This document shows positions 1 through 64,000 of a DNA stretch of 64,000 nucleotides, one piece after another (the first letter of the stretch is position 1; the number at the start of each line of letters is the position of its first letter). This stretch comes from Gammaproteobacteria bacterium. Its GTDB lineage: Bacteria; Pseudomonadota; Gammaproteobacteria; Xanthomonadales; SZUA-36. Location of the stretch: assembly GCA_024275935.1 (NCBI GenBank), contig JAJRYF010000064.1, positions 1,098 to 65,097 of the forward strand. The letters run 5' to 3'. Under the pieces are notes generated by a model, which was not told the origin of the DNA, ran no database searches, and saw nothing but the letters and a program-made list of their open reading frames with translations. The position numbers and the translations under genes are program-made.

Positions 1-2329
1 CCTCATTTTCTGTAGCAAAAGAGAATACCGTCGAAACCTGATTACCACAGGGATTAACTGCTGTTACCCTCCAGTAATAAGTTGTATTCAGATTCAGTGC
101 ACTGCCTAGGGCATGTGAAGTTGTGCTTATCCCAGTTGCGGCCACCACAATATTTACAAACGCTGGGTCGGTCGCCACCTCTAGAGTGTAAGTTAAGGCC
201 TGACTAGCTGAGGACCATACAAAAGTTGGTGACAGACTAGCAACTGTCGAGTTATCGATAGGGGCTGTCAGGGCTAGGCTTGTCGGGAGTGCGGAAAAAG
301 TATTCAAGGTCACATCTTGTGATTCATTATTACTTGGATCACTATCGTCAGTTGCAGTTAAGGTAATCGTGGAACTGCCAAATGCCAAATTATCCAGACC
401 ACTAACTGTGAAGTCACTACTGTTAGCCGGAAAAACCACGCTTGCCGGTGAGAAACTCCCACTCGCACCTGCAGGCACGCCGCTTGAGCTCATATTCGAA
501 GTACCGGTAAAGTTAGGTGACAAGGTTGCGCTGTAAACAACATTAGAAGCCGCAGGAATAGTACAAGCATCAATTACCGAAGGTGTTACAGAAAAACCCA
601 GCGGGCAAGTTGAACCGTATAGGGTGTTACCCAGTTCCAGTGCATCTTTAAGCTGCACCAAACCAAAACCGGTGTGAGGATCCCAGCCTGATCCGTAAGG
701 GGTGCCACTTGCATCATGAGTGCCTGATAAATCTCTGGCACTATCCCGCAATAACTGGCGTAATTGTTTATTGGTGATGCCGGTCGGACCACCACAAGCA
801 TCCCAGGCCCAAGCTATTCCGGCAGCCACCCCAGGAGTTGCCATTGAGGTTCCACTGTTCAAGCCATAACCTCCTGAACACCCAACACAACCAGCACCAT
901 CATCTGATACCACTCTGGTTGGCAAACCAAGTCCGTTGGATTGTAGGAACTGCCCATCAGCTTGGGTGAGGCCAACCCCAGGAATCAAAGCTCCTGATAC
1001 ACAGTTCCCACCACAAGTTGCTCCTAAGGCTCCGGCAGTATTATTATAAATAACTACAGCCTCACCACCATTGGTGGCGACATTATTCATTTTGTCGGCG
1101 AATGTAATCGCGCCCCGTTCACACAGAACTACGCTCCCGTTCCAGTTAGCATTAATATCTCCAGCATCACATAAGCCACCATCTACCAAGGCCTGGGTCA
1201 CATCACCATTAGCCGTCTCTTCAACCAATGTAGCCGCATACTCAGCACCATCATTAGTAACTGTAAACACTGGAACATTAGCATTTGGTGGGCCCGGCAA
1301 TGTGCTGAGCACACTCTCACCACCACCAGATAACTCAACAGTATCCCAAAGCACATCAGCAGGTTGGTTTAGTGGGTCGTAGCTGGTTGCTGGAAATTGG
1401 GAGAAATTCGCAACATTATCACTTTGTCTTAATGCGGCTACAGAAATTACAGCATCATAGCTTGCAGGGTAGCTTTGAGTTGCATTGCCATCATTGCCGG
1501 CTGCGGCGATAGAAATCATATTGTCGTTTTCGTAAATCGAAGTGAATAAATCTCTTTCTGTGGCGCTAAAACCACCACCAAGACTCATACTGATTGCATT
1601 AGCGCCTTCATCTCGACAATAAGTAACAGCTGCGGCTAAATTAGAGTTCCCAGATGACCATAGGCCTGAATTATTAAATATTTTTACAATAATAAGCTCT
1701 GCCCCCCCAGGCATAACTCCAACAACACCGATATTATTGTTTACAGCATTTGCAGTTCCGGCCACATGTGTACCATGCCCATTGCCATCTTCAGTATATA
1801 GTTCACCCGGAATTTGAGACATGCCACTATGGTTGATACCTTGAAAGTCATCGTGTACGGCCCAGAATCCGGAGTCAATAATACAAAACTTCACCCCTGA
1901 TCCATCTGGAGCACCTGCATCAACAATCCCATCCAAGTCACTATCCCAGACTTCCCGGGCTTGAAACTGGTCGATATTCCAGGGGGTTATTTGAGCCTGC
2001 ATTTTATATTCTGGTACTGGTTCTGAAAAAACGACATTAGAAAGGGTAGCCATTGTGCTAACCGCCCCTTCCGGCATTGAAACTGCAAGAGTGTTAATAC
2101 TATCTAAATGATGATCAACCCGGTAACCAGCAGCGCTGGCTGATGCCATAAATGAATCTTTTTTACCAGAGGCATAGCGGATATAAAAAGCTTTACGCTT
2201 AGTATTGTTTGTCTTTAAATGAGATGATTTAGATTTAGTTGATTTTTGATCTGTTTGTAGCTCGACAACAGCGAAGCTGCTAACTGGCAATAAAAATGCT
2301 ATAGCAAGTAAGATCTCTTTTAATTTCAT
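1..2329 (-). CDS. Secreted subtilisin-like (peptidase S8) serine protease with PA-domain insert; C-terminal part runs off the left window edge
   Basis: Absent from the ORF track because it is open at the edge. My minus-strand translation from ATG at 2329 gives a signal peptide (MKLKEILLAIAFLLPVSSFA). Catalytic motifs follow: CIIDSGF (Asp), GHGTHVAGT (His) and NSGTSMATPGVAAG (Ser). A PA-like insert (NWNGSVVLCERGAITFADKMNN..AVVIYNN) lies between His and Ser. Confidence 0.88.
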   Translation of the reverse strand, partial: MKLKEILLAIAFLLPVSSFAVVELQTDQKSTKSKSSHLKTNNTKRKAFYIRYASGKKDSFMASASAAGYRVDHHLDSINTLAVSMPEGAVSTMATLSNVVFSEPVPEYKMQAQITPWNIDQFQAREVWDSDLDGIVDAGAPDGSGVKFCIIDSGFWAVHDDFQGINHSGMSQIPGELYTEDGNGHGTHVAGTANAVNNNIGVVGVMPGGAELIIVKIFNNSGLWSSGNSNLAAAVTYCRDEGANAISMSLGGGFSATERDLFTSIYENDNMISIAAAGNDGNATQSYPASYDAVISVAALRQSDNVANFSQFPATSYDPLNQPADVLWDTVELSGGGESVLSTLPGPPNANVPVFTVTNDGAEYAATLVEETANGDVTQALVDGGLCDAGDINANWNGSVVLCERGAITFADKMNNVATNGGEAVVIYNNTAGALGATCGGNCVSGALIPGVGLTQADGQFLQSNGLGLPTRVVSDDGAGCVGCSGGYGLNSGTSMATPGVAAGIAWAWDACGGPTGITNKQLRQLLRDSARDLSGTHDASGTPYGSGWDPHTGFGLVQLKDALELGNTLYGSTCPLGFSVTPSVIDACTIPAASNVVYSATLSPNFTGTSNMSSSGVPAGASGSFSPASVVFPANSSDFTVSGLDNLAFGSSTITLTATDDSDPSNNESQDVTLNTFSALPTSLALTAPIDNSTVASLSPTFVWSSASQALTYTLEVATDPAFVNIVVAATGISTTSHALGSALNLNTTYYWRVTAVNPCGNQVSTVFSFATENE

Positions 2330-2462
2330 GTGGTTCTCCCCAACCAAAATATATTTATTCTGTGAGTATACCAACTACTTAGAGCTAAGTTTACACAAAC
2401 TTGTGTTTTTCTCTAGAAGCAGCGGTAATCCTCCCTCTTTTAGTTGTCGCCAAAAGTAGAGT

Positions 2463-3030
2463 TTAAGCCGCCATTAATGATGGATACCCACCATTAGCCT
2501 TATGCGGTCGTTCATGATTATAAAACCATAACCACTTTGTTGCATAGTCCTGTGCTTCTTCAAGACTATCGAACAGAAATTTACTTACCCAGCTATATCA
2601 AATCGTTCGGTTGTGTCGCTCAATATAGGCATTCTGCTGTGGCTTTCCTGGCTGAATATAGTCAATCCGTATTTTCCTTTTCTCAGCCCATTCAGTGAAT
2701 TCATGGCTGATAAATCCTGGGCCATTATCACAACGCAGTGCCGCTGGGTTGCCGCGCCACTCAATTAATTGATCGAGTGCGCGGATAACCCGCGTTGATG
2801 GCAATGAAAAGCCTGCTTCAATGGCAAGCCCTTCACGCTTGAAGTCATCGATAACATTGAACAGCCTAAAATTTCGGCCATCAGCCAACTGATCATGCAT
2901 AAAATCTATTGACCATATCTGATTGGGCTTAATCGGGTTTTTAAGTGGCTCAGGCTTATTCCTTTTGAGCCGGCGTTTAGGTTTTATCCGCAGGTTAAGG
3001 TCCAGCTCACAATAAATCCGATAAATACAG
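2463..3030 (-). pseudogene. IS3-family transposase OrfB (DDE/rve) remnant, 5'-truncated and frameshifted
   Basis: ORF 2598..2900 reads [28 protein letters not shown]...[11 protein letters not shown]...[21 protein letters not shown], typical of IS3 OrfB. Upstream in frame is [36 protein letters not shown], with no OrfA or start. The C-terminus (YSWVSKFLFDSLEEAQDYATKWLWFYNHERPHKANGG) continues in a different frame after 2598. Confidence 0.8.
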
Positions 3031-3305
3031 CCACATAATCACTGCGAAGGGCTAAAAAGCTTATTGTTTTGAGCTAATTGACTCGCTACCTTGTGTAGTC
3101 ATCACTGGCTTTCACTCGTGACAAAATCGGAAATGCTTCTGCCAAGTGACTGTCCTGTACCCATCCTGTACCCGCCTGGGGCGATAAAACAAAAAAATCT
3201 CAACGAACACTCAGCTATCCGCATCATGTTTGTAGCCAGCAAGACACAAAGTTAACGCAACACCACTCCATTAACTACGAGAAACAAGGATTGCTCAAAA
3301 CTCCT

Positions 3306-4247
3306 TTACTGAATCTTGCGATCTTCTATCCAGAATATCTCGATAATTTCACTGCCTGATAAAGTTCTGGGTACAATATAATCAACCTGTGGCTGATAAC
3401 CGAGCGTTGAGCGCGGATGATGTTTGATTTTGCCACCGACAACCTTAAAATCATAAGAGCGTAATGAAATTTTGTCTGACATACGGACCACACGAAGTTC
3501 ATAAATACCATCAACCAACCAGTCTTTTTCAAGGAAGTTTTTCGTTTTGTATTCCTTGCCTGCATCATGCGGCATATAGAGCGTTGAACGCTGCTCCTTA
3601 AAGTGCCCTTCCATGATGACACCTGCGCTACGTTTGCTGTGTGCAACCAGTTTGCCGTCACGGAACAACACCAGCATCCACGCATCACGTTTTTTACCTT
3701 CAGGCAGGTCAACACCTCCTACCCAGAAGCGCACTTCTGGAAAAGCCTCGTCGTCCATGTACCGATCCATTGTAATATAAGCAAAAGTTCGCCAGTAACC
3801 ATCAAAACGATAGGTTCTCTGAGGATTAAACGGGTCGTTGCCGGCTGATGCCTGCTCCAGCTTGAACGGCAGACGCGTAACCGGCTGGCCATCAACCAGA
3901 TAAACAATGGAATAAATGCCCGGTTTAGCCAGGGTAATATCTGCAGAATTTTGTGCCCGCGCCCTGGCAAAAACACCATTTCTGACGGTGTATTCATCAA
4001 AATAATTATAACTGCCAATTACGGTACTATTGGCATCGACAACAGTAACCTGACCTTTGAATTTTCCTTCCGGAGCAAATGCCAGCCAATTATCGGTAAA
4101 GGTAATATGTCCGGATGAGTCGCTGAAATAAGTATTCAGCGCATCGGTATACATAAAAGCTGGTGAGTTTTGTTGCGCGTACAAGGGATTGAGGATTGTT
4201 AGCGACAGGCAAAAAAAAGTAAAAAGTGTTTTGTGCAGTTTCATCAT
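3306..4247 (-). CDS. Hypothetical secreted protein (313 aa)
   Basis: Long ORF with an N-terminal signal peptide (MMKLHKTLFTFFCLSLTILNPLYAQQ). I recognise no family motif. It sits between two IS remnants. Confidence 0.6.
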   Translation of the reverse strand: MMKLHKTLFTFFCLSLTILNPLYAQQNSPAFMYTDALNTYFSDSSGHITFTDNWLAFAPEGKFKGQVTVVDANSTVIGSYNYFDEYTVRNGVFARARAQNSADITLAKPGIYSIVYLVDGQPVTRLPFKLEQASAGNDPFNPQRTYRFDGYWRTFAYITMDRYMDDEAFPEVRFWVGGVDLPEGKKRDAWMLVLFRDGKLVAHSKRSAGVIMEGHFKEQRSTLYMPHDAGKEYKTKNFLEKDWLVDGIYELRVVRMSDKISLRSYDFKVVGGKIKHHPRSTLGYQPQVDYIVPRTLSGSEIIEIFWIEDRKIQ

Positions 4248-4339
4248 GTTTAGGCAATTCCTTTTGAAATATCGGAAGAACTATTATCAGTAGGCAAAAT
4301 ATAAAACGATTTATAATCCAAGTCAAACAAAAGCCTTGT

Positions 4340-5145
4340 CCAACATGAAATGAGTCTCAAATAGTCCAAACTGTTCATAATCACATGATGAGAACGATTA
4401 TGACGATAAAGAACTTAAATACGATTGAAGCCTTTCTTCAAGGCAACCAGCCTGTGGCCCTTTCTGTTTTGGGAAATAAGACAGAACGCTACAACTTTAT
4501 ACGCAAAACGCTGGTCAAAATCAGCTATATGACCCGGACGAAAAAAGACAAGGGCATCGTCATTCGATACCTATTGAAAATGACCGGGTACTCACGCCAG
4601 CAACTGGCACGCCTTATGATCATGCCGTTAAGAAGCTCTGTGAGTGCGCACATCAGGTGTTTAATGATCAAGCCTATGTGAATCCATCAGAAATCTCTGT
4701 TTCTCACCTCTATAACCTCAGAAGTTCCGACCCTTACAAACGGCAGCGTCGAACCTTCACAAAAACGCAATCACGGCAGGTGTCTATTGGCGAAAGAAGA
4801 AAGCCTCAGGCTAACGGAAAACCCGGTTACATGCGCATTGATACAGTTCATCAGGGTGATCAGGACAGGGTAAAGAGCGTATATCATATCAATGCGGTTG
4901 ATGAAGTGACACAGTTTGAAATCGTCTGCTCGGTGGAAAAAATCAGTGAACAATATTTGCTACCTGCGCTCGAAGAGATGCTGAAATCACCTTTGCGATT
5001 CTGGATGAACGCGCCATGAAAATAAGCGATAATGAAGCTGCAGATCGCCTACAACAAGCTAGGCAAAAGCTATTTTGCTTGATTTTCAAGCAAGATAAAA
5101 CCGGTTGAACGATTTGAGCTGTTTCAGACTCATTTGTTAATTGGA
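4340..5145 (+). mobile_element. Internally deleted IS element that retains both terminal inverted repeats
   Basis: Left end AAATGAGTCTCAAATAGTCCAAA (4348..4370) matches the reverse complement of the right end GATTTGAGCTGTTTCAGACTCATTT (5111..5135). Only about 0.8 kb lies between them, holding fragmented transposase reading frames. Confidence 0.6.
4385..5107 (+). pseudogene. Integrase-core (rve/DDE) transposase, frameshifted and internally deleted
   Basis: ORFs 4385..4681 and 4657..5019 are in different frames. The second contains RIDTVHQGDQDRVKSVYHINAVDEVTQFE, an rve-type catalytic-core signature. A short C-terminal tail follows in a third frame to the TGA at 5105..5107. The total is far too short for an intact transposase. 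Confidence 0.65.
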
Positions 5146-5195
5146 AAATACTGAAGCAAATTTGCGTTTGCAGGTAGATTCCGAATCAAGCAAGT

Positions 5196-5975
5196 TTATA
5201 TTTGATAATCAAAGTCTATAATCAACGGCGCATGGTCAGAAAACCTTTCTTCTTTATAAATTGATGCACTTGAAATTTTATCCCCCAATGACTGGCTAAC
5301 CACCTGATAATCCAACCGCCACCCAGTATTATTTACCCATGCCTGCCCTCTATTCGACCACCAGGTATATTGATGCTCGCGGGCATCAACCTGACGGAAG
5401 GCATCGACCATACCAAGGCCATCGTTGGCATATAGTTTGTCCATCCAGGCGCGCTCTTCTGGCAAAAATCCAGAGTTCTTTTGATTGGCGCGCCAGTTTT
5501 TTATATCGATTTTTTTATGCGCAATATTCCAGTCGCCACAAATCACTACATCCCTGCCCTTGCTTGCCAATTGCTTAATTACTGGCTCTAATTTCCCCAT
5601 AGAGTCATACTTGAGCAACTGACGCTCTTCCTTGGACGAACCTGAGGGCATATAAACAGAAATAACAGTCAGATTCCCAATTTCCAGCTGCAACCAGCGG
5701 CCTTCATTATCAAACCAGTCTATACCAACTCCATATTGCACCTCATCTGGTGTATGCGGGGTATAAATGGCAGTGCCACTGTAACCCTTCTTTTCAGCAT
5801 CAAAGAAATATACATTTTGACCTTCAGGGTGAAATATTTTATCGCCAAGTTGGTGTTCCTGAGCCTTGGTTTCCTGAATACAGACAAAGTCGGCCTGTTG
5901 CAGCGCTAACCAGTCAAAAAAACCTTTTCGGGCAGCGGCGCGAATACCATTGGTGTTGACGGAAATAATGCGCAT
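5196..5975 (-). CDS. xthA: Exodeoxyribonuclease III
   Basis: MRIISVNTNGIRAA...FVCIQETK...SDHAPLIIDF is a typical ExoIII/AP endonuclease family sequence. The start overlaps the upstream stop by 1 nt. Confidence 0.9.
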   Translation of the reverse strand: MRIISVNTNGIRAAARKGFFDWLALQQADFVCIQETKAQEHQLGDKIFHPEGQNVYFFDAEKKGYSGTAIYTPHTPDEVQYGVGIDWFDNEGRWLQLEIGNLTVISVYMPSGSSKEERQLLKYDSMGKLEPVIKQLASKGRDVVICGDWNIAHKKIDIKNWRANQKNSGFLPEERAWMDKLYANDGLGMVDAFRQVDAREHQYTWWSNRGQAWVNNTGWRLDYQVVSQSLGDKISSASIYKEERFSDHAPLIIDFDYQI

Positions 5976-7792
5976 TATTTACTAGCCTCAAGTATATATT
6001 TATCCACCTGTTGCTCAACCAGCGTTAGTGGCAAGCCACCATTGGTTAGAACCGCGTCATGGAAAGCGCGAATATCAAACTTTTTGCCCAGCTCTTGCCT
6101 AGCCTGTTGGCGTAATTCAAGGATTTTTAACATCCCGACTTTATACGCCAAGGCCTGACCTGGCATTACCAAATAGCGTTCAATTTCAGCAACCACCTCA
6201 ATTTTCGGCATTCCGGTTTTTTCTAACATATACCTGATTGCCCGTTCTCGCGACCAGCGTTTTTTGTGCAAACCTGTATCTACCACCAGGCGCACTGCTC
6301 GGAACATCTCCGCTTGTAAACGACCGAGGTTATTTAAGGGGTCTTCCAACATGCCCATTTCGAAGGCTAATTGCTCCGAATACAGAGCCCAGCCTTCTGA
6401 GAATGCTGTGAAGGGCAAGAAATTTCTAAACATCGGTACGCCCTCTATTTCCAGGGCGATGGCCAATTGCAGGTGATGTCCGGGTATGGCTTCGTGATAA
6501 GCCAAGGTTGGCATTCCCCATCGAGTGATACCAGTTACATCACGCAAGTTGGCGTAGAAGATTCCCGGCTGGGAACCATCCATTGTTGGTGGGGTGTAAT
6601 ACGCACCTGGGGCGGTATCTTGTTTGAACTCAGGGATTCGCTCTACTTTCACCGGCGCCTTGGGCAAAGTAGCAAACCAATCAGGTAACTTAACTGTGAT
6701 CTCATCAATCAACTGTTGGTAATCTTGTAGAATCTGCGTGGCTGAAGCCTCACCAGCTGGATACAAATACTGCATATTTTTAGATAACACTTGCACCCGC
6801 TCGCCAATACTTCCATCACACAAGTTTTGCGCGCATAGTATGCGCTCCATTTGTGCTTCAATTCGTTTAACTTCAGCCTTGCCAATTTTATGGATCTGAT
6901 CTGCAGACATATTAGTGGTGGTGTTAGTACGCACTTGTAACGCATAAAATTCATCACCATCTGGTAGCGACCAGACACCGTGATTTGTTGTGGCCCTTGG
7001 TTTAAGTGCCTGGAAATATTTAATTAACTGGCGATAAGCAGGAACTACGCTGATGCGAATTGCGTTGTCTGCTCTTAGCAATAAAGATTTGCGCACATCC
7101 GCATCCAGCTCAGTTAGCTTGGCTAGTTTTTCGTTAAACCCCGTGTGTAGAATATTCTTATCTAGAGGTTGATCGATAAAATTACGCATCTCTTTGAGCA
7201 CTTTCTGCACCACAAATTTTGGTGGAATAATGCCCTTCTCTTCTCTCAGTTTCAGCCCCTTTAAAACCCCTGCAAATTTTTCATCAAACTGGTTTAGTCT
7301 GGCGATATAATCCTCTGCCTCACGCTGAGATGTGACCTGGTGCTGGGTTGCCATAAAAGTTGGTAAATTACTTTGCACACCAAACATCTGGTTAACCGGG
7401 TAATTGTGGTACATATATGGTTCACTAGCCACTATACTTCCCAAAAACCAACTTAAAACATCGTAAGAAAGCCGCTCATCTGCTGACATTTTATCGGTGC
7501 TATAAGATTGTAACTGCGCCAGATTGCGCCTGGTGATTGCGGCATCTTCCACAGCTCTGGCAGGACTGGAATCTGATAGCTTATCGTTTTTATAGTGCAG
7601 ACCCAGAGGCTCTAACAACCTCATACTGGAAAGCATTTCCGGGTTTCTGAACATGAATTCTATAAAGACCTTGTTATAAAACAATCCCAAACTCAGTGGC
7701 TTGAAATAAATGGTATGCACAAGCAACGCACTTAATAACAAGACCACCGCAGCAAAACCCAAACCCAGCCACTTAAATAGTTTTTTAATCAT
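5975..7792 (-). CDS. DUF885-family protein (metallopeptidase-like HExxPGHH motif), membrane-anchored or secreted
   Basis: 605 aa with an N-terminal hydrophobic segment and the HEAIPGHHLQ motif characteristic of DUF885. Confidence 0.8.
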   Translation of the reverse strand: MIKKLFKWLGLGFAAVVLLLSALLVHTIYFKPLSLGLFYNKVFIEFMFRNPEMLSSMRLLEPLGLHYKNDKLSDSSPARAVEDAAITRRNLAQLQSYSTDKMSADERLSYDVLSWFLGSIVASEPYMYHNYPVNQMFGVQSNLPTFMATQHQVTSQREAEDYIARLNQFDEKFAGVLKGLKLREEKGIIPPKFVVQKVLKEMRNFIDQPLDKNILHTGFNEKLAKLTELDADVRKSLLLRADNAIRISVVPAYRQLIKYFQALKPRATTNHGVWSLPDGDEFYALQVRTNTTTNMSADQIHKIGKAEVKRIEAQMERILCAQNLCDGSIGERVQVLSKNMQYLYPAGEASATQILQDYQQLIDEITVKLPDWFATLPKAPVKVERIPEFKQDTAPGAYYTPPTMDGSQPGIFYANLRDVTGITRWGMPTLAYHEAIPGHHLQLAIALEIEGVPMFRNFLPFTAFSEGWALYSEQLAFEMGMLEDPLNNLGRLQAEMFRAVRLVVDTGLHKKRWSRERAIRYMLEKTGMPKIEVVAEIERYLVMPGQALAYKVGMLKILELRQQARQELGKKFDIRAFHDAVLTNGGLPLTLVEQQVDKYILEASK

Positions 7793-7793
7793 C

Positions 7794-9473
7794 TTATTGC
7801 CCGCGCTTGGCCCATGAATCCCTGAGGCTAACGGTGCGATTTAACACCGGCTTGTCGGCAGTGGAATCTTTTGAGTCAAAACAAAAATACCCGACCCGTT
7901 CAAACTGGAAGTTCTCGCCCCCAGCAAATACTGATGGTTCGACAATCGCTTGAGCCTTGCTCAGACAATCGGGATTAATGAACTCCTGAAAATCTCGTTG
8001 CTTATCTGCCAGCGGATTTTCCACATTAAATAAACGATCGTAAAGGCGCACTTCTGCGGCAACTCCATGCTCGGCTGAAACCCAGTGAATAGTGCCCTTT
8101 ACCCGCCGATTTGACTCCGGCATACCGCTGCGGGTTTGCGGGTCAAGCTCACATCGTATCTCTACTATTTCGCCATTTTCATCTTTCATCAGTTCAACAA
8201 ACTTGATAATAAAAGCATTACGCAACCGTACTTCGCCGCCAGGCTTGAGACGGAAATACTTGCGCACCGGCTCTTCCATAAAGTCGCCGCGTTCAATATA
8301 AATTTCCCGGGTAATTGGCACCTTGCGCTTGCCCATTGATTCATCCTGGGGATGGCGCGCCGCTTCCAACCATTCGGTCTCACCTTCAGGGAAATTCAAC
8401 AACACAATTTTCAGCGGGTCCAAAACCCCCATAGCCCGTGGAGCTGTTTGATTGAGCTCATTGCGAACTTCATTTTCCAACACCCCTAAAGGAATGATCG
8501 ATTCTGATTTTGTAACGCCAATTAGTTCCGCAAAATTGCGAATTGCCTGGGGTGGATAACCACGCCTACGCATGGCCGCTAGTGTCGGCATACGCGGGTC
8601 ATCCCAGCCATCTACCAGGCCTTCATCCACTAGCAATTTCAGGCGCCGCTTACTCATTACCGTGTAGTCAAGGTTTAGGCGAGCAAATTCAATTTGCTGT
8701 GGGTGGGCAGCAATTGAAATATTGTCCAATACCCAGTCATATAGCGGGCGATGATCTTCAAACTCCAAGGTGCATAATGAATGGGTAATACCCTCAATTG
8801 CATCCGAGATGCAGTGAGCAAAATCGTACATGGGATAAATATGCCAGGCATCACCAGTGCGCTGATGTGGAATGTTACGGATGCGATAAATCGCTGGATC
8901 ACGCATTTTGATATTCGGGGAAGCCATATCAATTTTTGCCCGTAGCACATAAGCACCATCTGGGAATTCCCCCGTACGCATCCGTGCAAACAGGTCCAGT
9001 GACTCTTCCTGTGGGCGCTCACGCCAAGGGCTTGGGCGACCAGCCTCCGTCAAGGTTCCCCGATATTCACGCATTTCATCAGCAGATAATTCTTCTACAT
9101 AGGCTTTGCCAGCCGTAATCAACTCAACTGCATAGTCATAGAATCTCTCAAAGTAGTCAGATGCGTGACAAAGCTCGTCCCATTGATAACCTAACCAGCG
9201 AATATCGGCCTCTATTGCCCGGGCGTACACTTCTTCCTCTTTAGCGGGATTGGTATCATCAAAACGCAAATTTGTCAGGCCGGAAAACTCCCTAGCCAGC
9301 TCGAAGTTCAAGCAAATGGCCTTGGCGTGCCCTATATGCAAGTAGCCATTTGGCTCTGGCGGAAACCGGGTTTTTATACTTTGATGTTTACCCGAACTCA
9401 AGTCAGCAATCACAATATTACGAATAAAGTGACTTACTTTGGTTTTCTCATCGGTGCTGGAATCTGTGCTCAT
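7794..9473 (-). CDS. glnS: Glutaminyl-tRNA synthetase
   Basis: Class I aaRS signatures HIGH (YLHIGHAKA) and KMSKS-like (VMSKR). Length 559 aa, with GlnRS-like sequence throughout. Confidence 0.95.
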
Positions 9474-9613
9474 GCTGTTCTACTCGGTGATTAATTTCAG
9501 GCTAAATTTGGCTTTTGACTGTATTAGGTGTAAATTCTATCGCATCACTCGCATCTGTGGTGCGAAAAAACAAGATAAAATCAAATAAAACCTTACCACT
9601 ATTGGGAAAATAC

Positions 9614-10888
9614 ATGTCATATAGTAATCTGAGCCTTAGCGCCAAAATTTTTATCGCCATGATAACCGGACTTATATTGGGACTAACCCTCCAATATGGC
9701 CTTGGTAGCCCCGAGTGGGGGGAAACTTGGCTTACTGGCGGAATATTTTTCGTTATCGGTAAGATATTTATCAACCTGCTCAAAATGCTGGTTGTACCAC
9801 TGGTGTTCGTGTCGCTGGTTACCGGGACTTCTGCACTTTCAGACCCTGCCAGCCTTGGTCGTATTGGCTTTAAAACCCTGGGGTTATATTTACTAACCAC
9901 TGGAATCGCGGTCACTATGGCTTTATTCGCCGCGGTAATTTTCAAACCTGGCTTAGGGGCAGAGCCCGCGGCGGCGATGCTTAAAGACTTGCCGGCAAAT
10001 AAAAGTTTTGCTCAAGTGCTGATAGAAATCGTTCCCACCAACCCAATTAGTGCTATGGCAGAAGGCCAGATGCTGCCAATTATATTATTTGCGGTTTTGC
10101 TTGGCGTTGCAATCACATACAGCGGCAAAGCTGGTGAGCGCATGAGTGGATTTTTTAAAGACCTAAATGCAGTTATCATGATGCTAGTAACTTTTGTTAT
10201 GAAAACCGCCCCACTTGGAGTGTTTGCCTTGATCTTCACGCTGGGAGCTACCCTTGATTTGGCCGAGTTCTCCAAGGTCGCCAAATATATTGTTCTAGTA
10301 CTGGCAGTGCTATTGGTTCACGGACTGGTTGTCTACCCCTCTATTCTGGTTCTGCTTAGCGGTTTAAACCCGATCACTTTCCTGAAGAAAATGCGCCCGG
10401 CAATGATGTTCGCATTCTCTACCGCATCTTCCAATGCCACCATCCCAGTCACCATGGAAACTATAGCAAATCGCGTTGGCGTTAACAACAAAGTGGCCTC
10501 GTTTACTATCCCCATGGGAGCTACTATCAATATGGATGGCACCGCCATCATGCAGGGTATAGCTACCGGCTTTATTGCCCAGTTCTACGGTATAGATTTA
10601 ACCATCTCTCAATACCTGATGATTGTGGTTATGATCATAATGGCTTCAATCGGCACTGCTGGTGTGCCGAGTGTCGGCCTGGTAATTCTGGCTGGTGTAT
10701 TGGCTAATGTCGGCCTACCAGTGGAAGGAATCGCTCTGATTCTAGGAGTTGACCGCCTACTGGATATGACCCGTACCGCTGTTAATATTACCGGCGATGC
10801 TACAGTCACAACTATAGTTGCCAAGTCCGAGAATGAACTTGATCTTGAGGTGTTCAATAACCCGCTGGCAGGGCAAGAAACCAAGTAA
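9614..10888 (+). CDS. Dicarboxylate/amino acid:cation symporter (DAACS family, GltP/SstT-like)
   Basis: Polytopic membrane protein with family motifs (FSTASSNATIPVTME, GATINMDGTA, DRLLDMTRTAVNITGD). I moved the start to the ATG at 9614 (MSYSNLSLSAKIF...). The upstream track extension overlaps the divergent promoter region. Confidence 0.9.
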   Translation: MSYSNLSLSAKIFIAMITGLILGLTLQYGLGSPEWGETWLTGGIFFVIGKIFINLLKMLVVPLVFVSLVTGTSALSDPASLGRIGFKTLGLYLLTTGIAVTMALFAAVIFKPGLGAEPAAAMLKDLPANKSFAQVLIEIVPTNPISAMAEGQMLPIILFAVLLGVAITYSGKAGERMSGFFKDLNAVIMMLVTFVMKTAPLGVFALIFTLGATLDLAEFSKVAKYIVLVLAVLLVHGLVVYPSILVLLSGLNPITFLKKMRPAMMFAFSTASSNATIPVTMETIANRVGVNNKVASFTIPMGATINMDGTAIMQGIATGFIAQFYGIDLTISQYLMIVVMIIMASIGTAGVPSVGLVILAGVLANVGLPVEGIALILGVDRLLDMTRTAVNITGDATVTTIVAKSENELDLEVFNNPLAGQETK

Positions 10889-11024
10889 GCTTGTAAGTTG
10901 GGGTGAAGAATAAGCCCCAATAATAATACGAAGCAAATGCGTGCGCTGTGCAGGTGAGCTGGAACTAGCGCAGATTAACCCTTGTCGGCTTTAAGCCGGT
11001 ATCTCCTGAAGGATGGTGTAACCC

Positions 11025-11065
11025 TTAACGAGATCCCGGCTCGGGGGCCGGGACGACGATATATT
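11025..11065. repeat. Possible degenerate short copy of the GC-rich intergenic repeat family
   Basis: GATCCCGGCTCGGGGGCCGGGACGACG resembles the family core GGATTCCGGGTTCGGCTATTCGCCGCCCCGGAACGACG but has the loop deleted. It lies between convergent genes. Confidence 0.35.
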
Positions 11066-11178
11066 TTGGCTCAAAAAAAAGGGGGGGCGACGATGTTTTT
11101 AAATTCAGATGGCGGCGCTTTATTTAGGTGCTGGAAAAAGTAATTACCCGGTTGTTAGGATTATGCCTTTGTCAATTT

Positions 11179-12882
11179 TTAGTTAGCTTTGGCACTCAAC
11201 AAACTTATTATTTCATCCCTCTGGGTCAAGGCTAAAATCAGTAAAACATCACCAGGCTTGGCCCATTTTAGTGCTTTTTCGACACCCTGCGGCGGCGAGT
11301 CTGCGAGCATTATTTTCTCCTTTTCCAAACCCATATCTATAGCCGTTTGTTGAATAAGCTGTGGTACTTCATGTAATTCACGACCCCTTAAATACGCCTT
11401 TATCTCACACACAACTAATGCATCCGGCTTGGCTTTCATAGAAGATTTCACCAAACTTTCAATTGATGCATCCGTTCTGTCACCGGCTTGCGATAAGAGA
11501 ATCAGGCGTCTTTTCGCCGGCATATTGCTTATGGTTTCTACCATAGAGTTCAAACCATGCTCATTATGGGCAAAATCAACAATTGCCGTTATGCCATTAA
11601 ACTCAAAAACATTACCCCGGCCCGGGTTGTTTTCCGGGGTGTTTTTGAAACTACTTAAACCCTGACGAATGGAGGTAATATCAATTTCCATTGCAAAACA
11701 CAGCGCGATCACGCCCATTGCATTATGGGTGTTATGTTTTGCCGCAGCAGATAAAGTAATCGGGATATCATTGACTGCAATCACCGCTGTTTTTTGCCCG
11801 TCGCAGTGATAATAAATATTGCCTGCTTGCACATAACAAGCCGTGCCGCCGGCTTGAATATGCGCCTGTATAAGCGGGTTATCAACAGACCATGAAAACC
11901 AGACGATATGATTATTCAATGAATCAGCAAATGCAACACAAGCACGGTCATCGGCATTGAGTATAAGGTCCTGCTCAAGAGTAATCGCCTGGCGGAGAAT
12001 AAACTTGGTTTCGACCATATCACTGAGCGTATTAATTCCATACTCACCTAAATGATCCTCAGCCACATTGGTAATTACCACAGCCGTTGCATTGTTGACA
12101 CCAATACCGCGGCGCAACATACCACCACGGGCCACCTCTAAAAATGCAATTTCGGTATCCGGGTGGCGCAGTAATGTGCGGGCGCCGCCGGGGCCTGAAT
12201 AATCGCCGGTGTCTAAGATTTGATCGCCAACACGAATATAGTCAGTTGAGGTAATGCCGGCACTTTTGCCTGCCGCTTTAGCAACCGCACTGGCCAGCCT
12301 GACAGTTGTTGATTTTCCGTTAGTGCCGGTTACCAATGCCACCGGAATGCAATTAATGGCTTTCCAGTAGACCGTATCAACGGCAGGAATTTTATCTATC
12401 GGGTAAACCAAGCAGCTTGCGCCATAGCCCACAGAGGCTTCATTATCGTCGCTAAGAAAGCATACATTATGATCAAGGGCTGCCTGCTGCAGTGCCAGCA
12501 AAGACGGGTTGCTTTCTTCATCAATCGCTTGCTGCAATTTACTGATTAATGCTTCGCTAACACCACCCGATGATACTTCCTGTATTTCAGCAACTGTTAG
12601 TTCCCAGGCAGCTTCGGTTATTTCAGTAGCTGCATACAGGGCATCAATTGGCGCTGTAATTACAAGACTGATACCACCGGAATACACACGCGATGTAATT
12701 TGTTCAGAATTCCAGCCTAGAGCATCGAGTATTCCTCTACTTAGCCTCGTCCATTTTCCTACCACTACCGCGGCATCAATGTTACCTATTGAAACATCAA
12801 TTATTGCTCCGGCATCAGCCCAGAACAGGTTAGGACCGGTAAGCCGTCTGGAGTCCTCAAGCTTGAGGACAATTTCAGTCAT
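11179..12882 (-). CDS. Cyanophycin synthetase-like protein lacking the ATP-grasp domain (N-domain plus Mur-ligase domain; cphA-prime type)
   Basis: N-terminus has RRLTGPNLFW (CphA N-domain-like). A Mur ligase P-loop (VTGTNGKSTT) and later Mur-ligase motifs follow. The start overlaps the cphA stop by 8 nt (ATGACTGA). Confidence 0.8.
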   Translation of the reverse strand: MTEIVLKLEDSRRLTGPNLFWADAGAIIDVSIGNIDAAVVVGKWTRLSRGILDALGWNSEQITSRVYSGGISLVITAPIDALYAATEITEAAWELTVAEIQEVSSGGVSEALISKLQQAIDEESNPSLLALQQAALDHNVCFLSDDNEASVGYGASCLVYPIDKIPAVDTVYWKAINCIPVALVTGTNGKSTTVRLASAVAKAAGKSAGITSTDYIRVGDQILDTGDYSGPGGARTLLRHPDTEIAFLEVARGGMLRRGIGVNNATAVVITNVAEDHLGEYGINTLSDMVETKFILRQAITLEQDLILNADDRACVAFADSLNNHIVWFSWSVDNPLIQAHIQAGGTACYVQAGNIYYHCDGQKTAVIAVNDIPITLSAAAKHNTHNAMGVIALCFAMEIDITSIRQGLSSFKNTPENNPGRGNVFEFNGITAIVDFAHNEHGLNSMVETISNMPAKRRLILLSQAGDRTDASIESLVKSSMKAKPDALVVCEIKAYLRGRELHEVPQLIQQTAIDMGLEKEKIMLADSPPQGVEKALKWAKPGDVLLILALTQRDEIISLLSAKAN

Positions 12883-15141
12883 TCTCTTCTGCTCTTGCCA
12901 GGCGTACCCCGCGATCGTCTTTGATCAACTGCATGGATTCAATCATCTCCGAGTCGCCATCGGTAATCACATTTGAGACGCTGTTATCGCTACTGGCCTG
13001 GTTGGGTTTTTGCTTGTCTTTATTAAAACCAATAATTTGTTTCCAGCAACGGGCTATGTTGTCGCCAAAAATCAGCAACAAGTCACCCTCGGCTGCCATA
13101 TTAAGAGCAGCATCAACCGCATCCGCTTCATCCGCAACGACTTGTGTCTGATCTGCAGTAACACCAGGGGCTATTAGCTGTTCCTGTAACATCAGGGCGA
13201 CTTCCCGGTCCTGGCGGCCACGGCGGTTATCATCTGCTTTTAAGATATAGGCATCAAAATGTCCCGCAGCTTCGTTAGCCATATTCCGAATGTCTTCATC
13301 GCGCCGATCGCCGGGTGCTGCCAGCACACAAATTTTGCGACCACTGATTTCAAAACGGTCAATGGTTTGGGAGACCACTTTAATAGCCGCTGGATTGTGA
13401 CCATAATCGAGAATCACTTTAAACGGATGTTCATCATACTGATTCATCCGTCCGGGGGCCTGAAAGAAGGTGGAATCAAAAGTTCTCAGGCCATGCCGGA
13501 TTTGATCTAACTCTATGTCCATGGAATAACTTAAAGCGGCGGCAAACATGGCGTTTTGCACATTATGCTCAGCCTTGCCCTCAATGGTTGCGGGAATCAA
13601 GTGCGTCCATAGCAGTGGTGTGTGGCTACCATTGTCGTAAATGGTAATCATGTCTCCATTAATGCCCTGCTCCAGCACGAATGCCATGCCACCCTGTTTA
13701 ATATGCTCTTTGACCAACGCATGCTTGGGGTTCATAGTCACATAGCAGACTTTTTTAGCCTGAGTATAATCCGCCATTTTTAAACACAGTTGATCATCGG
13801 CATTCAAGATAGCAACATCTTCCGCCACCTCTACTACCACTCTTTTGATTTCCGCTAATTGCTCTAAAGTATCGACCCCACCAAGACCGAGGTGGTCAGA
13901 TGAAATATTCAAACAGGCAGACACATTGGTGTAACTGTAGCCCAGGCCAGCACGCACAATACCGCCACGGGCGGTTTCCATTACTGCCACATCAACCGTT
14001 GGATCCCGGAGTACAATTCTGGCAGCCATGGGGCCGGTCATATCACCTTTTACACTGAGATGACCATCAATATAAACACCATCAGTGGAAGTCGCACCTA
14101 CAGTGTGTCCCGCTGTCTTGAGAACATGCGATAACATCCTTGAAGTGGTAGTTTTACCATTAGTACCGGTAATCGCAGCAATCGGGATACGGCTGGGCGT
14201 ATTGGACGGGAACAGCATATCCATTACCTTACCCGCAACATCTCTGGGCTCGCCTTTTGATGGGGCAACATGCATTCTAAATCCAGGCGCAGCATTAACT
14301 TCAACAATGGCGCCGCCCACATCTTTATAAGACTGGCTGATGTCTTCTGTGAGGAAATCCACGCCACCTACATCAAGGCCAACTGCCATCACTGCGCGCA
14401 CTGCCATCGCCCGGTTATCCGGATGGACTTCATCGGTTAAATCGATGGCTGTGCCACCGGTAGAAAGATTGGCAGTGGATCGCAGGTAGAACAACTCATC
14501 TTTTTTGATCACTGTATCTGCGCTGAATCCGGCCTGCTCGATTAACAATTCAGCCTGGCGATCCAGTTCCAGTTTGGTTAAAACTTTTTCATGGCCGACA
14601 CCGCGACGGGGGTCTTCATTGACAATATCCATCAACTCAGCAATTGTGTGTTTACCATCGCCTATCACATGGCCTGGAACCCGTTTGGCAACAGGCTAAA
14701 CAGTAGCTGGCGGGCAATACGCGCCGACTCAAGCCCTACATCGCGCTGTTTATATTCAAAAACCATGGTGTAACAACCCGACTGCCCCTCAATAGACCGG
14801 GTTTTGCCGAAGCTTACATCTGAACCTGCCATATTTTGCAATTCGAGCACGGCATGCTCAAGAATATGCCCCATCCAGGTGCCGCCATCTTCTTTCAAGC
14901 GCCTAACAAAGCCGCCGGCAACACCATAAGAACAACCATGCTCATCAAGGCCGGGGAGGGCCTCAAGCAAGCCATCAACAAATTCAGTGCCGATTTTTCC
15001 TGAAGGCCATTGCTCCAATACACCGAGAGGCTTCGGCAGGGATTTGTAGAACTGAGTGCACTCGAGGATATAACACTGGTATGGGTTAATTCCCCAGAAG
15101 CAAGTATGTCTCCCCCATAGCGGTGGTAAACTGGTATATGT
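12875..15141 (-). pseudogene. cphA: Cyanophycin synthetase cphA, apparently disrupted: no start codon for the N-domain, and an out-of-frame internal deletion removes most of the ATP-grasp domain
   Basis: ORF 14665..15018 is the CphA N-domain (LEQWPS..LPGLDEHGCSYGVAGGFVRRL..GHILEHAVLELQ). ORF 12875..14668 begins inside the ATP-grasp domain (PVAKRVPGHVIGDGKHTIAEL...EVNAAPGFRMH) and continues through the Mur-ligase domain (TGTNGKTTT). The two pieces are in different frames and meet near 14690..14700. The N-domain frame is open back to a stop at 15142..15144, with no ATG/GTG/TTG before 15018. Confidence 0.6.
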
Positions 15142-15162
15142 TTATCCGTTGGGGTAATTTTA

Positions 15163-16383
15163 GTGTTTAAAATACCATTGCAAGAACCCACCTTAAAAAA
15201 ATATCTCTCCCCTGCAATATGGCTGTTTGCGGCGTTGTCGCTGGTGGCTGTTGTGGTGTTGCTTATACATCGTTCTACTACTGCAAATATAAATACCAGC
15301 CAGCAAGTTAGTCATAAAGTTGACTGGGGCGATGTTAGCCAAATAGTGCATGCCTACGGCAAGCTGGTTTCCAGCCAGAATAGTGTTGTTCTAGCCAGCA
15401 TAGACGGGGTAATAAAACAGATTCAGACCCTTCCTGGGGCTTATGTTGAATTGGGCGATTCGATTTTACAGTTGGACAACCCTAAATTATTACAACGCCT
15501 GGAAGAACTCAAACTGGAGAAACTTGAAGCTGATGCAAACCTAAGCAATGCCGAGGCGCAGCTTCGCCGGGATATTTTAAAGGCCGAAGTTGCAAAAGAT
15601 GAGGCCGCACTGGATCTCGAACTAGCTACAAAAACTCTGGCAATGCGCAAGGAGTTATATGACCAAAAGATTATCTCACGCCTGGAGTATTTGCAATCTG
15701 ACAGTAACTTTAGCAAGGCAAAGCTGCGATCCCAACAAGCACGCCGTGGTCTGCAGGAATTTGAACAGTCTGGTGATTCTCAGCTGCGTGCTTTTAAGCT
15801 GCGAGTTTCCGGGGCGCAAACCAGGGTTGTTAACATCCAAAAAAATATATCCGATCTTACAGTCAGAGCAGATACAGAAGGGGTGATAACCTCACTGGAA
15901 GACCCAATAGAGGTAGGCGCTTTAGTTAATATTGGTCAAATTATAGCCCGACTTGCAAACCCAAACTCACTGGTAGCAGAAGTTTATGTCTCAGCTAATG
16001 ATGCAGGTAGAATTGTGCTGGGTCAGTTAACCAGGATAACTATTGCCGGTGAAACTATTGATGGCGAATTGACCAGCATAGACCCGACCGTAACCGATGG
16101 TCAGGTCAGAACGGAAATCAAGCTGCTGGATGCATTGCCTGCTGGTGTACGCGAGAATATGGATGTGACTGCTACCATCCAATTGCAGCAAGTAGAGGGG
16201 GTAGTCCGTATTCCCAAATTCAGGCAGGGGTTGAAAGCCCACTCAAGCCTCGAAATTCTTGTTGAAACTAAAGATGGTGATGAAAACCGGATAGTAGAAA
16301 TGGGTCTGGTGGGGAATGATTATGTCGAGATACTCAATGGCCTCTCTCCAGGAGAGCGTTTTTATTTTATTCCTGCAAACTAA
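15163..16383 (+). CDS. HlyD/MacA-type periplasmic adaptor (membrane fusion protein)
   Basis: N-terminal TM segment, long coiled-coil region (LEELKLEKLEADANLSNAEAQLRR...) and a C-terminal beta-barrel-like region. It directly precedes the ABC ATPase and permease. GTG start. Confidence 0.8.
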   Translation: MFKIPLQEPTLKKYLSPAIWLFAALSLVAVVVLLIHRSTTANINTSQQVSHKVDWGDVSQIVHAYGKLVSSQNSVVLASIDGVIKQIQTLPGAYVELGDSILQLDNPKLLQRLEELKLEKLEADANLSNAEAQLRRDILKAEVAKDEAALDLELATKTLAMRKELYDQKIISRLEYLQSDSNFSKAKLRSQQARRGLQEFEQSGDSQLRAFKLRVSGAQTRVVNIQKNISDLTVRADTEGVITSLEDPIEVGALVNIGQIIARLANPNSLVAEVYVSANDAGRIVLGQLTRITIAGETIDGELTSIDPTVTDGQVRTEIKLLDALPAGVRENMDVTATIQLQQVEGVVRIPKFRQGLKAHSSLEILVETKDGDENRIVEMGLVGNDYVEILNGLSPGERFYFIPAN

Positions 16384-16401
16384 GGTATTCTGAAATTTAA
16401 T

Positions 16402-17097
16402 ATGTCGCACTTAATAACAGCCGAGTCAATAAGTAAAGTATTTCAAAGTGGTGCTATCGAGACCAAGGCATTGGATAACATTTCATTCAATCTGAATAAT
16501 GGTGAATCTCTGGCCATAACTGGTGCCTCGGGAAGCGGAAAATCAACACTTTTATCCATTATCGGACTGTTGGACTCACCAACTTCCGGAGCCTTGTATT
16601 TACAAGGCCAATTAGTTAGTGGTTTAAGTAACTACCAAAAGCGCATACTAAGGAACCGTGAAATTGGCTGGATCTTCCAAAACTTTAATTTAATCGGCCA
16701 CCTGGATGTGTTGGAAAATATTACTCTGCCGCTTCGTTATGATCCTAGGGTCAGTTGGCGAGATTATGAAAACATTGGAAAACAAGCATTAACTTCCGTT
16801 GGCCTGGCTGACAAAGCTACTGCCTTGCCGCAGCAATTATCAGGCGGCCAGCAGCAGCGGGTGGCAATTGCCAGAGCACTGGTCAATAAACCCAGCTTGA
16901 TTCTTGCCGACGAGCCAACTGGTAATTTGGACTCCAAGACCAGCACAAATATTATCGACCTACTGTTCACCGTTGTAGCACAAGGAGCAACCTTGCTATT
17001 GGTGACCCATGAGCCAGATTTAGCCCTAAGGTGCGATAGTGAAATAATTCTTAACGACGGACTTGTTAGTGATGCTAAGCCACCCATTACTGTTTGA
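16402..17097 (+). CDS. ABC transporter ATP-binding protein (MacB/LolD-type)
   Basis: Walker A GASGSGKST, signature LSGGQQQR, Walker B LILADEPT. Confidence 0.92.
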   Translation: MSHLITAESISKVFQSGAIETKALDNISFNLNNGESLAITGASGSGKSTLLSIIGLLDSPTSGALYLQGQLVSGLSNYQKRILRNREIGWIFQNFNLIGHLDVLENITLPLRYDPRVSWRDYENIGKQALTSVGLADKATALPQQLSGGQQQRVAIARALVNKPSLILADEPTGNLDSKTSTNIIDLLFTVVAQGATLLLVTHEPDLALRCDSEIILNDGLVSDAKPPITV

Positions 17098-19474
17098 GCT
17101 AGCCACAGAGTGGCGCACCTGGAAGGGGCAGTGGTTTAAATATTTGATCCTCCTATTCGGCTTCTCTTTATTGGCCGTATTGCTTGCAATGGGTTTAAGA
17201 ATTGGCGAGTTACTGTTTATTGACCCACCAGCATGGGTTAATAGTGATAAACACAAAAACCTCTACACGCTAAGCCGGTATCACCAGAAGGTGGGTATGC
17301 ATGGGGTAAGCTTAAATACAATTGAAGGACTCAAGGGAATCCCTGGAATTGAGAGCATCGCTTATATTGCCTTTCGTAGCCGCAGCATTAAGCACCAGGG
17401 AACTTTATTTGATAGCACCGAAATTGCTTACTTTTCAGAAAGTTTCCGGAACCAGATAAGTCTGAAGTTTCCCACTAAAGAAGGGGTGGCAGAAAGCCAA
17501 CTTGCTTGGGTTTCGACACGATTTTTCGAGCAAGAACTGAAAGGAAATCCGGCGGTCATTGGCTCTACCATACGCATCACAAGAAACCCGGTGCCGCTTA
17601 TTATTGCAGGAGTTCTTCCGCCTGAATTGAACCGGCTAGGTAAGAACCAGCCCGATATCTGGGTTAACGATAAGAACCTTCGTTACCATACCCCGTTCGT
17701 TGCCCCTCCAGTTGGAAGTAACAATCCAGAAAAAGAAAAAATCCTCAATAAATTCTTGCGAAATGCACCTATCTACTATGTGATTTTTGCTTTAGAGAAA
17801 GCGATTGACCCAGCTGAAATTCAGCAAATAGTTGCGGCAAATTTTACTGTTGATTCAGCAATGACTTTTAGCATGCCAGGTTCGGAGCTAAGAGTACAAC
17901 AAGGGGTAGTATTCGACCCAGAGACAAAGCAAGCCTTAAAAAATCAATGGTTGGCTTTGTTGGCTCTAATCTTGGCACTCAGCATTATATTAACCATCAA
18001 CGCGTTAACCCTGTTCGGCGGCCATATTGTTATGCACTGGCGCAGCATTAAAACCAAAAGAATTTTGGGGGCCAGCCAAAAGAGTTTCTTGTTATCAGAT
18101 CTCTGGAGCCTGGCATTACCACTTATATTTCTCACTTTATTTTCGTATGTGCTATTACTTTTGGGTGAGAAAACCATCAACTTCTCAGAGCTGTATAAAA
18201 GCTTTGCTGGCAACACCAGGTTTTCTGTCTCAGCCCCAATCTGGGCGGCATCCCTGTTACTAACCTTTGTGGTGCTATACCTTTCCAAAGCTATGCAGGT
18301 GCTAAACTTTTCTGAAGAAAAACTCTTTGACCGGGCATTTGGGAACAGCAAAACCCGATCACAACTATTGCTCGCGGATTTATTCCTGGTAATTCAACTG
18401 GCGGGTGGATTTCTTATTGCCAGTATTGCTGCATCTATGGCGCTGTCTGAATGGCAAAGTCAAAGTGCCGTCAGTATTGATCGCTCAGTAACTGAAGTAA
18501 AGATAAGCTATAACGGTGATGCAAAAATTCCGAACTCCCTTTATAGCGGCAGGTTTCCCGGACTATCTTCTATTCCAGTAGGGGCTTCAATCCCTGGATT
18601 CCAGGAGCCGCTCACCGCTTCGATTAAGCGTGCCGGTACAAAAACCAGTGTCTCAGTAAATGCAATATATGTAAGCGAGAACTACTTTGACTTACTTGCA
18701 GTAAATAAAGTTACCTGGTCTGGTAGCTGGCCAAATGGTGTGATTGTCAGCCGGAGTCTAGCCAGCGTGCTGGCAGAGAAAGAGGATTATTCTGATTTAG
18801 AAGCTGCTCCCGTGGCAGTTAAGATGTTGTTCGAGAAGACCTATCCGATAGTAGGTGTTATCGATGACATTCCTCATTTTGGGGTCTCACAACGCGGTGA
18901 CCCTATGGTTTATCTACCGATATCAGCTGCCTTTCTGAATAATAATATGGCGCTTATTAGTAAACCTGAGCATGCAGAAGCACTTGCTGATGCGGCAAAC
19001 TTGTGGGCGCAGAAAAATCTTTTAAACCCCAGAATCTCACCAATTGAGAGTTTGGATGAGATAATTCGACAAACAGATAGTCTGCGTCTAGGGTTTCTGG
19101 CAGCAACCCTAGCAGTCAGTTTGCTAATCAACATACTGATATTCATCAGTATAAGTTACCAAATCAAGTCTCGAATCAAAATGACAGAGCATGAATATGG
19201 GGTCCGGATGGTCTATGGATGCTCAGCATCTCACTTGATTCTAGTTGCCTGCCGGGATTGCTTTCTGGCCTTGCTAGTGGCTGTTCCTATAGCCACCGCC
19301 GGTTTATGGTGGCTGGATTCCAGATATGCGCAATTCCTTGATGTTCCATTACTTAGGGTAAGCGTACTTCCGCCTGTAGTGCTAATTACCGCTCTACTTA
19401 TTTTACTTGCAGCTACAGTGCCAATAGCATCACTACTCAAGAAGTCATTGTTCGGTTTGATGCGGCATACATAG
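17072..19474 (+). CDS. ABC transporter permease with two FtsX-like domains (MacB/YbbP-type)
   Basis: About 800 aa with two blocks of four TM helices, each preceded by a large extracytoplasmic loop. The start is placed at the ATG at 17072, overlapping the ATPase stop. Confidence 0.8.
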   Translation: MLSHPLLFELATEWRTWKGQWFKYLILLFGFSLLAVLLAMGLRIGELLFIDPPAWVNSDKHKNLYTLSRYHQKVGMHGVSLNTIEGLKGIPGIESIAYIAFRSRSIKHQGTLFDSTEIAYFSESFRNQISLKFPTKEGVAESQLAWVSTRFFEQELKGNPAVIGSTIRITRNPVPLIIAGVLPPELNRLGKNQPDIWVNDKNLRYHTPFVAPPVGSNNPEKEKILNKFLRNAPIYYVIFALEKAIDPAEIQQIVAANFTVDSAMTFSMPGSELRVQQGVVFDPETKQALKNQWLALLALILALSIILTINALTLFGGHIVMHWRSIKTKRILGASQKSFLLSDLWSLALPLIFLTLFSYVLLLLGEKTINFSELYKSFAGNTRFSVSAPIWAASLLLTFVVLYLSKAMQVLNFSEEKLFDRAFGNSKTRSQLLLADLFLVIQLAGGFLIASIAASMALSEWQSQSAVSIDRSVTEVKISYNGDAKIPNSLYSGRFPGLSSIPVGASIPGFQEPLTASIKRAGTKTSVSVNAIYVSENYFDLLAVNKVTWSGSWPNGVIVSRSLASVLAEKEDYSDLEAAPVAVKMLFEKTYPIVGVIDDIPHFGVSQRGDPMVYLPISAAFLNNNMALISKPEHAEALADAANLWAQKNLLNPRISPIESLDEIIRQTDSLRLGFLAATLAVSLLINILIFISISYQIKSRIKMTEHEYGVRMVYGCSASHLILVACRDCFLALLVAVPIATAGLWWLDSRYAQFLDVPLLRVSVLPPVVLITALLILLAATVPIASLLKKSLFGLMRHT

Positions 19475-19589
19475 CTCTAACTGTGCCTGCACTGAGGCTC
19501 AACCATTGCCCTCAATCACGAAAACCCCCATAGAGTTAACTATGAGGGTTCTCGGGTAGGTTCCGTGTGAATGTTAAATAATGGGTTTT

Positions 19590-20972
19590 CTAGAAAACAT
19601 CCTGAGGGACTTTAAACCTATCACCCAAGCTGTTCACAGTCGCTTTCCCTGTCTTAGAGGAATTTGTCTCAGAGGGAATAATGGGTAAGGGACCAAGTAT
19701 ATAATTACTAACCCCTAGATCTTCTACATTAAAGTCTTGATTCGGCCCAACAATACTAAGGCTGGTTTGGTTACCAAGAAAAACATCACCACCAGCAGAT
19801 ATTGTATCTTCCATTCTAGTGTTAGCAGTGATAGTCCAGTCGGTAACACCTCGGTCCCCGTCTATAATTATTGGTGCATAGTCTGGCGACATAAACTGGT
19901 TTGCTGAGATACTTCCGTTAGAAACATCAAATGCATGCACACTTACGGTATTTTGCAAATCAAACACATTGCCACTGACTACCCCGGTAATTTCAGACCT
20001 GGCGTCCCCATATTGTGCAAATACCACAGCCCAACCACTAGATAAAGTGTCCGTAGCTATTTCAAACAAATTCCTACTAACCAGGATATTATTTTTTGCG
20101 GGTACATTTACGCCACTAGAGATTATAAATACGCCAACAGACTCATTTCCATCTGTAACCGAGTTTGTGATGGTGTTTTTAAAGATCGTGGTGCTCTGGT
20201 TGGAGTTGCGCATAAGAACACCATACAGGTTATCTGTAAACTGATTAAAGCTCACATCAACTTGCGCTCCTCCGTGCATTGCAATCTGAGCACCAATGTT
20301 TACATTCTCTACCCCGCTTCGGTGCATTCTGAATGTTCCCAGCAGATTCGTATTACACGACCCCGGAAAGACCACACCTTCTGCTTGTACAACAATAGCA
20401 GCCCGTGGGCCATTTTCATAATCACTACTATTCAGGATATCTACGCGATCAACAACACCAAATATTACTTCGTTGCTACAGTTAGACGAACGCGCAAGAC
20501 CACCGGTAAAATGAACTACGCTTCTAAGTTGCCGACCGTCTTGGCATGATTCGCCAGCAATTATTTGCAGCGTATTTAAGCTTGGCTTACCACCAGCAAA
20601 TTTTAAGGCCGAACTGATTCTCTTCTGGCTAAGCTCTCCCTGACAATAGATTGAGAAATCTTTTACCAGTAAGCGCGTGCTAGATCTGGACCTCCCTTTC
20701 AGGGTACCATTAAAATTATAGGCAATGATTTCACTGATGTAATAATCCCCCTGACCAAGGCGTACCACCGGAACACCCATCTGGGTAGCTACATCCAGAG
20801 CACATTGCAGGTTTACGGTATCATCATCGTTTGTAGGGGCTACTTCAATTATTAGTTTCGAATCACTCATCGATACATAGGAATCATTGCAGCCAACGCT
20901 GGTACTTGCAGTTGCATTAAAACTTATGCTAAGAATGACTAGGCCAAATAGTTTTTGGTTGAAATTAAACAT
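19590..20972 (-). CDS. Secreted right-handed parallel beta-helix repeat protein (paralog 1)
   Basis: Start moved to the ATG at 20972, which follows AAGGAG by 8 nt. It has a signal peptide and an N-terminal pectate-lyase-3-like segment (DDDTVNLQCALDVATQMGVPVVRLGQGDYYIS). Repeated short Asn/Gly/Val-rich rungs follow. Confidence 0.6.
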   Translation of the reverse strand: MFNFNQKLFGLVILSISFNATASTSVGCNDSYVSMSDSKLIIEVAPTNDDDTVNLQCALDVATQMGVPVVRLGQGDYYISEIIAYNFNGTLKGRSRSSTRLLVKDFSIYCQGELSQKRISSALKFAGGKPSLNTLQIIAGESCQDGRQLRSVVHFTGGLARSSNCSNEVIFGVVDRVDILNSSDYENGPRAAIVVQAEGVVFPGSCNTNLLGTFRMHRSGVENVNIGAQIAMHGGAQVDVSFNQFTDNLYGVLMRNSNQSTTIFKNTITNSVTDGNESVGVFIISSGVNVPAKNNILVSRNLFEIATDTLSSGWAVVFAQYGDARSEITGVVSGNVFDLQNTVSVHAFDVSNGSISANQFMSPDYAPIIIDGDRGVTDWTITANTRMEDTISAGGDVFLGNQTSLSIVGPNQDFNVEDLGVSNYILGPLPIIPSETNSSKTGKATVNSLGDRFKVPQDVF

Positions 20973-21070
20973 GACATTTTCTCCTTTATTTAATAGTCGA
21001 ACCACCTGATAATATACCAAAATGATGATATAGATCGGACATTTGCACCAAAACTATTAGCCTGCAATTG

Positions 21071-21083
21071 AATGATAATCATT
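21071..21083. promoter_or_regulatory. Fur-box-like palindrome upstream of beta-helix paralog 1
   Basis: AATGATAATCATT equals positions 4-16 of the 19-bp Fur consensus GATAATGATAATCATTATC. With the flanks, 14 of 19 positions match. It lies about 100 bp upstream of the ATG at 20972. Confidence 0.5.
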
Positions 21084-21269
21084 CGCCTGCGACTCTCAAG
21101 GCCAATTTAATACCGGTACATACACACAAATGAGGCCGGTCAGTCAATTTTGCTGGATAATGTTTGGGTGGTGTTAGAGCCCTATCTTGTTGGCCAATAG
21201 AATTCTATCTCGTCCTTTAGCCACAGAATTAAGCGCCAAGCAACTGCACAAATTATTAAACCAACCGAG

Positions 21270-22697
21270 CTACGGCGAAATTTCCTGCGGTGACCTAACG
21301 ACAACACCACCTAACTTCAACTTGCTCACACTCTGCTCATTCAATAACTGGGTTTCAGCATTAAAGTCAGGTCCATGGATGATATAGTTATCGACCCCAA
21401 AATCACCAACTGCAAAATTTTGGCCTGGTCCTGTGATATTAGATTTCGTTCTCTCACCAAACACAATGTAGGGCGCTAGTGGCATGCTTGATATCACTCC
21501 TTCCACCGACCCCATGTTATTAGAGATAGTCCAGCCGCTGGCCATGCGCACATCACCATTAATGATGATTGACGGATAGGTAGCGCCCCATAAACCCCAA
21601 ACCCTAATCCTATTCTCGGAAATATGCCCTTTAGAAATTTCATGACCCTGTATGCTGGTTGCATTCTCCATAAGGAATACATTATTACTTACTACCGCAC
21701 TAATATTAGGCTTGGCACCATTATACAATGCAAACACCACAGCCCACCCTTTAGACTCTGACTCTAGATCAACAGAAAGCTCAAATTGGTTCTGCTTCAC
21801 TACAACACTGTTTCCCGCAGATGCATCTGCAACATTGGATAACACAAATATACCTACCGCCTCATTTCCACCTGTAACCGTCGTAGAAATTTCATTACGG
21901 TAAATCATGGTGTTCTGCTTTGCGTTACGCACTACAACACCATATAAATTAGACTGGAACTGGTTGAAGCTAATGTCAACCTGTGCCTTACCATTCATTT
22001 CAGTGTATACACCAAACATCGTATTTTCTACTCGACTTTGGCGCATACTAAATGCTCCCAACAAGTCGGTGCTGCATGCTTCAGGAAACCACCCACTCTC
22101 CGATCGAACCATAACAGCTGTTCTAGGGTTAGTTTCAAGGATGCTTCCAGCTTGGATATCAACACGGTCTACGGCACCAAAAATCACATCACTTTCACCA
22201 TTGTCCGCACTCGCAGAAGCACCAGTGAAGTGAACTATACTCCTGAGTTGTTGACCATCCTGACAAGACTCATTAGCAATAATTTGCATAGCATGAATCC
22301 GCGGCCGCCCTTTCACAAACTTTAGAGCGGCGCTAGTTCTGTTTTGATCGACCAAACCCTGGCAATCAATTGAAAAGTCTTTTACCAGCAGGCGGGTTGT
22401 AGATCTTGATCGACCTTGTAATGTGCCATTAAAATTTTCAACAATAATATTGCTAATATAGTAATCCGCTGGGCCGAACCGAACTATCGGAACGCCAAGT
22501 TGCACCGCGGTATCCAGCGCACACTGCAGGTTTTCTGTATCGTCATCATTGGTGGGAGCAATCTCAATTCTCAGTTTTGCATCACTAATAGATACATAGG
22601 AGTCGTTGCAACCGACACTGGTGCTGGCGGCTGTGTTAAGCGCCGTGAATAGAATTACCAGTCCAAATAGGCCTTTTCTGAATGCTGCGATTAACAT
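21270..22697 (-). CDS. Secreted right-handed parallel beta-helix repeat protein (paralog 2)
   Basis: Colinear with paralog 1 along its whole length (ASTSVGCNDSYVS.SD.KL.IE.APTNDDDT.NLQCALD...RLLVKDFSI.CQG...). Start placed at the ATG at 22697, after GGAGG. Confidence 0.6.
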   Translation of the reverse strand: MLIAAFRKGLFGLVILFTALNTAASTSVGCNDSYVSISDAKLRIEIAPTNDDDTENLQCALDTAVQLGVPIVRFGPADYYISNIIVENFNGTLQGRSRSTTRLLVKDFSIDCQGLVDQNRTSAALKFVKGRPRIHAMQIIANESCQDGQQLRSIVHFTGASASADNGESDVIFGAVDRVDIQAGSILETNPRTAVMVRSESGWFPEACSTDLLGAFSMRQSRVENTMFGVYTEMNGKAQVDISFNQFQSNLYGVVVRNAKQNTMIYRNEISTTVTGGNEAVGIFVLSNVADASAGNSVVVKQNQFELSVDLESESKGWAVVFALYNGAKPNISAVVSNNVFLMENATSIQGHEISKGHISENRIRVWGLWGATYPSIIINGDVRMASGWTISNNMGSVEGVISSMPLAPYIVFGERTKSNITGPGQNFAVGDFGVDNYIIHGPDFNAETQLLNEQSVSKLKLGGVVVRSPQEISP

Positions 22698-22774
22698 AGA
22701 ACCCTCCACCATATTTACTAAACTCGACCTTACATACTAAAGGATACGCGCTATGACTGTCTAGATTTACCGGC

Positions 22775-23215
22775 GTAGAAGAAGTTTCGCACCCGAACTC
22801 CGTCTTTCCGAGCGGCGAATGACCCCCTTCCTTCGTCTTTCCGGGGCGGCGAATAGCCGAACCCGGAATCCATGCGGAGGAACTGGATCCCGAATATTGC
22901 TACTCGCAATTCCGGGAGGACGGTTAGAGGATATTGCTACTCGCAATCGATGTGCAGGAAGCACGAATGCCGAGAGAGCACACGGCAGGTTTTTGCTCCT
23001 CGGCAATTGCTCGATCTCTGTTCCAGACTCGATTCCCGACAATTGCTCCTGCATTGTTCTACCTTCGCCCATCCATGGAATCGTCCTGCATTGCACTACT
23101 AAGTTACATCCATGTAACGATGCAAAACCTGCACTTCCACCATTCATGGTGGTCGGATGTGCGGAACGGCACGGGGTGACGAAAAGTGGTGATTACCTCG
23201 GAGATGTCAAAGTGA
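22775..23215. repeat. Long mosaic copy (A) of the GC-rich intergenic repeat family
   Basis: Holds the family core in reverse orientation (22834..22871, CGTCTTTCCGGGGCGGCGAATAGCCGAACCCGGAATCC) and a tandem partial copy at 22801..22825. Two ATTGCTACTCGCAAT hairpin modules are present. The GTGCTCTCTCGGCATTCGTGCTTCCTGCACATC module is shared with copy C. Confidence 0.8.
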
Positions 23216-23219
23216 AGAG

Positions 23220-23756
23220 TTAAACCTCTAACTGATAAAATACTACTTCTTCATCACCTAGTGGGTCTTTATGAATATCCTTTTTAAGGTATTGCATGCC
23301 TAATTTGAGCATGATATTGATTGAGGCTGTGTTTTCTTCAAATGCCAAGGCAGTTAGCTTGTTAATCCCACCCTGTTCAATTAGTGCTCGCACAACTTGT
23401 GTCGCAGCCTCGGTCGCATAGCCATAGCCCCAGGAATTTCGGCTAAAGCGCCAGCCTATTTCAAGGTTCTGATAATCCGGGCTCTCATTGAAAAACCCCA
23501 TAGGTCTGACTAAAATACTACCAATAAAGATATCACTTTCTTGCAACATCACCTTCCACAAACCCCAGCCTTTTTGTGAATTCGTATAGCTTTCCATACG
23601 CGGAATATATACTTCATTTATTTCTTTTCTGGTGGTCATTTTCCCACCATTGATATACCGCATTACTTCAATGTCCTGATCCAATTGAAACATTAGTTCA
23701 GCATCTTTTGCGCTCATTAACTCAAACCTGAGACGCTCTGTAGCACTGATATTCAA
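23220..23756 (-). CDS. GNAT-family N-acetyltransferase (RimJ/RimL-like)
   Basis: N-terminus has [20 protein letters not shown], typical of RimJ/L-type GNATs. Acetyl-CoA pocket region [14 protein letters not shown]. The TTG start overlaps the acs stop. Confidence 0.8.
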
Positions 23757-25702
23757 CGATTTAATCTCTCTGCAATCAAACTATCAACCACGCCCGGTTC
23801 TGCCAGAGTCGAGGTATCACCTAGATTAGAGTAATCATTTGCCGCAATCTTGCGCAAAATTCTACGCATGATTTTTCCTGATCTGGTTTTTGGTAAGGCT
23901 GGGGTGAATTGAATTAAGTCCGGGGTGGCAATTGGGCCGATTTCTTTACGCACACATAGGCGCAACTCATTTTCTAATTCAAGCGTAGGCTTCAGCCCGG
24001 CTATGGTAGTTACATACACATAGATGCCTTGACCCTTTATAGCATGCGGGTAACCGACTACTGCTGCCTCAGACACAGCCGGGTGTGCGACAAATGCGCT
24101 TTCAATTTCGGCGGTGCCCATCCGGTGACCGGAGATATTTAATACATCATCAACCCGCCCGGTTATCCAGTAATAACCATCTTCATCACGGCGGCAGCCA
24201 TCACCGGTGAAGTAATAACCCGGATAAGTTGAAAAGTAGGCTTCAACAAAGCGTTCATGATTACCATACAGGCCACGCATCTGGCCTGGCCAGCTATCGG
24301 TGATAATCAGGTTGCCCTCGGCTGCACCTTCCAAAAACTGACCCTCAGCATCAACCAATGCGGGCTGGATACCAAAAAATGGTCTGCTTGCTGAACCGGG
24401 TTTGAGCGCGGTAGCCCCCGGCAAGGGGGTAATCATTATTCCACCAGTTTCAGTTTGCCACCAGGTATCAACAATCGGACAGCGTTGCTCACCAACCACT
24501 CGGTAATACCATTCCCAAGCCTCCGGATTGATTGGCTCCCCTACTGTTCCCAATAAGCGCAGAGAAGACCTTGATGTAGCCTTAACCGGCTCATCACCTT
24601 CACGCATCAAAGCCCGAATTGCGGTTGGCGCGGTATAACAAATATTCACTTGGTGCTTATCTATTACCTGCCAAAAGCGGCTGTAATCAGGGTAATTAGG
24701 CACACCCTCAAACATTAGCGTAGTCGCACCATTTGCTAGTGGTCCATAAACAATATAGCTGTGGCCAGTTACCCAGCCTACATCAGCGGTACACCAGTAA
24801 ATATCACCAGGCTGGTAATCAAATACATACTCATGGGTGATTGAGGCGTAAACCAGATAGCCGCCGGTGGTATGCAACACGCCTTTTGGGGTTCCGGTAG
24901 AGCCGGAGGTGTACAGAATAAATAGCGGATCCTCGGCATTCATTTCCGTAGCCGGGCAATCTTCTGGAACCTGGGGTTCTTCTTCGTGCAACCAAATATC
25001 CCTACCTGCAAACCAAGCCACCTCGGTAGCGGTGTTGCGAACCACCAAAACTGTATCCAGTAATTCTGCTACCCCCTCAATTTCAGCCGCTGCATCAACA
25101 TTGGCCTTCAAAGGAATAGTCTTGCCGCCCCGGCGGCCTTCATCTGCCGTAATTACTAGTTTAGATTGGCAATCAATAATTCTCCCAGCCAGGGCTTCGG
25201 GTGAAAACCCGCCAAAAACCACTGAGTGAACCGCGCCGATACGGGCACATGCCAGCATCGCAATGGCAGCCTCTGGAATCATCGGCATATATAGAGTAAC
25301 CCGATCACCTTTGCCAACGCCTCTGGACTTCAACACATTAGCAAACTTACAAACCCTTGCGTGTAACTGCCGGTAGGTAATTTTCTGGTCAACCGCCGGG
25401 TCATCGCCTTCCCATATTATTGCAACCTCATCACCTTTGTCTTCTAGGTGCCTGTCCACGCAATTAACACACGCATTTAAGCTGCCGTCTTCATACCAGC
25501 GAATATGTAGGTCAGCTTGATTGTATGAAACATCTTTTACTTTAGTAAACGGTTTAATCCAATCAATTCGCTCGGCAGCTGTAGCCCAGAAGCCCTCATT
25601 ATCGTCAATCGACTGACGATACATAGATTCGTAGCTATCGCTATTTATCTTGGCATCAGCCTGCCATTGGGCGGGTACCGGGTAGACTTTTCCCATGCTC
25701 AT
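23753..25702 (-). CDS. acs: Acetyl-CoA synthetase
   Basis: 649 aa with the AMP-binding motif [11 protein letters not shown] and the C-terminal [11 protein letters not shown] motif. Acs-like throughout. Confidence 0.95.
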
Positions 25703-25795
25703 ATTCCTGACTAGTTGATATTTTAGAGTTAGTATAACGCTTGGTTAATTAGTTATCATTCCGAGATGACGGTTATAGGATATTGCTATCGCCAC

Positions 25796-25820
25796 AAAAA
25801 AAGCCACCCGAGGGTGACTT
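25796..25820 (-). terminator. Rho-independent terminator after tRNA-Gln
   Basis: The minus strand reads GTCACC-CTCG-GGTGGC followed by TTTTTTT. On this strand the stem has a G-U wobble; on the plus strand the same position is a C-A mismatch. Confidence 0.65.
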
Positions 25821-25828
25821 TTTTGATT

Positions 25829-25902
25829 TGGCTGGGGGAGAGGGACTTGAACCCCCGCTGACGGAGTCAGAGTCCGTAGTACTACCACTATACGATCCCC
25901 CA
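25829..25902 (-). tRNA. tRNA-Gln (anticodon CUG), CCA encoded
   Basis: I folded the cloverleaf by hand. Acceptor stem is TGGGGGA/TCCCCCA and D arm is GTAT-AGTGGTA-GTAC. Anticodon arm is ACGGA-CTCTGAC-TCCGT (anticodon CTG). T arm is GGGGG-TTCAAGT-CCCTC, then discriminator G and CCA. Confidence 0.9.
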
Positions 25903-25938
25903 AGTATCTTTGCGCGGAAGACAGGCTCCCTAAAGCAA

Positions 25939-26331
25939 TTAACGCTTGGAGTACTGAGTCGCTTTACGCGCCTTGTGCAAACCAACTTTCTTACGCTCAA
26001 CTTCACGCGCGTCACGGGTTACATAGCCCGCTTTACGCAGATCAGGACGCAAGCTTTCGTCATATTCCATTAATGCTCGGGTAATACCTAAGCGGATCGC
26101 GCCTGCTTGCCCGGTCATGCCGCCACCTTTAACAGTAGCATTGATATCAAATTTACCAGTCATTTCCAATAGCTCAAGCGGCTGACGCACTACCATGCGT
26201 GAGGTCTCGCGCCCGAAGAAATCTTCTAAAGCCTGTTTGTTGACGGTAATTTTACCTTCGCCCTTGCGCATAAAAACGCGTGCGGTTGAAGATTTGCGAC
26301 GGCCAGTGCCGTAAAATTGTTCAGTAGCCAT
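25939..26331 (-). CDS. rpsI: 30S ribosomal protein S9
   Basis: 130 aa, [14 protein letters not shown]...C-terminal [11 protein letters not shown]. Confidence 0.95.
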
Positions 26332-26336
26332 GGCGA

Positions 26337-26765
26337 TTAAATTTCCAAAGTCTGTGGTTGCTGGGCAGTATGCGGGTGCTCGGTACCAGCATATACTTTC
26401 AATTTGCTGTACATAGTGCGTCCCAGTGAATTCTTGGGCAGCATTCCTTTAACTGCTTTTTCGATAACCCGCTCCGGGTGCTCTGCCAACAGTTTTTCAA
26501 GGTTAGTAGTCTTAAGATTACCGATATAACCGGTATGATGCTGGTACAACTTATCTTTCATCTTGTTACCAGTTACCCCGATTTTCTCAGCATTGATAAC
26601 CACGATATAATCGCCGGTATCTACATGCGGAGTGTATTCAGCTTTATGTTTTCCGCGCAGACGGTGAGCAATTTGAGTTGCCAGTCTGCCCAAAATCTTG
26701 TTTTCTGCGTCCACAATGAACCAATCTCGTTGAACTTCATGTGGCTTTGCGCTAATGGTCTTCAT
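26337..26765 (-). CDS. rplM: 50S ribosomal protein L13
   Basis: 142 aa, [33 protein letters not shown]... Confidence 0.95.
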
Positions 26766-26956
26766 AGCTATGACCTAATATTTTCAGTTAAAATTCAGTG
26801 TAAATCACCCGCACACACGAATGCTGCGGTAAAGAGCGAGAATTTTACAGGTTTAGAGCGGTCTGTGCAATATATTTGTGAACTTATTATCTCGGCGGCG
26901 GGCAGGTAAATACACCCAAAATCAGCCGTGCGGTTTACGCCGACTAAATTTGCTTG

Positions 26957-27298
26957 TTATGCGGTTTGAGTAGTCCACATTGGGATCCAGCCACAAGAGC
27001 CATCACTTTTTTCAACCCAACCCCAACCGTTCAGCTTATAGCGCAGAGTTAATTTATCTCCTACACAGGTATCTAGCTCTTTGGCCGTATAATCTTGCTT
27101 TGCTACTGCCTGATCGGCCTTTTCTTTAAAGCGGAGATATTGCAGTGGAGCCCAGCCTTGGTTCCCGTTGTTATCCGTAACCCATATCCAGCCTTCATAC
27201 TCTGTGTTTTTCTTACCAGTGATTAGACACTCACCATGTGTAAACCTAACTGGGCTGGGGTAATTTGACTTGTGCTCTTTTACAGCTATAAGTTTCAT
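26957..27298 (-). CDS. Small protein with two SH3-like repeats
   Basis: Two similar segments (GWIWVTDNNGNQGWAPLQYL and GWGWVEKSDGSCGWIPMW) resemble bacterial SH3 variants. Confidence 0.45.
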   Translation of the reverse strand: MKLIAVKEHKSNYPSPVRFTHGECLITGKKNTEYEGWIWVTDNNGNQGWAPLQYLRFKEKADQAVAKQDYTAKELDTCVGDKLTLRYKLNGWGWVEKSDGSCGWIPMWTTQTA

Positions 27299-27368
27299 TT
27301 AGGCTCTCGATAGCTCTGAATTAAGTGGAAGACTCTGACTATATAAGAATACTTCCGCGTTTGCGCTC

Positions 27369-27686
27369 TTAATCCAGCCTTAACCGCTCGACACAAACCC
27401 CATCGCGCAGATGAGAGCTAATGATTTCATCCAAATCGCTCTCATCTACATAGTTGTACCAAACTGCATCCGGGTAGACCACACAAACCGGCCCCTGCTC
27501 GCAGCGATCCAGGCATTTAGAACCGTTTATTCTGACCTTTCCAGGCCCGGTAATGGCAAGTTTCTTGGCTTGACTCTTGGCATAAGCCAACAGCTCGGGG
27601 GAGCCGCAATTGGCGCACGAGGGCCTTTCGGCACCAGCTTCGCGCTGGTTAATGCAAATAAACAAATGGCGTTGGTAGTAGCTCAT
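27369..27686 (-). CDS. Thioredoxin-like [2Fe-2S] ferredoxin
   Basis: RHLFIC..RPSCANCG...GSKCLDRCEQGPVCVVYPDAVWY carries the Cys pattern and sequence typical of the small (2Fe-2S) ferredoxin family. Confidence 0.7.
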   Translation of the reverse strand: MSYYQRHLFICINQREAGAERPSCANCGSPELLAYAKSQAKKLAITGPGKVRINGSKCLDRCEQGPVCVVYPDAVWYNYVDESDLDEIISSHLRDGVCVERLRLD

Positions 27687-27936
27687 AAGGGATTATCCAG
27701 ATAGCAGTAGCCAGGGAGCCTCTGACCCGGAATAATGCCGGCTCAAAGCCTCAGAAATTATTTTTCTAACCCATATCAGTGGTATTTCACCAAACATCAA
27801 TAAAGCACCTATAATAAAAACCAATGATCCAGAGTAAGAGTCACTATGTAACCACCCCCGATATTTTTTGCAAATGCTCAACAAAAAGGCTCATAGATGA
27901 TATATATCATACCTTCAACGCATCATATAAGTAAAA

Positions 27937-28161
27937 ATGATCACCTCAGCAGTACAGGAAGATTGGATGTCACCTTTTCCCCACATTTCAGCTACTCTGA
28001 ATAGCGAGAGTCAAAGCACAGATACAGTAGAGGCCACTAATAGCATGGCTCCCACTCACAACAAGGACCTGACTGCCTTCTTCGCGATTGGCATGACTAT
28101 AAACATTATAATTGTGGTGACATTTATTATCTGGGGCTTCAAACAATGGAATAGAAAATGA
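27937..28161 (+). CDS. Small single-TM membrane protein, hypothetical
   Basis: 74 aa with a C-terminal TM helix (FFAIGMTINIIIVVTFIIWGF). Its stop overlaps the SCO1 start by 4 nt (ATGA). Confidence 0.4.
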   Translation: MITSAVQEDWMSPFPHISATLNSESQSTDTVEATNSMAPTHNKDLTAFFAIGMTINIIIVVTFIIWGFKQWNRK

Positions 28162-28814
28162 AGCAACAACCAGGCAAAAAAAACTTACCAGTGGGTACAA
28201 TCTTTATATTCAGCCTCTGGGTGCTGGTTGGTGTAATGGCATATTCTTACTGGAATTCACGCGCAGCAGTGGCCACTCCACCAGCAGAGCTAATGGGAGT
28301 ACTACGCCCCGAGCCAAAAACACTCGAAAATTTTAGCTTGACCAATCAAGACGGAAGAATTTTCAACCAGACTGACCTTAGCGGTCTCTGGACTTTTTTG
28401 TTTTTTGGCTTTACCTCATGCCCAGATGTCTGCCCAACAACATTATCGATCCTCAATATAGTAGATCAGCAACTCAAATCCGATTCGCCAGAGACCGCTG
28501 ACACTCAGGTTGTATTAATCTCAGTCGATCCAAACAGGGATACTCCAGAAAAACTTGCTAAATACATATCTTTTTTTAATCAGGATTTTATCGCCGCTAC
28601 TGGCTCAAAAGCAGAAATTGACCAGTTCACTAAAATGACTAGCGCCGGCTATATGTTTGAAGATGAAACCTCACCAGGGGTATATCAGGTTAACCACACC
28701 AGCGCCATTTTTCTGATCGACCCTCAAGCCAGGCTAGTGGCCTCGTTTTCACAACCACATAGGCCCGATACCATTGTCGAGCAGTTCCGACAAATTCGTA
28801 AATACTTTGAGTAA
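28158..28814 (+). CDS. SCO1/SenC-family copper chaperone
   Basis: N-terminal TM anchor, CPDVCP (CxxxC) motif and a downstream conserved His (NHTSAIFLIDP). Confidence 0.9.
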   Translation: MKQQPGKKNLPVGTIFIFSLWVLVGVMAYSYWNSRAAVATPPAELMGVLRPEPKTLENFSLTNQDGRIFNQTDLSGLWTFLFFGFTSCPDVCPTTLSILNIVDQQLKSDSPETADTQVVLISVDPNRDTPEKLAKYISFFNQDFIAATGSKAEIDQFTKMTSAGYMFEDETSPGVYQVNHTSAIFLIDPQARLVASFSQPHRPDTIVEQFRQIRKYFE

Positions 28815-28917
28815 ATCCGGGCGTAACGCACCAAAAGTTTAAAGCAGTACACAATGGTGCGTTCGCTAGCTTAACGAGCCCTAGCAATTGTCCAACCACA
28901 CCAAATAAAAGCAGAAT

Positions 28918-29412
28918 TTAATCTTTGGCCTGATTAAACTTGATGATGTGGTCATTCAACATTCCGGCTTTTCTCATCTCCAGGGAATCATCAGTGAACT
29001 TTACCCGACAAGGTGCTGTGCCGTTACATTCAAATCGGTATTGTCCTTCATCCATGCTGGTAAAAAATTCTACATGAGCCAGGGTACTCTGCTCCAGCAA
29101 TGAGAACTTGCCCCGTGTATAGGTTTCTGGTTTTACCTTCTCGATAACCTGACTAAATACCTGATGAATAGTTTTAGTTTGCAAGTTTCTTGAATAAGGG
29201 TACGGAACATACAGCATGACCACACGCTGGTCCGGATAAAACTTCAAGAAAAGCTCACTACCGGTTATTTTAGCCACTCGATTATCATCATTGTCTCTAT
29301 AAAAGTAACCAGAATACATATCTGCCGAATCAGCTACGGCACTCGTGCCTGCTAGCAACAGAAATAATCCCGCTATACATACCGCCGGTAAGTTTTTATT
29401 GATTGATTTCAT
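28918..29412 (-). CDS. Hypothetical secreted protein
   Basis: Signal-peptide-like N-terminus (MKSINKNLPAVCIAGLFLLLAGTSAVA). No recognisable motif. Start chosen at the ATG at 29412. Confidence 0.45.
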   Translation of the reverse strand: MKSINKNLPAVCIAGLFLLLAGTSAVADSADMYSGYFYRDNDDNRVAKITGSELFLKFYPDQRVVMLYVPYPYSRNLQTKTIHQVFSQVIEKVKPETYTRGKFSLLEQSTLAHVEFFTSMDEGQYRFECNGTAPCRVKFTDDSLEMRKAGMLNDHIIKFNQAKD

Positions 29413-29494
29413 TATCTTATTCACCTTGAACCTCAATTACACATATAATATACATATATTGAAACACTCGGTATGATGCAGGTCAGATATTAAC

Positions 29495-29920
29495 TTGGAT
29501 ATTATCCTCTACCTCCCACACATATTAGCAATTCTCAATGCAAGCACTATCTTGCTGCTGATTAGCGGATATTATTTTATTCGCAACAAGCAGCCTCAGG
29601 TACATCGTGCCTATATGTTATCAGCATCGGCTGTGGCCGCAATTTTCCTGGTTTGTTACCTGGTATACCATGCCAAAGTTGGTTATATACCTTTTGCTGG
29701 TGAAGGTGCAATTAGACCTTATTACTTCACCATTTTGGCCTCTCATGTCATTCTAGCGGCAATCGCTGCACCGTTAATTCTAATTACTCTCGTACTTGCC
29801 CTACGAGGAAAATTTACGCTTCACCGGCGTTTCGCACGCTGGATATTTCCACTCTGGCTATATGTTTCTATTTCCGGACTAAGTGTTTACTTTCTTTCTT
29901 TCCACATTTACCCAAACTGA
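29495..29920 (+). CDS. DUF420-family membrane protein (cytochrome oxidase associated)
   Basis: Four TM helices with LPHILAILNASTILLLISGYYFIR....HRAYMLSA...FLVCYLVYH, typical of DUF420. TTG start. Confidence 0.7.
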   Translation: MDIILYLPHILAILNASTILLLISGYYFIRNKQPQVHRAYMLSASAVAAIFLVCYLVYHAKVGYIPFAGEGAIRPYYFTILASHVILAAIAAPLILITLVLALRGKFTLHRRFARWIFPLWLYVSISGLSVYFLSFHIYPN

Positions 29921-29930
29921 GTAATATTCT

Positions 29931-30140
29931 ATGGAAATCGTCTATTTCACAATCACAGCAATTTTCCTTTATCTGTTTTCTGACTGGCTTCTACAGCGGA
30001 TAGAGCTTAGCCTCGGGCGTCGACTGGAACACAGGTCAGTAATATTCTTTGCGATCATTCTGGTACTTGCAGTCAGCACATTTGCCCTAGTTCAGTCATT
30101 TCAACCGGAAATAGTGAGCGCATCTTTAACTGAGGAGTGA
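29931..30140 (+). CDS. Small two-TM membrane protein, hypothetical
   Basis: 69 aa with two hydrophobic helices. Its 3' end overlaps the convergent HCO-like gene by 15 nt. Confidence 0.3.
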   Translation: MEIVYFTITAIFLYLFSDWLLQRIELSLGRRLEHRSVIFFAIILVLAVSTFALVQSFQPEIVSASLTEE

Positions 30141-31499
30141 TTCAGGTTTAGGTGGCCACATGGCCTTAAATACAATTACCAGAAACATAACCCCACCAAT
30201 AATCGCGATTAGTCCACCGATACCCATAATGAGCATACCAGCCAGTTCTTGGATGTTATCCAGACCCTGAGCCTCACCAGCAGTTTTCCTCTGCACTCCC
30301 CGATTTCCGGATAATGCCAAACCCAGTACATGCATCAACTGACCAACACCAAAAATTATTGGCTGCAGGTTTACACTTCTACCAATTGGCTTCCTGAACC
30401 CAAGCATGGGTAATAAGTGATAGGTCAAACCCATAAATGCCAAAGTTACTGCCACAATTGAGCCATGATAATGTGCAGGTACCGTGACATTACTACCGTC
30501 AATTAGAAAGCCAATAATACCACCGGAACCAAATAACAACATGGAGAACCATAGCGCCGATCGCTCAGCCCTAGCAGTAACAATAGCTTTCCCACTAGAA
30601 ATTACAGCAAGCAAAATTATCAAGGCAAATGGTAGTGCCGCCAAACCGCCACCAAACTGCATCTGCCAGGTAAACCCTAGAAGATGGTTGGCTGAGCCGA
30701 TCTCGTATGCCCAGTAAATATAGATGCCAAACAAGGCAGGAATTGCTCCCAGAGCAAACAATAGCAGAGCCACCCGTGGGTTTAGGCGTAATTTGGCACC
30801 GGATACAGCAGCCAGCCATAACCATGCCACCAACATCAACTGCACATGCATAAATTGGATAGTGTGACCACTAGCCCAGAAAAGCAATTCGTAGTATGTC
30901 GTATCCTGGGCAAAAGCTGGCATTCCAATCCATGAAGCAAACAGCGCCAGTATCGATAACAGCCCAATCACTAATGCTGTATATAAACCGAAACGCAAAG
31001 CCGCCCCGCTACGAATATAGTGACCAACCGCCTGAGAGAAAAATAGACCACGCAAAACCAGCAAGCCAAACCCTAAACCAAACAACCCCAGCCCAGCAAA
31101 AAATATTGGATCACGCAACACTGGAACATAGTTGTTCATCAGCGGATCACCCGCACCTAGAAACGGTGCAATGCTTATTATTGTGGCGCCACCAACACAT
31201 AAATATAAAGCTACCCAGCCACAAGTCTGACATGCGGTTGAACTATTTAAGCTCCATAACACACCGGCAAAGGATAAAAACCAAACCACTACAGTAAGAT
31301 CTACATGCACCACCAAAGCGGTATGAAAGAAATCAACCCAAGGGAAAATATCCTGAATTCCAGGCGTACGCGAGAGCACTACAAGCAGGGTATAAAGCCC
31401 TGCTACTACCAGCGACCCTAACGCCAGCATAAGCCAACCAATAGCCAGGCGCCGACTCCCGGAGTCAGGGGCAGGTAATGAAAAGGCAAGCTTCAGCAT
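30126..31499 (-). CDS. Divergent 12-TM heme-copper oxidase subunit-I-like protein with a non-canonical CuB site
   Basis: By-eye alignment to the adjacent subunit I and to the remembered Thermus ba3 subunit I. Helix II has a His (ALVVHVDL). Helix VI reads FWASGHTIQF, with the His present and Phe at H+4. The helix VII doublet reads ANH instead of HH. Helix X reads VPAHYHGS, so both heme His are present. Twelve hydrophobic segments; no subunit II is adjacent. Confidence 0.7.
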   Translation of the reverse strand: MLKLAFSLPAPDSGSRRLAIGWLMLALGSLVVAGLYTLLVVLSRTPGIQDIFPWVDFFHTALVVHVDLTVVVWFLSFAGVLWSLNSSTACQTCGWVALYLCVGGATIISIAPFLGAGDPLMNNYVPVLRDPIFFAGLGLFGLGFGLLVLRGLFFSQAVGHYIRSGAALRFGLYTALVIGLLSILALFASWIGMPAFAQDTTYYELLFWASGHTIQFMHVQLMLVAWLWLAAVSGAKLRLNPRVALLLFALGAIPALFGIYIYWAYEIGSANHLLGFTWQMQFGGGLAALPFALIILLAVISSGKAIVTARAERSALWFSMLLFGSGGIIGFLIDGSNVTVPAHYHGSIVAVTLAFMGLTYHLLPMLGFRKPIGRSVNLQPIIFGVGQLMHVLGLALSGNRGVQRKTAGEAQGLDNIQELAGMLIMGIGGLIAIIGGVMFLVIVFKAMWPPKPESLLS

Positions 31500-31514
31500 A
31501 AGTTTAATATGGAT

Positions 31515-32015
31515 TTATTTGAATACAAAACCATCCTCCGAGTTAAAATCAATCAATAATTGTTGGGCGGGCTCCAACTTTATATTTTGGCTTGCGACAA
31601 ATCGACTACCCTGCAGGTGAACACTATCGTTCATCTTAACCTCAAAATGGTGTTGACCTGCCGTAACTTTGACTGACCGATAGACATTTACACTGCCATC
31701 GGCAAACAAACCCGGTGGTTGAGCGGTAATATTAAATAACTCTTCGCCATCCATGCTGACCTCTATTTTTATCGGTGAGCGCTCGCGTGGACAATCCATG
31801 GGCTTACGCATATTGGGTGCAAGCTTGGCCAGGTCTTCCGCTGAGACTTTACGGCAAGGCTTTAACAACTCTCCACTATGGCTTACAGAAATCACTACAA
31901 CAGCCTGGTTCGGCTCTAGATAACGATAAGCCGGGGCCGCAGAGAAATACCAAACCAGGGCCATAAAAATGGCATAGTTAACGATCTGTAGTGTGTGCTT
32001 TATGAACTTATTCAT
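31515..32015 (-). CDS. Membrane-anchored periplasmic protein, hypothetical
   Basis: Start placed at the ATG at 32015, which overlaps the upstream stop by 8 nt (ATGAATAA). One N-terminal TM helix (IVNYAIFMALVWYF) is followed by a soluble domain of about 130 aa. Confidence 0.5.
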   Translation of the reverse strand: MNKFIKHTLQIVNYAIFMALVWYFSAAPAYRYLEPNQAVVVISVSHSGELLKPCRKVSAEDLAKLAPNMRKPMDCPRERSPIKIEVSMDGEELFNITAQPPGLFADGSVNVYRSVKVTAGQHHFEVKMNDSVHLQGSRFVASQNIKLEPAQQLLIDFNSEDGFVFK

Positions 32016-33555
32016 CTTCCACACAGCTTTCATCCAACCTAGGCCCAGGTTTCTCAAGGATACTCAATTTCTGCCGAAACTCATCTAAAGCTTTGGCTAC
32101 AGCCCGGCTATCGGTAATTGCCCCACCATGGATATGGATACGCTCGGCCTCGGCTCTGGCGCGCAATACCGGATGACGAGAAGATGCCATCCTCTGTTCC
32201 ATCCAACGATTGCCAAAGCGGCAATAACAATCTGTGTGCCGACAACCTGCAATCATTACCCCGTCAGCACCATTACTTAGCGCATACTCAACCAGTGCCG
32301 GCGGCAACATTCCACTGCAAATTAGTTTAATCCCTTGAATGTCTTGTGCCTCCAACCCATCCACATCGACCCCATGTTGGCAGCCGAACATGATGATTTT
32401 CGTATCGCCACGCAAGGCCACCAAAGCGGTATCAGTAAGGTTACGAACTTCATTAATGGGAAACTGCGGCATATCAATTCCGGTGTGCAAATCCGGCTCA
32501 GCTTTGCGAAAAGGGTTTGATGAAATACATGCTCCCACACAAATTCCACAGGCAGCACATAAGTCCGGATCAACGACTACCTCATACTCATGACGGGCTC
32601 CATCCGTGCGCGCACGAACTGAAATCGCATCGTAAGGGCAATCCTCAAAGCACTGGGTACAGCCATTGCAATTATTTAGATCTACCACTGCTGCTGGAGC
32701 TTTCTTCTTTGCCGGCAACCAGGGCATCAACATAAGCAGAACCGTGACTCCCATAACCAATGCCCAAACCTGCCCGGGTGTCCAATAGTCCAGTAAAGGA
32801 TATATATTCAGATAAAACCAGTCGAGATTTAGCACAGCCGGCAGCGTAGTTAAGTCAGCCGGGGGATGACTGGTGGCTGGTTTTATTAGTGACAAAACCA
32901 ACATCGCCAGCAAACTGCCAATAGCCAATCCTTTGGGCGGCATAATATTGACATTGGAGAGTCTGCGAACATGAAACCAAAGTACAAAAATCAGCATTAT
33001 CGGCTGACCCAACAAGTGCAGGAACTCGATTAGAATAAAGAATCTATCATTGAGCCTACCATCCACAAAATTACTCGACATAGAACCAAAAAATATTGGT
33101 AACTCATCCATTAACAAGGCAGAGCCAATAGCTAAATATTGAGCCAACTGATCCCACACCAACCAGTACCCAGTAATCCCGAGTAAAACAACCATCCATA
33201 GTGCTGGGATCCCGGTCACCCATGAGTACCATCTAATACCACGGTAACGACCTAATGCAAACTCTCTAAATATATGCAAAATAATAGTCGCTACTGCGGC
33301 ATCTGATGAGTACCTATGCAGGCTTCGCATCACCCCTCCAGCGTACCATTGCTCATTGGTAATTCGTTCGACCGAAGCATAGGCACCATCCAGACTACCA
33401 TGAAAAAATAGAAACAGATAAACACCACTGACCAGTGCTATCCAGAAAAAAAAGAAAGTAAGAGTGCCTAAATGGTAGAGCGGGTTCCATTCCTTAAATG
33501 AAATGTTTAACCATGCCTCCAGCAGTAAATAAAGCCGCTTGACTGGATTCAGCAT
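32008..33555 (-). CDS. Fusion protein: di-heme cytochrome b (N-terminal domain type), 2x[4Fe-4S] ferredoxin and an MvhD/FlpD-like domain
   Basis: Cytochrome b His pairs are RSLHRYSSDAAVATIILH (14 apart) and FLHLLGQPIMLIFVLWFH (15 apart, b6-like), plus the GYWLVWDQL motif. Two Cys clusters follow (CNGCTQCFEDCP and CAACGICVGAC). The C-terminus has KLICSGMLPPALVEYALSNGADGVMIAGCRHTDCYCRFGN, as in methyl-viologen-reducing hydrogenase delta subunit domains. Confidence 0.75.
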   Translation of the reverse strand: MLNPVKRLYLLLEAWLNISFKEWNPLYHLGTLTFFFFWIALVSGVYLFLFFHGSLDGAYASVERITNEQWYAGGVMRSLHRYSSDAAVATIILHIFREFALGRYRGIRWYSWVTGIPALWMVVLLGITGYWLVWDQLAQYLAIGSALLMDELPIFFGSMSSNFVDGRLNDRFFILIEFLHLLGQPIMLIFVLWFHVRRLSNVNIMPPKGLAIGSLLAMLVLSLIKPATSHPPADLTTLPAVLNLDWFYLNIYPLLDYWTPGQVWALVMGVTVLLMLMPWLPAKKKAPAAVVDLNNCNGCTQCFEDCPYDAISVRARTDGARHEYEVVVDPDLCAACGICVGACISSNPFRKAEPDLHTGIDMPQFPINEVRNLTDTALVALRGDTKIIMFGCQHGVDVDGLEAQDIQGIKLICSGMLPPALVEYALSNGADGVMIAGCRHTDCYCRFGNRWMEQRMASSRHPVLRARAEAERIHIHGGAITDSRAVAKALDEFRQKLSILEKPGPRLDESCVEDE

Positions 33556-33612
33556 CAGATCAATACCAATGAAATTCTAAGCCGCAGCAAATGCTGCCAA
33601 AGCAGCCTGGTA

Positions 33613-34416
33613 TCAATCACGAACAAAGCGCCGTCTATGCCGCCATTCCTTGAACAACCAAAGGCTGACCAGAAGAATAATCACAGCACCGATGAATATG
33701 CCAATAAACAATGAGTAATCGAAAAAATAACCATCTCTAACGGGATCATAGACTGTACAAAAAAGTTTAACTTTATTAAATAGCCCAGAAAAAAAAGTTT
33801 GCTGTGGCTGCGGTCTTCCCAGCACCAGGTCCTTTAAAGGCTCAACTAATAACGGGGTTTCAAATGCCTGCCCATATACTTGTCTATAGACTTTACCATC
33901 AGCATCAATCACAGTTGCCTGAATAATATGATCAAAACCGTTAGCTGATGGGTAAACTACCAGACCTACATCAGCAACTAAGGCCTTGGCCTCGTTCGCG
34001 TCCATACTAAAGAGCTTCCAGTTAGAACTCTCCAGACCCTGAATTTTTCCGAAATACGCCATTGCCTCTGGAGTATCGACTGTAGTATCAAAGCCAATGG
34101 AAACTACGGAAAAACTATCTTCCCCAAGTGCTGCACGAGCTTTTCCAATCACCTTGGCAAGGTGCCTGGTAGTCATTGGGCAAATTTGATAGCAGCTAGT
34201 ATAGATCATACTCAGCACAAGCGGCTTACCCCTAAGGTCAGCCAGTTCTGAGTGATTACCTTCACTATCGACCAGTGAATAGTTACCAATATGCTTACCA
34301 ATCACAGCCTGACTAGTCTTTAGCGCCGATTTATACTCATACTGATCTTCTTCAGCGACAGCTGAAGAAATCAGAATAAATACAAGGGTCAGAGCTACCA
34401 GCTTTAGCGTACGCAC
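33613..34416 (-). CDS. SCO1/SenC-family copper chaperone with an extra C-terminal TM segment
   Basis: Signal or anchor at the N-terminus, CYQICP (CxxxC) motif, conserved His (FDHIIQATVIDADG) and a C-terminal TM helix (IFIGAVIILLVSLWLF). Confidence 0.8.
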   Translation of the reverse strand: MRTLKLVALTLVFILISSAVAEEDQYEYKSALKTSQAVIGKHIGNYSLVDSEGNHSELADLRGKPLVLSMIYTSCYQICPMTTRHLAKVIGKARAALGEDSFSVVSIGFDTTVDTPEAMAYFGKIQGLESSNWKLFSMDANEAKALVADVGLVVYPSANGFDHIIQATVIDADGKVYRQVYGQAFETPLLVEPLKDLVLGRPQPQQTFFSGLFNKVKLFCTVYDPVRDGYFFDYSLFIGIFIGAVIILLVSLWLFKEWRHRRRFVRD

Positions 34417-34422
34417 ACCATC

Positions 34423-35280
34423 TCAACCGCCAACAGCGACATCAATTATCGCTCCCAGCAATAGTAAGACTAATTGAACAAGAGATGCAAAAAAACTTCC
34501 CATCGCAACTTTCGGGAATGGCTGCTGCACCATCTGCAGATTCTTATAAATAAAATAAGCACCGCCACTAAGAGCACCTAATAAATAAACCCAGCCCATA
34601 CCATAAAAGAACGGCAGGATAGATATGGCTACTAGAACGAGGGTATTGGCTAATACTACTTTAGCGGCCATCCGGTCACCAACCACCACCGGTAGCATGG
34701 GTACGCCTACTTTTTCATAATCACCATGCCTGGCGATAGCCAACGACCAGAAATGTGACGGGGTCCAGAAAAACAACACAAGTGCGAACAATATTGGTAT
34801 CGGGTGCATCCCCGGATCAACAGCTGCGGCGCCAGCCAATACAGCAAAACTACCAGAAGCACCACCAATAACTATATTTAACCAGGTACGGCGTTTAAGC
34901 CAAACGGTATAGACTACTGCGTAAAAGAATGCACCCAGGAAAATATACAAAGCAGATTGAGCGTTTAACACCAAGGCAGCACTACCAACACCGAGAATTA
35001 CCAACAACAGAATTATTCCCAGCCAATAAGGTTTCCTCTGTAATTGACCAGTAACAAATGGACGATCGTTAGTCCTTTGCATCTGAGCATCCAGGTCAGC
35101 TTCATAGTATTGGTTAAAAGCTCCTGCAGCGGCAGCACTAATCAGAACTGCCACCGCCAGCACCAAAATTTCCCATCCCCCCAGGCTTCTTCCCGGGGTG
35201 ATGGCCATGGCCACCAGGGCGGTCAGCATCATGACCACCCCAATACGAAGCTTAAACAAACTAACCAACTGCCTGAGCAT
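34423..35280 (-). CDS. ctaB: Protoheme IX farnesyltransferase (heme O synthase)
   Basis: UbiA-family polytopic protein with NQYYEADLDAQMQRTNDRP and the typical CyoE/CtaB layout. Confidence 0.88.
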   Translation of the reverse strand: MLRQLVSLFKLRIGVVMMLTALVAMAITPGRSLGGWEILVLAVAVLISAAAAGAFNQYYEADLDAQMQRTNDRPFVTGQLQRKPYWLGIILLLVILGVGSAALVLNAQSALYIFLGAFFYAVVYTVWLKRRTWLNIVIGGASGSFAVLAGAAAVDPGMHPIPILFALVLFFWTPSHFWSLAIARHGDYEKVGVPMLPVVVGDRMAAKVVLANTLVLVAISILPFFYGMGWVYLLGALSGGAYFIYKNLQMVQQPFPKVAMGSFFASLVQLVLLLLGAIIDVAVGG

Positions 35281-35289
35281 TATCGTTAC

Positions 35290-37026
35290 TTAGCCAATCG
35301 GCCAAACTGAGGATAGATAACCCCAGTTAATAAAGTAGTAGATAACAAAGCTAACCAACAGCAACATTGCCAAGGCAAAGGTGCCTGGCGCTGCAAAGCC
35401 TGCAGAACCATGCTCCTCAACTGTTAGTTTCTCAGCCCTTTCCAGAGTCGCAGGCTTGTCAACATTGTAGACTTCTGGCGCTAACGCTTTGAGACCGAAG
35501 CTAGCGAAGATACCCGCAGAAGCCTCCAGTTTCTTGCCAAATAACAAGGAGCCAACAGTAACAATGATATAAGCTGCACCACCAATTACTGCCAGAACAC
35601 CACCAATTCCAGCCAACGCCATCATCATATAGGCTGTACCAGGGTAATCAAAACTAAGTGCTGCCCCGGTGAAGCCCATGTCCCAGTGCCTGCGGGAAAC
35701 ACCCAATGTACCAGCTCCCAGCAGGAACAGAATCAACATTGTCATTCCAGCACTGAAAATATATGGCTGCCATTTTGCTAATGTCGGCAAAAACAATTGC
35801 CGCCTGAACAGCACCGGAATCAACAGGTATGTCAATGCCATAAAGGTCAGAGTGGTACCTACTGCTACCGTGGCATGAAAATGTCCCGGAACATACATGG
35901 TGTTATGGATAATAAGATTGATTTGCTCAGTACCCATTACCACGCCAGTTATCCCGCCTAGGAAGCCAAAGATAACCAGTGCCAAGAAGAAACCTGAGAA
36001 TACCGGATTGCCCCAAGGAGCCTTCCGCAACCACTCAAACAAACCCTTGGTAAGCCCTTTCTTACGCTGCGCAATTTCCATTGACCCTGGAACCGAAAGA
36101 CCATGGATCATACTCGCCAATACCGCCAGATACATCGCATAACTGGTATTGAATATCTTCCATTCAGAGCTCATGCCAGGATCTACCAGCAAATGATGAG
36201 CGCTGGCTAACTGTAAGAACAGAATATACAGTAAGAATGCCATTCGACTGACCTTCTCTGACATTGGCCTGGCCATAAATAGGACACCAGCCAACAAGTA
36301 CCAAATAGATACCATAGCGGCCATATTGATCTGTTGCGAGGAATGACCAAAGGCCCACCAGATGAGTCGATACATAACCGCATCAATCTGGTTGATATAT
36401 CCGATTGACCAGAGGAAGGTAGGAATAAGAATAATCGCACCCGAGGCAATCGTAAAAATCGCGATTATAGTAGCTGTGAGTGCACCAAAGGTAACCAATG
36501 GTATGGAACCTTTATAAGTTTTCTCATTCCGAGCTATGATCAAAGTACCCAAGAATACAAAGCAACCTATCAGCGCACCTACCGCAAACAGGATTAAACC
36601 CAGATAGAAATGTGGCTGTGCCTGCATCGGCACATACGAAGTCATCATTACGCTGGACTTACCACTTAACACAGCAATATTATTCATCACTGCGCCAATA
36701 ATCATCAGGGCGAATCCCATCCAAGCCCATCGCGGAGCCGCTAGACGACATCGCAGCAGGGTGGAAGAGGCAAAATATAGCACCGCTATCTCAAAAAATA
36801 TTACCCAGAAAATAAGAGCATTAATACCGTGAGAGGTCAGCACCATATAAAAAGTGTCGGCCGGCAACAGGTGAATGGTCTGCCAACGAGTCAGAATCAC
36901 CCCGAGGGCAGCAACACCCGCCAGCAGTAGGCTGACAACCGCAGCTACAGCGTTAACTTTCATCAGCTGCTCAGCTGATTTGTCAAAATAAAATCCCGAA
37001 TCGGGACAAACTCTAAACTGTGCCAT
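35290..37026 (-). CDS. B-family-like heme-copper oxidase subunit I lacking the cross-link tyrosine (sNOR/NorY-like candidate NO reductase)
   Basis: Colinear with the ba3 subunit I. Matches include TSHGINALIF, IWWAFGHSSQQ (His present, Gln at H+4 where ba3 has GHPIVY), ASAHHLLVDPG and HNTMYVPGHFHATV. Confidence 0.8.
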   Translation of the reverse strand: MAQFRVCPDSGFYFDKSAEQLMKVNAVAAVVSLLLAGVAALGVILTRWQTIHLLPADTFYMVLTSHGINALIFWVIFFEIAVLYFASSTLLRCRLAAPRWAWMGFALMIIGAVMNNIAVLSGKSSVMMTSYVPMQAQPHFYLGLILFAVGALIGCFVFLGTLIIARNEKTYKGSIPLVTFGALTATIIAIFTIASGAIILIPTFLWSIGYINQIDAVMYRLIWWAFGHSSQQINMAAMVSIWYLLAGVLFMARPMSEKVSRMAFLLYILFLQLASAHHLLVDPGMSSEWKIFNTSYAMYLAVLASMIHGLSVPGSMEIAQRKKGLTKGLFEWLRKAPWGNPVFSGFFLALVIFGFLGGITGVVMGTEQINLIIHNTMYVPGHFHATVAVGTTLTFMALTYLLIPVLFRRQLFLPTLAKWQPYIFSAGMTMLILFLLGAGTLGVSRRHWDMGFTGAALSFDYPGTAYMMMALAGIGGVLAVIGGAAYIIVTVGSLLFGKKLEASAGIFASFGLKALAPEVYNVDKPATLERAEKLTVEEHGSAGFAAPGTFALAMLLLVSFVIYYFINWGYLSSVWPIG

Positions 37027-37032
37027 GATTCT

Positions 37033-37569
37033 TTACTCCTTCACAATCATTTTGCCAAGCATCATGTGATGCCCGATGCCGCAATATTCATTGCAGACAA
37101 TCGCGAAATCACCTGATTGATCAGGCGTTAATTTGATAACCATTTCATAACCCGGAATAACCTGCAGGTTAATATTCACAGGCTGCAGGGAGAAGCCGTG
37201 CTGCCAGTCGAGTGAGGACAAGTGCAGCCGGTAACTCTTATCTTTTTCCAACTCAAGAATTGGATACCACTGCCAGAGACGACCAAGCAGGTAAATATCA
37301 CTACCAGCCGGGGGAGTGACGATTGGTACCCCACCTTCCTCACCGGTCTGGTACTTCTCAACCATTTCATCCACCCTAGCTTTAAACTTCGCCGGAGTAG
37401 TCTGATAGGCCTCATTAGAAAGGTTCTGTTTTCCGTAAACATGCCAGAAAGGCATCATAAAAAACATGATCAAACACCACACCAAGGCAATGCCGATCCA
37501 TAAAATCTCTTCTTTGCCGAGAGGTGTTTTCCACCATATTCGCTCAGCAGGTGGTTGAAATGTAGTCAT
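37033..37569 (-). CDS. Oxidase subunit II with an intact CuA site, single TM helix (NorS-like)
   Basis: CuA ligand pattern H(GFS)...CNEYCGIGHHMM fits CxExCGxxHxxM. One N-terminal TM helix, as in ba3-type subunit II. A strong RBS (AGGGAGGG) lies upstream. Confidence 0.85.
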   Translation of the reverse strand: MTTFQPPAERIWWKTPLGKEEILWIGIALVWCLIMFFMMPFWHVYGKQNLSNEAYQTTPAKFKARVDEMVEKYQTGEEGGVPIVTPPAGSDIYLLGRLWQWYPILELEKDKSYRLHLSSLDWQHGFSLQPVNINLQVIPGYEMVIKLTPDQSGDFAIVCNEYCGIGHHMMLGKMIVKE

Positions 37570-37582
37570 TTTTAAACCCTCC

Positions 37583-37747
37583 CTATTCGGCTATCGGCAA
37601 ATTAGCTATTTCCATAATGCCCCAGACGATGTAGAAAACAGTGGGGATAGTTATCCCCAGAAAAAGCAAGAGAAACGGGTTGTCTAGCAGTTGCTGCCAG
37701 AAAGGAATTTTCTCTGGTGTTGCCTCAGGTTGCGGCAGGTCATCCAT
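37583..37747 (-). CDS. Unannotated 54-aa single-TM protein, first gene of the sNOR-like operon
   Basis: Below the ORF-track size cutoff. The ATG at 37747 is preceded by AGGAGG at a 5-nt spacing. Product: MDDLPQPEATPEKIPFWQQLLDNPFLLLFLGITIPTVFYIVWGIMEIANLPIAE. Its stop lies 13 nt before the subunit II start. Confidence 0.5.
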   Translation of the reverse strand: MDDLPQPEATPEKIPFWQQLLDNPFLLLFLGITIPTVFYIVWGIMEIANLPIAE

Positions 37748-37824
37748 CGTAGCCTCCTATTATTTGCGAACTAAAATTAATATACTGATCAATAGGAACT
37801 ATACGCCAGTTATATATTTTCTCC

Positions 37825-37838
37825 TTGATATAGGTCAA
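37825..37838. promoter_or_regulatory. FNR/ANR/Dnr-type box upstream of the sNOR-like operon
   Basis: TTGATATAGGTCAA matches TTGAT-N4-GTCAA. It is centred about 85 bp upstream of the ATG at 37747. Confidence 0.6.
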
Positions 37839-38105
37839 ATGGGCGTGATCTGTTAGCGATACAAAAAAATCTGGAGCATCGTGAGCATACTAGTCCACGC
37901 TGCTCTCAACCCATCTTCCGGGGGCGGCGTGGTTTTTATCACCTAATCATTGGAATTGATGTGGAATAACATGCTACAAATAGCAAATTACCGCCTTCAC
38001 CAGCCAACTTGCGCGACAATTCGTGGCGATTTAACCCAAATACTGACATAGAGCAAAGTGCAGTAAATCAACTGCTTGACAACATGGCTTTAATTATTCC
38101 TATGC

Positions 38106-38924
38106 TCAATGACTAAAGTTAAGCTCTAAACTAAGCTTGTCTATAGTCACAATAATGCCCTTACTTGGCCCTGAAATTATTCTCAGCCGTGCCACCGACA
38201 GGTTATCCTCATTGGTTAAAAACTCCCCTGGCCCTGGAATATTAATTTGTTGAATAATTTTCCAACTATCCATATTTACCAGACTAACAATGCCGTCTAG
38301 CATATCGGGTATTGCCAATAGTGCTCCACTCTGGTGTTTCCACTGTAAAGCAAGAGCCGGGCGGGGTTTGGGAGAGCTTCTGATCTTATCGGCAACTACT
38401 CTGGCCATATCCAAATCTACAATCTGAAGTTTACCGTGGCTTGATACCCCCACCAGAAACACACCCTGAGGATCAACATATAAGTCTGATAACGGACTGT
38501 TTGTATGAATCACACGCACGGGAAAGGCATCCGCTTTGGCATTTTCTCCAGAATCTACCCGATAGTCATGTACCCAGCTGGCAAACCCAGGCGGTGGTTC
38601 ATCCGCATATGAGATTTGCCAAATTTCAGCAATATCTGTAAGCGCCACAATGAAGCTTTCTCTTACAGGCAGCGTATATACCGCACTTATACCAGATCTA
38701 TCACCGTGAAAGTTGCGGACTGTTTTGGATAACAACACATTACCCGAGCGGGCATCCTGAATTTGCAACTGGAACGGCGTTATGGAGCTTATCTGATATC
38801 GCTTATCTGCCGATATCGCTATAGCATGCTCAGCTTTGCTCGAAATACTCAAAGAGCCTGCATAAACCCCGGTTGCCAGTAGTAGCAAAACGCTCAGATA
38901 CAGAAGCACTCTAAAAAACATCAA
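38106..38924 (-). CDS. Periplasmic protein resembling part of a cytochrome cd1 beta-propeller, without a heme c domain
   Basis: Signal peptide. The segment IAEIWQISYADEPP...LYVDPQGVFLVGVSSHGKLQIVDLDMARVV parallels NirS in this window (LGQMWQVDYSDLDN...FFDPTGRYFQIAANASDKMVIVDSKTGKL). Confidence 0.5.
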   Translation of the reverse strand: MMFFRVLLYLSVLLLLATGVYAGSLSISSKAEHAIAISADKRYQISSITPFQLQIQDARSGNVLLSKTVRNFHGDRSGISAVYTLPVRESFIVALTDIAEIWQISYADEPPPGFASWVHDYRVDSGENAKADAFPVRVIHTNSPLSDLYVDPQGVFLVGVSSHGKLQIVDLDMARVVADKIRSSPKPRPALALQWKHQSGALLAIPDMLDGIVSLVNMDSWKIIQQINIPGPGEFLTNEDNLSVARLRIISGPSKGIIVTIDKLSLELNFSH

Positions 38925-38937
38925 TACTACCTAGTGA

Positions 38938-39264
38938 CTATTCAATCACATGAACGATTCCGGTCATTTTCGGATGTGGCCCACAACGGTAAGGAAAGCT
39001 TCCAACTTCATCGAATACGCGCTCATAGAACTCATCTGGAAACAGGTAATCTGGCTCTTCTTCACCGGAGGCTTCAAACCAGACATTGTGGTACTGGCGC
39101 TGCTCCTGATTTTCCCAACGGACAGTAGTCCCACGCTTGATAGTAATTTCTTGTGCGCTGAACTGGAAGCCCTTAATAACTACAATAGTTAGCTTATTAT
39201 CTGTGCGAACCTCCTGGGCGAAAACAACCAGCAGAAATATCATCAAATAAGTTTTCCAGCGCAT
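38938..39264 (-). CDS. Amicyanin-like type-1 copper protein (cupredoxin)
   Basis: Signal peptide. Cu ligands are His (QYHNV) and C-G-P-H-P-K-M, with the same spacing as the amicyanin C-T-P-H-P-F-M. Confidence 0.8.
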   Translation of the reverse strand: MRWKTYLMIFLLVVFAQEVRTDNKLTIVVIKGFQFSAQEITIKRGTTVRWENQEQRQYHNVWFEASGEEEPDYLFPDEFYERVFDEVGSFPYRCGPHPKMTGIVHVIE

Positions 39265-39278
39265 ATAATTATTCCTGT

Positions 39279-41114
39279 CTATTGAGCTATGGCATTAATT
39301 TCAGCGCCATCGTCATCGAAGCCCAGCTTAAATCCAAGCGATACATGATGGAAACGACTACTAGAGTAATCATCATGAATGGCAAAACCAATGTTATACC
39401 GCTGGTCAAGCACCATGCTGATATCTCCTGGCTGCTCCGAAGTCAACTTACGCACCATCTCAACTGTCCACAGGCCATCTTTCAATTCACCGATAAAGCT
39501 TACCCCCTGACCTCCGGTCATTACCCGCTCTGCAAGAATATAGCCATCCTCGGCTTCACCTGTGCCTGATTTATATCGCAGCAGGTCCATAAAAGAGCCA
39601 TTTTCAAGCGCTGCCTGAATTTCAGCCTCAGTTTTCAGCTTATCCCAGCCACCACGCGGCTTACCATCTTTGCCGTCAATTTCAATTTCGGTACGGCTTT
39701 CTTTGAGATACTTGGTAAAGCCATGACTTAAATCCAGTCTTGCCGCAAGCGGGCTGCTCGACAGGATGGCTTTATCAGGCTGATCAGGCATATCGTTGTT
39801 ATCTTGATGACAACTCTGCCAGCAACCGGCGCGTTCTGCATATTCAACCTTTGGGTTCTCTTCGTTATCGGTTGTCAGCATCAATGCCAATTTGATTTGA
39901 TTGTCAGGGTCCTGCTTGCCGCCATCCACAAAAGGAATGGCTACATGCTCAGTATCTTCCCACTGAAAACGCATATACAGAAACTCTTTATTGTGGGCCG
40001 CCTGGATATTCAAATTAATATACCCACGCTTACCGGCTATTGGGGTAGGCTCCAGCTTTTCACCGCTGATAATTAGATCACCGATATCAACTTCTTCATC
40101 CTGGTGGCATTCGACACAACGATCACCCTTGGTGAATGCTCTTTTGCCGCCATGATCACTACCCTTCAACATCCATTCCATGGAAGACTGGCCGGGGTAA
40201 AACAAAACTATCTCAGTTGCCTCTATTGCACTCCATGCAATTTCTTTGCTGTTCGCAGGGAGCACGACCGGAGTACTTGCAGTAGCGGCAATCGTTTGCG
40301 TATCTTCTGATACTGGTACAGCTTTATTATCTATCGCACTGACAGCTACTTGCGCTGCAGCTTCATCAACTGTATCTGCCGGGGCTTCAACCTCTGTCTG
40401 CGCTTCTGACGCCTGCGTAGGTATAGTTTTAGTAGGCGCTTCTGCACCTTTATTTTCTGCCTCAACTAAAGCTTGCCATTGCGACGCTAAAGGACGACCA
40501 ATCAACTTGGGATTAGGTAGTGCGAGTTGATCAAGCTCTTCTTCGGTTAATTCATCATGCACTTTGGTATGTGCGATGCCTTTATGACAATCAATACAGG
40601 TGTTGCCGCTTTGCATTCCACTCAAATGTTGTTTCCGCGAACGCTTTTTCTGTTCCGCAGGGTCCATAGAGTCAAAATCGTGACAGTTTCTGCATTCACG
40701 AGAATCAGTTGACTTCATCGCCGTCCAGACTCTGCGAGCCATAACCAGACGGTGTGCATCAAATTTTTCCGGGGTATCGATGGTTCCAAGGGCTTTGTGT
40801 AAAAGTTCTTTGCTGGCTTGTACTTTTCTGACTACCTTATGCACCCATGGGTCTGGAACATGGCAATCTGAACAGGAAGCACGCACTCCACTACGGTTAC
40901 TAAAATGTTTTGTTTCTTTATACTCTTTATAGACGTTATCTTTCATTTCATGACAGGAAATACAAAACTCCATTGTATTTGTAGCTTCCATGGCGGTGTT
41001 AAAACCGCCCCAGAAGATAACACCAACCAGCATGAAAAACAAAGCTGCACCAACTGAGGCACCGAGCATGATTTTTCTTGAGAAGAAACCGGGCTTACTT
41101 TTACTGGTAGTCAT
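39279..41114 (-). CDS. NapC/NirT-type tetraheme cytochrome c fused to a C-terminal EB_dh/cytochrome c-552-like heme domain
   Basis: N-terminal TM anchor and four CxxCH motifs (CISCH, CSDCH, CRNCH, CIDCH with KGIAH). An Ala/Glu/Thr/Val-rich linker follows. The domain of about 330 aa has a fifth CxxCH (CVECH), a CWQSCH motif and EB_dh-like segments (YMRFQWED, GFAIHDD). Confidence 0.8.
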   Translation of the reverse strand: MTTSKSKPGFFSRKIMLGASVGAALFFMLVGVIFWGGFNTAMEATNTMEFCISCHEMKDNVYKEYKETKHFSNRSGVRASCSDCHVPDPWVHKVVRKVQASKELLHKALGTIDTPEKFDAHRLVMARRVWTAMKSTDSRECRNCHDFDSMDPAEQKKRSRKQHLSGMQSGNTCIDCHKGIAHTKVHDELTEEELDQLALPNPKLIGRPLASQWQALVEAENKGAEAPTKTIPTQASEAQTEVEAPADTVDEAAAQVAVSAIDNKAVPVSEDTQTIAATASTPVVLPANSKEIAWSAIEATEIVLFYPGQSSMEWMLKGSDHGGKRAFTKGDRCVECHQDEEVDIGDLIISGEKLEPTPIAGKRGYINLNIQAAHNKEFLYMRFQWEDTEHVAIPFVDGGKQDPDNQIKLALMLTTDNEENPKVEYAERAGCWQSCHQDNNDMPDQPDKAILSSSPLAARLDLSHGFTKYLKESRTEIEIDGKDGKPRGGWDKLKTEAEIQAALENGSFMDLLRYKSGTGEAEDGYILAERVMTGGQGVSFIGELKDGLWTVEMVRKLTSEQPGDISMVLDQRYNIGFAIHDDYSSSRFHHVSLGFKLGFDDDGAEINAIAQ

Positions 41115-41170
41115 TTCAAATTAATCCTATATCTGCCACCGAAGACCTGATTTACTTTGGCCGGTCGAGG

Positions 41171-41207
41171 AAAAAATAGGCGGACATAAATTTTGTTTAT
41201 GCCCGCC
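41171..41207 (-). terminator. Rho-independent terminator downstream of nirS
   Basis: The minus strand reads GGCGGGCAT-loop-ATGTCCGCC followed by TATTTTTT. Confidence 0.55.
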
Positions 41208-41233
41208 CGCTTTACACCTATTTACAGCTTATA

Positions 41234-42904
41234 TCAAGTTACATGGTTAACACGATTGGTAACATTGAACTTGCCGGTTGGTGTAGTTAAGCCCTTGATG
41301 CGAGCTTTCTCTTCAAATGTTTTCGCATCATAAATTACGATCTCACCGGTAGGGTTACCTGAGTCCGTCCGATTCCAGACTGAAATCCAGACCTCACTTC
41401 CATCCGCGTTAAACTCAATGTGAACCGCAACCTTACCTTCTTCCTCGGTAACATGGATAGTCTTGACAACTTTTCCAGTTTCCTTGGAAATCACTTTCAC
41501 ACTCTGCTGAATAACAGGTTCAGGGTGAAGTGTCTGGTCTGCCCACACATAGTCAGAAGTTGGGTGAGTCCGAATAAACAGGCCAGGGCCATCGGTATCA
41601 ACTACATAACAGATCTTCCAGGCGTTGTCTTTGTGACCAGCCGGATCATTGCCCCAAACAGTCACTTTACCAACACCCAAATGTGTGGTGCCTCCTACAG
41701 GGCCACATTTAGGGTCATTCCAGTTAGCACCGGGGCCCGGATGCGGCTTGCTTTCTACATCAATCATAGCGGTAAGCTTGCCAGTTTTAGAATCAACAAT
41801 AACCATTTTGTCAGATGCATTAGCTGCAATCTGGAAGTAACGACCTGTTGGGTCAAAGAAGCCGTCATGCAGATACTTTGCAGTGTTTACCATGGTGATG
41901 TCGAGATTGTCCAGATCGGAATAATCTACTTGCCACATCTGCCCAAGCTCTTTTACTGATACCCAGAAAGTAGGCTGGTTCGGGGTAGTGTAAATCGCCG
42001 CGACCCGTGCTTCATTAACATAATCACCATCAACACTGATACCACGGGTTGATACGACTTTCAATGGCTCCATGGTCACTGCATCCAGGATCACAAAATG
42101 CGGTGGCCAGTAACCGCCACCGATAACATATTTGCCATCGCCTGAGACCGCAACATCGCGCGCGTCATACGCCATTTGGGTTTCAGCAACCAGCATGTTT
42201 CCTGGTTTCTGCCAAAGATCAATTTTGGTCATTTTGCCGTCACGACCCTGGGTATACCAGAAGCGACCAGGCTCACCGTTTACCGGTTTCTCAATGGAAT
42301 GTTTTTCGGTTGTTTTAATTACATGAACCGCATAGCCGGTATCGATATGATCGACAATTTCATGCTTATCACCGTCAATAATCGCAACCTTGCCGGCATC
42401 CCGTTCGATAACTACGAAAAAGTTCTTCCAGTTACGATTGTGCAACGGCTTGCTTGGATAGTCCGCTGGGGCAATATACACTTTATGCCGTTCTTTCATC
42501 AGTGCCAGAGACATTTCCGGCGGGGTCGGTGGCTCCATCTGGATGTATCTGGCCAAAAGATCAATCTGCCGATCATCATAGATGTCATCAAAATTGTTCA
42601 TACCGCCTTCTGTACCATACTTGATGATTTTGGCCAGCCGCTTGGTACCCAATTTAAGTGTACCTTTACTCTTTTTCGCCGCATTCGGCTGTGGCTCCAG
42701 ATTCGTGCCGGTAGCGCCTACACGCAAAACTCCGTGACAACCGGCACAACGCTGGAAGTACATACTTTTGGCTTCCTCAAACTCAGCCTCATTGAGTGGT
42801 ACTATCGGGTCTTTTGCGGCAAATGCAGGGTTGCTAAACACCGCAATGCCAAAGACCGCTGTTAGTAGCATGGATCTAAATAAAACTTTCTGTTTCGTTC
42901 TCAT
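41234..42904 (-). CDS. nirS: Cytochrome cd1 nitrite reductase
   Basis: 556 aa with a signal peptide and an N-terminal heme c domain (CAGCHG). Eight-bladed-propeller-type sequence typical of NirS follows. Confidence 0.92.
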   Translation of the reverse strand: MRTKQKVLFRSMLLTAVFGIAVFSNPAFAAKDPIVPLNEAEFEEAKSMYFQRCAGCHGVLRVGATGTNLEPQPNAAKKSKGTLKLGTKRLAKIIKYGTEGGMNNFDDIYDDRQIDLLARYIQMEPPTPPEMSLALMKERHKVYIAPADYPSKPLHNRNWKNFFVVIERDAGKVAIIDGDKHEIVDHIDTGYAVHVIKTTEKHSIEKPVNGEPGRFWYTQGRDGKMTKIDLWQKPGNMLVAETQMAYDARDVAVSGDGKYVIGGGYWPPHFVILDAVTMEPLKVVSTRGISVDGDYVNEARVAAIYTTPNQPTFWVSVKELGQMWQVDYSDLDNLDITMVNTAKYLHDGFFDPTGRYFQIAANASDKMVIVDSKTGKLTAMIDVESKPHPGPGANWNDPKCGPVGGTTHLGVGKVTVWGNDPAGHKDNAWKICYVVDTDGPGLFIRTHPTSDYVWADQTLHPEPVIQQSVKVISKETGKVVKTIHVTEEEGKVAVHIEFNADGSEVWISVWNRTDSGNPTGEIVIYDAKTFEEKARIKGLTTPTGKFNVTNRVNHVT

Positions 42905-43090
42905 CTAACTATACTCCTCGTGGTTTTCTAATAAGCACTGTGAAAACTTACTTCGCACTACTTATTATTGACTCTGCAATCTACTATATCTCATTCAAAT
43001 CATTAACTTAATGACCTGCATCAGGAAATAGCATTGACGCTATTAGTCCGCCTAGATAAAGTCGTCGCAGAAATATACTTTTGCTTCAAA

Positions 43091-43124
43091 TTGACAAGCC
43101 CGTGGCCTAGCCTGGGCTTGTCAA
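43091..43124 (-). terminator. Perfect 11-bp-stem hairpin downstream of the porin gene
   Basis: TTGACAAGCCC-N12-GGGCTTGTCAA. The downstream T-run on the minus strand is weak (TTTGAAG). Confidence 0.45.
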
Positions 43125-43135
43125 ATATGATCCGC

Positions 43136-44374
43136 TTAAAATTTAGCTGTTGCCATTAACCATAGCTTAGTGGTGTCTGGATAACCGGTATCGCCACTAT
43201 AGAAAGCCGCCTTGAACAGCAAGCTGTAATGCTTGTTGATAGGGGTTGCCAGCACCGCATTGAACTCATTACCATAATCATCACTGCCGTCCTCGGCTGA
43301 ATAATCGTGATAAACCAGTGTCCATTTGTTTTTGCCGAATTTACCTTTAGCACCAACAAAGAAGTCATTGAGCCCGGCATTCGGGGTCGCCAGGAATTTA
43401 TCCGCCCAGCCGTTAAATGCATGCAAAGTGGCCAGTGGGGTACGGAAAGCTGCACCGGCTCTATTTTGATCCCCACCCAGAGATTCAAAACCGCCGAAAA
43501 TTGTCAGCGGCTGGAATGCAAAAGCCGCATCGAGGCGATAATAAGCCGCCGAATAATCTACTGGATTATTGGCTTTGTCAGTTTGGTAGGCGTACTCCAG
43601 ACCATAGGTGAATTTAGCCTCATCGCCACCAACTTTACCTGCCCATTTTACGCCGAAAGTACTGGTAGAAAATCCAGCCGCATCCTGGTTATCAATGTCA
43701 TACCAATAACCGACCAATTTGCCGGCACCCGCTACCGGGAAAGCCAGGTTAGCAAGGAAAGTATCCTGTTCATGATCACCGGCGGGTACATCCTCGCCGA
43801 AAATACGATTCACATTCCAAACATAACTCACAAACAGCTTAGCTTTATTGTTAAAGCTGGAGGTATATGAAACGGCATCATAGGTCTGTTCATTTTGACG
43901 CCAACCCACTCCGCCGACAAAGCGCTGATTGTCCAGCAAAATACGCTGGCGCCCGCCGCGTAAGAAACTGTCTTTATTAAAATTGTAATCCAGATATGCC
44001 TGATTAACTTCGGTACCGTTAGGGTCGGCAACTACAGGGTAGATGCTTTTACCCGGAGGTGAAGTACCGGCCCCACTGTTGAAATCATCAACGATGATAT
44101 GAGAGATATTCTCCGCTTCAAGGAACACGCTGAATCCGTTCCAGCGGGATGTTCGGTAATTCAACCGAGTCCTCAGGGTAGATGCATTAGCATTTTTGCT
44201 AAAGCCTTCCTGATCAACGAATTCATAGCGGTAACGCAGCGTTACCTGGGCCTTGCCCTCTGTAATCGCTTCTGCGATAGAGCCTGACTCTTCTGCCAGT
44301 GCATTCGATGTAGTGAATAATAAGCCTGCTGATAATAATGCAAGCGCCAGTGTGTTCTGTTTAAGTAATAACAT
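43136..44374 (-). CDS. Outer-membrane beta-barrel porin (alginate-export/AlgE-like family)
   Basis: Signal peptide. N-terminal TLRYRYEFVDQ and LRTRLNYRT motifs are typical of this family. Alternating beta-strand pattern and a C-terminal Phe. Confidence 0.65.
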   Translation of the reverse strand: MLLLKQNTLALALLSAGLLFTTSNALAEESGSIAEAITEGKAQVTLRYRYEFVDQEGFSKNANASTLRTRLNYRTSRWNGFSVFLEAENISHIIVDDFNSGAGTSPPGKSIYPVVADPNGTEVNQAYLDYNFNKDSFLRGGRQRILLDNQRFVGGVGWRQNEQTYDAVSYTSSFNNKAKLFVSYVWNVNRIFGEDVPAGDHEQDTFLANLAFPVAGAGKLVGYWYDIDNQDAAGFSTSTFGVKWAGKVGGDEAKFTYGLEYAYQTDKANNPVDYSAAYYRLDAAFAFQPLTIFGGFESLGGDQNRAGAAFRTPLATLHAFNGWADKFLATPNAGLNDFFVGAKGKFGKNKWTLVYHDYSAEDGSDDYGNEFNAVLATPINKHYSLLFKAAFYSGDTGYPDTTKLWLMATAKF

Positions 44375-44457
44375 GATGCCTCCTGATGGCCCATAATTCT
44401 GTAACTTGGAATCGTTAAGAACTTATTAAGATAATACTCCTATGGCAAATATAGGAC

Positions 44458-44471
44458 TTGACATTGGTCAA
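44458..44471. promoter_or_regulatory. FNR/ANR/Dnr-type box upstream of the porin gene
   Basis: TTGACATTGGTCAA is a perfect palindrome (TTGAC-N4-GTCAA). It is centred about 90 bp upstream of the ATG at 44374. Confidence 0.55.
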
Positions 44472-44482
44472 GTAATATGTGT

Positions 44483-44512
44483 AAAAAAACCCGATTTCTA
44501 CACCGGGTTTTT
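44483..44512 (-). terminator. Rho-independent terminator after the TonB-dependent receptor gene
   Basis: The minus strand reads AACCCG-loop-CGGGTT followed by TTTTTTT. An A-run on the other side could make it bidirectional. Confidence 0.6.
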
Positions 44513-44542
44513 AGCATGAAACAGACTGTCTTAACTACATAA

Positions 44543-46726
44543 TTACATTGATATTTTTATATTAATAGAAACATTCCTTCCAGGCCGGGAAAGCGCCTCA
44601 ATGACAGGATCATCCGGGGCAAATTTAGATACATCACTCCAGCGCCAGTATTTCTTGTCAAAAAGATTGAAAACACCCACATCAAGACGAACCGACTCAC
44701 TGATTTCCCAGCCCGCAGTAAAGTCTAAAATAGCGTAAGCTGGCGGCACAAATCTATCAGTCTCATCAATACGCTCTTGGGCGGCAGTAAATGTAGCAAT
44801 CAATGCCGTCCGATAGCGCTGATCTGTGGATGACCAGTTCAGGCCAGCAACTAACTGCGGGGGGGATACCGTATTGAGTGGCTGATTATTTTCAAGGTTT
44901 TCACCTCGCGACCAGTACGCCCCACCCTCAAAACTCAAGCCCTCAATTAATTGCTCCAGTGGTTGTTGCCACTGAATTTCAGCACCATAGATGCGGGCAT
45001 CAGTAATATTGCGTGACTGAAAGCGTAACTCGCCACTGGCAGGATCAAAACCCAACAGGGCCGCAGATTCGATAAAATCTACATATTCAGTCCAGAATAC
45101 AGAGGCGGAAAAACTAGCTGAACGACTGCTTTGGCGAATTCCTAACTCAAGACCATCAGAGGTTTCTGAACGCAAATCCGGGTTAGGCAATACCCGGTAT
45201 TTAAACAGGGGCAGATACAGCGACCTATTGATATCCTGGGATGGCGGCGCGCGAAAACCACGGGCATACTGGCCGAACAGACTCCAGTCTTTACCCAGAC
45301 GATACAAAACCCCCAATTTTGGTGAAAACCCGTCATCACTGACATGACTAATAACAACATCAGCATTATTGATATCGTAAATCGGGTCCCTTGTGGGGCT
45401 CATCTGGTAGTCATCGTAGCGCAGGCCCGGAATCAGCCGCCAACCGGAATTTCCCAATTCAATTTCATCATGGATAAACAAGCTGGTTTCGCGGGTTGTA
45501 GAAATTGGAAAATCACGAGTCGGATAGACCTCACCCAGAAGAACATTAGTGACCTCACCGGTGATCAGATTAGTTGAGAGGGCATCCCTTTTTTCACGAA
45601 TTTTATTTTCCTGATATTCCACCCCAAAACCTAGGTTATGTACCAGTGACCCGCTAATATACTGGCGGAAGCCATTCAGCTCGAGTCCGAAGATTGAATC
45701 ATCAAAATAAAACTGCCGATCAATTTGAGAAGGTCGCCGACCGGTACGGGTTTCAAATGTTTTCTGTACAGTCGTTGCATCCTGATAGAACACTCTAACT
45801 AAGCCCTTATCCAGCCAACCAGTGCTGAAGCTATAGTCCATGGCTAATAAATCACTGCTGTTGCTGTCATCACTTTTTAGCTCAGTCGTACTGCGAAAGC
45901 GACCGATACCCAACGAAGAGCGGATATCAGTTTCAGCAGCCTTACGGAAACCGTTGTAGGTAATCCTCAGGCGGTTGCCAGTAGCGCTATCGAAGACAAA
46001 TTTTGTCAGCACACTGTCACTATTCCAATCTTGTTTATCGTCGAGAAGTTCCTTAGCTGCCATATTCTCAATTTGATTGCCATCCCGGCGACTGTAAAAG
46101 ACCAGTAATCCGGTGTTTTCATGCTGCCAGGCGCCTCCAGTGGTAGCGATCCAACTGTTATCAACACTGTTATATCCGGTCTTTGCGCGGAAACCTGGCC
46201 CCGTATAACCGACTAAATCATCAGGGTCCCAGGTGGTAACTGCCATCACTCCGCCTATCGCCCGGGAACCATATAGGGTAGATGCCGGCCCGCTGAGAAT
46301 TTCAACTCGCTTGATGGTTTCAACCTCAAGGGTATCGCGGCCAGTATTGGAGAAATTACTCAGAGAAAACTGTGATTGCACAGGAACACCGTCGATTTCC
46401 ATAACCACACGATTGCCGCCGATACCGCGGATATTCAGCCCTTCCCCGCCAAATCTTGTGCCGGCGCTGTCGATATTTTTTCCCGGCTGATAGCGCAACA
46501 TATCGTCAATACTTTGGGCGCTATTTTGTTCGATATCAAGAGCATCAATAACTCTAACCGAACCGGCGACATCGGCTAGTGGGCGAGAAATTTTACTGGC
46601 TATAACCACCATGGGTAATAGCTCAGCTACATCCTGTTGGTCAATGTTTTCGGCATCTGCAGCGACAACCACAAATGGTAACAACAAAGCACCAAGACAC
46701 AAACAGGAGGGTTTTCTATTCATCAA
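44543..46726 (-). CDS. TonB-dependent outer-membrane receptor
   Basis: Signal peptide and plug domain (LRYQPG...GLNIRGIGGNRVVMEIDGVP). A 22-strand-type barrel carries FRAP and NPDL motifs (YARGFRAPP...LPNPDLRSETS). Confidence 0.9.
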   Translation of the reverse strand: MMNRKPSCLCLGALLLPFVVVAADAENIDQQDVAELLPMVVIASKISRPLADVAGSVRVIDALDIEQNSAQSIDDMLRYQPGKNIDSAGTRFGGEGLNIRGIGGNRVVMEIDGVPVQSQFSLSNFSNTGRDTLEVETIKRVEILSGPASTLYGSRAIGGVMAVTTWDPDDLVGYTGPGFRAKTGYNSVDNSWIATTGGAWQHENTGLLVFYSRRDGNQIENMAAKELLDDKQDWNSDSVLTKFVFDSATGNRLRITYNGFRKAAETDIRSSLGIGRFRSTTELKSDDSNSSDLLAMDYSFSTGWLDKGLVRVFYQDATTVQKTFETRTGRRPSQIDRQFYFDDSIFGLELNGFRQYISGSLVHNLGFGVEYQENKIREKRDALSTNLITGEVTNVLLGEVYPTRDFPISTTRETSLFIHDEIELGNSGWRLIPGLRYDDYQMSPTRDPIYDINNADVVISHVSDDGFSPKLGVLYRLGKDWSLFGQYARGFRAPPSQDINRSLYLPLFKYRVLPNPDLRSETSDGLELGIRQSSRSASFSASVFWTEYVDFIESAALLGFDPASGELRFQSRNITDARIYGAEIQWQQPLEQLIEGLSFEGGAYWSRGENLENNQPLNTVSPPQLVAGLNWSSTDQRYRTALIATFTAAQERIDETDRFVPPAYAILDFTAGWEISESVRLDVGVFNLFDKKYWRWSDVSKFAPDDPVIEALSRPGRNVSINIKISM

Positions 46727-46791
46727 ATTGCTCGTATTGAAACAAAGTTAAATAACTAGATAGAAGTATAGTTAACCGGAATTTAATGGGC

Positions 46792-46805
46792 TTGATCAAG
46801 GTCAG
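46792..46805. promoter_or_regulatory. Near-consensus FNR/ANR/Dnr-type box upstream of the TonB-dependent receptor
   Basis: TTGATCAAGGTCAG matches 9 of 10 half-site positions of TTGAT-N4-GTCAA. It is centred about 72 bp upstream of the ATG at 46726. Confidence 0.45.
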
Positions 46806-47052
46806 GTAAACCTCTGAAACCAGGCTTCAAAACCGTGGGATTGATTTCGGTTTATTTACCAGACGCTGGCCCACGCAGCGCATGGCTTAATAAATAGCGA
46901 GAGTAAACAGAACCATTGCAAACACTAATGCACAGTATATTAATGACCAGGCAGCTAATTATCGGTTATATTTTTGTTGGCATAGGTAAATAGGCGCACG
47001 ACTTAATTCAGATAATAGCTAAGAATAACTTGTCTACAAGTATAATACCCCC

Positions 47053-47694
47053 ATGAACAGAAACACTTCAATTTTAGATACCATGATTATCGGCATTGAT
47101 CAGGCTTTGCGGATTGCCACCCTGCCTGCGCCCCCTCACCCGCGCCCGAATCCGGCTGGTAATACGCCTGATATTGTTCTGGCTGAAGAGCAGCGCAAGC
47201 ATGTGGCTGGCTTGATGCGGATAAACCATACTGGTGAGGTCTGTGCTCAGGCACTTTATGCCGGACAAGCAGCTACCGCCAGAGACCCGGAAATTCAACA
47301 AAAAATGCAACTTGCTGCAGATGATGAAATCGATCATCTGGCATGGTGTGAGCAGCGTTTGAATGAACTAGACGATCGCCCCAGCCACCTTAATTTCTTT
47401 TGGTATGCAGGCTCCTGGGCGCTAGGGATGGCAGCTGGTATTGCCGGTGATAAATGGTCGCTGGGGTTTTTAGAAGAGACCGAAAAGCAAGTTGAGGCTC
47501 ACCTGGATGAGCATTTAGGTAAATTACCTCCGGAAGATAAACGCACGGAGGCAATCTTGGCGCAAATGAAAATTGATGAAGCCAAGCACGCGCAGATGGC
47601 GGCTGAATCTGGTGCGCATGAATTACCTGAGCCAGTACGCGCGATGATGAGCATTACCGCTAAAGCTATGAAAGCTATTGTTTACCGGATTTAA
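47053..47694 (+). CDS. coq7: Demethoxyubiquinone hydroxylase (di-iron Coq7 type)
   Basis: 213 aa with the Coq7 motifs INHTGEVCAQALY, DEIDHLAW and EETEKQVEAHL. Confidence 0.9.
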   Translation: MNRNTSILDTMIIGIDQALRIATLPAPPHPRPNPAGNTPDIVLAEEQRKHVAGLMRINHTGEVCAQALYAGQAATARDPEIQQKMQLAADDEIDHLAWCEQRLNELDDRPSHLNFFWYAGSWALGMAAGIAGDKWSLGFLEETEKQVEAHLDEHLGKLPPEDKRTEAILAQMKIDEAKHAQMAAESGAHELPEPVRAMMSITAKAMKAIVYRI

Positions 47695-48068
47695 TCTTCA
47701 GGTTCTTTAATCAACCAAATTATCAGTAATACAGATATTGCCAACGAAGCCAACATAATTTGCAACCCACTGCGCCCATGAAGCACTGCAATTGAAAGCC
47801 CGAAGCTGATAACTATTACTACCGTTGCTCTGCGCTTTGATTCCCTGGATATGCTTTTGCTTTCTTCCCATTGCTGCAAGCCCGGGCCAAACCATTTGTT
47901 TTCTAACAACATCTTATGGAATCGGGGAGAAGACTTTGAAAATATCCACAGGGCTATAATCATAAAAACTGTAGTCGGCATTACTGGCAACACAGCACCA
48001 ATCGTACCCAGGCCAACAAAGATCCAGCCAAGTGCAATCATTAGTTTTTGTTTTAGGCCTGCACGCAT
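47691..48068 (-). CDS. ybaN: DUF454 (YbaN-family) inner-membrane protein
   Basis: LGWIFVGLGTIGAVLPVMPTTVFMIIALWIFSKSSPRFH is typical of YbaN. Its 3' end overlaps the convergent coq7 by 4 nt. Confidence 0.8.
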   Translation of the reverse strand: MRAGLKQKLMIALGWIFVGLGTIGAVLPVMPTTVFMIIALWIFSKSSPRFHKMLLENKWFGPGLQQWEESKSISRESKRRATVVIVISFGLSIAVLHGRSGLQIMLASLAISVLLIIWLIKEPED

Positions 48069-48076
48069 ACTGGTTA

Positions 48077-48889
48077 CTATACCGTCTGGCCATCGGAATC
48101 AAACAACTCAGCCAATGCTTGGCCGGGGTCTGCAGCGCGCATAAACACCTCGCCTATCAGAAAAGATTTAATTCCGGCTGCTTGCAACCGGTGCACATCG
48201 GCAAGCGTATGAATGCCTGATTCAGATACCAACAGTTGGTCTGCGCTCAGCATTTTGGCAAGTTGAATGCTGTTGTCTAAATCGGTCTCGAAGTTGTGCA
48301 GGTTGCGGTTATTTACCCCAATTAATGGCGACTGCGCTGCCAGTGCAATTTGCATTTCCTGCTCATTATGAACCTCTACCAATACATCCAGACCAATATC
48401 CATCGCTTCAGCCGTAAGATCAAATAACAGCGTATTATCCAGCGCTGCAACAATTAACAACACCGCATCGGCTCCGAGCACTCGGGCTTCATATAGCTGG
48501 TAACGGCCAAGGGTAAAATCTTTGCGTAGTACTGGCAATGCAACCGCGTCCCGTGCCGCCAACAGGAATTTGTCGTGACCTTGAAAAAAATACTCATCGG
48601 TAAGCACGGAAAGGCAGGCCGCGCCTCCATCTGCATAGCTCTGGGCGATTGCTACCGGGTCAAAATCCGGACGAATCAGGCCCTTGCTTGGGGAGGCCTT
48701 TTTGATTTCTGCAATTACTGCACTGCGCTCTGCAGAGACTGCCTTCAATTGCTGGTAGAAACCACGGCAGGCGGGTTGGTCAGCTGTCATCGCCAGCAAC
48801 TCTCGCAATGGCAACTGCCTTTGCCGATGCGCTACTTCATCGGCTTTATGTTTGAGGATTTTATCCAGCACCGAAGCTAAGGCAGTCAT
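48077..48889 (-). CDS. trpC: Indole-3-glycerol phosphate synthase
   Basis: 270 aa, AVIAEIKKASPSKG...LRKDF...NNRNL. Start overlaps the trpD stop. Confidence 0.93.
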   Translation of the reverse strand: MTALASVLDKILKHKADEVAHRQRQLPLRELLAMTADQPACRGFYQQLKAVSAERSAVIAEIKKASPSKGLIRPDFDPVAIAQSYADGGAACLSVLTDEYFFQGHDKFLLAARDAVALPVLRKDFTLGRYQLYEARVLGADAVLLIVAALDNTLLFDLTAEAMDIGLDVLVEVHNEQEMQIALAAQSPLIGVNNRNLHNFETDLDNSIQLAKMLSADQLLVSESGIHTLADVHRLQAAGIKSFLIGEVFMRAADPGQALAELFDSDGQTV

Positions 48890-49911
48890 AGCTTGTTACT
48901 TAGCTCGACTAGCTGCTCAAGCCTGGTCAGGGCGGCGCCAGATTTAAGCACCTTTAATGCCTCGCTCACGCCAGTGGGTAAATCCGCACAAATTCCGGCA
49001 AGATATAGTGCGGCCCCGGCATTTAATCCAATTAAATCTGCTGCGGCACTAACCCGTGGGCTGCTATCTGTGCCTGCAAGTGCGGCGGTAATCAGTTCCA
49101 ACGACTCATCCGCGCCAGCTACCACCAATTCAGTAACCGCTTGCCGCTGGACACCAAAATCTTCCGGCTCAATTGTATATTCAGAGATTTCCCCTGCCCG
49201 CAGTTCAACTACAAAGGTGGCATCCGCCAAAGATATTTCATCCATACCATCATTTGAGTGCACTACCATTACATTGGCAGAGCCCAGGCGCCGCAATACT
49301 TCAGCCATTGGCCTGCACAGTGATTTAGAGTAAACCCCAATCAATTGATTTTTAACTCCGGCGGGATTAGTCATCGGGCCAAGAATATTAAACAGAGTAC
49401 GCACACCTAGAGCCTTGCGGGCAGTGATTGCATGCCGCATAGCACTGTGATGAGCCGGGGCGAACATAAACCCAACCCCGGTTTGTTGTACACATTGCTG
49501 AACTTGCTCGGGGCTAAGATCTAGCCGTAACCCGGCGGCTTCAAGCAAATCTGCGCTACCGCTGCTGCTGGAAACGGCGCGATTACCATGCTTGGCCACC
49601 TTGGCACCAGCAGCTGCCACCACAAAACAGGCGGCAGTTGAGACATTAAATAAATTCAGGCCATCGCCACCAGTACCGACAATATCAATTACATGCTCAC
49701 CAGCAACTGCCACACCAGTTGATAAAGAGCGCATAACTTGCACGGCTGCCTCAATTTCATCCAGACTTTCGCCTTTAATCCGCAAACCAACCAGCAGGCC
49801 GCCAATTTGTGCATCTGTGGCCTTGCCAGTCATTATTTGCTGCATAACCGCAGTCATTTCCGCACCGCTGAGATCAGTTCCAGCGATTACTTTCTCCAAC
49901 GCCTGACGCAT
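48886..49911 (-). CDS. trpD: Anthranilate phosphoribosyltransferase
   Basis: 341 aa with GTGGDG and KHGNRAVSS motifs. Confidence 0.95.
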   Translation of the reverse strand: MRQALEKVIAGTDLSGAEMTAVMQQIMTGKATDAQIGGLLVGLRIKGESLDEIEAAVQVMRSLSTGVAVAGEHVIDIVGTGGDGLNLFNVSTAACFVVAAAGAKVAKHGNRAVSSSSGSADLLEAAGLRLDLSPEQVQQCVQQTGVGFMFAPAHHSAMRHAITARKALGVRTLFNILGPMTNPAGVKNQLIGVYSKSLCRPMAEVLRRLGSANVMVVHSNDGMDEISLADATFVVELRAGEISEYTIEPEDFGVQRQAVTELVVAGADESLELITAALAGTDSSPRVSAAADLIGLNAGAALYLAGICADLPTGVSEALKVLKSGAALTRLEQLVELSNKL

Positions 49912-50492
49912 TAGCTAAACTCCAGGAAGTTACGCAATAAATCGTGGCCATGCTGGGTCAGAATAGACTCCGGGTGGAATTGCACCCCCTCAAGTGGGTA
50001 TTGCTTATGCCGGATTCCCATGATTTCCTCCCGCGAACCATCGGGATTCAGCGTCCAGGAGGTAATTTCCATCTCCGTGGAAAGAGTATCCGGCTGGATC
50101 ACCAAAGAGTGGTAGCGGGTAGCCGTAAACGGGTTTGGAATATCTGCAAACACCCCCCGACCATCATGATGAACATCCGAGGTTTTGCCGTGCATGATTT
50201 TGTCCGCCCTGACGATAGTAGCGCCAAACGCCTGAGCGATTGTCTGATGCCCAAGACAGACTCCAAAAATCGGAATTTTGCCAGCATACTCACGCACCAA
50301 TTGCAGCGAAATTCCAGCCTCATTTGGGGTGCAAGGTCCGGGAGAAATTACAATATGTGATGGTTTAAGCTCACCAACCTGAGCAACTTCCAGATCATCG
50401 TTACGACAGACTTTCACCTCCGCACCCAACTCACCCAGGTATTGCACCAGGTTAAAGGTAAAAGAGTCGTAATTGTCGATCATCAGGATCAT
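49911..50492 (-). CDS. trpG: Anthranilate synthase component II (glutamine amidotransferase)
   Basis: [15 protein letters not shown]..., catalytic GVCLGHQ, and HPES near the C-terminus. Start placed at the ATG at 50492. Confidence 0.92.
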
Positions 50493-50582
50493 ATCTGTAT
50501 CTACCAAGACACCAAATTCAGAGCAGAATTATACCCCTATTCCACGGCAGGAATAAGCCGTGATAAGCCAGCTATGAGTTAA

Positions 50583-50618
50583 AAGCCCGCCACTGCATTA
50601 TTTACCGCATTGATCAGC
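50583..50618. repeat. Direct repeat 1: duplicate of the trpE 3' end (att-like)
   Basis: AAGCCCGCCACTGCATTATTTACCGCATTGATCAGC matches 51932..51967 at 34 of 36 positions. On the minus strand it still encodes LINAVNNAVAGF-stop, against the trpE end LINAVNNAAAGL-stop. Confidence 0.8.
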
Positions 50619-50688
50619 ACTGACAAAGAGACAAGCTGGGGTTATGATTACATAACTAAATAAGTAACAGCAGGGAATTTCATTCAAA

Positions 50689-50838
50689 ATGTTTCAGCTG
50701 GCATCTAACAAAATTTACAGCATTCTCCGGCAGGAAGCTGACTGTACCACAGGGCTTGACTACACCGAGCGGACATCGTGGTTATTGCTCCTTAAATACT
50801 TCAACGTCCTGCAAAAACCCTTCGCCGGAGAACTTTAG
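50689..50838 (+). pseudogene. Fragment resembling the N-terminus of an N6-adenine DNA methyltransferase (HsdM_N-like)
   Basis: A 49-codon ORF, MFQLASNKIYSILRQEADCTTGLDYTERTSWLLLLKYFNVL. The D-Y-x-E-x-x-S-W-L-L-x-L-K-Y pattern is typical of the HsdM/type IIG N-terminal helix, and the ORF stops right after it. Confidence 0.4.
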
Positions 50839-50840
50839 TT

Positions 50841-51563
50841 GTGGAACTAACTGCAGCACAACAACAAACCAAAGAACAGGCTATGGCATTTGCCCGGAAA
50901 GAGAAAAAGGCCATTGCCCGCGAGTTCACGGATAAAGAAAAACACGGCCCTGAAAGCGAACCAGTATCGGTATTTATGGCCGGCTCTCCGGGGGCAGGTA
51001 AAACCGAGGCTTCCATCGCCTTGATTGAGGGTCTTTCAGCAGATGATATGCAAGTTTTACGCATAGATCCAGATGAGTTACGCTGCCTTCTTCCGGGCTA
51101 TACGGGAGCGAATAGTTGGTTGTTTCAAGGAGCTGTTTCTATTTTGGTGGGGAAGATACATGATCTGGTTCTGACACAACAACAGAGCTTTCTTCTGGAC
51201 GGAACCTTGTCAAATTACCATATTGCGGCAAAAAATATCAAGAGATCCTTGAAGAAAGGGCGAGTTGTGCAAATATTGTATGTTTACCAAAAACCCGAAT
51301 TAGCATGGGAATTTGTTTTGGCACGGGAACGATCAGAAGGAAGGCATATCCCCGTTGCACGCTTTATAGAGCAATATTTTGCCGCCAGAAAGGTAGTTAA
51401 TAGCTTGAAAAAAGAGTTTGGCAGAGCTATCCGGGTAGACCTTCTACTGAAAAACACTGATAATTCAAACCGCTTTTATAAAGCGGGTGTTGAGCAGATT
51501 GATTCTCATATTCCAGAAAACTATCGCCCAGATAAACTTGCAGAACTAATTAGATTAAAGTAA
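50841..51563 (+). CDS. Zeta-toxin-family P-loop kinase
   Basis: Walker A is FMAGSPGAGKTE, followed by RIDPDELR and LLDGTLS, typical of the zeta toxin family. The start could instead be the ATG at 50883. Confidence 0.75.
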   Translation: MELTAAQQQTKEQAMAFARKEKKAIAREFTDKEKHGPESEPVSVFMAGSPGAGKTEASIALIEGLSADDMQVLRIDPDELRCLLPGYTGANSWLFQGAVSILVGKIHDLVLTQQQSFLLDGTLSNYHIAAKNIKRSLKKGRVVQILYVYQKPELAWEFVLARERSEGRHIPVARFIEQYFAARKVVNSLKKEFGRAIRVDLLLKNTDNSNRFYKAGVEQIDSHIPENYRPDKLAELIRLK

Positions 51564-51576
51564 TGTCATAAACAAC

Positions 51577-51780
51577 ATGAGTACACTAGTTAATCGCAAA
51601 ACCACAAAAAAACTCAAAACAACACCGTTTTCAGAGTTTATCCGCAACGCCTCTTCCGCCGAGAAGAAGCGGGTGTATTCGCTAGTTCTCAAAAAAGCTT
51701 CTATTCGCCAACAGGAATTAATTGAAAAATCAAAAGCTGATATTTCTGAGGCTGAAAATAATAACTCCGCCGCTGGTTAA
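51577..51780 (+). CDS. Small charged protein downstream of the zeta-like kinase, hypothetical
   Basis: 67 aa, beginning 13 nt after the kinase stop. Lys-rich N-terminal half and acidic tail. No family recognised. Confidence 0.4.
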   Translation: MSTLVNRKTTKKLKTTPFSEFIRNASSAEKKRVYSLVLKKASIRQQELIEKSKADISEAENNNSAAG

Positions 51781-51927
51781 GTCCCAAATATAGGGGGGAA
51801 GTTTCCCGATTTTCTTGTTTTTTCTTCGAAACTACTTTCTTTGCTTGAAAAATATCGATATTCCCTATTATCCCCAACCCCCAGATAACCATAATATGAT
51901 TGTTAACCTATGGATGTATAAATTACC

Positions 51928-53421
51928 TTACAAGCCCGCCGCTGCATTATTTACCGCATTAATCAGCGCCCTACCCTTGCTCAAGGTCTCTTGCCATTCA
52001 GATTCCGGATCTGAATCAGCCACTAGACCGGCGCCAGCTTGTACATGCAATACACCGTCTTTAATTATTGCAGTGCGAATGGCGATAGCAAGATCAGTAT
52101 CGCCCAGCCAGTTGATATAACCTACTGCGCCAGCATATATATTTCGTTTTACTGGCTCTAATTCGTTGATGATTTCCATGGCGCGAATTTTAGGTGCGCC
52201 CGATAAGGTCCCAGCTGGAAATGCCGCGCGAATGGCATCAACCACGCCCAATTCTGGCCGCAACTTACCTTCCACTTGCGAAACGATATGCATTACATGG
52301 GAATATCGTTCAACCAACATCTGCTCGGTGACTTTTACTGAACCGGTTTGGCACACCCGGCCCAGGTCATTGCGGGCAAGATCAATCAACATCAGGTGTT
52401 CTGCGCGTTCTTTGGGGTCTGCCAGTAACTCATCCTCAAAGCGCTGATCAGCGGTGGCATCTTCTCCGCGGGGTCTGGTTCCGGCTATTGGGCGTAGTAG
52501 CATTTCACCTTGTTGAACCCGCACCAATACTTCTGGTGATGAGCCTACAATCTGGGTTCTGGCAGCTTTATCTGCGCTATCACCCAAGTCTAGAAAATAC
52601 ATATATGGCGAAGGGTTCAATGCCCGTAAGGCCCGATATACATCTAGTGGCCGGGCTTTCAGGGGAACACTCATTCGCTGTGATAACACCACTTGAAAGA
52701 CATCACCTGCCATGATGTACTCCTTGCAGCGTTTTACACCTTTAATAAATTCGTCTTTACTGATGCTGTATTTAATCTGGCCTTCATCAAGCTCCGATGC
52801 TGGCGCCGCTTCTGGGTAGGCGGGGGAACCAGAGCGCAGCCGGTAGGCAAGTTGATCCAGACGACGCTGAGTAGTTTCCCAGGCATCCGCTTGTGCGGGA
52901 TCGGCATTAACAATCAAAAACAAACGGCCAGCAAGTGAATCGAACACTGCCAGCTCATTTGATTCCAATAATAGTATTTCCGGGGTATTGAGTTGATCGG
53001 GCTTATCTTCATTGCGTAAACGCGCTTCAATATTACCTACATTTTCATAGCCGAAGAAGCCCACCAAGCCACCTGCAAATGCTGGTAATTCCTTCAGCAC
53101 TGGGGCTTTGACCGCAGCTTGTAATTCGGCAACTTTTTCCAGTGGGTCGGTAACTGTTTCTACAGATACCTGCTGACCATGATGGAATATACTGAATTCA
53201 TTGCCGCTAAATTGATAGCGGCGGGCTACTGGCAGGCCGATAATAGAGTAACGACCCCAGGTTTCACCACCCTCTACCGATTCAAACAAAAATGTATCTC
53301 CACCATCTGCCAGTTTCAAATACACCGAAAGTGGCGTATCCAGATCAGCCAGCACCGAGCGCCATACCGGGATTCGGTTGTAGCCTTGTGTAGCAAGCTT
53401 TTGGAATTCTGTCTTATCCAT
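51928..53421 (-). CDS. trpE: Anthranilate synthase component I
   Basis: 497 aa with chorismate-binding family motifs (GAPKIRAMEII, YAGAVGY, AGAGLVADS). Confidence 0.95.
   Translation of the reverse strand: MDKTEFQKLATQGYNRIPVWRSVLADLDTPLSVYLKLADGGDTFLFESVEGGETWGRYSIIGLPVARRYQFSGNEFSIFHHGQQVSVETVTDPLEKVAELQAAVKAPVLKELPAFAGGLVGFFGYENVGNIEARLRNEDKPDQLNTPEILLLESNELAVFDSLAGRLFLIVNADPAQADAWETTQRRLDQLAYRLRSGSPAYPEAAPASELDEGQIKYSISKDEFIKGVKRCKEYIMAGDVFQVVLSQRMSVPLKARPLDVYRALRALNPSPYMYFLDLGDSADKAARTQIVGSSPEVLVRVQQGEMLLRPIAGTRPRGEDATADQRFEDELLADPKERAEHLMLIDLARNDLGRVCQTGSVKVTEQMLVERYSHVMHIVSQVEGKLRPELGVVDAIRAAFPAGTLSGAPKIRAMEIINELEPVKRNIYAGAVGYINWLGDTDLAIAIRTAIIKDGVLHVQAGAGLVADSDPESEWQETLSKGRALINAVNNAAAGL
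51932..51967. repeat. Direct repeat 2: the functional trpE 3' end
   Basis: AAGCCCGCCGCTGCATTATTTACCGCATTAATCAGC, the partner of 50583..50618. Confidence 0.8.
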
Positions 53422-53433
53422 GCGACTAACCCA

Positions 53434-54246
53434 TCATTGGTGATTTAGATTGCTGCCAGCTTCAGGCAAAAGTTCTTTGAGTAGTATATCTGCACTTCTA
53501 AGCGTACTGGCCAAAGAGCCACTCTTTGGGGATTCCGCATAGGTCTGTGGCATAGAAGATAGTAGCGCTATAGCCTTGGATGCTTGCCTTGAATCTTTGT
53601 AGCTACGAGCCAGCCCCAGATAGACTTTGGCTTGGTAGTAATCGCTCATTTCACTACCGCGGTTTTGTAAAAAACCCTCAGTCAGGTCGATATATTCCTG
53701 GTTAAGATTTTTCCGTGCCATGTAGCCGCGCAAATCAATTAGCAGGCTTGCAAGGGTATCGCCCGTCTTGCAATTAGCGCATGCATGCAAAGGTTTCTCA
53801 TAACCTGGATAATGCTTCAGGGCAAACATGGTCAGGGGATGGAAATCATAATCCAAGTAGGTTAAATCCATTGAATTAATTGCGGTTACGACAATATCAG
53901 GATTATCTGTATGCGCGATGATTTCCAGATACATAGCCTTGAAGAACTGCCGATTTGTAAACTTTATTTCCTGCTCGGAACAACAGCGTTTCTCTGACTG
54001 CCAATAGTCAATTAACTCATCATAATTAGATATTCCCACCGTACCTATATCAACTTCATCCCACCAGACTGGCAATGGCGCTATCTGCTTGAACTCTTCA
54101 CATACAGAATCATTCCATTTACAAGAGAGCGAGTCTTTATTGCCAAAACTGCTCCACCAACCTTTAACTGGTGACCCTGGGTAAACTGTAACTAATGCCG
54201 CTGATAGCAGTAAAATTATAATAATTAGGACTTTTTTGCTTAACAT
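53434..54246 (-). CDS. Hypothetical secreted Cys-containing protein
   Basis: 270 aa with a signal or anchor sequence (KKVLIIIILLLSAALVTV). No motif recognised. Its stop lies 12 nt before the trpE start. Confidence 0.5.
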   Translation of the reverse strand: MLSKKVLIIIILLLSAALVTVYPGSPVKGWWSSFGNKDSLSCKWNDSVCEEFKQIAPLPVWWDEVDIGTVGISNYDELIDYWQSEKRCCSEQEIKFTNRQFFKAMYLEIIAHTDNPDIVVTAINSMDLTYLDYDFHPLTMFALKHYPGYEKPLHACANCKTGDTLASLLIDLRGYMARKNLNQEYIDLTEGFLQNRGSEMSDYYQAKVYLGLARSYKDSRQASKAIALLSSMPQTYAESPKSGSLASTLRSADILLKELLPEAGSNLNHQ

Positions 54247-54271
54247 CGTGTATTTATTCCGAGATCTGCGA

Positions 54272-54853
54272 TTATTTTAACTGAGCGTGCCGGAAACAAT
54301 CCACGGTGTGATCGTTAACCATTCCTGTGGCCTGCATAAAGGCATAACAGATTGTAGTCCCCACAAAACGAAAACCTTTTTTCTTGAGCGCCTTGCACAT
54401 AGCATCTGATTGTGCGGTACTAGATGGCACTTCGCTCATGGTTTGCCAGTTATTTACTTTTGGCTTGCCATCTACAAATTGCCAAATCCATTTATCAAAA
54501 CTGCCATATTCTGCTTGCACATCCAGGAATAATTGTGCATTGCTGATGGTTGATGCAATCTTCAGGCGATTACGCACGATTCCCGCATTAGCCATAAGCT
54601 CGTTATATTTATTTTCATCGTAACGGGCGACTTTTTCGACATCAAAGTTATCCATCGCGGCACGGTAATTATCGCGTTTCTTCAGGATTGTCACCCAACT
54701 TAAACCAGCTTGAGCGCCTTCCAGAATCAAAAACTCAAACAGCTTTTGCTCATCGTGCAGGGGCGTACCCCATTCAAGATCATGATAGTCTCTTTCTAGA
54801 TCGCTGCCCCGGCACCAGGTGCAGCGGGTTGCATTGTCATTTTGTTTGGTCAT
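54272..54853 (-). CDS. tag: DNA-3-methyladenine glycosylase I
   Basis: RCTWCRGSDLERDYHDLEWGTPLHDEQKLFEFLILEGAQAGLSW is a typical Tag sequence. Confidence 0.9.
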   Translation of the reverse strand: MTKQNDNATRCTWCRGSDLERDYHDLEWGTPLHDEQKLFEFLILEGAQAGLSWVTILKKRDNYRAAMDNFDVEKVARYDENKYNELMANAGIVRNRLKIASTISNAQLFLDVQAEYGSFDKWIWQFVDGKPKVNNWQTMSEVPSSTAQSDAMCKALKKKGFRFVGTTICYAFMQATGMVNDHTVDCFRHAQLK

Positions 54854-56830
54854 TTAATTTCTCGGTATCTCAAGACTGAATTCAACCCCGTTATTATCGC
54901 TCAGGTTACGGGCTTTTGCTTGCCCCTTATGTGCTTGCGCTATTAGTTTCACCAAATACAAGCCCAAACCTAGGTGTGGCACGCCGCCTGGTGCTTGTGT
55001 GCGGATTGAAACTAATGACTCAAAGAGCCTATCCTGCATTGTGGCTGGCAAACTGGAGCCAGTATTCCGCACAAATATCTCTACTGTATCTGCATGTTGG
55101 CGCAAGCCGAGAGTGATTTGGTCATTGTCGGTGGTATAACTTACGGCATTATCAACCAATTTATCCAGCGCCTGGGAAAGCAGGTCTGGAGCGGCCTGAA
55201 TCTCACAAACTGATTGCCCCAGGGCGCAACTAATGTCCCGCTCGGGATGAATTTGTGCGTAAGCGGCAGTGCTTTGTTGCAGCATTGCTACTAGGTCGAA
55301 AGTTTCATAGTCGGTAGCGGTAATAGCCTGTTCCAAACGGCTGGCATCGCTCATTGCGCGTAAAATACCAGCTAATCTGTCGCTGCCTTCCTGAGCCCGT
55401 TGGATATATATATCGGCCTTTGGGTCAGCAGTATCTCTAGCCAGGTTTTCCAGAGATGAGCGCACTATTACCAACGGAGTTTTCAGTTCATGGGATAACT
55501 TGCTGGCCAGCGTCTGTAAGTATTGCTTATATTCACGCACGGCCTGCAATAAGTCCGCATGGGAACGCGCCAACTCACCTAGTTCATCGTGATCTTTTTG
55601 CAAGGGTAGTTGGGGCAATTGTTCTGGTTGTTCTGTAGCTTGCTGAACTGCACGGTTCAAACGCCGCACCCGCGCTGATAAACGCCCAGCAAACAGATAC
55701 ATAGCCAGCATTATTACCAGCATTGCCAATAAGGAAATGCCAATGACCCTGCCCAAGGCGCGATTACTCAGCAATAATAATTCATCCGAACCCTGCTCCA
55801 GCCGTAATACTCCTGCTACCTGCCCGGCGGAAAATATGGGTGCTGATACGGTATTAATCATTTCCGCAGTATCGCCACGACGACTCCAGTTGCCGAGTCT
55901 CTGGCCTTGCATGGCGGACTCGGTAAGTTGGCCTGGTAGCTTCATTTGCGTGGTTGCTACCGCTGTGCTGCTGGGCAGGTTTTTAACTAATAAAGTGTGA
56001 AACAGGCGTTCCAGCCAGCTAGCCTTGGCGGGACCAGTTTGAGTACTTGGCGCACGGCTAACCCGGGCGCGAATATTTCCGGCTGGGTCTAACAACCAGA
56101 CACTTTGATTGTCACCAGATAAATCTGCGAGTCTGGATTCCAGCTCTGATTGGTATAACAGCAGCGCCATGCGTGGCGGCTGGATAACTCGTGAAATTAT
56201 GCGCACTTCGGAGCTATCCACATCCACCAGCCGCAAACTTAACCCGGATGCTGCCATCGCCAGTGGTATAGCCAGCTCAATCCGGTAACCATTATTTGAA
56301 TCCAGCCAGTAACCGTGTAACTGACTGCGCTGATTGCTGTTGAGTGTTAACGGACCACTCCCGGCAGAGACCACCCGAAAACTAGTCATGCCCTGAACCC
56401 CAAACAAGCTTAATTCCAGGCCATCCATCGCCCCCTCGATGGCTAAGTTTTCTCTTACTGGGGTAGCATCTTGCACCCGCAATGCCAACCACAATTGACG
56501 GCCATCACTACGGGCTGACACGCGCAATTTTAGCTGCTGGTCTGCACTCTGAAACTCTTGCCAGTTATCATTTGCCAGCAGCCATTCAGAGAAATAGCCA
56601 TCTATAACTATCCCCTGACCGGGGCTAACAACTATATCTTCAGCTTTGGCTCCGGCAATTTGCGCCACACTACTTTGCAAGGAGCGCGCCATAGTTGCCG
56701 CAGTAGCCTCTAGGGCTTGCTGCTGACCGGCGCGTAAAAACCCTTCCAGCTCGCGCAATAACAACCAGGCACTGACTGGTAGCACCAAGGTGATTAGCGC
56801 AAGCAGTAGTAATTTTTGGCGTAGGCTCAT
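54854..56830 (-). CDS. Sensor histidine kinase of the proteobacterial dedicated sortase system
   Basis: Two TM helices flank a large periplasmic domain. H-box LSHELKTPL, followed by an HATPase region. It sits with the RR, sortase and VIT-vWA target genes. Confidence 0.85.
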   Translation of the reverse strand: MSLRQKLLLLALITLVLPVSAWLLLRELEGFLRAGQQQALEATAATMARSLQSSVAQIAGAKAEDIVVSPGQGIVIDGYFSEWLLANDNWQEFQSADQQLKLRVSARSDGRQLWLALRVQDATPVRENLAIEGAMDGLELSLFGVQGMTSFRVVSAGSGPLTLNSNQRSQLHGYWLDSNNGYRIELAIPLAMAASGLSLRLVDVDSSEVRIISRVIQPPRMALLLYQSELESRLADLSGDNQSVWLLDPAGNIRARVSRAPSTQTGPAKASWLERLFHTLLVKNLPSSTAVATTQMKLPGQLTESAMQGQRLGNWSRRGDTAEMINTVSAPIFSAGQVAGVLRLEQGSDELLLLSNRALGRVIGISLLAMLVIMLAMYLFAGRLSARVRRLNRAVQQATEQPEQLPQLPLQKDHDELGELARSHADLLQAVREYKQYLQTLASKLSHELKTPLVIVRSSLENLARDTADPKADIYIQRAQEGSDRLAGILRAMSDASRLEQAITATDYETFDLVAMLQQSTAAYAQIHPERDISCALGQSVCEIQAAPDLLSQALDKLVDNAVSYTTDNDQITLGLRQHADTVEIFVRNTGSSLPATMQDRLFESLVSIRTQAPGGVPHLGLGLYLVKLIAQAHKGQAKARNLSDNNGVEFSLEIPRN

Positions 56831-56844
56831 TGGGTGAGTTTAGC

Positions 56845-57045
56845 AGTTTGGCTCGATGTTATGGTAGGGCTGGGTTCCCTCCTGCACGGGAATGAAGGCG
56901 GTGGGCGGGAGTAGCAACATGCTTTCACTATCATGCCTGGCTGCTCTGCTTGCCTCAGCCTCCTGGATTCCGGGTTCGGCTATTCGCCGCCCCGGAACGA
57001 CGGGTGGGAGGTTGGCCCGGAAACACCTACTCCTCGCCATCCCGG
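56845..57045. repeat. Copy B of the GC-rich intergenic repeat family, between the RR and HK genes
   Basis: Core GGATTCCGGGTTCGGCTATTCGCCGCCCCGGAACGACG at 56965..57002. The CCCGGAAAC...CTCGCCATCCC module is also found in copy C. Confidence 0.8.
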
Positions 57046-57051
57046 AAATGC

Positions 57052-57741
57052 CTAAGCTGGCAACCAACGATAACCAGCCCCGTAAACAGTTTCCATTTGC
57101 GCGAAGCCTGAATCCAGGTGTTGAAACTTACGCCGGATGCGTTTGATGTGGCTGGTGATTGTTTGTGCGTCCACGAATACATTGGCATCATCCATTAATT
57201 GCTCACGACTACGCACATGGCCTGGGTATCGGGCGAGTGAATGTACCAGCCAGTACTCGGTTACTGTAAGCGGTACTACCTGGTCTTGCCATCTGGCTTC
57301 CATGCGAGCTGGGCGCAAACATAAATCACCGCGTTCAATCACAGTTTCATCACTGCCGCTGGCAAGTGCTTCCACTCGCCGCAAGAGGGCTACCACTCTG
57401 GCAATTAGGTGGCTCATACTAATTTCTTTGGAAAGATAGTCATCTGCACCTAAACGCAGGCCGGAAATCACATCCAGGTCGGAGTCTCTAGCGGTTAAAA
57501 AAATAATCGGCAAGGTCCGCGAGCGGGCTCGCAACTCACGACACAATTCAAAACCGCCCTCTACTTCCTCACCGAGGCCAACATCTATTATTACCAGCTC
57601 CGGTAACTTGCGAGCAAAGGCTTCCAAGGCGCTGGCTCGATCTGGGAAACCGGATACCCGGTAGCCATAACGAGTCAGGGCATCAGTATAGTTATGCCGA
57701 ATGGCGGCTTCATCTTCAATAATTGCTATATGGCGTGGCAT
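57052..57741 (-). CDS. OmpR-family response regulator of the dedicated sortase system
   Basis: Receiver domain (ELVIIDVGL) and winged-helix DNA-binding domain (LTVTEYWLV...VYGAGYRW). Confidence 0.9.
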   Translation of the reverse strand: MPRHIAIIEDEAAIRHNYTDALTRYGYRVSGFPDRASALEAFARKLPELVIIDVGLGEEVEGGFELCRELRARSRTLPIIFLTARDSDLDVISGLRLGADDYLSKEISMSHLIARVVALLRRVEALASGSDETVIERGDLCLRPARMEARWQDQVVPLTVTEYWLVHSLARYPGHVRSREQLMDDANVFVDAQTITSHIKRIRRKFQHLDSGFAQMETVYGAGYRWLPA

Positions 57742-57884
57742 CGGCAGTTCCTTTTGTAACTTGTGGTTATTTTAGCTGTTATTACAGTAGCGTCCAGCTA
57801 AACCGGCAGCTTGTCAGAATCCTGCCAGAATTACCCCCCTAATCATCAGGATTCCGCAGTCACAGAACTTAAACCAGGTGCTAA

Positions 57885-59984
57885 ATGAACCCAATTACAG
57901 AGGAGTTCATTATGCAATACCATTTTACGACACCAGAAGTTCTCAGCCAACGCCTGAATAAGCTGTTGAACAAGTTTGACCCAGAGCTGGCCAAAGACCT
58001 TAAAGACCAGCAAGTACAGTTTACAATTCGCCGCAAACTGCGTTGGCAAGACCGTTATCTGTTAATTCTGTTTGGGGTAATTCTAAGCTTGCTGCTTATA
58101 TCTTCCAGAGTGCAGGCAGACGAGGTTTGGGGCTTGCAGTTTCAACAGGGCGAGCAAATTACCACCGCCGTTAATCTAAACACAAGCATCGAAATTGAAG
58201 TGATTGGCTCTCAAGCAAGGGTTGAGGTATGGCAAGAGTTTATCAATACCAGCGATGTCTGGGTGGAAGCTAGTTATCGCTATCCGCTACCTGATGGGGC
58301 AGCGGTTGACCAACTTAGCATTGCAGTTGGAGATCGCTTGCTGGTGGGGGAAATTCAGGAAAAACAGCAGGCGGAACGCAATTACGAACAAGCAAAACAA
58401 AATGGGCAGACAGCCAGCCTGATAAAGCAGGAGCGTGCTAATCAATTTGTTACCAAGTTAGCCAATATTGGTCCCGCTGAGAGCATCAAGGTAAAAATCG
58501 GCTTTCTGCAAGACATTCGGTATGTGAATGACCAGTTCCGCTTACGCCTGCCAATGACTTTCACCCCAAGACATGGTGCGAGCCCAGGCCAGCAGCAAGA
58601 CATATCCCCGCTGATGACTACTACTGTGAGTGACCACCGCTTGATGCTGAGCGTGAACCTGATCACCAATTTTGAACTGGCCGAACTTAACAGCAGTTAC
58701 CATGCCATCAATATCCATCAAACTTTTAGCGGTTACTTTATTATTCTGGAAGACCAACCTGAAACCGGGCAACCCGCGCGTACAGATAAAGACTTTGAAC
58801 TGGTATGGAGCCTGCAACCGCAAGACCAACCAGTAGCCTCTATTTTGACCTGGGAAGATGAGGATGGCTTTTATGCCCAGTTACAACTGATACCGCCACC
58901 AGCGGATATGCTGGATGAAAGACCACGGGAAGTTATTTTTGTAATTGATAACTCTGGCTCTATGGCTGGTGAATCTATTCGCCAAGCCAGACAGGCGCTG
59001 ACCGAGGGGCTGACATACCTGCGTCCGGGCGATCGCTTTAATGTGATTAACTTTGAATCAGCAGCTTTTGCCCTGTTCCCACAAGCCGTGGAAGCAGATA
59101 GCCACAGCCTTGCACTGGCAGAAACCTATATCAATAAGCTTGCGGCCGAAGGTGGAACCAATATTCTGCCAGCCTTACAAATGGCCTTGAGGGATCCCGC
59201 CAACGACCAGCATATTCGGCAGATTGTCTTTATAACCGATGGCGCTGTAGGCAACGAAGATGAGATATACGCCTACCTCATTGATTATATTGGTGAGTCC
59301 AGAATCTTTACTCTGGCAATTGGGGTTGCACCAAATAACTGGTTTATGCGTAAATTGGCGCAAAGTGGCCGTGGCAGTTATACCAATATTGGCAAAATGG
59401 AGGAAATTCAGGAGCAAATGAGTGCCTTATGGCAGCGAATTTCACTACCAGCACTATCTGATATTTGTATAGACTGGGGCCAGGCTGCTGAAATGTATCC
59501 GCCAGTAATTCCCGACTTATACGCCGGCGACAGCCTAATGGTAACCGCTAAAATGGCTTCCCGTAGCGATGAAGTAAGCCTGTGCGGTCATTATAATGGC
59601 GCTGGTTGGGAGTATACCCAAGCAGTACCAGAGCAAACTGCAAATGCCGATATTGCCCGCAACTGGGCCAGCAGAAAGATAGAAACCATCAACGATAACC
59701 AACTACTGGGACTACCGCTGGCTGAAGCTAAAGCGCAAATATTGGAAACTGCTTTGAGGTATAAGTTGTTAAGCCGCTTTACCGCTCTAGTAGCTATTGA
59801 CCCAGAGCCTGCAAGAGCCCAGCAAGACGCCATGCAACAACACACAGTAGCCTCGTTGCTACCAGCAAAATCACTCTCGCTGGCATTTGCTCAAGGCGCA
59901 CTTGGCTGGCAACTACAATTACTGCTTGGCCTGATCTCTTTGCTGGTCTCCGGAGGTATGTTCTGGGCTAGCACCCGCAGATGA
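57885..59984 (+). CDS. VIT plus von Willebrand factor A domain protein, the sortase target
   Basis: VIT-like N-terminal domain and a vWA MIDAS motif (VIDNSGSM). The C-terminus has LPAKS, a hydrophobic helix and TRR. Its stop overlaps the sortase start (ATGA). Confidence 0.85.
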   Translation: MNPITEEFIMQYHFTTPEVLSQRLNKLLNKFDPELAKDLKDQQVQFTIRRKLRWQDRYLLILFGVILSLLLISSRVQADEVWGLQFQQGEQITTAVNLNTSIEIEVIGSQARVEVWQEFINTSDVWVEASYRYPLPDGAAVDQLSIAVGDRLLVGEIQEKQQAERNYEQAKQNGQTASLIKQERANQFVTKLANIGPAESIKVKIGFLQDIRYVNDQFRLRLPMTFTPRHGASPGQQQDISPLMTTTVSDHRLMLSVNLITNFELAELNSSYHAINIHQTFSGYFIILEDQPETGQPARTDKDFELVWSLQPQDQPVASILTWEDEDGFYAQLQLIPPPADMLDERPREVIFVIDNSGSMAGESIRQARQALTEGLTYLRPGDRFNVINFESAAFALFPQAVEADSHSLALAETYINKLAAEGGTNILPALQMALRDPANDQHIRQIVFITDGAVGNEDEIYAYLIDYIGESRIFTLAIGVAPNNWFMRKLAQSGRGSYTNIGKMEEIQEQMSALWQRISLPALSDICIDWGQAAEMYPPVIPDLYAGDSLMVTAKMASRSDEVSLCGHYNGAGWEYTQAVPEQTANADIARNWASRKIETINDNQLLGLPLAEAKAQILETALRYKLLSRFTALVAIDPEPARAQQDAMQQHTVASLLPAKSLSLAFAQGALGWQLQLLLGLISLLVSGGMFWASTRR

Positions 59985-60556
59985 AGCCCAAGCACCTATG
60001 GGGGTTGTTAGCAAGTGTTGGCCTACTGCTAAGCCTACAGGCGCTCTGGATGCCTGCCAAAGCAGAACTTGGCCAATTCCTGTTAGCTCACAATTGGCAA
60101 AGAGTACTTCAAGGCGAGCCCGCCAGCAGCCCCTGGCCTGGGGCTGATATGCAGGTAGTTGCCAGACTGGAAGTGCCTGCTATGGGTATTGATCAATTGA
60201 TTGTTAATGGACAACAAGGCGCGCAGCTTGCATGGGCACCGGGCATGGTTAGCGCGGCTATACCTGGCTTATCAGATACGGTAATTTCTGCTCACCGGGA
60301 TAGTCATTTTGGTTTTCTTAAAGAGCTATCCAAAGGTGATCTTATTCGTTTGCAAACCAGTACCGGTGAGTTTCAGTATCGAATAAGCACTATGCAGATA
60401 GTTGACTCAAGCAGTCAACAGTTACAGTTGGATGTCGCTGGCAGGCGTTTGGTTTTAACTACCTGTTACCCTTTTGATGCACTGCAAACAGGCAGCCCAC
60501 TGCGCTATATGGTCACCGCAGTTGCAGTTACGACTGCTGCCAATAGGCTCTTGTAG
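59981..60556 (+). CDS. Sortase (Gram-negative / marine proteobacterial class)
   Basis: Catalytic His (ISAHRD), Cys (LTTCYPF) and Arg (PLRYMV). N-terminal anchor. Confidence 0.85.
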   Translation: MKPKHLWGLLASVGLLLSLQALWMPAKAELGQFLLAHNWQRVLQGEPASSPWPGADMQVVARLEVPAMGIDQLIVNGQQGAQLAWAPGMVSAAIPGLSDTVISAHRDSHFGFLKELSKGDLIRLQTSTGEFQYRISTMQIVDSSSQQLQLDVAGRRLVLTTCYPFDALQTGSPLRYMVTAVAVTTAANRLL

Positions 60557-60564
60557 AGTGCTGT

Positions 60565-60790
60565 CAAACGGAAGATTGCATGGATACAGGAGCAATACCC
60601 TCTACCCGTCACCCCGGAAACTACCAACTCTTCGTCATCCCTGGCCGTTCCGTACATCCATGTGCTCTCTCGGCATTCGTGCTTCCTGCACATCAAATGC
60701 GAGCAGCATTATCCGGGATCCAGTTCCCCAACATGGATTCCGGGTTCGGCTATTCGCCACCCCGGAACGACGAGGTTTTATTGCCTTTAA
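60565..60790. repeat. Copy C of the GC-rich intergenic repeat family, between the convergent sortase and djlA genes
   Basis: Core at 60735..60772 (GGATTCCGGGTTCGGCTATTCGCCACCCCGGAACGACG). It shares GTGCTCTCTCGGCATTCGTGCTTCCTGCACATC and flanking modules with the reverse complement of copy A. Copy A carries an extra internal segment of about 170 bp. Confidence 0.8.
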
Positions 60791-60801
60791 GCGCAGCGAA
60801 A

Positions 60802-61590
60802 TTATTTAAAACCGCGCCGGGATTTTACCCGGTCATAGGCGGCATTGATATCGCGGGCTTTCTCGCGGGCTATATCCATGGCTGATTCCGGCAAACCCTG
60901 ATGAATTAGTTTATCCGGATGGTGTTTGCTCATAAGCTTCCGGTAGGCGCGTTTTACCTGGGCATCGCTAGCATTCTTGTCTATACCTAAAATCAGGTAA
61001 TCCTGGCTGCTTTGTGATGGCTGGCTACCACTTTGGTAATCTGGGCCAGGACGCTGGCGACCGCCGCGTAACCAGGCCAACATATCTTCCAGTAACCGCG
61101 GTGGCAGGCGTAACTGCTGGGAGACATACTGCAAAATTTGCAACTCCTCAATAGCCAGACGGCCATCTGCAGCAGCTGCTTCTACCAAAATTTCGAGAAA
61201 TACCTGGCGTAAATCCGGCCGGGTTATAGTCATTTTGGCAAAAACTTTTATTTCCTGGTGGAAATCATAATCACTGCGTTTACCACGATTAAACTGAGCA
61301 ATCGCCTCGACGCGCTCCTGGCTGGATAAGCGCATCCGCCTGATCATGTCTTCTGCCTGATTTATTTCATTCTGAGATACAGTGCCATCGGACTTTGCCA
61401 GATGACCCAGAGTAGCAAAGAGATTTTTGAAGAACCCTGCTTGAATATTGCCAACCGCACTAAGGCCAGCCCGCCAACTATCAAACAGGTGCCCAAGAAA
61501 TAGCCCAAAAAACGCCCCCGCGATGCCGCCTTTGGCTAAGCCAACTGCAAAGCCTATGATTTTCCCGATCCAGTGGCCGTTACTGAACAA
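60802..61590 (-). CDS. djlA: Co-chaperone DjlA (membrane-anchored J-domain protein)
   Basis: N-terminal TM helix, TerB-like middle region and a C-terminal J domain with HPD ([13 protein letters not shown]). Confidence 0.85.
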
Positions 61591-61679
61591 ATGCTACTCC
61601 TAATTTTGAACCACAAATCAAACAGTGGATATTCTATAATGAATTACCCATCGCCAGTAGACTTATAACGGAGAAAACC

Positions 61680-62570
61680 TTGCAGCAGGACACCTACCAT
61701 AGCGACTGGATTAGCAATCTAAAGTTGTTGTACCAGGGAAAAGTACGCGACATATTTGAAATTGACGCAAACCGCCTGCTAATTATCGCCAGTGACCGGC
61801 TTTCTGCGTTTGATGTAGTGCTGCCCGACCCCATCCCTGGCAAAGGTGAAATACTTACCCAAATATCCAACTTCTGGTTTAACCATACCGCCGCACTTAT
61901 GCCAAATCATTGCCTTGAGGGCGATCTGGCTGAAATTCTTGGTGATACAAAACTTGCCCACAAACTTCAGTACCGGGCAGTAATAGTTCGACGGATGAAG
62001 CCCCTGCCGGTTGAGGCAATTGTACGCGGATATATTATCGGCTCGGGCTGGAAAGACTACCAAGCAAGCGGGTCAATTTCCGGCATTCCTCTAAAGCCTG
62101 GTCTGCAACTGGCAGAGCAGCTACCACAACCAATCTTTACCCCCTCAACCAAAGCTGCTGTTGGCGATCATGATATCAATATTGATTTCTCCACAATGCA
62201 ACAAACAATCGGCACAGACCTGGCTGAAAATATCCGCACTGCCAGTTTGGCAATATACGCACAGGCATCCGCTTATGCGCTAGAACGAGGGATTATTATT
62301 GCCGATACCAAATTTGAGTTTGGTCTGGATAGCGAAGGCAAATTACGCATCATTGATGAAATGTTGAGCCCAGACTCATCGCGTTTTTGGCCACTGGAAG
62401 ACTATCGGCCCGGCATCTCACCACCCAGTTATGATAAACAGTATATTCGTGACTACCTAGAAACCCTGGACTGGAGCAAAACCAGCCCTGGCCCCAGGGT
62501 TCCCGCAGACATTATCCAGTCAACTACTGAAAAATATCAGCAGGCATGGCAGCGATTAGGTAATCTATGA
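61680..62570 (+). CDS. purC: Phosphoribosylaminoimidazole-succinocarboxamide synthase
   Basis: [10 protein letters not shown]...[11 protein letters not shown]...IADTKFEFG is a typical long-form PurC. TTG start. Confidence 0.9.
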
Positions 62571-62594
62571 TTAATAGAGATGTAGCTTAGGGTA

Positions 62595-63620
62595 TCAGAA
62601 CAGGACACTCAAAACCGCACGGAACATTGAGCCGTCCGGGCCATCGTCGTTGCGATAGACAACCTCTCCATAGCTCAACTTAAGCGATGCTGAGCGACTA
62701 AGAATCATGCCGAATGAGGCTCCCAACATCACTGCCGACTGCTTGTCGTTGTTGTTGACCCCATCGGTAGTAGTTTCGCCACCGTAGGTATAAAGCGCAT
62801 CGGCGGAGAGAAACATCGCCTGGTTAATGTTCTGTGTGATATGACCCTCTAACTTGAACATCGCCGACTGCCCGCTGATATTGGCTCCAAAGGGGTCATC
62901 GTTATCACCATAAAAAGTAACCGTGGGAACCAGTTCGAATGTGCGTAGGCGAGGATCTAATAAGGTGTCGCCCTGATACCACAATAGCACTGTCCCTAAT
63001 TGCGCAGCCCAACGATTGGTGCCGAGATTCAACGCATGGGATTCATCGTACTGTCCGGTAGGCAAGGTGAAGAGCGTTATAATGCCTGCGGAGAAGCCTG
63101 GTTTATACTTTACATACTCCCCCATCGTCAGGGTTGGTGAACCGACAACGCCGAATGTCGCCCCGATCTGGATATCACCAAATCCGGAGTTTTTATCGGA
63201 CAAAGCCATATTGCCTAGATCAACCGTGCCATCAATCTGACCTGCGGAAACGATAGCGTATATCCCCGCCTGATTGCCCTTAATATCGATAGCGCGAGAG
63301 TACTGTAATACCGCCAGATCAATTTCAATATCGGCACCTTGAATCACCACTGAGGGGTCCACTGCACGGTTACCATCCAGCAAGTAGGCATACAATGCGA
63401 GCACATTGGTTTTTTCGGGGACAAGCTGAAATGCTCGGGGGCCGAAACCTTGTGCCGACCCATTGGTTGGAACCAAAAGCGACAGCATCAGCAGGGCGAT
63501 ACTGGCAAGAGACCAGCGCCGGATCCATAGCAACGCTATCCCATGCGGCCGCTCACGGTTATCGGCGTTGAACACAACTGATCCCACAGCAGCGTTTTTC
63601 CACTCTGCCATTGTGACCAT
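62595..63620 (-). CDS. Outer-membrane beta-barrel protein (MetA-pathway/transporter-like family)
   Basis: Signal-like segment RRWSLASIALLMLSLLVPTNGSAQG, a GFGDIQIG motif, alternating strands and a C-terminal F. The ATG at 63620 shares 1 nt with the upstream sulfatase stop. Confidence 0.55.
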   Translation of the reverse strand: MVTMAEWKNAAVGSVVFNADNRERPHGIALLWIRRWSLASIALLMLSLLVPTNGSAQGFGPRAFQLVPEKTNVLALYAYLLDGNRAVDPSVVIQGADIEIDLAVLQYSRAIDIKGNQAGIYAIVSAGQIDGTVDLGNMALSDKNSGFGDIQIGATFGVVGSPTLTMGEYVKYKPGFSAGIITLFTLPTGQYDESHALNLGTNRWAAQLGTVLLWYQGDTLLDPRLRTFELVPTVTFYGDNDDPFGANISGQSAMFKLEGHITQNINQAMFLSADALYTYGGETTTDGVNNNDKQSAVMLGASFGMILSRSASLKLSYGEVVYRNDDGPDGSMFRAVLSVLF

Positions 63621-64000
63621 CAATTCTCACTCCTCGACATCTCTTCAATCCTTTTCATAGAGGAATCGAGGCTGAATGAACCGGGCGTCTGGCTGGGGGG
63701 ATAATCTTTCAGCGTCACCATGAACTTTCTGGCTACAGCATTAGTACCGAAGAAAATGAAGGGGCGTTCGAGCACCCAATCGTGATAAACATTGGCATTA
63801 TGCTGAGCCCGCTCGAAAGGATCCCGACGCAGATGAAAGAGCAGCGGGACGCGAAGCTTGATGAAGGGCTCGCGCCAAATACCAAAGGCTTGGCCCCGAT
63901 TTTCCTCATAGACGGCTTTCCAGTCGTTCCACCTAACGGCGACAATAGCACCTTCATCGCTGACATATACAAAAGATGTGCGCGGCGATGCCTCAGCCTT
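63620..64000 (-). CDS. Arylsulfatase-family protein, C-terminal part only (the N-terminus lies beyond the right window edge)
   Basis: Absent from the ORF track because it is open at the edge. My translation reads ...VRWNDWKAVYEENRGQAFGIWREPFIKLRVPLLFHLRRDPFERA...LKDYPPSQTPGSFSLD..., which resembles the conserved C-terminal region of large bacterial arylsulfatases. Confidence 0.6.
   Translation of the reverse strand, partial: KAEASPRTSFVYVSDEGAIVAVRWNDWKAVYEENRGQAFGIWREPFIKLRVPLLFHLRRDPFERAQHNANVYHDWVLERPFIFFGTNAVARKFMVTLKDYPPSQTPGSFSLDSSMKRIEEMSRSEN

Follow-up and report, generated by a model that had tools for sequence, protein, structure and literature searches.

Small extragenic repeats that carry an unpaired CGTC tag, or a close variant of it, form a described superfamily, known mainly from Alphaproteobacteria. 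Its families combine the tag with an 8-9-bp stem with A/T pairs in positions 1-2, a 4-5-nt loop and a CCA-type tail (PMC3733652). These CGTC-tagged REPs are mostly found as inverted, often heterotypic dimers; few dimers have the same orientation and clusters are rare (PMC3733652). They are located between convergent or unidirectional ORFs and were described as 'not associated to transposase genes' (Di Nocera, De Gregorio, Rocco 2013; PMC3733652). The Neisseria member of the CGTC class is the NTS, CGTCATTCCCGCGMAVGCGGGAATCYRG (Chenal et al. 2025, PMC11893778). It is the target of SsnA, a 94-aa single-domain GIY-YIG nuclease that binds and cuts the NTS only as single-stranded DNA and on one strand only, and compensatory changes of the NTS palindrome abolish this activity (PMC11893778). 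The ssnA gene is typically flanked by NTS-type repeats, and the generalised SRM motif reads HGTCWYN(0-2)YYVSBRHN(0-5)WNVSBRGN(0-2)RNCYNB (PMC11893778).

The window analysed here is a stretch of 64,000 nucleotides, positions 1098-65097 of contig C39 in a draft genome (G000; 2.42 Mb, 155 contigs, 47% G+C, 92% complete). The genus includes 'Proteobacteria bacterium C1.bin.42' and 'uncultured Wenzhouxiangellaceae bacterium'. The repeats in the window are built around a single 39-nt unit, which reads TGGN-TYCCGGR-T-[5 nt]-TAYTC-[5 nt]-YCCGGRA-NGACG on the aligned strand and CGTC-N-TTCCGGG(G)-stem-GARTA-stem-(AA)CCCGGAA-TCCA on the tag strand. In its hairpin, the 7-bp outer stem (TTCCGGG/CCCGGAA) encloses a bulged T, an inner stem of 4-5 bp and a loop of 5 nt, which reads GARTA on the tag strand; the CGTC tag is unpaired, and the tail is TCCA. 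In an alignment of 74 units, conservation is at least 90% at columns 36 (G) and 38 (C), which fall in the tag, and the tail is present in 57 units as TGGA, TGGG or TGGT on the aligned strand, equivalent to (T)CCA on the tag strand. Two subtypes differ in the inner stem: CGGC/GCCG in M1 (~30 copies in the genome) and AATGC, ATTGC or AGCGC in M2 (~14 copies). The first-pass annotation had listed a 'ATTGCTACTCGCAAT hairpin' among the modules that flank the core. This hairpin is shared as described, but it is the M2 subtype of the core's own unit, inverted across an 11-nt spacer; core and hairpin are the M1 and M2 forms of one unit.

The likeness to the CGTC-tagged REP superfamily extends from the unit to its arrangement. 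The unit has the CGTC tag, a 5-nt loop, a CCA tail and T-A as its first pair or pairs. Ten doublets are present in the genome, all of them inverted M1+M2 heterodimers with the GACG/CGTC ends pointing outward and mostly an 11-nt spacer, and each can fold either as two hairpins or as a single long one. Units occupy convergent and tandem spacers, none lies in an ORF, and there is no link to tyrosine transposases (a unit lies within 1.5 kb of one Y1_Tnp locus out of 50). Two differences can be observed. The stem has 12 bp, arranged as 7 + 4-5 bp with a bulged T, rather than the 8-9 bp described, and the hosts are Gammaproteobacteria, one of which carries long arrays.

The Neisseria repeat provides the second point of comparison. 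Both repeats have a CGTC tag upstream of the palindrome, an (A)TTCC..GGAA(T) stem, a C after the palindrome and a CCA(G) tail: the NTS reads CGTCATTCCCGCG-MAV-GCGGGAATCYRG, and the unit CGTCATTCCGGGG..CCCGGAATCCATG. Both are dispersed, oriented and able to form hairpins, and in three relatives of the window's genome units bracket a gene for a single-domain GIY-YIG protein of ~95 aa. The centre differs: inside the unit sits a further, nested stem of 4-5 bp, together with a bulged T and a loop of 5 nt. The hosts also differ, being Wenzhouxiangellaceae-related Gammaproteobacteria; the window's own genome has no detectable ssn gene, and the protein of the relatives is a predicted nuclease. The published SRM motif finds 5 hits in the genome and 11 in a reversed control, none of them a unit. 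When its centre is widened to at most 20 nt, six true units match both half-sites exactly. The published pattern misses the units because their centre is a nested stem-loop of 13-15 nt, where the motif allows at most 5 nt.

The E. coli REP/BIME and Pseudomonas REPIN systems share several properties with the family: they are extragenic palindromes with two alternating subtypes, doublets, arrays and enrichment at gene 3' ends. However, a GTAG tag is missing from the unit, units do not flank any RAYT gene, and the partner, where one is seen, is a GIY-YIG nuclease and not an HUH enzyme. Taken as a whole, the family is best explained as dispersed, non-coding REP-class hairpins of the CGTC-tagged REP superfamily, equivalent to SRM and typified by the Neisseria NTS/dRS3, an assignment that we consider likely.

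The first-pass annotation had placed the core at three loci. All three are recovered within one base, as M1 units at 22834-22872 (-), 56964-57002 (+) and 60734-60772 (+), with E-values of 1e-15 to 6e-16. Copy A lies between a GNAT gene and a gene for a protein of 480 aa. Its M1 unit at 22834-22872, on the - strand (the + strand reads CGTC..TCCA), is matched by covariance model R1 with 66 bits (E=6e-16; repeat pairs I1 and I3). It is preceded at 22801-22822 (-) by the 'tandem partial copy' of the earlier reading, which proves to be a 5' half-unit comprising the CGTC tag, the 5' arm and the loop of M1 (CGTCTTTCCGAGCGGCGAATGA, compared with CGTCTTTCCGGGGCGGCGAATAG at 22834). An M2 unit with the inner stem ATTGC/GCAAT follows at 22884-22922 (+; R1, 52.6 bits, E=3e-12). 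M1 and M2 are separated by 11 nt and form an inverted doublet with the CGTC tags outward and a two-hairpin fold (z=-3.3).

Beyond the doublet, copy A was proposed to equal copy C plus an internal duplication and an insert of about 170 bp, and this relationship is borne out. The duplication, at 22923-22947 (+), repeats the linker and a second M2 inner stem-loop (R1 partial match at 22931-22948; repeat family D7). It is followed at 22948-22985 (-) by the accessory module M3 (GATGTGCAGGAAGCACGAATGCCGAGAGAGCACA), which is common to copies A and C (repeat pair I2, 57 nt, 91%), and by a nested insert of ~165 nt at 22986-23150. By BLAST, this insert matches C43:11370-11522 (178 nt, 81%) as well as many contig ends. 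An M5/M4 accessory module (GGATGTGCGGAACGGCACGGGGTGACG), read directly at 23150-23185 (-), is the counterpart of 60633-60660 in copy C.

The insert is related to the inner hairpins of a second, separate MITE-like family. Its members are ~170-200 nt long, with inverted ends GCATGAATTCTGGGTGCTCGCCTGAGAC and inner hairpins GCAGGTTTTGCA/GCAAAACCTGC and CCGCCAAGGATGGCGG, and the genome contains at least 15 termini, often at contig ends. Loci of this family are found at 22986-23150 in the window, at C43:11290-11570 and C54:14590-14790 and in the first 140 nt of C3, C11 and C115. The segment in copy A corresponds to a diverged and interrupted piece of the inner part of the element, where the inner hairpins are located.

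Copy B sits in the spacer between a response-regulator and a histidine-kinase gene, which form a two-gene operon (Pfam matches). Its M1 unit (56964-57002, +; R1, 64.9 bits) is accompanied at 57016-57051 (+) by an M4-type tail module (CCCGGAAACACCTACTCCTCGCCATCCCGGAAATGC) that was read as a degenerate inverted partner; R1 gives a weak match at 57035-57066, and the module also occurs on C121 and C58. Copy C is located between convergent sortase and TerB-DnaJ genes. An M4 module at 60613-60641 (+, read directly) ends in the CGTCATCCC tag and the arm of a disrupted M2 unit. A 53-nt M5+M3 insertion lies inside this M2 unit (60642-60695, +; the composite recurs on C18 and C139), and the inner stem-loop, 3' arm and TCCA tail that complete it are at 60696-60723 (-; R1 match 60678-60722, 16 bits). 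The disrupted M2 as a whole spans 60633-60723 (-), and the M1 unit follows at 60734-60772 (+; R1, 60.6 bits).

The flanking modules reported as shared between copies are real. Module GTGCTCTCTCGGCATTCGTGCTTCCTGCACATC is present at 60661-60695 and, as its reverse complement, at 22948-22985 (91% identity), and module CCCGGAAAC..TCG.CATCCC is present at 57016-57044 and 60613-60641. Such modules, like the remaining ones, are linkers and tails found repeatedly next to units: M4 is a linker with a repeated 3' arm, and M5+M3 is the 53-nt insertion within an M2 unit, a composite that is itself repeated. The shortened look-alike reported at 11032-11059 stands in part. A possible collapsed unit at 11030-11058 (+) retains the tag, outer stem and tail; the inner stem-loop is missing and the R1 match is weak (16.2 bits, E=0.043). 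Similar collapsed forms are also present in relatives. A further fragment at 25758-25788 (+), composed of a unit 3' end, a linker and the start of M2, has 90% identity to 22909-22939 (D7) and adjoins a tRNA gene (25832-25902, -), beside which a terminator-like hairpin is found at 25797-25824. An Rfam search with the window copies gave no match at E<=1. The ORFs that overlap the repeats were taken to be spurious, and they have no Pfam match. The repeat copies generate spurious ORFs, which matters for annotation.

BLAST and a consensus scan indicate ~45 units in the genome, and 45 sequences match at least 20 of 26 consensus positions, as opposed to one in a reversed-sequence control. None of 41 curated units lies within a long ORF, although ORFs make up 89% of the genome. 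The spacers that bear units are 14 convergent, 14 tandem and 1 divergent, where 4.8, 18.9 and 5.2 are expected (p=1.6e-5). The units are strictly extragenic, as had been claimed, and favour gene 3' ends. At the sole orthologous site that could be compared, units are not kept: the orthologues of site C in three sister species (G001, G003, G005) have no unit.

Conservation of the hairpin was analysed in the 74 distinct units, taken from six genomes of the genus, with a 12-bp hairpin counted. Paired cells reach 88%, compared with 75.9 ± 0.7% in shuffles, and cells changed on both sides number 93, compared with 24 ± 4. Eight of the 12 pairs covary, while controls with slid partners are 30-61% paired. 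At least 17 versions of the inner stem were recorded in the family and order, all of them still complementary; the TAYTC loop, outer stem, bulged T and both flanks, the CGTC tag included, stay fixed. The covariation support is strong and the hairpin is under selection. Together with the copy number and the extragenic placement, it upholds the earlier suggestion of a REP/MITE-like dispersed hairpin family.

Such a hairpin at gene ends could act in the transcript, as a terminator, a protector of mRNA 3' ends or a small RNA, and have spread through its usefulness. The strong enrichment downstream of genes and the depletion in divergent (promoter) spacers are consistent with this, as are the position of copy B inside a two-gene operon and the tag-strand loop GARTA, which fits a GNRNA pentaloop. 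The REPs of E. coli stabilise the upstream mRNA. However, neither of two terminator scans calls any unit an intrinsic terminator, and the scans lend no support to the terminator role raised in the first-pass annotation; where a T-run is present, it begins ~9 nt past the stem. The orientation relative to the upstream gene is mixed in tandem spacers (8 sense, 5 antisense). Mismatches in the 74 units are G-T in 22 cases and A-C in 29, so that neither strand is favoured, unlike the prediction for a constraint on RNA only. Recognition of the DNA itself is suggested by the tag and tail, which are unpaired and conserved, and by the nuclease genes that lie among the units of relatives. We consider RNA-level function unlikely as the main explanation of the family.

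We used covariance model R1 for searches across genomes. A strict 30-mer had suggested a genus-restricted family. R1 overturned this view: it detects the unit in 47 of the 94 genomes of the bacterial family, with 11 of 19 genera represented, and at the level of the order in 20 of 151 genomes and six families. Plasmid and phage searches for the repeat gave no match. In G160, BIME-like arrays of up to ~10 alternating units lie between genes of a polysaccharide cluster. The arrays fill the spacers of this export and synthesis cluster (L161, G160:C50:4500-24000), which encodes Wza, Wzc, Wzy and GT4 proteins, and one of them contains the GIY-YIG gene.

Inverted units, with 19 further complementary bases, bound at least five copies of a ~530-bp non-coding element in G062. 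The interior of these copies (L125-L129) occurs in both orientations, and the left and right terminal units keep their identity (inner stems ATTTC and AGGCC). The element could be an invertible segment or the product of recombination between inverted ends. The ~440-nt interior of unit-bounded elements matches the Rfam family TwoAYGGAY (RF01731; gathering score 43), with 49.3 bits for G023 (L132:344-408), above gathering, and 38.2 bits for G062 (L125:473-537), below it; the window copies show no match to RF01731.

Elements of this kind raise the question of whether the 39-nt unit is the terminal inverted repeat of a MITE family derived from an insertion sequence with a DDE transposase. The G062 elements have inverted unit ends in multiple non-coding copies, the modules are nested and shuffled, and a second, true MITE-like family is present in the genome. 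Nevertheless, no parent insertion sequence with these ends was found, and the genes bracketed by units are ordinary ones (atp operon, higBA, AhpD-like). Most units are singlets. The unit is asymmetric, with a tag at one end and a tail at the other, its internal hairpin covaries, and tandem alternating arrays are unlike MITEs. No target-site duplication is definable, the spacers of sister genomes being too diverged. We rate a MITE origin as very improbable.

The first-pass annotation had also suggested a RAYT partner. In the classical REP/REPIN systems of E. coli and Pseudomonas, the repeats are mobilised in trans by such a Y1 HUH transposase, and the same could apply here: inverted doublets fold as one long or two hairpins, units are extragenic and dispersed, and Y1_Tnp-like genes exist in the genome and genus. 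Searches for Y1_Tnp (PF01797) extended from the window's own genome to its genus, family and order, and the covariance model was run over the loci. Among the 50 loci (±1.5 kb, 27 genomes), the single one with a unit nearby encodes a catalytically dead homologue in a convergent spacer, an association that we put down to chance. Y1 (RAYT-like) genes of the genus fall into three kinds: a classical RAYT flanked by GTAG-type REPs, a second kind flanked by GGGGTCAGAGTA repeats that is a pseudogene in the window's genome, and a third that has lost the HUH and Tyr motifs. The intact types carry their own distinct repeats, GTAGGGTGGGCATTTATGCCCACGCGT and GGGGTCAGAGTA, and the unit lacks the GTAG tag. 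No Y1_Tnp match was obtained in six unit-rich genomes (G067, G106, G065, G209, G033, G169). No RAYT partner was found, and mobilisation by a RAYT is largely refuted, with hardly any probability left to it.

The Y1 gene that has lost its catalytic residues (G000:C82:29383-29892; L002:1393-1902) has HUH changed to QLQ and lacks the catalytic Tyr. It is found as a single copy beside an ettA-like gene in 7/7 genomes of the genus, with 55-73% identity. It looks like a domesticated, inactive transposase because of this single-copy conservation, the altered HUH and the lost Tyr. As a partner of the units it was rejected, being genus-specific and not following unit presence. A RAYT-like gene of the HVH/YRYIELNP type at G000:C6:5000-5800 (L001) is broken by two stop codons and has inverted ATAATCGGGGTCAGAGTA repeats on its flanks; G002 carries an intact copy. 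The classical GTAG-tagged REP (GTAGGGTGGGCATTTATGCCCACGCGT) flanks the classical RAYT of G004 and G006, with loci at L032:2022-2105, L026:1273-2140 and L003:3830-3965. It is essentially missing from the window's genome, and in G002 two such REPs bracket one 39-nt unit. Two other candidate partners were discarded: a DUF559 nuclease, found in only 2 of 94 family genomes, and, in G062, G023 and G086, the genes enclosed by inverted units, which are ordinary ones.

A different enzyme is found among the units. Using tblastn, we located a 95-aa single-domain GIY-YIG ORF between units in three relatives. In G003, which belongs to the same genus, the gene (L227:180-464) lies among units at 23-61, 615-653 and 665-703. 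In G119 it is at L163:2476-2742, between units at 2201-2239 and 2780-2818, and in G160 at L161:8629-8895, between units at 8388-8426 and 9078-9116. The G119 and G160 proteins have 52% and 49% identity to that of G003. The search in relatives covered the DNA around units and shows genes embedded in repeats, not all such genes. The G003 protein matches PF01541 (E=7e-17) and has faint similarity to UPF0213 structures (E=0.085), and there is 63% identity to an approximate probe sequence. Size, the single domain, the PF01541 match, the non-UPF0213 character and the probe identity together suggest that the bracketed proteins are putative members of the Ssn family (cd10448).

In G062, the ±1.5 kb around 20 unit-bearing regions showed no Ssn-like GIY-YIG gene, and neither did 17 unit-bearing regions of G002. 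In the window's genome, the sole small GIY-YIG ORF (C43:10441-10719) is of the widely conserved UPF0213/YhbQ type and has no unit within 700 nt, and tblastn with the G003 protein yields nothing beyond it. A weak tblastn hit on C3 fell within another gene and was dismissed as chance. At C58:8991-9075, beside an xth-like gene, lies the orthologue of the G003 cassette site, an 85-nt spacer with neither gene nor unit. With an assembly of 92% completeness and contigs broken by repeats, an ssn-type gene is likely, though not certainly, absent from this genome.

By analogy with Neisseria SsnA, an Ssn-type nuclease that acts on single-stranded DNA probably recognises and cleaves the units. Such a nuclease would read the tag and the outer stem by sequence and the inner stem as shape only. 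Sequence reading of the outer stem is consistent with the finding that compensatory changes in the NTS abolish activity (PMC11893778). A cassette of nuclease gene and repeat probably seeds or maintains the family. As no nuclease gene is detectable in the window's genome, its ~45 units are most likely orphans, or served by a gene copy missing from the assembly. Orphan units would persist in places that tolerate stable hairpins, downstream of genes.

It is doubtful, although conceivable, that the units of the window's genome, and those of unit-rich relatives with neither an Ssn-like nor a Y1 gene seen close to units, are instead served by an unrecognised trans-acting protein specific for hairpins, or that they persist enzyme-free because the hairpin itself is selected; we assign these two readings a low probability jointly. 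A candidate for such a protein is the UPF0213/YhbQ-type GIY-YIG, as the sole small GIY-YIG gene in the window's genome. If either were true, the variants would constitute a natural 'mutational scan' that defines the recognition code, in which the inner stem changes freely as long as it pairs, and no variation is seen in the tag, outer stem, bulged T and loop.

For the Ssn-type explanation, which we favour, the drift of the inner stem against the fixed tag, outer stem and loop, across at least six families, predicts which parts of the unit the nuclease reads by sequence and which by shape. The class of repeats is already known; what is new is a nested-stem unit architecture that the published search motif overlooks. 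A unit-rich genome without a detectable nuclease gene, beside a sister species that has the cassette, provides a natural contrast that bears on whether such repeats need their own enzyme to persist. The findings extend systems of repeats and Ssn-type nucleases to an uncultured, denitrifying, Wenzhouxiangellaceae-related lineage of Gammaproteobacteria.

Follow-up and report, generated by a model that had tools for sequence, protein, structure and literature searches.

A heme-copper oxidase homologue with an altered metal site and a cytochrome b/iron-sulfur fusion in the distal part of a probable eNOR operon

Three tightly packed genes in a 64,000-nucleotide stretch of gammaproteobacterial DNA (the window) raise the question of whether a reduced homologue of heme-copper oxidase (HCO) subunit I and a cytochrome b fusion protein form a respiratory enzyme of their own or belong to a larger system. 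A first-pass annotation had described the trio as an orphan, undescribed respiratory module. From sequence and gene order, the trio is instead the distal part of a conserved seven-gene operon that also encodes a CuA-type HCO, ctaB and sco, and whose assignment to the eNOR type is probable. The genes of the operon and its neighbours in the window are as follows.

37033..37569, minus strand: HCO subunit II, 178 aa, opening the operon (Pfam COX2; NCBIfam CoxB/NosZ C-terminal)
35290..37026, minus strand: HCO subunit I, 578 aa (Pfam COX1, 208.9 bits)
34423..35280, minus strand: ctaB, heme O synthase, 285 aa (NCBIfam TIGR01473, 260.9 bits, cut-off 210.3)
33613..34416, minus strand: SCO1/SenC copper chaperone, 267 aa (Pfam SCO1-SenC, 47.9 bits)
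32008..33555, minus strand: cytochrome b fusion, 515 aa (Pfam and NCBIfam matches)
31515..32015, minus strand: p180, 166 aa from the ATG at 32015 (homologue alignment, AF2)
30126..31499, minus strand: HCOL, 457 aa, HCO subunit I homologue with 12 TM helices (Pfam COX1, AF2, alignments)
29931..30140, plus strand: p69, 69 aa, predicted two-helix membrane protein (no Pfam match)
29495..29920, plus strand: DUF420 membrane protein, 141 aa (Pfam DUF420, 135.5 bits)
28918..29436, minus strand: p172, conserved hypothetical protein, secreted or anchored (no Pfam match)
28158..28814, plus strand: second SCO1/SenC-type protein, 218 aa (orthologues annotated SCO1-SenC in loci L001 and L002)

The intergenic distances along the operon are 6, 9, 6, 57, -8 and 15 nt, and the close packing described for the trio is seen in the coordinates: the stop of the fusion gene overlaps the p180 ATG by 8 nt, and positions 31500-31514 separate p180 from HCOL. 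The automatic list of open reading frames starts p180 at a TTG (32057), but we prefer the ATG at 32015 because the homologues are 164-174 aa long. The trio lies within a nirS/NO gene island, flanked by ctaB-sco on one side and DUF420-sco on the other. The p69 gene is convergent with the HCOL gene, the two sharing 15 nt at the 3' end of the latter; p69 was found by tblastn and BLASTP in 34 of 81 loci, in some of them on the same strand directly downstream of HCOL. DUF420, to which the oxidase assembly factor CtaM belongs, is represented near HCOL in L001, L002, L091 and further loci, and orthologues of the second SCO1/SenC-type protein are immediately upstream of HCOL in 9 of 81.

The HCO at the head of the operon has as its subunit II a cupredoxin whose CuA motif, read from the translation, is intact (CNEYCGIGHHM; 45-87% identity over 46 loci). 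Its subunit I carries GHSSQQIN, which is without the cross-link Tyr, together with an intact HH doublet and HFH, all invariant among 43 orthologues, and is probably a B-family-derived NO reductase of the eNOR type. The orthologues in Gallionella share 58-60% identity and an identical gene order, and these loci agree with the Ferrigenium operon that has been reported as eNOR, so eNOR is more likely for this enzyme than the sNOR-like identity first proposed. In eNOR, heme As is reported in both sites, and expression requires micro-oxic conditions.

The 515-aa fusion joins b6-type cytochrome b helices A-F to two [4Fe-4S] motifs and a [2Fe-2S] MvhD/FlpD domain, an architecture recognised at first sight and recovered by Pfam as Cytochrome_B (54.8 bits, cut-off 27.2), FlpD (62.9 bits, cut-off 22.3) and several Fer4 models; ExtP, ExtQ, cytochrome b6 and the HdrA2 C-terminus are further Pfam and NCBIfam matches. 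Its heme His pairs are spaced as had been noted, 14 residues apart at 80/94 and 15 at 180/195. Two CxxCxxCxxxCP clusters had been reported; the first stands (Cys 296/299/302/306), while the second (Cys 333/336/339/343) departs slightly, with Ile in place of Pro. The MvhD/FlpD Cys residues are 392, 413, 438, 443 and 445. The cytochrome b of the fusion is of the bc type, no Rieske gene adjoins the fusion gene, and at the PEWY position on the P side the protein reads D245-W-F-Y, in which D-W is invariant and F-Y conserved among 32 orthologues. With this motif kept, the route from quinol through heme b to FeS that had been suggested for the protein is plausible. The FeS/MvhD arm would be cytoplasmic, as six TM helices precede it. 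Gallionella differs in the same operon slot, where the cytochrome b has a [2Fe-2S] ferredoxin and an FAD/NAD(P)H reductase as its fusion partners. We found 3881 homologues of the fusion, and both this family and that of HCOL, with homologues in the thousands, represent more than chance.

The usual neighbour of the fusion is p180, which adjoins it in at least 39 of 53 loci. It consists of a single N-terminal TM helix and a beta-sandwich (AF2 pLDDT 88) that is probably periplasmic, on the P side, in keeping with its initial description as a small membrane-anchored protein. Its invariant residues are H46, C54, N68-M69-R70, C75-P-R-E-R-S-P, D89, D106 and D130. None of its 344 homologues is named, neither Pfam nor NCBIfam gave a match, and a Foldseek search with the model returned nothing at E<=0.001, with no cupredoxin or other redox protein among the matches.

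HCOL is at the edge of recognition by sequence profile (Pfam COX1 36.6 bits, barely above the cut-off of 34.8), and a single-sequence search of the PDB found no HCO. The AF2 model nevertheless has the 12 TM helices expected of a minimal HCO homologue (pLDDT 91.4, pTM 0.93), with subunit I of Thermus thermophilus ba3 as its best Foldseek match (TM 0.71-0.74). Alignment shows HCOL to be paralogous to the subunit I encoded in its own operon (28% identity, E 1e-27 by BLASTP; hhalign probability 100, E 1e-39). In both BLASTP and hhalign, H65, H212 and H343/H345 align with the canonical His residues of that subunit; GHTIQF is opposite GHSSQQ, with F216 at His+4, the position of the cross-link Tyr, and S-A-N271-H272-L-L is opposite S-A-H-H-L-L, so the reported loss of the Tyr to Phe and of one His of the doublet is reproduced. 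The HMMER profile alignment to ba3 shifts the helix VII gap and sets HH against I261/Y262; the doublet is broken under both alignments. HCOL keeps the low-spin heme ligands H65/H345, the high-spin proximal H343 and the propionate pair R404-K405, and its predicted distal site comprises H212, Q215, F216, N271 and H272. In the ba3 alignment HCOL also lacks, in helix VIII, the hydroxyl residues that form part of the K-channel in B-type enzymes. As the first-pass annotation observed, HCOL has neither a cupredoxin subunit II nor a cytochrome c of its own.

The N-H pair is not the signature of the HCOL family, which is present in at least 598 species genomes. Position 271 varies across the family (E/D/G/N/A/S): roughly two thirds of the operon-linked orthologues have E or D there, E-H being the commonest pairing. 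Of 50 distant representatives, only 14 retain H272. The heme ligands are near-invariant over those 50, which share 31-48% identity; H65, H212, Q215, H343 and H345 are 96-100% conserved among representatives. Between gammaproteobacterial orders HCOL identity is 59-72%. We also find HCOL fused to UbiA (heme O synthase-type) within an eNOR-type operon, a cytochrome b::HCOL fusion protein, and C-terminal TPR repeats in 6 of the top 150 representatives.

The operon arrangement is conserved across Gamma- and Betaproteobacteria, which bears out the expected co-occurrence of the trio. Of 40 HCOL loci with full flanks, 36 contain SCO, 35 the eNOR-like subunit I, 33 the cytochrome b fusion, 33 p180 and 32 ctaB, and a complete HCO stands beside HCOL in most loci examined. 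HCOL immediately follows p180 in 45 of the 58 loci that carry both genes. In the other 13 it is apart from p180 and the cytochrome b fusion. A second common gene order (L016, L021, L024, L028, L033, L042, L091) has a divergent p172-sco-HCOL unit, headed by p172, with the fusion and p180 remaining with the eNOR genes. In Nitrospirae and other gammaproteobacterial loci, HCOL is beside ctaB without the fusion, and in L063 it lies between ctaB and candidate CtaA-, SURF1- and coxIII-like reading frames, read without a family search. The hosts mostly belong to lineages named for sulfur or iron oxidation (Sedimenticolaceae, Thiotrichales, Gallionella, Sulfuricaulis).

We tentatively favour, at somewhat less than even likelihood, the explanation that the trio serves eNOR as an accessory module, for redox chemistry or heme handling, and is no respiratory enzyme in its own right. 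Together, p180 and the cytochrome b fusion would form a transmembrane electron wire joining hemes at the outer face of the membrane to the quinone pool and, in the cytoplasm, to NAD(P)H or ferredoxin as carrier. HCOL may bind farnesylated or geranylgeranylated hemes supplied by the adjacent CtaB and would then hold, redox-condition, modify or pass them on; alternatively, it may otherwise scaffold assembly of the eNOR catalytic subunit at low oxygen. Binding of heme O or A and contact with eNOR are putative, suggested by context and fusions. The wire is supported by the His and Cys patterns, DWFY, the Fer2-FAD-NAD variant in the same slot and the cytochrome b::HCOL fusion. The accessory role is supported by the operon membership of the trio, the paralogy of HCOL with subunit I, the position between ctaB-sco and DUF420-sco, the loci in which HCOL adjoins ctaB without the fusion, the UbiA and TPR fusions, the cotranscription of HCOL with p172 and sco in the second gene order, and a non-heme metal site that is weakly constrained while the heme ligands are near-invariant. 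The heme O synthase and TPR fusions and the assembly-gene setting point to maturation or heme handling at least as strongly as to a nitrogen-oxide substrate. Several observations count against this explanation: the modal E/D-H with H212 resembles a 2-His-1-carboxylate non-heme iron site, at which catalysis is possible; the conservation of heme ligands and propionate residues is that of a stable hemoprotein rather than of a transient chaperone; respiratory enzymes typically have a cytochrome b/FeS/flavin chain dedicated to them, which assembly factors seldom do; and one distant HCOL member lies among housekeeping genes, with neither an HCO nor ctaB inside 8 kb. Nor would HCOL be a simple replacement for heme A synthase, since some 20 of 80 loci have a CtaA gene next to the operon.

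The initial view, which we consider doubtful though worth weighing, makes HCOL the catalytic subunit of a self-sufficient membrane reductase acting on NO, O2 or another small oxide. Its high-spin heme would be paired with a remodelled, probably iron, non-heme site (H212, E/D/N271, H272), and the cytochrome b fusion would deliver electrons taken from quinol or from NAD(P)H/ferredoxin in the cytoplasm. HCOL keeps both heme sites in a confidently modelled HCO fold, the modal E/D-H with invariant H212 and Q215 would supply the carboxylate site and recalls the His-to-Asp change reported for gNOR, and the cytochrome b::HCOL fusion, the usual succession of fusion, p180 and HCOL, the nirS/NO island and the existence of at least one distant member that stands alone are all consistent with it. 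However, the putative metal ligands are not conserved, with H272 lost in most distant members, the K-channel hydroxyls are absent from the ba3 alignment, and the complete HCO alongside already does the job in most loci examined; heme O synthase and TPR fusions would be odd for a terminal reductase, and HCOL is separated from its supposed electron donors in the 13 loci noted above.

It is improbable, in our judgement, that the module acts alongside eNOR as a bc-type quinol oxidase that lacks a Rieske protein and bifurcates electrons, a scheme of which one version is proposed in a 2026 Ferrigenium preprint that also reports proteome detection. Quinol would be oxidised at DWFY as a Qo-like site, one electron entering a high-potential branch (p180 and/or the HCOL hemes) on to NO reduction, and the other crossing the membrane by way of hemes bL and bH, reaching the FeS/MvhD or Fer2-FAD arm and from there ferredoxin or NAD(P)+; NO reduction would thereby pay for reverse electron flow in chemolithoautotrophs. 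The b6-type heme spacing, the conserved DWFY, the MvhD and FNR-type modules at the cytoplasmic end implied by the six-helix topology, and p180, a probable P-side anchored protein with invariant His, Cys and Met that usually adjoins the cytochrome b, as expected of an analogue of the Rieske protein or cytochrome f, all agree with such a scheme, as do the names of most host lineages, which suggest sulfur or iron oxidation. Yet the p180 fold search gave no redox protein, HCOL also occurs without the fusion, eNOR already owns a CuA entry for periplasmic donors, and reduction of NAD(P)+ or ferredoxin by quinol through heme b and FeS is thermodynamically demanding. We give little credence to HCOL as a decayed duplicate, a structural partner or regulator without redox chemistry, in a trio that is not one unit and whose fusion and p180 serve otherwise (e.g., as an alternative eNOR donor or in redox sensing). 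The second gene order, the variable metal ligands and the "scaffold" label in the preprint fit this view, but identity of 59-72% across orders with near-invariant heme ligands argues for a cofactor-dependent function, and the cytochrome b::HCOL fusion shows that in some lineages, at least, the two proteins are directly linked in function.

The trio is not wholly undescribed. HCOL is the counterpart of a protein labelled "eNOR scaffold protein of unknown function" in the same preprint, a match made by operon position and the KEGG coxI label, not by sequence; that protein is reported to be common in eNOR operons and was detected in the proteome of a nitrate-reducing Fe(II)-oxidising culture, and the preprint also discusses the two cytochrome b fusions. 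These reports, and the heme As found in both sites of eNOR, are in keeping with the accessory module that we favour. Its analogue would be the heme A synthase Cox15 with Yah1/Arh1, in which a ferredoxin and an NAD(P)H reductase feed a membrane heme protein.

The HCO-like protein HCOL (HCO, heme-copper oxidase/oxidoreductase) is encoded by the last gene of a seven-gene operon on the minus strand, which runs, 5' to 3', through subunit II, subunit I, ctaB, SCO1/SenC, a cytochrome b fusion, the small protein p180 and HCOL, with successive spacings of 6, 9, 6, 57, -8 and 15 nt. The seven genes, with the basis of each assignment, are:

37033-37569, minus strand: HCO subunit II, 178 aa, a cupredoxin whose CuA motif (CNEYCGIGHHM) is intact (domain matches, translation)
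35290-37026, minus strand: HCO subunit I, 578 aa (Pfam COX1, 208.9 bits)
34423-35280, minus strand: heme O synthase CtaB (TIGR01473, 260.9 bits)
33613-34416, minus strand: SCO1/SenC (Pfam)
32008-33555, minus strand: 515-aa cytochrome b fusion (Pfam and NCBIfam)
31515-32015, minus strand: p180, 166 aa (ORF, homologue lengths)
30126-31499, minus strand: HCOL, 457 aa (Pfam COX1)

The 8-nt overlap and the 15-nt gap that the first-pass annotation gave for the last two junctions are exact if p180 starts at the ATG at 32015, a start supported by the lengths of its homologues (164-174 aa). Scans of the operon found promoter-like sites at no more than the shuffle level and terminator sites at about twice the shuffle mean, but these were weak and mostly intragenic, and neither scan gave a usable signal. 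The plus-strand AT skew is strongly positive over the operon (0.13-0.20 between 30000 and 38000) and about zero elsewhere, which fits a minus-strand run of membrane proteins rich in Phe, Leu and Ile.

On the 5' side of the operon lie a truncated 272-aa cytochrome d1-like protein (NirF/N-like; 38106-38924, minus strand), a small cupredoxin (38938-39264, minus strand), a 611-aa fusion of a NapC/NirT tetraheme quinol dehydrogenase with an ethylbenzene-dehydrogenase-gamma-like (EB_dh) heme b domain (39279-41114, minus strand) and nirS, which encodes a 556-aa cytochrome cd1 nitrite reductase (Cytochrom_D1, 387 bits; 41234-42904, minus strand), and these neighbors therefore mark the region as a nitrite/NO island. 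The set of NapC/NirT-EB_dh fusion, cupredoxin and d1-like protein also adjoins the corresponding operons at five other loci (L022, L036, L041, L050 and L091), and because of this recurrence it may form a periplasmic electron-donor branch for nirS and the downstream NO reductase. On the 3' side, the opposite strand carries a conserved 69-aa membrane protein (p69), a DUF420 protein and a second SCO. The p69 gene (29931-30140, plus strand) encodes a predicted two-helix membrane protein with no family match and overlaps the 3' end of HCOL by 15 nt in antisense; it is conserved beside HCOL in 34 of 81 loci, and in several Betaproteobacteria it lies on the same strand as HCOL. No CtaA gene is found in the window. 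Further away, a tRNA-Gln(CTG) gene lies at 25829-25902 on the minus strand, between acetyl-CoA synthetase and rpsI/rplM, and the ORFs called across it are spurious.

The identity of the 578-aa subunit I can be approached through two published sources. The main text of Murali et al. [quoted passage not shown] The same text states that gNOR is the first HCO family in which an active-site His is replaced, and a keyword search of it found no mention of an HCOL-type paralogue. Literature searches on MvhD together with heme-copper enzymes, on HCOs without CuB and on norSY-senC-orf1 found nothing relevant. A preprint on Ferrigenium straubiae describes an operon of eNOR II, eNOR I, heme o synthase, sco1, a cytochrome b fusion, a hypothetical gene that occupies the p180 slot, and an 'eNOR scaffold protein' (IMG 2878407321, KEGG coxI) of unknown function (bioRxiv 10.64898/2026.01.22.701106). 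It reports two "unusual" cytochrome b fusions, one with FeS, FAD and NADH domains and one annotated as ferredoxin/F420-hydrogenase delta subunit, detects both of them and the scaffold protein in the proteome, and suggests a supercomplex linking NO reduction to NAD+ reduction (bioRxiv 10.64898/2026.01.22.701106).

Like the scaffold protein, HCOL is a coxI-like gene that follows genes for subunits II and I, heme o synthase and sco1, and the window and most of the 81 loci agree with this gene order; the label itself carries no functional definition. Gallionella loci with the Ferrigenium layout encode HCOL proteins that are 48-50% identical to the window protein. Because the two layouts match, we infer by synteny that the 578-aa protein is of the eNOR type, setting aside the sNOR label that it had been given, and that HCOL is the counterpart of the Ferrigenium scaffold protein, an equivalence of operon slot and coxI annotation and not of sequence. 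The Gallionellaceae differ from the window: Fer2, FAD and NAD(P)H domains are joined to their first cytochrome b, and the fusion of the MvhD type comes further downstream as a second copy. The trio of cytochrome b fusion, p180 and HCOL has been noticed and named already in the preprint; it is real and widespread, and it is an appendage of the operon of a known enzyme. The first-pass annotation had described it as an orphan respiratory module: the observation of the three genes stands, the orphan status does not, and the interpretation is supported only in part.

Relatives of HCOL are numerous, with more than 6000 matches in 90% clusters, 1454 clusters at 50% identity with E<=1e-3 (581 of them at E<=1e-30), and occurrence in at least 598 species genomes. 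The best 80 genomes belong mostly to the Gamma- and Betaproteobacteria (Sedimenticolaceae, Arenicellales, Thiotrichales, Chromatiales, Sulfuricaulis, Gallionella, Rhodocyclaceae and Noviherbaspirillum) and also include Nitrospirae and Magnetococcales; the operon is present in Noviherbaspirillum sp. ST 5-3 (L046), a strain that has been sequenced and, it seems, isolated. One locus labelled 'uncultured Halobacteria archaeon' (L013, CAWKAE010000009.1) holds a full operon of the proteobacterial type, with an HCOL of 63% identity, and is more plausibly a product of misbinning or mislabelling than evidence of the operon in archaea. Among 40 loci with full flanks, SCO is present in 36, an eNOR-like subunit I in 35, the cytochrome b fusion in 33, p180 in 33 and ctaB in 32. 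The window gene order, with HCOL directly after p180, is found in 45 of 58 loci, and p180 directly follows the cytochrome b fusion in at least 39 of the 53 loci that have both. A second recurring order places the eNOR genes, the cytochrome b fusion and p180 in one unit and p172 (a conserved hypothetical protein, 28918-29436 on the minus strand of the window), sco and HCOL in a divergent unit.

HCOL also occurs outside these arrangements. In Nitrospirae loci the cytochrome b fusion is missing and HCOL comes after a different HCO and ctaB; in a gammaproteobacterial locus (L063) it lies between ctaB and ORFs that, read by eye, resemble CtaA, SURF1 and coxIII; in five of the loci examined for flanks it stands alone within 10 kb, and one distant member sits among cell-division and housekeeping genes. 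Natural fusions occur as well: cytochrome b::HCOL and HCOL::UbiA (of the heme O synthase type) are known from one representative each, and six representatives carry C-terminal TPR repeats. The HCOL::UbiA gene lies directly 3' of an eNOR-type subunit II/I pair whose subunit I shares the GH[SP]SQQIN motif. The gene between sco and p180 in Gallionella encodes a cytochrome b joined to Fer2, FAD_binding_6 and NAD_binding_1 domains, with an MvhD-type copy downstream; such a Fer2-FAD-NAD form is seen at L082:7483-9426 and in the equivalent slot of L056 and L073. Second copies of the cytochrome b fusion were noted in L059, L062, L079, L080 and L084, and several betaproteobacterial operons hold two. 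Genes for hemerythrin-domain proteins, which could bind O2 or NO, lie within a few kb of HCOL in L001 (14308-14760), L002 (13765-14217) and L091 (1760-2326 and 5094-5579); none was seen in the examined part of the window.

HCOL scores barely above the cut-off of the Pfam COX1 model (36.6 against 34.8 bits) and matches no NCBIfam model. Its AF2 model (pLDDT 91.4, pTM 0.93) has 12 helices and, with the Foldseek matches, the 12-TM core fold of the HCO superfamily; the top structural matches are ba3 subunit I (TM 0.71-0.74), with aa3, cbb3 and cNOR ranking lower. A single-sequence search of the PDB found no oxidase, and the family profile was needed to reach ba3 (E 1e-17); this profile matched only ba3-type/B-family and related oxidases, and no qNOR, cNOR or other NOR, and no cbb3, at E<=1. 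HCOL is 28% identical to the subunit I of its own operon (BLASTP, E 1e-27), and the two families align with probability 100 and E 1e-39 (hhalign). By sequence, the operon's own subunit I is thus the nearest relative of HCOL among those compared, and the two are paralogues.

The alignments show which parts of the active site have been kept. H65 aligns with the helix II His of subunit I (BLASTP, hhalign), G-H212-T-I-Q-F with G-H-S-S-Q-Q, S-A-N271-H272-L-L with S-A-H-H-L-L, H343-Y-H345 with H-F-H, and R404-K405 with the heme-propionate-binding Arg pair. In the profile alignment to ba3, H65, H345 and H343 correspond to H72, H386 and H384, and they are kept in 49, 48 and 50 of 50 representatives, so that HCOL has the predicted ligands of a bis-His low-spin heme (helices II and X) and the proximal His of a high-spin heme (helix X). 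The three-His CuB/FeB site is incomplete, with an invariant H212 and a helix VII doublet that reads N271-H272, and the cross-link Tyr of the O2-reducing A, B and C families is absent: F216 stands at its position (His+4), and Q215, at His+3, is the invariant Gln. The HMMER alignment to ba3 shifts the gap between helices VII and VIII and sets HH against I261/Y262; the N-H reading is favored because a close homologue (P0010) retains S-A-H-H-I-L. The Phe for Tyr and the N-H for HH had both been called correctly in the first reading of the sequence.

Across 50 HCOL representatives of 31-48% identity, conservation is 94-100% for H65, H212, Q215, H343, H345 and R404-K405, 90% for E204 and 86% for H390. 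Position 271 is Glu in 25 of the 50 distant representatives, and H272 is kept in 14; among 62 orthologues from genome loci the 271-272 pair is EH in 26, DH in 5, GH in 5, NH in 3, AH in 3 and HH in 1, and we found no link between this motif and genomic context. The K-channel residues S309, T312 and T315 of ba3 helix VIII correspond to G284, A287 and P290 in an alignment-dependent comparison (profile alignment), so HCOL appears to lack the helix VIII hydroxyls of B-family and eNOR-type enzymes. This pattern of conservation indicates that both heme sites of HCOL are strongly constrained and that the second metal site is not.

The cytochrome b fusion matches Cytochrome_B (54.8 bits), Fer4 models and FlpD (62.9 bits, cut-off 22.3) in Pfam, and in NCBIfam cytochrome b6 and ExtP at residues 26-199 and ExtQ, a subunit-IV-like membrane protein, at 214-289; residues 284-500 match positions 567-771 of HdrA2, its C-terminal ferredoxin-MvhD part (86 bits). 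The four heme ligands expected on helices B and D of a bc-type cytochrome b are present as His 80/94 and 180/195, with the b6-type spacing of 14 and 15, and all four are invariant in 32 orthologues. At the position of the PEWY motif of bc complexes, D245-W246 is invariant in the same set and is followed by a conserved F-Y-L. The two cluster motifs span Cys 296-306 (then Pro) and Cys 333-343 (then Ile), and five further Cys in the MvhD part (392, 413, 438, 443 and 445) are candidate [2Fe-2S] ligands, of which C392, C413, C438 and C443 are each retained in at least 97% of the orthologues. By analogy with the topology of bc complexes, the FeS/MvhD arm should face the cytoplasm, because six TM helices precede the ferredoxin part. 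The operon contains no Rieske gene.

The p180 protein matches no Pfam or NCBIfam family, and its 344 homologues are all unnamed. Its invariant residues include H46, C54, N68-M69-R70, C75-P-R-E-R-S-P and several Asp, and its model (pLDDT 88) has one TM helix and a beta-sandwich. Foldseek returned nothing at E<=0.001 and no cupredoxin, and p180 has no similarity to the CuA subunit of the operon (E 2.2). We dropped the reading of p180 as a cupredoxin or subunit II because its only fold matches are generic Ig-like or carbohydrate-binding-module folds at E>=0.0025. HCOL therefore has no CuA cupredoxin partner; the sole CuA subunit is the partner of the 578-aa protein encoded upstream.

The reading that we tentatively prefer is that the trio assists eNOR as an accessory module. 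The cytochrome b fusion would, together with p180, provide an electron path through the membrane that links the hemes of the P side with the quinone pool or with a carrier in the cytoplasm, and HCOL would bind the hemes made by CtaB and hold, condition or deliver them; alternatively, HCOL might scaffold the assembly of subunit I at low oxygen. This is suggested by the placement of HCOL among ctaB, sco, DUF420 and sco, by its fusions to heme O synthase and to TPR repeats, by its adjacency to ctaB in other HCO contexts, by the second gene order, which pairs it with sco, and by the lack of constraint on its metal ligands and proton path. We consider unlikely the proposal of the first-pass annotation that HCOL is an autonomous reductase. 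Its hemes are intact, the modal combination of H212 with E/D271-H272 resembles, at the level of sequence, a 2-His-1-carboxylate iron site, and the cytochrome b::HCOL fusion would suit such an enzyme. The DWFY motif, the modules of low potential and the chemolithoautotrophy of the hosts would all be in line with a Rieske-less, quinol-bifurcating complex that feeds ferredoxin or NAD(P)+; we regard such a complex as improbable. Equally hard to credit is that HCOL is a purely structural relic and the cytochrome b fusion serves another purpose. A long shot is the more specific proposal that the fusion, p180 and HCOL form a Rieske-less bc-type complex that would send one electron of quinol into a high-potential branch toward NO reduction, by way of HCOL and/or eNOR, and drive the other through hemes b and the FeS/MvhD or Fer2-FAD arm to yield reduced ferredoxin or NAD(P)H. 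If this were true, sulfur- and iron-oxidizing denitrifiers would power carbon fixation by a quinone-based form of electron bifurcation.

The enzyme served under the accessory reading bears on N2O emission, since eNOR is reported in the main text of the defining paper to be among the commonest NO reductases (PMC11214002). Its maturation needs heme As and apparently some oxygen, and it is found in sulfur- and iron-oxidizers living near anoxia. Hundreds of species keep the module next to their eNOR genes. Its three parts are each unusual: an HCO paralogue that has retained its hemes while its copper/iron site has drifted, a bc-type cytochrome b wired to ferredoxin-like clusters that are probably cytoplasmic, with no Rieske gene beside it, and an unclassified membrane-anchored beta-sandwich. 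We know of no earlier case in which an oxidase fold was recruited for cofactor handling. As a maturation device, the module would be the first such recruitment and could explain how eNOR is assembled when oxygen is very scarce; a catalytic or bifurcating role would make it a new respiratory enzyme. The HCOL residues of interest are H212, Q215, E204, E/N271, H272 and H390, together with the natural fusions.

Among the systems compared, HCOL is most similar to eNOR subunit I, with which it shares the operon, the 12-TM HCO fold, the His ligands in helices II, VI and X, the helix VI G-H-x-x-Q and the S-A-x-H-L-L at the HH position. It differs in being 121 aa shorter, in having no CuA subunit II of its own, and in several positions: the first His of HH is Asn in the window and Glu or Asp in most relatives, the Gln at His+4 is Phe, the Arg at His-8 is a conserved Glu (E204), and the propionate Arg pair is R-K. 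Helix VIII is rich in Gly, Ala and Pro where ba3 has S309, T312 and T315. The NOD-like qNOR paralogues of Methylomirabilis resemble HCOL in the replacement of a metal-site His, by Asn in the NOD candidates, and in their nitrite/NO context. However, these are close relatives of qNOR with an N-terminal extension that HCOL lacks, whereas HCOL matches only B-family/ba3-type sequences in the PDB, and we rejected the assignment on family relationship, with no qNOR or cNOR at E<=1 and RdNOR only 50th in the fold ranking. Similar to HCOL, gNOR, a proposed NO reductase family, is related to the B family, is reported mainly from sulfidic habitats and has a carboxylate for a metal-site His (Asp in gNOR, E/D271 in most HCOL relatives). 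In HCOL, however, the replacement is not fixed, the window protein having Asn, and its neighbor p180 has no cupredoxin match, whereas gNOR has a cupredoxin-fold subunit II without CuA; the main text on gNOR gives 156 GTDB genomes (PMC11214002), against at least 598 species genomes for HCOL. We did not adopt a gNOR assignment, given the variable position 271 and the partner without a cupredoxin match, a comparison made against the description of gNOR only.

The cytochrome b fusion resembles cytochrome b6 with subunit IV, and bc1, in its 14/15 His spacing, its helices A-F and its DWFY at the PEWY site, but its operon encodes neither a Rieske protein nor a cytochrome c1 or f, and the cytoplasmic end, unlike the Qi-site end of b6f and bc1, consists of 2x[4Fe-4S] and MvhD, or of Fer2-FNR in Gallionella. 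Residues 284-500 resemble the C-terminus of HdrA2 and the MvhD of Mvh hydrogenase, with FlpD above its Pfam cut-off; unlike those systems, the fusion has no HdrA flavoprotein, hydrogenase or heterodisulfide reductase nearby and is tethered to a membrane cytochrome b. In yeast, ferredoxin and ferredoxin reductase (Yah1/Arh1) supply electrons to the heme A synthase Cox15/CtaA. The fold of Cox15/CtaA is unrelated to that of HCOL, and a role for HCOL as a simple heme A synthase substitute is weakened because CtaA itself lies beside about 20 of 80 operons. The trio may nonetheless be a functional analogue of that system, as a two-heme membrane protein that adjoins or is fused to heme O synthase and is accompanied by a chain of the ferredoxin/NAD(P)H-reductase kind.

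Follow-up and report, generated by a model that had tools for sequence, protein, structure and literature searches.

A probable eNOR-family nitric oxide reductase operon near nirS in a marine gammaproteobacterium

B-family oxidases also reduce NO, slowly. The cNOR and qNOR enzymes are of C-family descent, with a Glu ligand to FeB and a cytochrome c subunit or its fused remnant, and in gNOR one metal-ligand His is changed to Asp and subunit II has no CuA ligands. The eNOR family was described by Hemp & Gennis (2008) and Murali et al. (2024, PMC11214002); it is known as a protein purified from Rhodothermus marinus and has been seen in Natronomonas (PMC8756737), Thermus, Chloroflexota, Accumulibacter and Gallionellaceae, the last of which express it under denitrifying conditions (PMC11214002). 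The purified R. marinus enzyme reduces NO to N2O and does not reduce O2, and 547 eNORs have been reported in GTDB genomes (PMC11214002). At the position of the catalytic Tyr, eNOR has Gln, and sNOR and bNOR have Asn (PMC8756737 Table A4, after Hemp & Gennis 2008; for Gln also section 3.3). The common eNOR operon has been given as 'eNOR II, eNOR I, heme o synthase, sco1', with cytochrome b/FeS proteins (10.64898/2026.01.22.701106, a 2026 preprint).

Two further groups are close to the enzyme described here. sNOR (NorSY-SenC), a proposed NO reductase known from ammonia oxidisers, methanotrophs and nitrite oxidisers, likewise derives from the B family and lacks the Tyr; it has a CuA subunit, an SCO/SenC gene is linked to it, and the order norSY-senC has been described for ammonia oxidisers (10.1101/765727). 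It forms a separate clade, reported to be close to nNOR (10.1101/592808); its active site holds Asn, as in bNOR, an equivalent of S309 is reported to be missing, and a conserved Glu to be found elsewhere in the channel region (PMC11214002). The ba3 oxidases of Thermus thermophilus and Aquifex aeolicus share with our enzyme the fold, the ligand set, the CuA subunit II, a small extra TM subunit and a single K-type channel.

The stretch of DNA analysed here (the window) is 64,000 nucleotides long and comes from a gammaproteobacterial contig. We find that the minus-strand locus at 35290-37747 is very probably the core of an eNOR-family nitric oxide reductase operon. It consists of a 54-aa one-helix ORF, a CuA-containing subunit II and a 578-aa subunit I; position 37747, given as the end of the region in the first-pass annotation, is the start of the 54-aa ORF. 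All that this annotation had claimed about the sequence of the region was borne out on checking. A pseudogene or chance ORF was rejected, as more than 100 clusters keep the frame, at 80-85% identity.

On the operon strand the genes follow each other as small ORF, subunit II, subunit I, ctaB and an SCO1/SenC-like gene, and the earlier claim of an order subunit II, subunit I, ctaB, senC agrees with our ORF reading and Pfam/NCBIfam matches. The 54-aa single-helix protein (37583..37747, minus strand, as for all genes given below) has its hydrophobic helix at residues 26-44; it is a probable small third subunit, analogous by position to subunit IIa of ba3. Subunit II (37033..37569; 178 aa; PF00116) has an N-terminal TM helix and a periplasmic cupredoxin domain whose CuA site is complete, and the eNOR-type subunit I (35290..37026; 578 aa) has about 12-13 TM helices. 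The heme o synthase CtaB/CyoE (34423..35280; TIGR01473, 260.9 bits vs. a cut-off of 210.3) is followed by a copper chaperone of the SCO1/SenC family (33613..34416; PF02630, E=1.6e-12) that has a CYQIC motif and, at its C terminus, a TM helix. Further along are a cytochrome b / 2x[4Fe-4S] / FlpD(MvhD)-like fusion protein recognized by Pfam matches (32008..33555), its conserved partner, a 180-aa protein without any Pfam or NCBIfam match (31515..32057), and, as the final gene of the operon, a 457-aa subunit I paralogue (30126..31499; PF00115, 36.6 bits). The paralogue is 27% identical to subunit I (E=8e-17) and its non-heme metal site is degraded (GHTIQF; SANH in place of SAHH).

Subunit I matches PF00115 with 208.9 bits and aligns over its full length with B-family oxidases, the best PDB matches being the Aquifex enzyme (7deg_A, E=3e-47) and T. 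thermophilus ba3 (E~1e-40). The end-to-end alignment confirms the colinearity with ba3 noted in the first-pass annotation, together with all six of the canonical His ligands (H66, H228, H277, H278, H382, H384). Both low-spin heme ligands are His, in contrast to some eNORs with a His/Lys pair. In helix VI, H228-S-S-Q231-Q232-I-N234 stands where ba3 has H-P-I-V-Y-F-W. The reading of this motif as GHSSQQ vs. GHPIVY in ba3, with Tyr replaced by Gln, was correct, since ba3 Tyr237 corresponds to Gln232 in the alignment. As the replacement of the ba3 catalytic Tyr by Gln is the hallmark of eNOR, we assign the enzyme to this family. Other changes with respect to ba3 accompany that of Tyr237, namely Val236 to Gln, Trp239 to Asn, Thr312 to His and Tyr244 to Val.

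Gln-Gln was present in all 93 aligned family members and the cross-link Tyr in none, although 80 of these members came from a scan with two patterns, one of them the Gln-Gln motif itself. Among the 93 sequences there is little or no variation at Q231, Q232, N234, Y243, S305 and H308, with S305, H308 and Y243 each at least 99% conserved (Ser305 in 92/93), and the position of ba3 Thr312 is His308 throughout the family. Ser305 aligns with ba3 S309, and Tyr243, Ser311 and Ser256 are also present in subunit I. Inspection of the proton-channel residues, as had been proposed, thus revealed a K-channel-like set, which is completed by Glu21 of subunit II. C-family oxidases supply their Tyr from a helix VII position six residues before the His-His pair. 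Direct reading of subunit I gives Leu at this position, and the alternative Tyr on another helix that the first-pass annotation had considered as a counterargument to its own reading is not found there.

These results bear on the reading of the enzyme as an O2 reductase, that is, a specialised high-affinity, B-family-like oxidase that would obtain the missing electron from another residue or tolerate incomplete O2 reduction. We consider this reading very unlikely. Loss of Tyr in 93/93 family members, most of them selected via the Gln-Gln motif, speaks against it, as does the Leu at the C-family Tyr position, while the ba3-type oxidases as nearest solved structures and the retained K-channel-like residues are what an oxidase would also show. 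Genes for heme o synthase and SCO occur in oxidase operons as well, and the database name of the protein is cytochrome c oxidase subunit I; however, structural models of these families contain no migrated Tyr, and O2 reduction was absent from the purified R. marinus eNOR (PMC11214002). At the same time, sNOR, which also has no Tyr, has been argued to act as an oxidase (10.1101/765727), and because of this, and of the slow NO reduction by B-family oxidases, we take the loss of Tyr to speak strongly, though not absolutely, against O2 chemistry.

Subunit II has a single hydrophobic helix and aligns with ba3 subunit II (E=2.7e-15). The alignment places the CuA ligands at H124, C159, E161 (backbone), C163, H167 and M170. 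The one TM helix and the complete CuA motif claimed for this subunit were both recovered. H124, C159 and C163 are invariant in 82/82 subunit II homologues, and H167 and M170 are found in at least 90%. E21, located at the cytoplasmic end of the helix in a position matching ba3 E15(II), is likewise invariant (82/82). A full CuA site in subunit II, along with three intact metal-ligand His residues, none of them Asp, led us to reject gNOR. The cNOR/qNOR type was rejected as well: the nearest relatives are B-family proteins, the second subunit is a cupredoxin and there was no match to a NorB-type model.

In the phylogeny, which included neither the R. marinus eNOR nor any sNOR sequence, subunit I is nested inside a Gln-Gln clade of 53 sequences (SH-aLRT 100), and the Tyr-keeping sequences branch outside it. 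The grouping with eNOR-type Gln-Gln proteins, apart from Tyr-bearing oxidases, is the outcome of this tree, of a kind that the first-pass annotation had recommended. Members of the clade include the Natronomonas pharaonis protein P0354 (39% identity to subunit I, full length), a T. thermophilus plasmid protein, and proteins of T. roseum and Anaerolineae; the eNORs of Natronomonas, the Thermus plasmid and Chloroflexota in this clade are 39-46% identical to subunit I. In the T. thermophilus plasmid protein the low-spin ligand is Lys (HFK), a variant reported for some eNORs (PMC11214002). Placement of the R. marinus eNOR in the same clade rests on literature descriptions. Beside the Gln-Gln clade branch four Gln-Tyr relatives from Hodarchaeales and Thermoproteota (P0130, P0133, P0135, P0149), which share Gln231, His308 and Ser305. 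As they keep the catalytic Tyr they are presumably oxidases, and they possibly represent the 'K family' of O2 reductases, which has been placed next to eNOR (10.1101/592808).

The first-pass annotation had labelled the enzyme as sNOR, the Tyr-less B-family relative that in ammonia oxidisers and methanotrophs occurs together with senC. The CuA site of subunit II, the lack of the Tyr in subunit I and the presence of SCO/SenC two genes downstream would suit that label, and so would the norSY-senC order described for ammonia oxidisers (10.1101/765727). Yet Asn is expected at the Tyr position of sNOR (PMC8756737 Table A4; PMC11214002), whereas we found Gln232; the S309 equivalent reported missing from sNOR (PMC11214002) is present as Ser305 here and in 92/93 family members; and the nesting within the Gln-Gln clade has full support. 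Published descriptions thus set sNOR, with its Asn and missing S309 equivalent, apart from our enzyme, and the label had to be given up. There was no Asn at the Tyr position among the full-length proteins of the 150 nearest 50%-cluster representatives, and no Asn-type sequence among the plasmid matches examined by tblastn or among 30 loci from a 400-genome sample of the class. These 30 loci comprised only Tyr-type B oxidases and Gln-Gln-type proteins, and the plasmid matches of Deinococcus, Geobacillus, Methylobacterium, Burkholderia, Variovorax, Rhizobium and Brevibacillus keep the Tyr (GHxIVY / TLHAIVY). With SCO linkage being common in eNOR loci too (see below), an sNOR at this locus appears extremely improbable. 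What stands of the earlier proposal is NO rather than O2 reduction, which is probably right, but for an eNOR.

Relatives are widespread. A scan of species genomes with two family patterns, the Gln-Gln motif being one, gave at least 577 loci that fitted either pattern and proved to be relatives; the best 80 of these, R. marinus not being among them, supplied 80 of the 93 aligned family members. In an even sample of 400 genomes from the class of our organism, a Gln-Gln homologue was verified in at least 14. To establish how the operon is composed in relatives, we compared 83 eNOR-type loci. A tblastn homologue of the 54-aa ORF lies immediately 5' of subunit II in 67 of them, an SCO gene follows the enzyme genes in 44/83 and ctaB in 29/83, and homologues of the cytochrome b/FeS fusion and of the 180-aa protein were found in 70/83 and 50/83, respectively. 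Gene order, too, is repeated among eNOR loci (small ORF-II-I-ctaB-SCO-cytochrome b/FeS), and the cytochrome b/FeS fusion is a conserved accessory of eNOR operons. As SCO is this common, its linkage is no pointer to sNOR, and the likeness to norSY-senC that the first-pass annotation had drawn on does not tell sNOR from eNOR. There is a single copy of ctaA in the genome, on another contig, and ctaB lies within the operon; this differs from the relative L104, where ctaA adjoins the operon, and from T. roseum, where it is fused to ctaB.

The subunit I paralogue is found in only 9/83 loci, mostly in the subclade holding our sequence, and it is therefore not essential to the core chemistry. Its metal-site-degenerate form at the operon end is what this marine gammaproteobacterial subclade adds to other eNORs. 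We suggest, as a tentative idea that we hold to be rather unlikely, that the eNOR core of this subclade may be part of a larger undescribed membrane complex with the cytochrome b/2x[4Fe-4S]/MvhD-like fusion, the 180-aa protein and the paralogue, with a direct link between NO reduction and the quinone pool or a different cytoplasmic redox carrier. If true, this denitrification step would be energy-conserving in a new way.

The same genes could also serve other nitrogen-oxide chemistry, such as NO dismutation or N2O reduction, or mainly NO detoxification or sensing with the paralogue and the cytochrome b/FeS module, in place of a respiratory NO reductase. The three conserved operon genes without assigned function leave room for such roles, as does the failure to find nosZ in the genome, and for other heme-copper offshoots NO dismutase or N2O reductase roles have been put forward; those proposed enzymes, however, belong to the C-family/cNOR/qNOR branch and not to the B-family branch (PMC11214002). 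The one purified eNOR makes N2O from NO, and the paralogue is present in only 9/83 loci; we regard this possibility as highly improbable.

The genomic surroundings are those of denitrification. NirS, the cd1 nitrite reductase that had been noted nearby, is encoded at 41234..42904 (PF02239, 387 bits; a cytochrome c domain is also present). In the interval from nirS to the eNOR operon, Pfam/NCBIfam matches identify a NapC/NirT-EB_dh fusion (39279-41114), an amicyanin-like cupredoxin (38938-39264) and a d1-propeller-only protein (38106-38924); the genes at 38106..41114 are candidate electron-delivery genes. The Dnr-type box claimed upstream of the operon was confirmed as an FNR/Dnr-type box, TTGATATAGGTCAA (TTGACCTATATCAA on the operon strand), at 37825..37838, 78-91 nt 5' of the first start codon, and is an exact TTGAY-N4-RTCAA match. 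Two exact sites were observed in the whole window vs. 0.46 expected, both 5' of minus-strand genes, but as at least two were reached in 8/100 shuffles, the box alone is weak evidence. Relatives have a box at the same promoter: perfect TTGAT-N4-ATCAA boxes lie 5' of the orthologous operon in L102, L103 and L104, and 5' of nirS in L102 and L103.

The genome has narG, and its only other heme-copper enzymes are aa3 and cbb3. Neither cNOR, qNOR nor nosZ was found in the genome assembly; as this is 92% complete and in 155 contigs, their absence is provisional. An enzyme that would reduce O2 here would thus join two existing oxidases and leave nirS with no other NOR beside it, under a promoter box like those of the nirS promoters of relatives, which again argues against the oxidase reading. 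With narG present and nosZ undetected, an N2O-producing partial denitrifier is predicted.

Taken together, the B-family-derived, CuA-containing, Tyr-less heme-copper enzyme most likely reduces NO, judging by its sequence. Reduction of NO but not of O2 has been demonstrated for only one, distant, family member, that of R. marinus. From what is shown here on the sequence, its place in the family, the conservation of the operon and the gene content of the genome we infer, by analogy with the family, NO reductase activity, no reduction of O2 and heme A-type cofactors, as well as the metal identity, the mode of proton uptake and the regulation. In this eNOR, periplasmic carriers would bring electrons to the CuA of subunit II; the cupredoxin encoded nearby is a possible carrier, as are c-type cytochromes, and the NirT-type protein would feed them from quinol. 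From CuA the electrons would go to the low-spin heme of subunit I (His66/His384) and on to a binuclear site made of the high-spin heme (His382) and a non-heme metal on His228, His277 and His278. Gln231, Gln232 and Asn234 would surround this site in place of the Val-Tyr-(Phe)-Trp of ba3. As there is no His-Tyr cofactor, the site should be unable to give the fourth electron needed for O2 reduction; a two-electron reaction, 2NO + 2e- + 2H+ -> N2O + H2O, would still be possible. Protons would probably be taken up from the cytoplasm along a K-channel-like path, through Glu21 of subunit II and then Tyr243, Ser305, His308 and Ser311, and we propose that NO reduction would be electrogenic as a result. 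Maturation of the hemes and of CuA would fall to CtaB, to a CtaA whose gene lies elsewhere in the genome, and to the SCO protein, and an FNR/Dnr-type regulator may turn the operon on at low O2 or with NO. NirS would be the NO source for eNOR, and with NarG, NirS and eNOR but no NosZ, denitrification would end at N2O.

The subunit I/II enzyme is an ordinary member of the known eNOR family. It shares with the family the B-family descent, the CuA subunit II, Gln for Tyr, the K-channel-like residues and ctaB and SCO in the operon, and differs in no family-defining feature. Publications already cover the family, its signature and operon and where it occurs in the environment, and nothing here is new in kind. 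To the organism, a marine gammaproteobacterium with nirS, the operon supplies the NOR that had seemed to be missing. Annotation pipelines still mislabel eNOR-type enzymes as oxidases: no NCBIfam model reaches its cut-off on subunit I, databases label it cytochrome c oxidase subunit I, and close relatives appear as 'cbb3-type' or plain cytochrome c oxidase subunit I. Inventories relying on oxidase names undercount the capacity for NO reduction.

The closest solved structures to subunit I (35290-37026, minus strand; PF00115, 208.9 bits) are B-family oxidases, namely those of Aquifex (7deg_A, E=3e-47) and the ba3 enzyme of Thermus thermophilus (E~1e-40). In a residue-by-residue alignment, H228-S-S-Q-Q232 of the query falls on H233-P-I-V-Y237 of ba3; the six His ligands are H66, H228, H277, H278, H382 and H384, and Ser305 is present as the S309 equivalent. 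Subunit II (37033-37569, minus strand) aligns with ba3 subunit II (E=2.7e-15), with all CuA ligands in place. The first-pass annotation, which had described the ba3 alignment, the six His, the GHSSQQ motif, CuA and the promoter box, was accurate in every particular. Among 93 aligned family members Q231, Q232, N234, Y243, H277, H278 and H382 are invariant, although for Gln-Gln this follows mostly from the sequence collection scheme, a bias that does not touch the other positions. S305 and H308 are each kept in 92 of the 93, and position 384 is mostly His (91 sequences), with Lys in the remaining 2. Likewise invariant, in 82 subunit II sequences, are the CuA ligands H124, C159 and C163 (H167 and M170 are kept in at least 90%) and Glu21, at the cytoplasmic end of the helix and placed like ba3 E15(II) at the K-channel entrance. 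Inspection of the proton-channel residues, as the annotation had advised, showed Y243, S305, H308 and this Glu21 to be conserved family-wide.

According to published signatures (PMC8756737 Table A4, after Hemp & Gennis 2008), oxidases carry Tyr at the Tyr position, sNOR and bNOR carry Asn, and eNOR carries Gln; in gNOR one His ligand is exchanged for Asp. The sNOR enzymes have the same active site as bNOR and are without the S309 equivalent, and eNORs retain the B-type K-channel, some with a His/Lys low-spin heme (PMC11214002). The annotation had proposed an sNOR-type NO reductase. The enzyme is probably an NO reductase in kind, as it held, and the family was misjudged: an sNOR identity is contradicted by Gln rather than Asn at the Tyr position and by the presence of Ser305, and the query belongs to the Gln-Gln clade. 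With sNOR compared by its published description, we assign the query on sequence grounds to the eNOR family, as an ordinary, well-conserved member of an already published group. Its closest cluster representatives are Gln-Gln, followed by a small Gln-Tyr group and then by canonical GHP[LIV]VY oxidases; no Asn was found at the Tyr position in the full-length proteins among the 150 nearest 50%-identity cluster representatives. The Gln-Gln representative furthest from the query is haloarchaeal, and its relatives include CAI50239 of Natronomonas pharaonis (39% identity, full length); eNOR was first described in Natronomonas (PMC8756737). Full-length Gln-Gln homologues were also found by tblastn on plasmids of Defluviimonas (59%) and T. 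thermophilus (45-46%) and on the Thermomicrobium roseum megaplasmid (44%). Helix X of the Thermus plasmid protein reads H-F-K, the His/Lys variant described for eNOR.

The phylogeny called for earlier was run with B-family oxidases and Gln-Gln relatives (maximum likelihood, 74 sequences, the R. marinus eNOR and an sNOR reference left out). One clade holds all 53 Gln-Gln rows (SH-aLRT 100), and within it the query lies in a fully supported proteobacterial subclade beside Sulfuricaulis, Burkholderiaceae and betaproteobacterial MAG sequences. Tyr-keeping Gln-Tyr rows stand just outside, canonical B-family oxidases further out, which agrees with the O2-reducing 'K family' as sister of eNOR (10.1101/592808). 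Four Gln-Tyr proteins from Hodarchaeales and Thermoproteota MAGs (P0130, P0133, P0135, P0149) have Gln231, Ser305 and His308 in common with eNOR; they may represent an oxidase-like state ancestral to eNOR, and are perhaps the 'K family' itself. A distinct group of B-family relatives (P0182, P0198 and P0219, from a Dehalococcoidia MAG and others, and L014, an Azospirillum plasmid locus) forms a long, fully supported branch close to the eNOR/Gln-Tyr group. It has F-H-x-x-H-Y in helix VI, and the alignment shows Tyr at two ligand positions, that of the leading His in the His-His pair and that of the high-spin heme His (P[GA]Y[FLV]H).

The enzyme is encoded among eight tightly packed minus-strand genes (37747-30126; spacing 6-57 nt, one overlap). 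A 54-aa single-helix ORF (37583-37747) and the two subunits are followed by heme o synthase CtaB (34423-35280), an SCO1/SenC-family protein (33613-34416), a cytochrome b/2x[4Fe-4S]/FlpD(MvhD)-like fusion (32008-33555), a 180-aa protein without family match (31515-32057) and, last, a 457-aa subunit I paralogue with a weak PF00115 match (30126-31499). The paralogue is 27% identical to subunit I and keeps the heme His ligands and the helix VI His-x-x-Gln (GHTIQF), with the His-His pair reduced by one His (SANH). On the same strand, 5' of these eight genes, are nirS (41234-42904), a NapC/NirT-EB_dh fusion (39279-41114; tetraheme domain, low-complexity linker and heme b domain of ~300 aa), an amicyanin-like cupredoxin and a d1-propeller-only protein. 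A fusion of the same kind occurs 3' of nirS in relative L102.

Across 83 related loci, many ending at contig ends, subunit II is present in all, the small ORF in 67, the cytochrome b/FeS fusion in 70 (many phyla), the 180-aa protein in 50, SCO in 44, ctaB in 29 and nirS in 9; the paralogue occurs in only 9, chiefly in the query's own subclade. A Defluviimonas plasmid has the identical order of small ORF, II, I, ctaB, SCO, cytochrome b fusion and 170-aa protein. The T. roseum homologue is followed by a 'heme o synthase' whose length, 600 aa, would suffice for a CtaA-CtaB fusion. A preprint on Ferrigenium straubiae lists 'eNOR II, eNOR I, heme o synthase, sco1' as a very common eNOR operon, which also carries cytochrome b/FeS genes (10.64898/2026.01.22.701106). 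The senC gene order had been read as a sign of sNOR; since both SCO/sco1 and the II-I-ctaB-SCO order are common in eNOR operons, this linkage does not argue for sNOR. The cytochrome b fusion and its 180-aa partner, upstream of the enzyme genes in Gemmatimonadota and downstream in Proteobacteria, look like a near-universal eNOR accessory. On plasmid pHB5018d of T. thermophilus HB5018 the eNOR-type genes adjoin an Rrf2 (NsrR-like) regulator, a DUF542 (ScdA/RIC N-terminal) protein and a multicopper oxidase, with no ctaB, SCO or cytochrome b fusion in the region examined, an NO-stress context unlike the proteobacterial operon.

The box TTGATATAGGTCAA (37825-37838) lies 78-91 nt 5' of the first start codon. 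Exact TTGAY-N4-RTCAA sites number two in the window vs. 0.46 expected (two were reached in 8 of 100 shuffles), both upstream of minus-strand genes. The second, TTGACATTGGTCAA (44458-44471), lies upstream of a gene for a 412-aa Alginate_exp-like porin (43136-44374), itself located before nirS; for nirS there is no exact box in the window. In three contigs carrying relatives ~81-83% identical, a perfect TTGAT-N4-ATCAA stands 189-244 nt 5' of the small ORF's orthologue. Two of these contigs (L102, L103) have just one further box in 13-22 kb, ~130 nt 5' of nirS, and one of the two also encodes a Crp/FNR-family protein, ~1 kb upstream of the operon and on the opposite strand. The operon could plausibly be under an FNR/Dnr-type regulator.

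For the query we infer NO reductase activity, metal, heme type, proton uptake and expression. On the basis of established heme-copper enzymology and of the single purified eNOR (R. marinus), which reduces NO and not O2 (PMC11214002), electrons would pass from CuA through the low-spin heme to the heme/non-heme-metal site. Having no His-Tyr cofactor, this site would support only the two-electron conversion of 2 NO to N2O, and proton uptake would be via a K-type channel.

A species-genome scan with two patterns, the Gln-Gln motif [YW]W[GIA]xGH[GSM][SAT]QQ and a second family pattern, confirmed at least 577 loci, of the same order as the 547 eNORs in GTDB genomes (PMC11214002); phyla among the matches listed were Gemmatimonadota, Chloroflexota, Nitrospinota, Nitrospirota, Acidobacteriota, Aquificota and Pseudomonadota. 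Homologues are widespread in the query's class, with verified cases in at least 14 of 400 sampled genomes. Their misannotation by pipelines is systematic and routine: RefSeq labels homologues (loci L005-L007) 'cbb3-type cytochrome c oxidase subunit I' with the GO term 'aerobic respiration', and no NCBIfam model reached its cut-off on subunit I (best CtaD, 53 bits vs. 671). In the assembly (2.42 Mb, 92% complete) PF00115 matches four genes, for an aa3-type CoxA, a cbb3 CcoN with CcoO/P, the query enzyme and its paralogue; neither cNOR nor qNOR was found in it, and neither nosZ nor napA scored above cut-off. It also holds narG (2150 bits) and a single ctaA, on a different contig. No NO reductase candidate other than the query enzyme lies beside nirS, and N2O is therefore predicted as the end product of denitrification in this organism.

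What the first reader, a model, noticed from the sequence alone, without database searches (positions are those of the whole stretch)
50583..51967. The trp operon is split by a 1.3 kb islet flanked by a 36-bp duplication of the trpE 3' end
The last 36 bp of trpE (51932..51967) recur at 50583..50618 with two mismatches. The distal copy still reads ...LINAVNNAVAGF-stop in frame.

This is the footprint of site-specific integration into the 3' end of a gene, with the element supplying a replacement terminus.

The intervening DNA runs opposite to the trp genes. It holds a truncated DNA methyltransferase N-terminus, a zeta-toxin-family kinase and a 67-aa ORF, but no integrase. It is likely a decayed defence or addiction islet that now separates trpE from trpGDC.
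Basis: seen in the sequence. Interest (0 to 1): 0.6.

Follow-up and report, generated by a model that had tools for sequence, protein, structure and literature searches.

The report
Selfish kinase cassette splitting trp operon
A 1.3-kb foreign cassette (a zeta-toxin-like kinase plus a small partner gene) lies between trpE and trpG, bracketed by a duplicated 40-base end of trpE. The footprint fits a rare, already described, recombinase-free mode called "insertion with long target duplication", not integrase-mediated integration.

Summary
**Observation:** confirmed. A 40-nt direct repeat (37/40; 50579-50618 and 51928-51967) equals the trpE stop codon plus its last 12 codons. None is expected by chance, and there are only two copies in the genome.

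**Insertion:** real.
- One congener has trpE and trpG 3 nt apart (empty site).
- Three others keep decayed copies of the distal repeat next to the cassette's promoter end, but carry different cargo (S8 protease; MmeI-like restriction-modification (RM) system plus PIN toxin-antitoxin).
- So the scar predates these species and the site is a swap hotspot.

**"Truncated methyltransferase":** it is an hsdM-N::hsdS-C fusion remnant. It travels with the kinase and a conserved small ORF as one unit, with promoter- and terminator-like sites.

**Wider survey:**
- Of 74 related cassettes, 18 (15 independent sites) are flanked by locus-specific direct repeats of 26-350 nt. Only 1 of 459 control spans is.
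- The repeats are often gene 3' ends.
- An Alcanivorax relative gives a clean empty site.
- A second copy in the sister species has only a 7-bp duplication.
- I found no integrase in the islets I annotated, and no conserved cassette ends.

**Verdict:** an old insertion with long target duplication (Nobusato 2000; Furuta 2010), here with toxin-antitoxin-like cargo. Interest is moderate.

The parts
51928..51967 (-). Proximal repeat copy: functional 3' end of trpE (stop codon plus last 12 codons, ...ALINAVNNAAAGL*)
   Evidence: The C-terminal peptide is identical in G001, G003 and G004.
50579..50618 (-). Distal repeat copy (E40'): non-coding scar of the trpE 3' end, 37/40 identical to the proximal copy
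   Evidence: Decayed homologues with indels lie at the same place in G001, G004 and G006.
51928..53421 (-). trpE (anthranilate synthase component I), intact, 497 aa
   Evidence: Pfam PF04715 + PF00425; 95-96% aa identity to G001 and G004
49911..50492 (-). trpG (glutamine amidotransferase). Probable start is ATG 50492 (MILMIDNYD...); the ORF listing extends to TTG 50507.
   Evidence: Pfam GATase; start inferred from alignment with congeners
50493..50578 (-). 86-nt spacer between the distal copy and trpG. It holds the box GGGGTATAATTCTGCTCTGAATTT (50514-50537), identical in four species: candidate trpGDC promoter or leader (inferred).
   Evidence: alignments. Not called by the consensus promoter scan.
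50620..50648 (+). Promoter-like site of the cassette (CTGACA-17-TATGAT, 10/12), directly abutting the distal repeat
   Evidence: The -35 segment (TTGTCAG on the trp strand) is conserved in G001 and G006 next to their scars.
50689..50838 (+). 49-aa ORF: fusion remnant of a type I methylase N-terminus (ILRQEADCTTGLDYTERTSWLLLLKY) with an HsdS C-terminus (LQKPFAGEL*). It ends 2 nt before the zeta start.
   Evidence: PADLOC MTase_I positions 8-43, E=0.003. A 66-aa homologue sits in the same position in G001/L053. A genuine HsdS ending ...LLQRAFSGEL* lies directly before zeta in L075. A decayed copy is in G004.
50841..51563 (+). Zeta-toxin-family P-loop kinase, 240 aa, full length, Walker A GSPGAGKT
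   Evidence: PF06414 E=1.6e-41. 3344 homologues, mostly 240 aa. AlphaFold pLDDT 88. Top Foldseek hits are PezT, zeta, ng_zeta1 and AvrRxo1.
51577..51780 (+). 67-aa basic ORF with the conserved motif FSEFIRNASSAEKKRVY: obligate downstream partner of the kinase (candidate antitoxin or regulator; function inferred)
   Evidence: The motif is found downstream of zeta in most of about 80 surveyed loci. No Pfam match.
51793..51817 (+). Terminator-like hairpin plus T-tract ending the cassette transcription unit
51818..51927 (-). Remnant of older trpE-downstream DNA: spacer plus a decayed start (about 8 codons) of a DUF2007 gene that is intact in G003 and truncated in G004
   Evidence: blastn G000-G004 homology to window 51850; alignment; Pfam DUF2007 for the G003 gene

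Best explanation
The islet is the residue of an old 'insertion with long target duplication' (ILTD).

**The event (inferred).** Foreign DNA joined into the chromosome at the very end of trpE by a recombinase-independent route. The likeliest route is ligation of a DNA fragment between offset breaks, followed by fill-in. The 40 nt between the breaks (the last 12 codons plus the stop) ended up on both sides of the insert. The proximal copy keeps trpE intact. The distal copy is a neutral scar.

**The cargo.** It carried a self-contained selfish cassette:
- a promoter;
- an hsdM-N::hsdS-C remnant, a fossil of an earlier home inside a type I restriction-modification operon;
- a zeta-toxin-like kinase;
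- a conserved small basic ORF;
- a terminator.

The kinase/small-ORF pair probably acts as an addiction or defence pair that resists loss (inferred, not tested).

**Timing.** The event happened in the common ancestor of at least four species of this genus. Later events exchanged or deleted cargo between the two repeat copies. This genome kept the kinase pair and lost the neighbouring DUF2007 gene. Sister species replaced the pair with an S8 protease or an MmeI-like restriction-modification system plus a PIN toxin-antitoxin pair.

**Consequence for trp (inferred).** trpG-D-C, once translationally coupled to trpE, are now probably expressed from a conserved TATAAT-containing spacer.

**Shown:** the repeat, the empty site, the shared scar, the variable cargo, the cassette unit, and its recurrent flanking duplications elsewhere.
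**Inferred:** the break-and-fill-in chemistry, the toxicity, and the trpG promoter.
For: - **Repeat real and unique:**
- **Empty site:** G005 has trpE TAA-agc-ATG trpG. Most other genera of the family have trpE and trpG 2-30 nt apart.
- **Shared scar:** the distal copy plus the adjoining cassette-promoter sequence is present and decayed in G001, G004 and G006. The cargo differs.
- **No recombinase:** none in any version annotated.
- **Cassette is a unit:** the same hsdM'::'hsdS-zeta-small ORF arrangement is at a second site in sister species G001, 75% nt identity over window 50689-51736. The small ORF follows the kinase in most surveyed loci.
- **Flanking duplication is a family trait:** 18/74 loci against 1/459 control spans have a direct repeat of at least 30 nt within 700 nt on both sides (Fisher p about 1e-15). 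These fall in 15 independent sites with repeats of 26-350 nt. All are locus-specific, with no conserved termini. Many cover the 3' end of a neighbouring gene.
- **Clean empty site:** Alcanivorax G092 has one copy of the roughly 99-nt target that is doubled around the cassette in G042. G093 has the same insertion with 233-nt repeats. A looser empty site exists for the Halomonas locus.
- **Short duplication also occurs:** the second-site insertion in G001 has a 7-bp duplication (TCGATCA) against the empty G004 site.
- **Literature:** restriction-modification units insert with long, variable target duplications and no mobility genes. One case is a 46-bp repeat overlapping a gene's 3' end (PMC2853133; PMC3874152).
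- **Foreign composition:** G+C is low in the islet.
Against: - The insertion chemistry is unknown, in the literature as well.
- The site is not a textbook A-T-cargo-T-B. Between the cassette terminator and trpE lie about 110 nt that are homologous to the trpE-downstream spacer and DUF2007 start of G003 and G004. So either the original cargo was larger (DUF2007 plus cassette) or two insertions happened at the same junction.
- The 86 nt after the distal copy are absent from the G005 empty site.
- The distal copy of this genome is better preserved (37/40, no indels) than those of its sisters. This is unexplained; possible causes are gene conversion or a promoter role.
- Only about a quarter of cassette loci show flanking repeats.
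- The survey did not screen all 80 loci for recombinase genes further away.
Confidence: 0.6

Rival explanations
1. This is the first reader's model: integrase-mediated site-specific integration. An island whose attP mimicked the trpE 3' end integrated by a tyrosine recombinase. The recombinase gene and most of the island were later deleted, leaving attL and attR as the two 40-mers.
For: - Direct repeats made of a gene's 3' end are classic att footprints.
- Different cargo lies between the same repeats in sister species, as at integrase hotspots.
- G+C is low.
- Several cassette sites elsewhere lie next to tRNA genes.
Against: - No recombinase in any of the five versions of this locus.
- In at least 12 other sites the repeats enclose only about 1.0-1.25 kb, which is the kinase pair alone.
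- Repeat length ranges from 7 to 350 bp and the sequence is locus-specific, with no shared core or termini.
- At tRNA-adjacent sites the duplicated DNA is mostly the downstream spacer and terminator, not the tRNA body.
Confidence: 0.12
2. Homology-driven (Campbell-type or homology-facilitated illegitimate) integration. A circular or linear donor molecule already carried the cassette joined to a 40-nt piece of trpE, for example after imprecise excision in a relative. It recombined with the resident trpE end, which duplicated the shared segment. Spread between relatives then occurs by excision between the repeats and re-integration, or by allelic exchange through flanking core genes.
For: - The cassette carries fossils of a previous neighbourhood. 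The hsdS 3' end sits directly before zeta, and in L075 that very segment is the duplicated target.
- Repeats of 50-350 nt are long enough for RecA.
- Cargo swapping occurs between retained repeats, both here and at the Alcanivorax site.
- trpD and trpC show xenologous replacement, so homologous exchange has acted in this region.
Against: - It does not explain how the first duplication at a new site arises.
- 40 nt, and certainly 7 bp, are poor substrates for RecA.
Confidence: 0.2
3. The repeat is unrelated to the insertion. It could be a local duplication or a conserved regulatory element, such as a trpG leader or promoter, that merely resembles the trpE end.
For: - A promoter-like site (TTGTCA-18-AATAAT, 50626-50597, minus strand) overlaps the distal copy and points at trpG.
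- The copy is unusually well kept in this genome.
Against: - The distal copy is decaying by indels in G001, G004 and G006. A 12-nt deletion removes the AATAAT in G001.
- The distal copy is absent from G003 and G005.
- Identity is confined exactly to the coding end plus the stop codon.
Confidence: 0.05

Closest known systems
Insertion with long target duplication of restriction-modification units (Nobusato et al. 2000, Gene 259:99, cited from PMC3874152; Furuta, Abe and Kobayashi 2010, PMC2853133)
   Same: - A small gene unit without integrase or transposase.
- Flanked by direct repeats longer than 30 bp and of variable length.
- The repeats are single-copy target sequence in an insert-free relative.
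- The repeat overlaps the 3' end of a neighbouring gene, as in the H. influenzae 46-bp cases.
- The same locus can hold alternative units (allelic substitution).
- A link to type I restriction-modification genes.
   Different: - The cargo here is not a restriction-modification system. It is a zeta-like kinase plus a small ORF, with only a 49-aa hsdM::hsdS fossil.
- The event is old and shared by four species, rather than a strain polymorphism.
- The same cassette can also insert with only a 7-bp duplication.
Integrase-borne genomic islands that target gene 3' ends (tRNA/tmRNA islands; SGI1-type elements in the trmE 3' end). Comparison from general knowledge, not tested against sequences here.
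   Same: - Direct repeats made of the 3' end of the target gene.
- The gene stays intact.
- Variable cargo at one site.
   Different: - No recombinase.
- No conserved att core across members of the cassette family.
- Repeat length varies from 7 to 350 bp.
Epsilon/zeta and PezAT toxin-antitoxin systems (PDB 1gvn, 2p5t, 3q8x; ng_epsilon1/zeta1 6epg)
   Same: - Zeta_toxin Pfam domain and Walker A motif.
- Predicted fold closest to PezT and zeta.
- A small, tightly linked partner gene.
   Different: - Only 14-16% identity to the solved toxins.
- The partner is downstream, basic, and unrelated to epsilon or PezA.
- No upstream antitoxin.
- Toxicity and substrate are untested.
Integrase-less defence-island hotspots between core genes (general concept; Makarova 2011, cited in PMC3874152)
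   Same: The trpE/trpG junction holds different defence or addiction cargo in related species and genera.
   Different: Here a target duplication marks the founding insertion. Hotspot models usually invoke only homologous exchange through the flanks.

Membership tests
Insertion with long target duplication (criteria of Furuta 2010) | Insert flanked by direct repeats longer than 30 bp | tested here: met
   40 nt, 37/40 identical
Insertion with long target duplication (criteria of Furuta 2010) | The repeat sequence occurs once, uninterrupted, in a related genome that lacks the insert | tested here: met
   G005 has a single trpE end followed 3 nt later by trpG. The match is not perfectly clean, because the 86 nt that follow the distal copy here are absent from G005. 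A clean case for the same cassette family is Alcanivorax G042 against G092.
Insertion with long target duplication (criteria of Furuta 2010) | No mobility gene in the insert; insert shorter than 20 kb; repeat not a multi-copy element | tested here: met
   The three ORFs have no integrase or transposase domains. Spacing between copies is 1349 nt. Only two copies of the repeat exist in the genome.
Insertion with long target duplication (criteria of Furuta 2010) | Insert contains both R and M genes (their operational criterion for restriction-modification units) | tested here: not met
   Only a 49-aa hsdM::hsdS remnant is present. The sister G001 holds an MmeI-like restriction-modification gene between the same scars.
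Integrase-mediated island at a gene 3' end | A recombinase gene inside or adjacent to the element | tested here: not met
   None in the window islet or in the G001, G003 and G004 versions
Integrase-mediated island at a gene 3' end | A conserved att core shared by members of the element family | tested here: not met
   Flanking repeats at 15 independent cassette sites are unrelated and 26-350 nt long. There are no conserved termini.
Epsilon/zeta (PezAT) toxin-antitoxin family | Zeta-type P-loop kinase domain and fold | tested here: met
   PF06414 E=1.6e-41. PezT E=1.3e-4 by sequence. Foldseek top hits are PezT and zeta, TM 0.57-0.64.
Epsilon/zeta (PezAT) toxin-antitoxin family | An upstream epsilon- or PezA-type antitoxin gene | tested here: not met
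   The upstream ORF is a restriction-modification remnant. The conserved partner is a downstream 51-67-aa ORF with no Pfam family.
Epsilon/zeta (PezAT) toxin-antitoxin family | Toxicity by phosphorylation of UDP-GlcNAc, neutralised by the partner | not testable with these tools
   Needs expression and enzyme assays
Type I restriction-modification system | Intact hsdM, hsdS and hsdR genes | tested here: not met
   Only a 49-aa fusion of the HsdM N-terminus and the HsdS C-terminus

The most novel reading that the evidence does not exclude
The zeta-like kinase plus small basic ORF pair is an autonomous, recombinase-free selfish cassette of Proteobacteria. It lands near gene ends and creates target duplications of any length from 7 to about 350 bp, dragging fossils of its previous neighbourhood (here an hsdS 3' end) with it. 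Perfect 53-88-nt repeats occur in genomes of cultivable genera (a Pseudomonas mandelii isolate and an Alcanivorax MAG). The cassette would therefore be a tractable model for solving the unexplained mechanism of 'insertion with long target duplication', and would extend that mode from restriction-modification systems to toxin-antitoxin-like modules.
Probability: 0.45. Interest if true: 0.62.

Novelty: new member of a known kind. Interest (0 to 1): 0.42.

Why it matters
**For this genome.** The finding explains why anthranilate synthase genes that are normally translationally coupled are split. It also shows that the split is old, stable and shared by several species. trpGDC must therefore have acquired independent expression.

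**More generally.** It adds a widespread, easily recognised cargo (a 240-aa zeta-like kinase with a conserved downstream mini-protein) to the short list of gene units that move without any recombinase and leave long, variable target duplications. The mechanism of this mode is still unknown, about 25 years after its description. The survey gives 15 independent sites and two empty-site comparisons, one clean and one looser, that could seed an experimental system.

**For annotation.** A gene-end duplication around an islet is not by itself evidence for an integrase att site.

Tried and rejected
- **Extending the repeat beyond 40 nt.** There is no significant similarity past the stop codon in G000, G001 or G004, nor further into trpE (read).
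- **trpE-end repeats at other genera's trpE/trpG gaps.** None found outside the G000/G001/G004/G006 clade. No remnant in the G003 spacer.
- **Conserved termini or inverted repeats of the cassette.** None. The G001 second-site ends show only a weak 8-9/15 inverted match, read by eye.
- **Strain-level polymorphism in metagenomes.** An exact-pattern scan of the trpE end found nothing. A TrpE protein scan found only relatives of 68% identity or less.
- **Empty-site tests that were not clean.**
  - P. mandelii against G051: the spacer has diverged.
  - P. khorasanensis site: other cargo in the relatives.
  - Pseudomonas sp. 286: no relative holds the site.
- **Recent transposition within genomes.** Single copy in five genomes tested. 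Highly similar Pseudomonas cassettes are mostly at orthologous sites, so the count was reduced to 15 independent sites.
- **Defence and family libraries.** PADLOC and NCBIfam give no meaningful family for the three ORFs beyond weak MTase_I and PezT hits.
Full report
**1. The observation**

The trp genes lie on the minus strand:

| Gene | Window coordinates |
|---|---|
| trpE | 51928-53421 |
| trpG | 49911-50507 (probable start 50492) |
| trpD | 48886-49911 |
| trpC | 48077-48889 |

- The repeat finder returns a 40-nt direct repeat at 50579-50618 and 51928-51967, 37/40 identical.
- It has no chance expectation in the window and no third copy in the 2.42-Mb assembly.
- The proximal copy is the trpE stop plus its last 12 codons. 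The distal copy still reads LINAVNNAVAGF-stop but belongs to no real ORF.
- Similarity ends exactly at the stop codon.
- Between the copies, on the opposite strand, lie a 49-aa ORF, a 240-aa Zeta_toxin protein and a 67-aa ORF. G+C is 39-44%, against about 50% in the trp genes.

**2. Is it an insertion, and how old?**

I compared six other species of the genus and 34 further relatives.

- **Empty site.** G005 (TrpE 82% identical) has trpE TAA-agc-ATG trpG. Many other genera of the family also have the two genes 2-30 nt apart.
- **Closest species.** G004 and G001 (TrpE 95-96%) have 4.3-kb and 4.8-kb gaps. G003 has 1.1 kb.

| Genome | Cargo between trpE and trpG |
|---|---|
| G004 | DUF2007 remnant, 1169-aa S8 protease, decayed copy of the 49-aa ORF |
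| G001 | MmeI/Eco57I-like type IIG restriction-modification gene, HTH_17, PIN_3 pair |
| G003 | intact DUF2007 gene |

- **Shared scar.** G001, G004 and G006 all keep, just before trpG, a decayed copy of the distal repeat. It has a 12-nt deletion, a 1-nt deletion and a larger loss respectively. It is joined to the same sequence that forms the cassette's promoter end in this genome, and is followed by an identical GGGGTATAATTCTGCTCTGAATTT box.
- **Conclusion.** The duplication and the cassette junction predate the split of at least four species. The DNA between the copies has been replaced repeatedly.
- **What is private to this genome.** Pairwise blastn shows the private DNA is about 50827-51849, the kinase and the small ORF.
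- **Older DNA next to trpE.** Positions 51818-51927 are homologous to the trpE-downstream spacer and the first codons of the DUF2007 gene of G003 and G004. The original insert was therefore either larger or hit twice.

**3. What the cargo is**

- **The 49-aa ORF is not a random truncation.**
  - In the sister species G001, a 66-aa homologue (…ILRQEAGCTTELDYTEQTSWLLFLK…LQKAFAGEL*) sits 2 nt before an 80%-identical kinase and a 57-aa partner, at a different site. I equate G001 with GCA_021648125.1, 'Lysobacterales bacterium D96SM.bin.4', because both carry a contig of 32,518 nt.
  - Its head matches the first 43 positions of type I methylases.
  - Its tail resembles the end of HsdS. This rests on my own knowledge of HsdS C-termini and on L075, where a full-length ORF ending …LLQRAFSGEL* directly precedes the kinase inside what looks like a type I operon.
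- **The kinase.** It is full length, has the Walker A motif and predicts a zeta/PezT fold.
- **The small ORF.** It carries the motif FS[DE]FIRNASSxEKKRVY and follows the kinase in most surveyed loci.
- **Transcription signals.** A promoter-like site at 50620-50648 and a terminator-like hairpin at 51793-51807 frame the three ORFs.
- **Function.** Whether the pair is a reversed-order toxin-antitoxin is untested.

**4. How it got there**

I fetched 80 loci encoding relatives of the kinase and compared the DNA on both sides.

- **Flanking repeats are enriched.** 18 of 74 testable loci have a direct repeat of at least 30 nt within 700 nt on both sides. Only 1 of 459 equally long control spans in the same loci does (p about 1e-15).
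- **Independence.** After merging orthologous Pseudomonas loci, these are 15 independent sites with repeats of 26-350 nt.
- **The repeats are locus-specific.**
  - They are gene 3' ends (hrpB 350 nt, hsdS 55 nt, a thiolase-like gene), the whole spacer between convergent genes, terminators, or tRNA-flanking spacers.
  - They enclose little more than the two genes (about 1.0-1.25 kb).
  - There are no conserved ends.
- **Alcanivorax site.**
  - G092 is a clean empty site with one copy of a roughly 99-nt target that is doubled in G042.
  - G093 has the same insertion with 233-nt repeats.
  - Two further species carry other cargo between duplicates of the same target.
- **Halomonas.** A relative gives a looser empty site.
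- **Short duplication.** The second-site copy in G001 is a 1435-bp insertion with only a 7-bp duplication (TCGATCA) against the empty G004 site.

**5. Comparison with what is known**

This pattern has four features: small selfish gene units, no mobility gene, long and variable duplications of unique target DNA that often overlap a gene's 3' end, and alternative units at one locus. It matches 'insertion with long target duplication', described for restriction-modification systems of all types (PMC2853133; PMC3874152). The mechanism is unknown. The authors suggest double-strand breakage.

- The integrase model fails two defining tests: there is no recombinase and no shared att core.
- A Campbell-type or homology-facilitated route remains a live variant. 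It is supported by the hitch-hiking hsdS fossil and by evidence of homologous exchange nearby.
- Earlier notes of this scan report the same habit for a hicBA pair and for an HNH-RHH unit. I treat those notes as leads only.

**6. Consequences and verdict**

- trpE stays intact.
- trpGDC has lost translational coupling. It probably uses the conserved TATAAT-containing 86-nt spacer (inferred; the consensus scan did not call it).
It is an insertion with an empty site and polymorphism, but I found no integrase at this locus and no shared att core among cassette sites.
- The insertion mode is already in print. The cargo family and its 24% rate of flanking duplications are new details.
Metagenome scans found no close relatives.

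Noticed in passing
window 48077-49911 (trpC, trpD), compared with L033, L034, L051, L052, L253: Phylogenetic discordance inside the trp cluster. TrpE and TrpG follow one tree (G000 close to G001 and G004). TrpD and TrpC split into {G000, G003} and {G001, G004, G005, G006}, with only about 70% aa identity between the groups. This looks like a xenologous replacement of trpDC with a breakpoint near the trpG/trpD boundary.
   Followed up: partly
L053 5544-6985 (= G001 contig C1; GCA_021648125.1 JAKITK010000035.1): A second-site copy of the hsdM'::'hsdS-zeta-small ORF unit in the sister species. It is inserted inside the first codons of a MaoC-dehydratase gene with a 7-bp target duplication (TCGATCA). 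The first base of the insert appears to create a new ATG for the truncated gene. G004 has the empty site.
   Followed up: yes
L157, L158, L159, L160 (Alcanivorax G093, G096, G091, G042): One site at the 3' end of a thiolase-like gene carries, in different species, the zeta cassette (repeats of about 99 or 233 nt), an IrrE/M78-peptidase gene, or a gene for a protein of more than 1500 aa. Each is between duplicates of the same target. This is the same cargo-swapping pattern as at trpE.
   Followed up: partly
L075 599-4799: The zeta pair is inserted inside what looks like a type I restriction-modification operon, right after an HsdS-like ORF, with a 55-nt duplication of that gene's 3' end. It is followed by a DUF497/BrnT-like pair and an HsdR-like ORF. 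Domains were read by eye and not scanned.
   Followed up: partly
window 50597-50626 (minus strand): A promoter-like site (TTGTCA-18-AATAAT, 10/12) overlaps the distal repeat and points towards trpG. It might explain why this genome's scar is better preserved than those of its sisters. In G001 a 12-nt deletion removes the -10.
   Followed up: no
window 50579-50618 against 51928-51967, and the homologous pairs in L033 and L034: At two polymorphic positions (G[C/T]TGAT and GGG[C/T]TT) each species' distal copy carries the same base as its own trpE end. This hints at gene conversion between the copies or at parallel change. All distal copies share GATC against GATT in trpE, which argues for a single origin (read by eye).
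   Followed up: no
L036, L037, L039, L043, L046-L050 (other genera of the family): The trpE/trpG junction holds 0.6-9 kb of unrelated cargo in at least nine other genera, without trpE-end repeats. Examples are small Phd/RelE-like ORFs plus an acetyltransferase-like ORF in G009, and large efflux-like genes in G024. These were judged from ORF sequences only and not scanned.
   Followed up: partly
L034 8256-11459 (G001 islet): The MmeI-like type IIG gene starts within the MmeI_N domain (profile positions 92-181). It is preceded by a separate 71-aa ORF, so it may be frameshifted or 5'-truncated.
   Followed up: no
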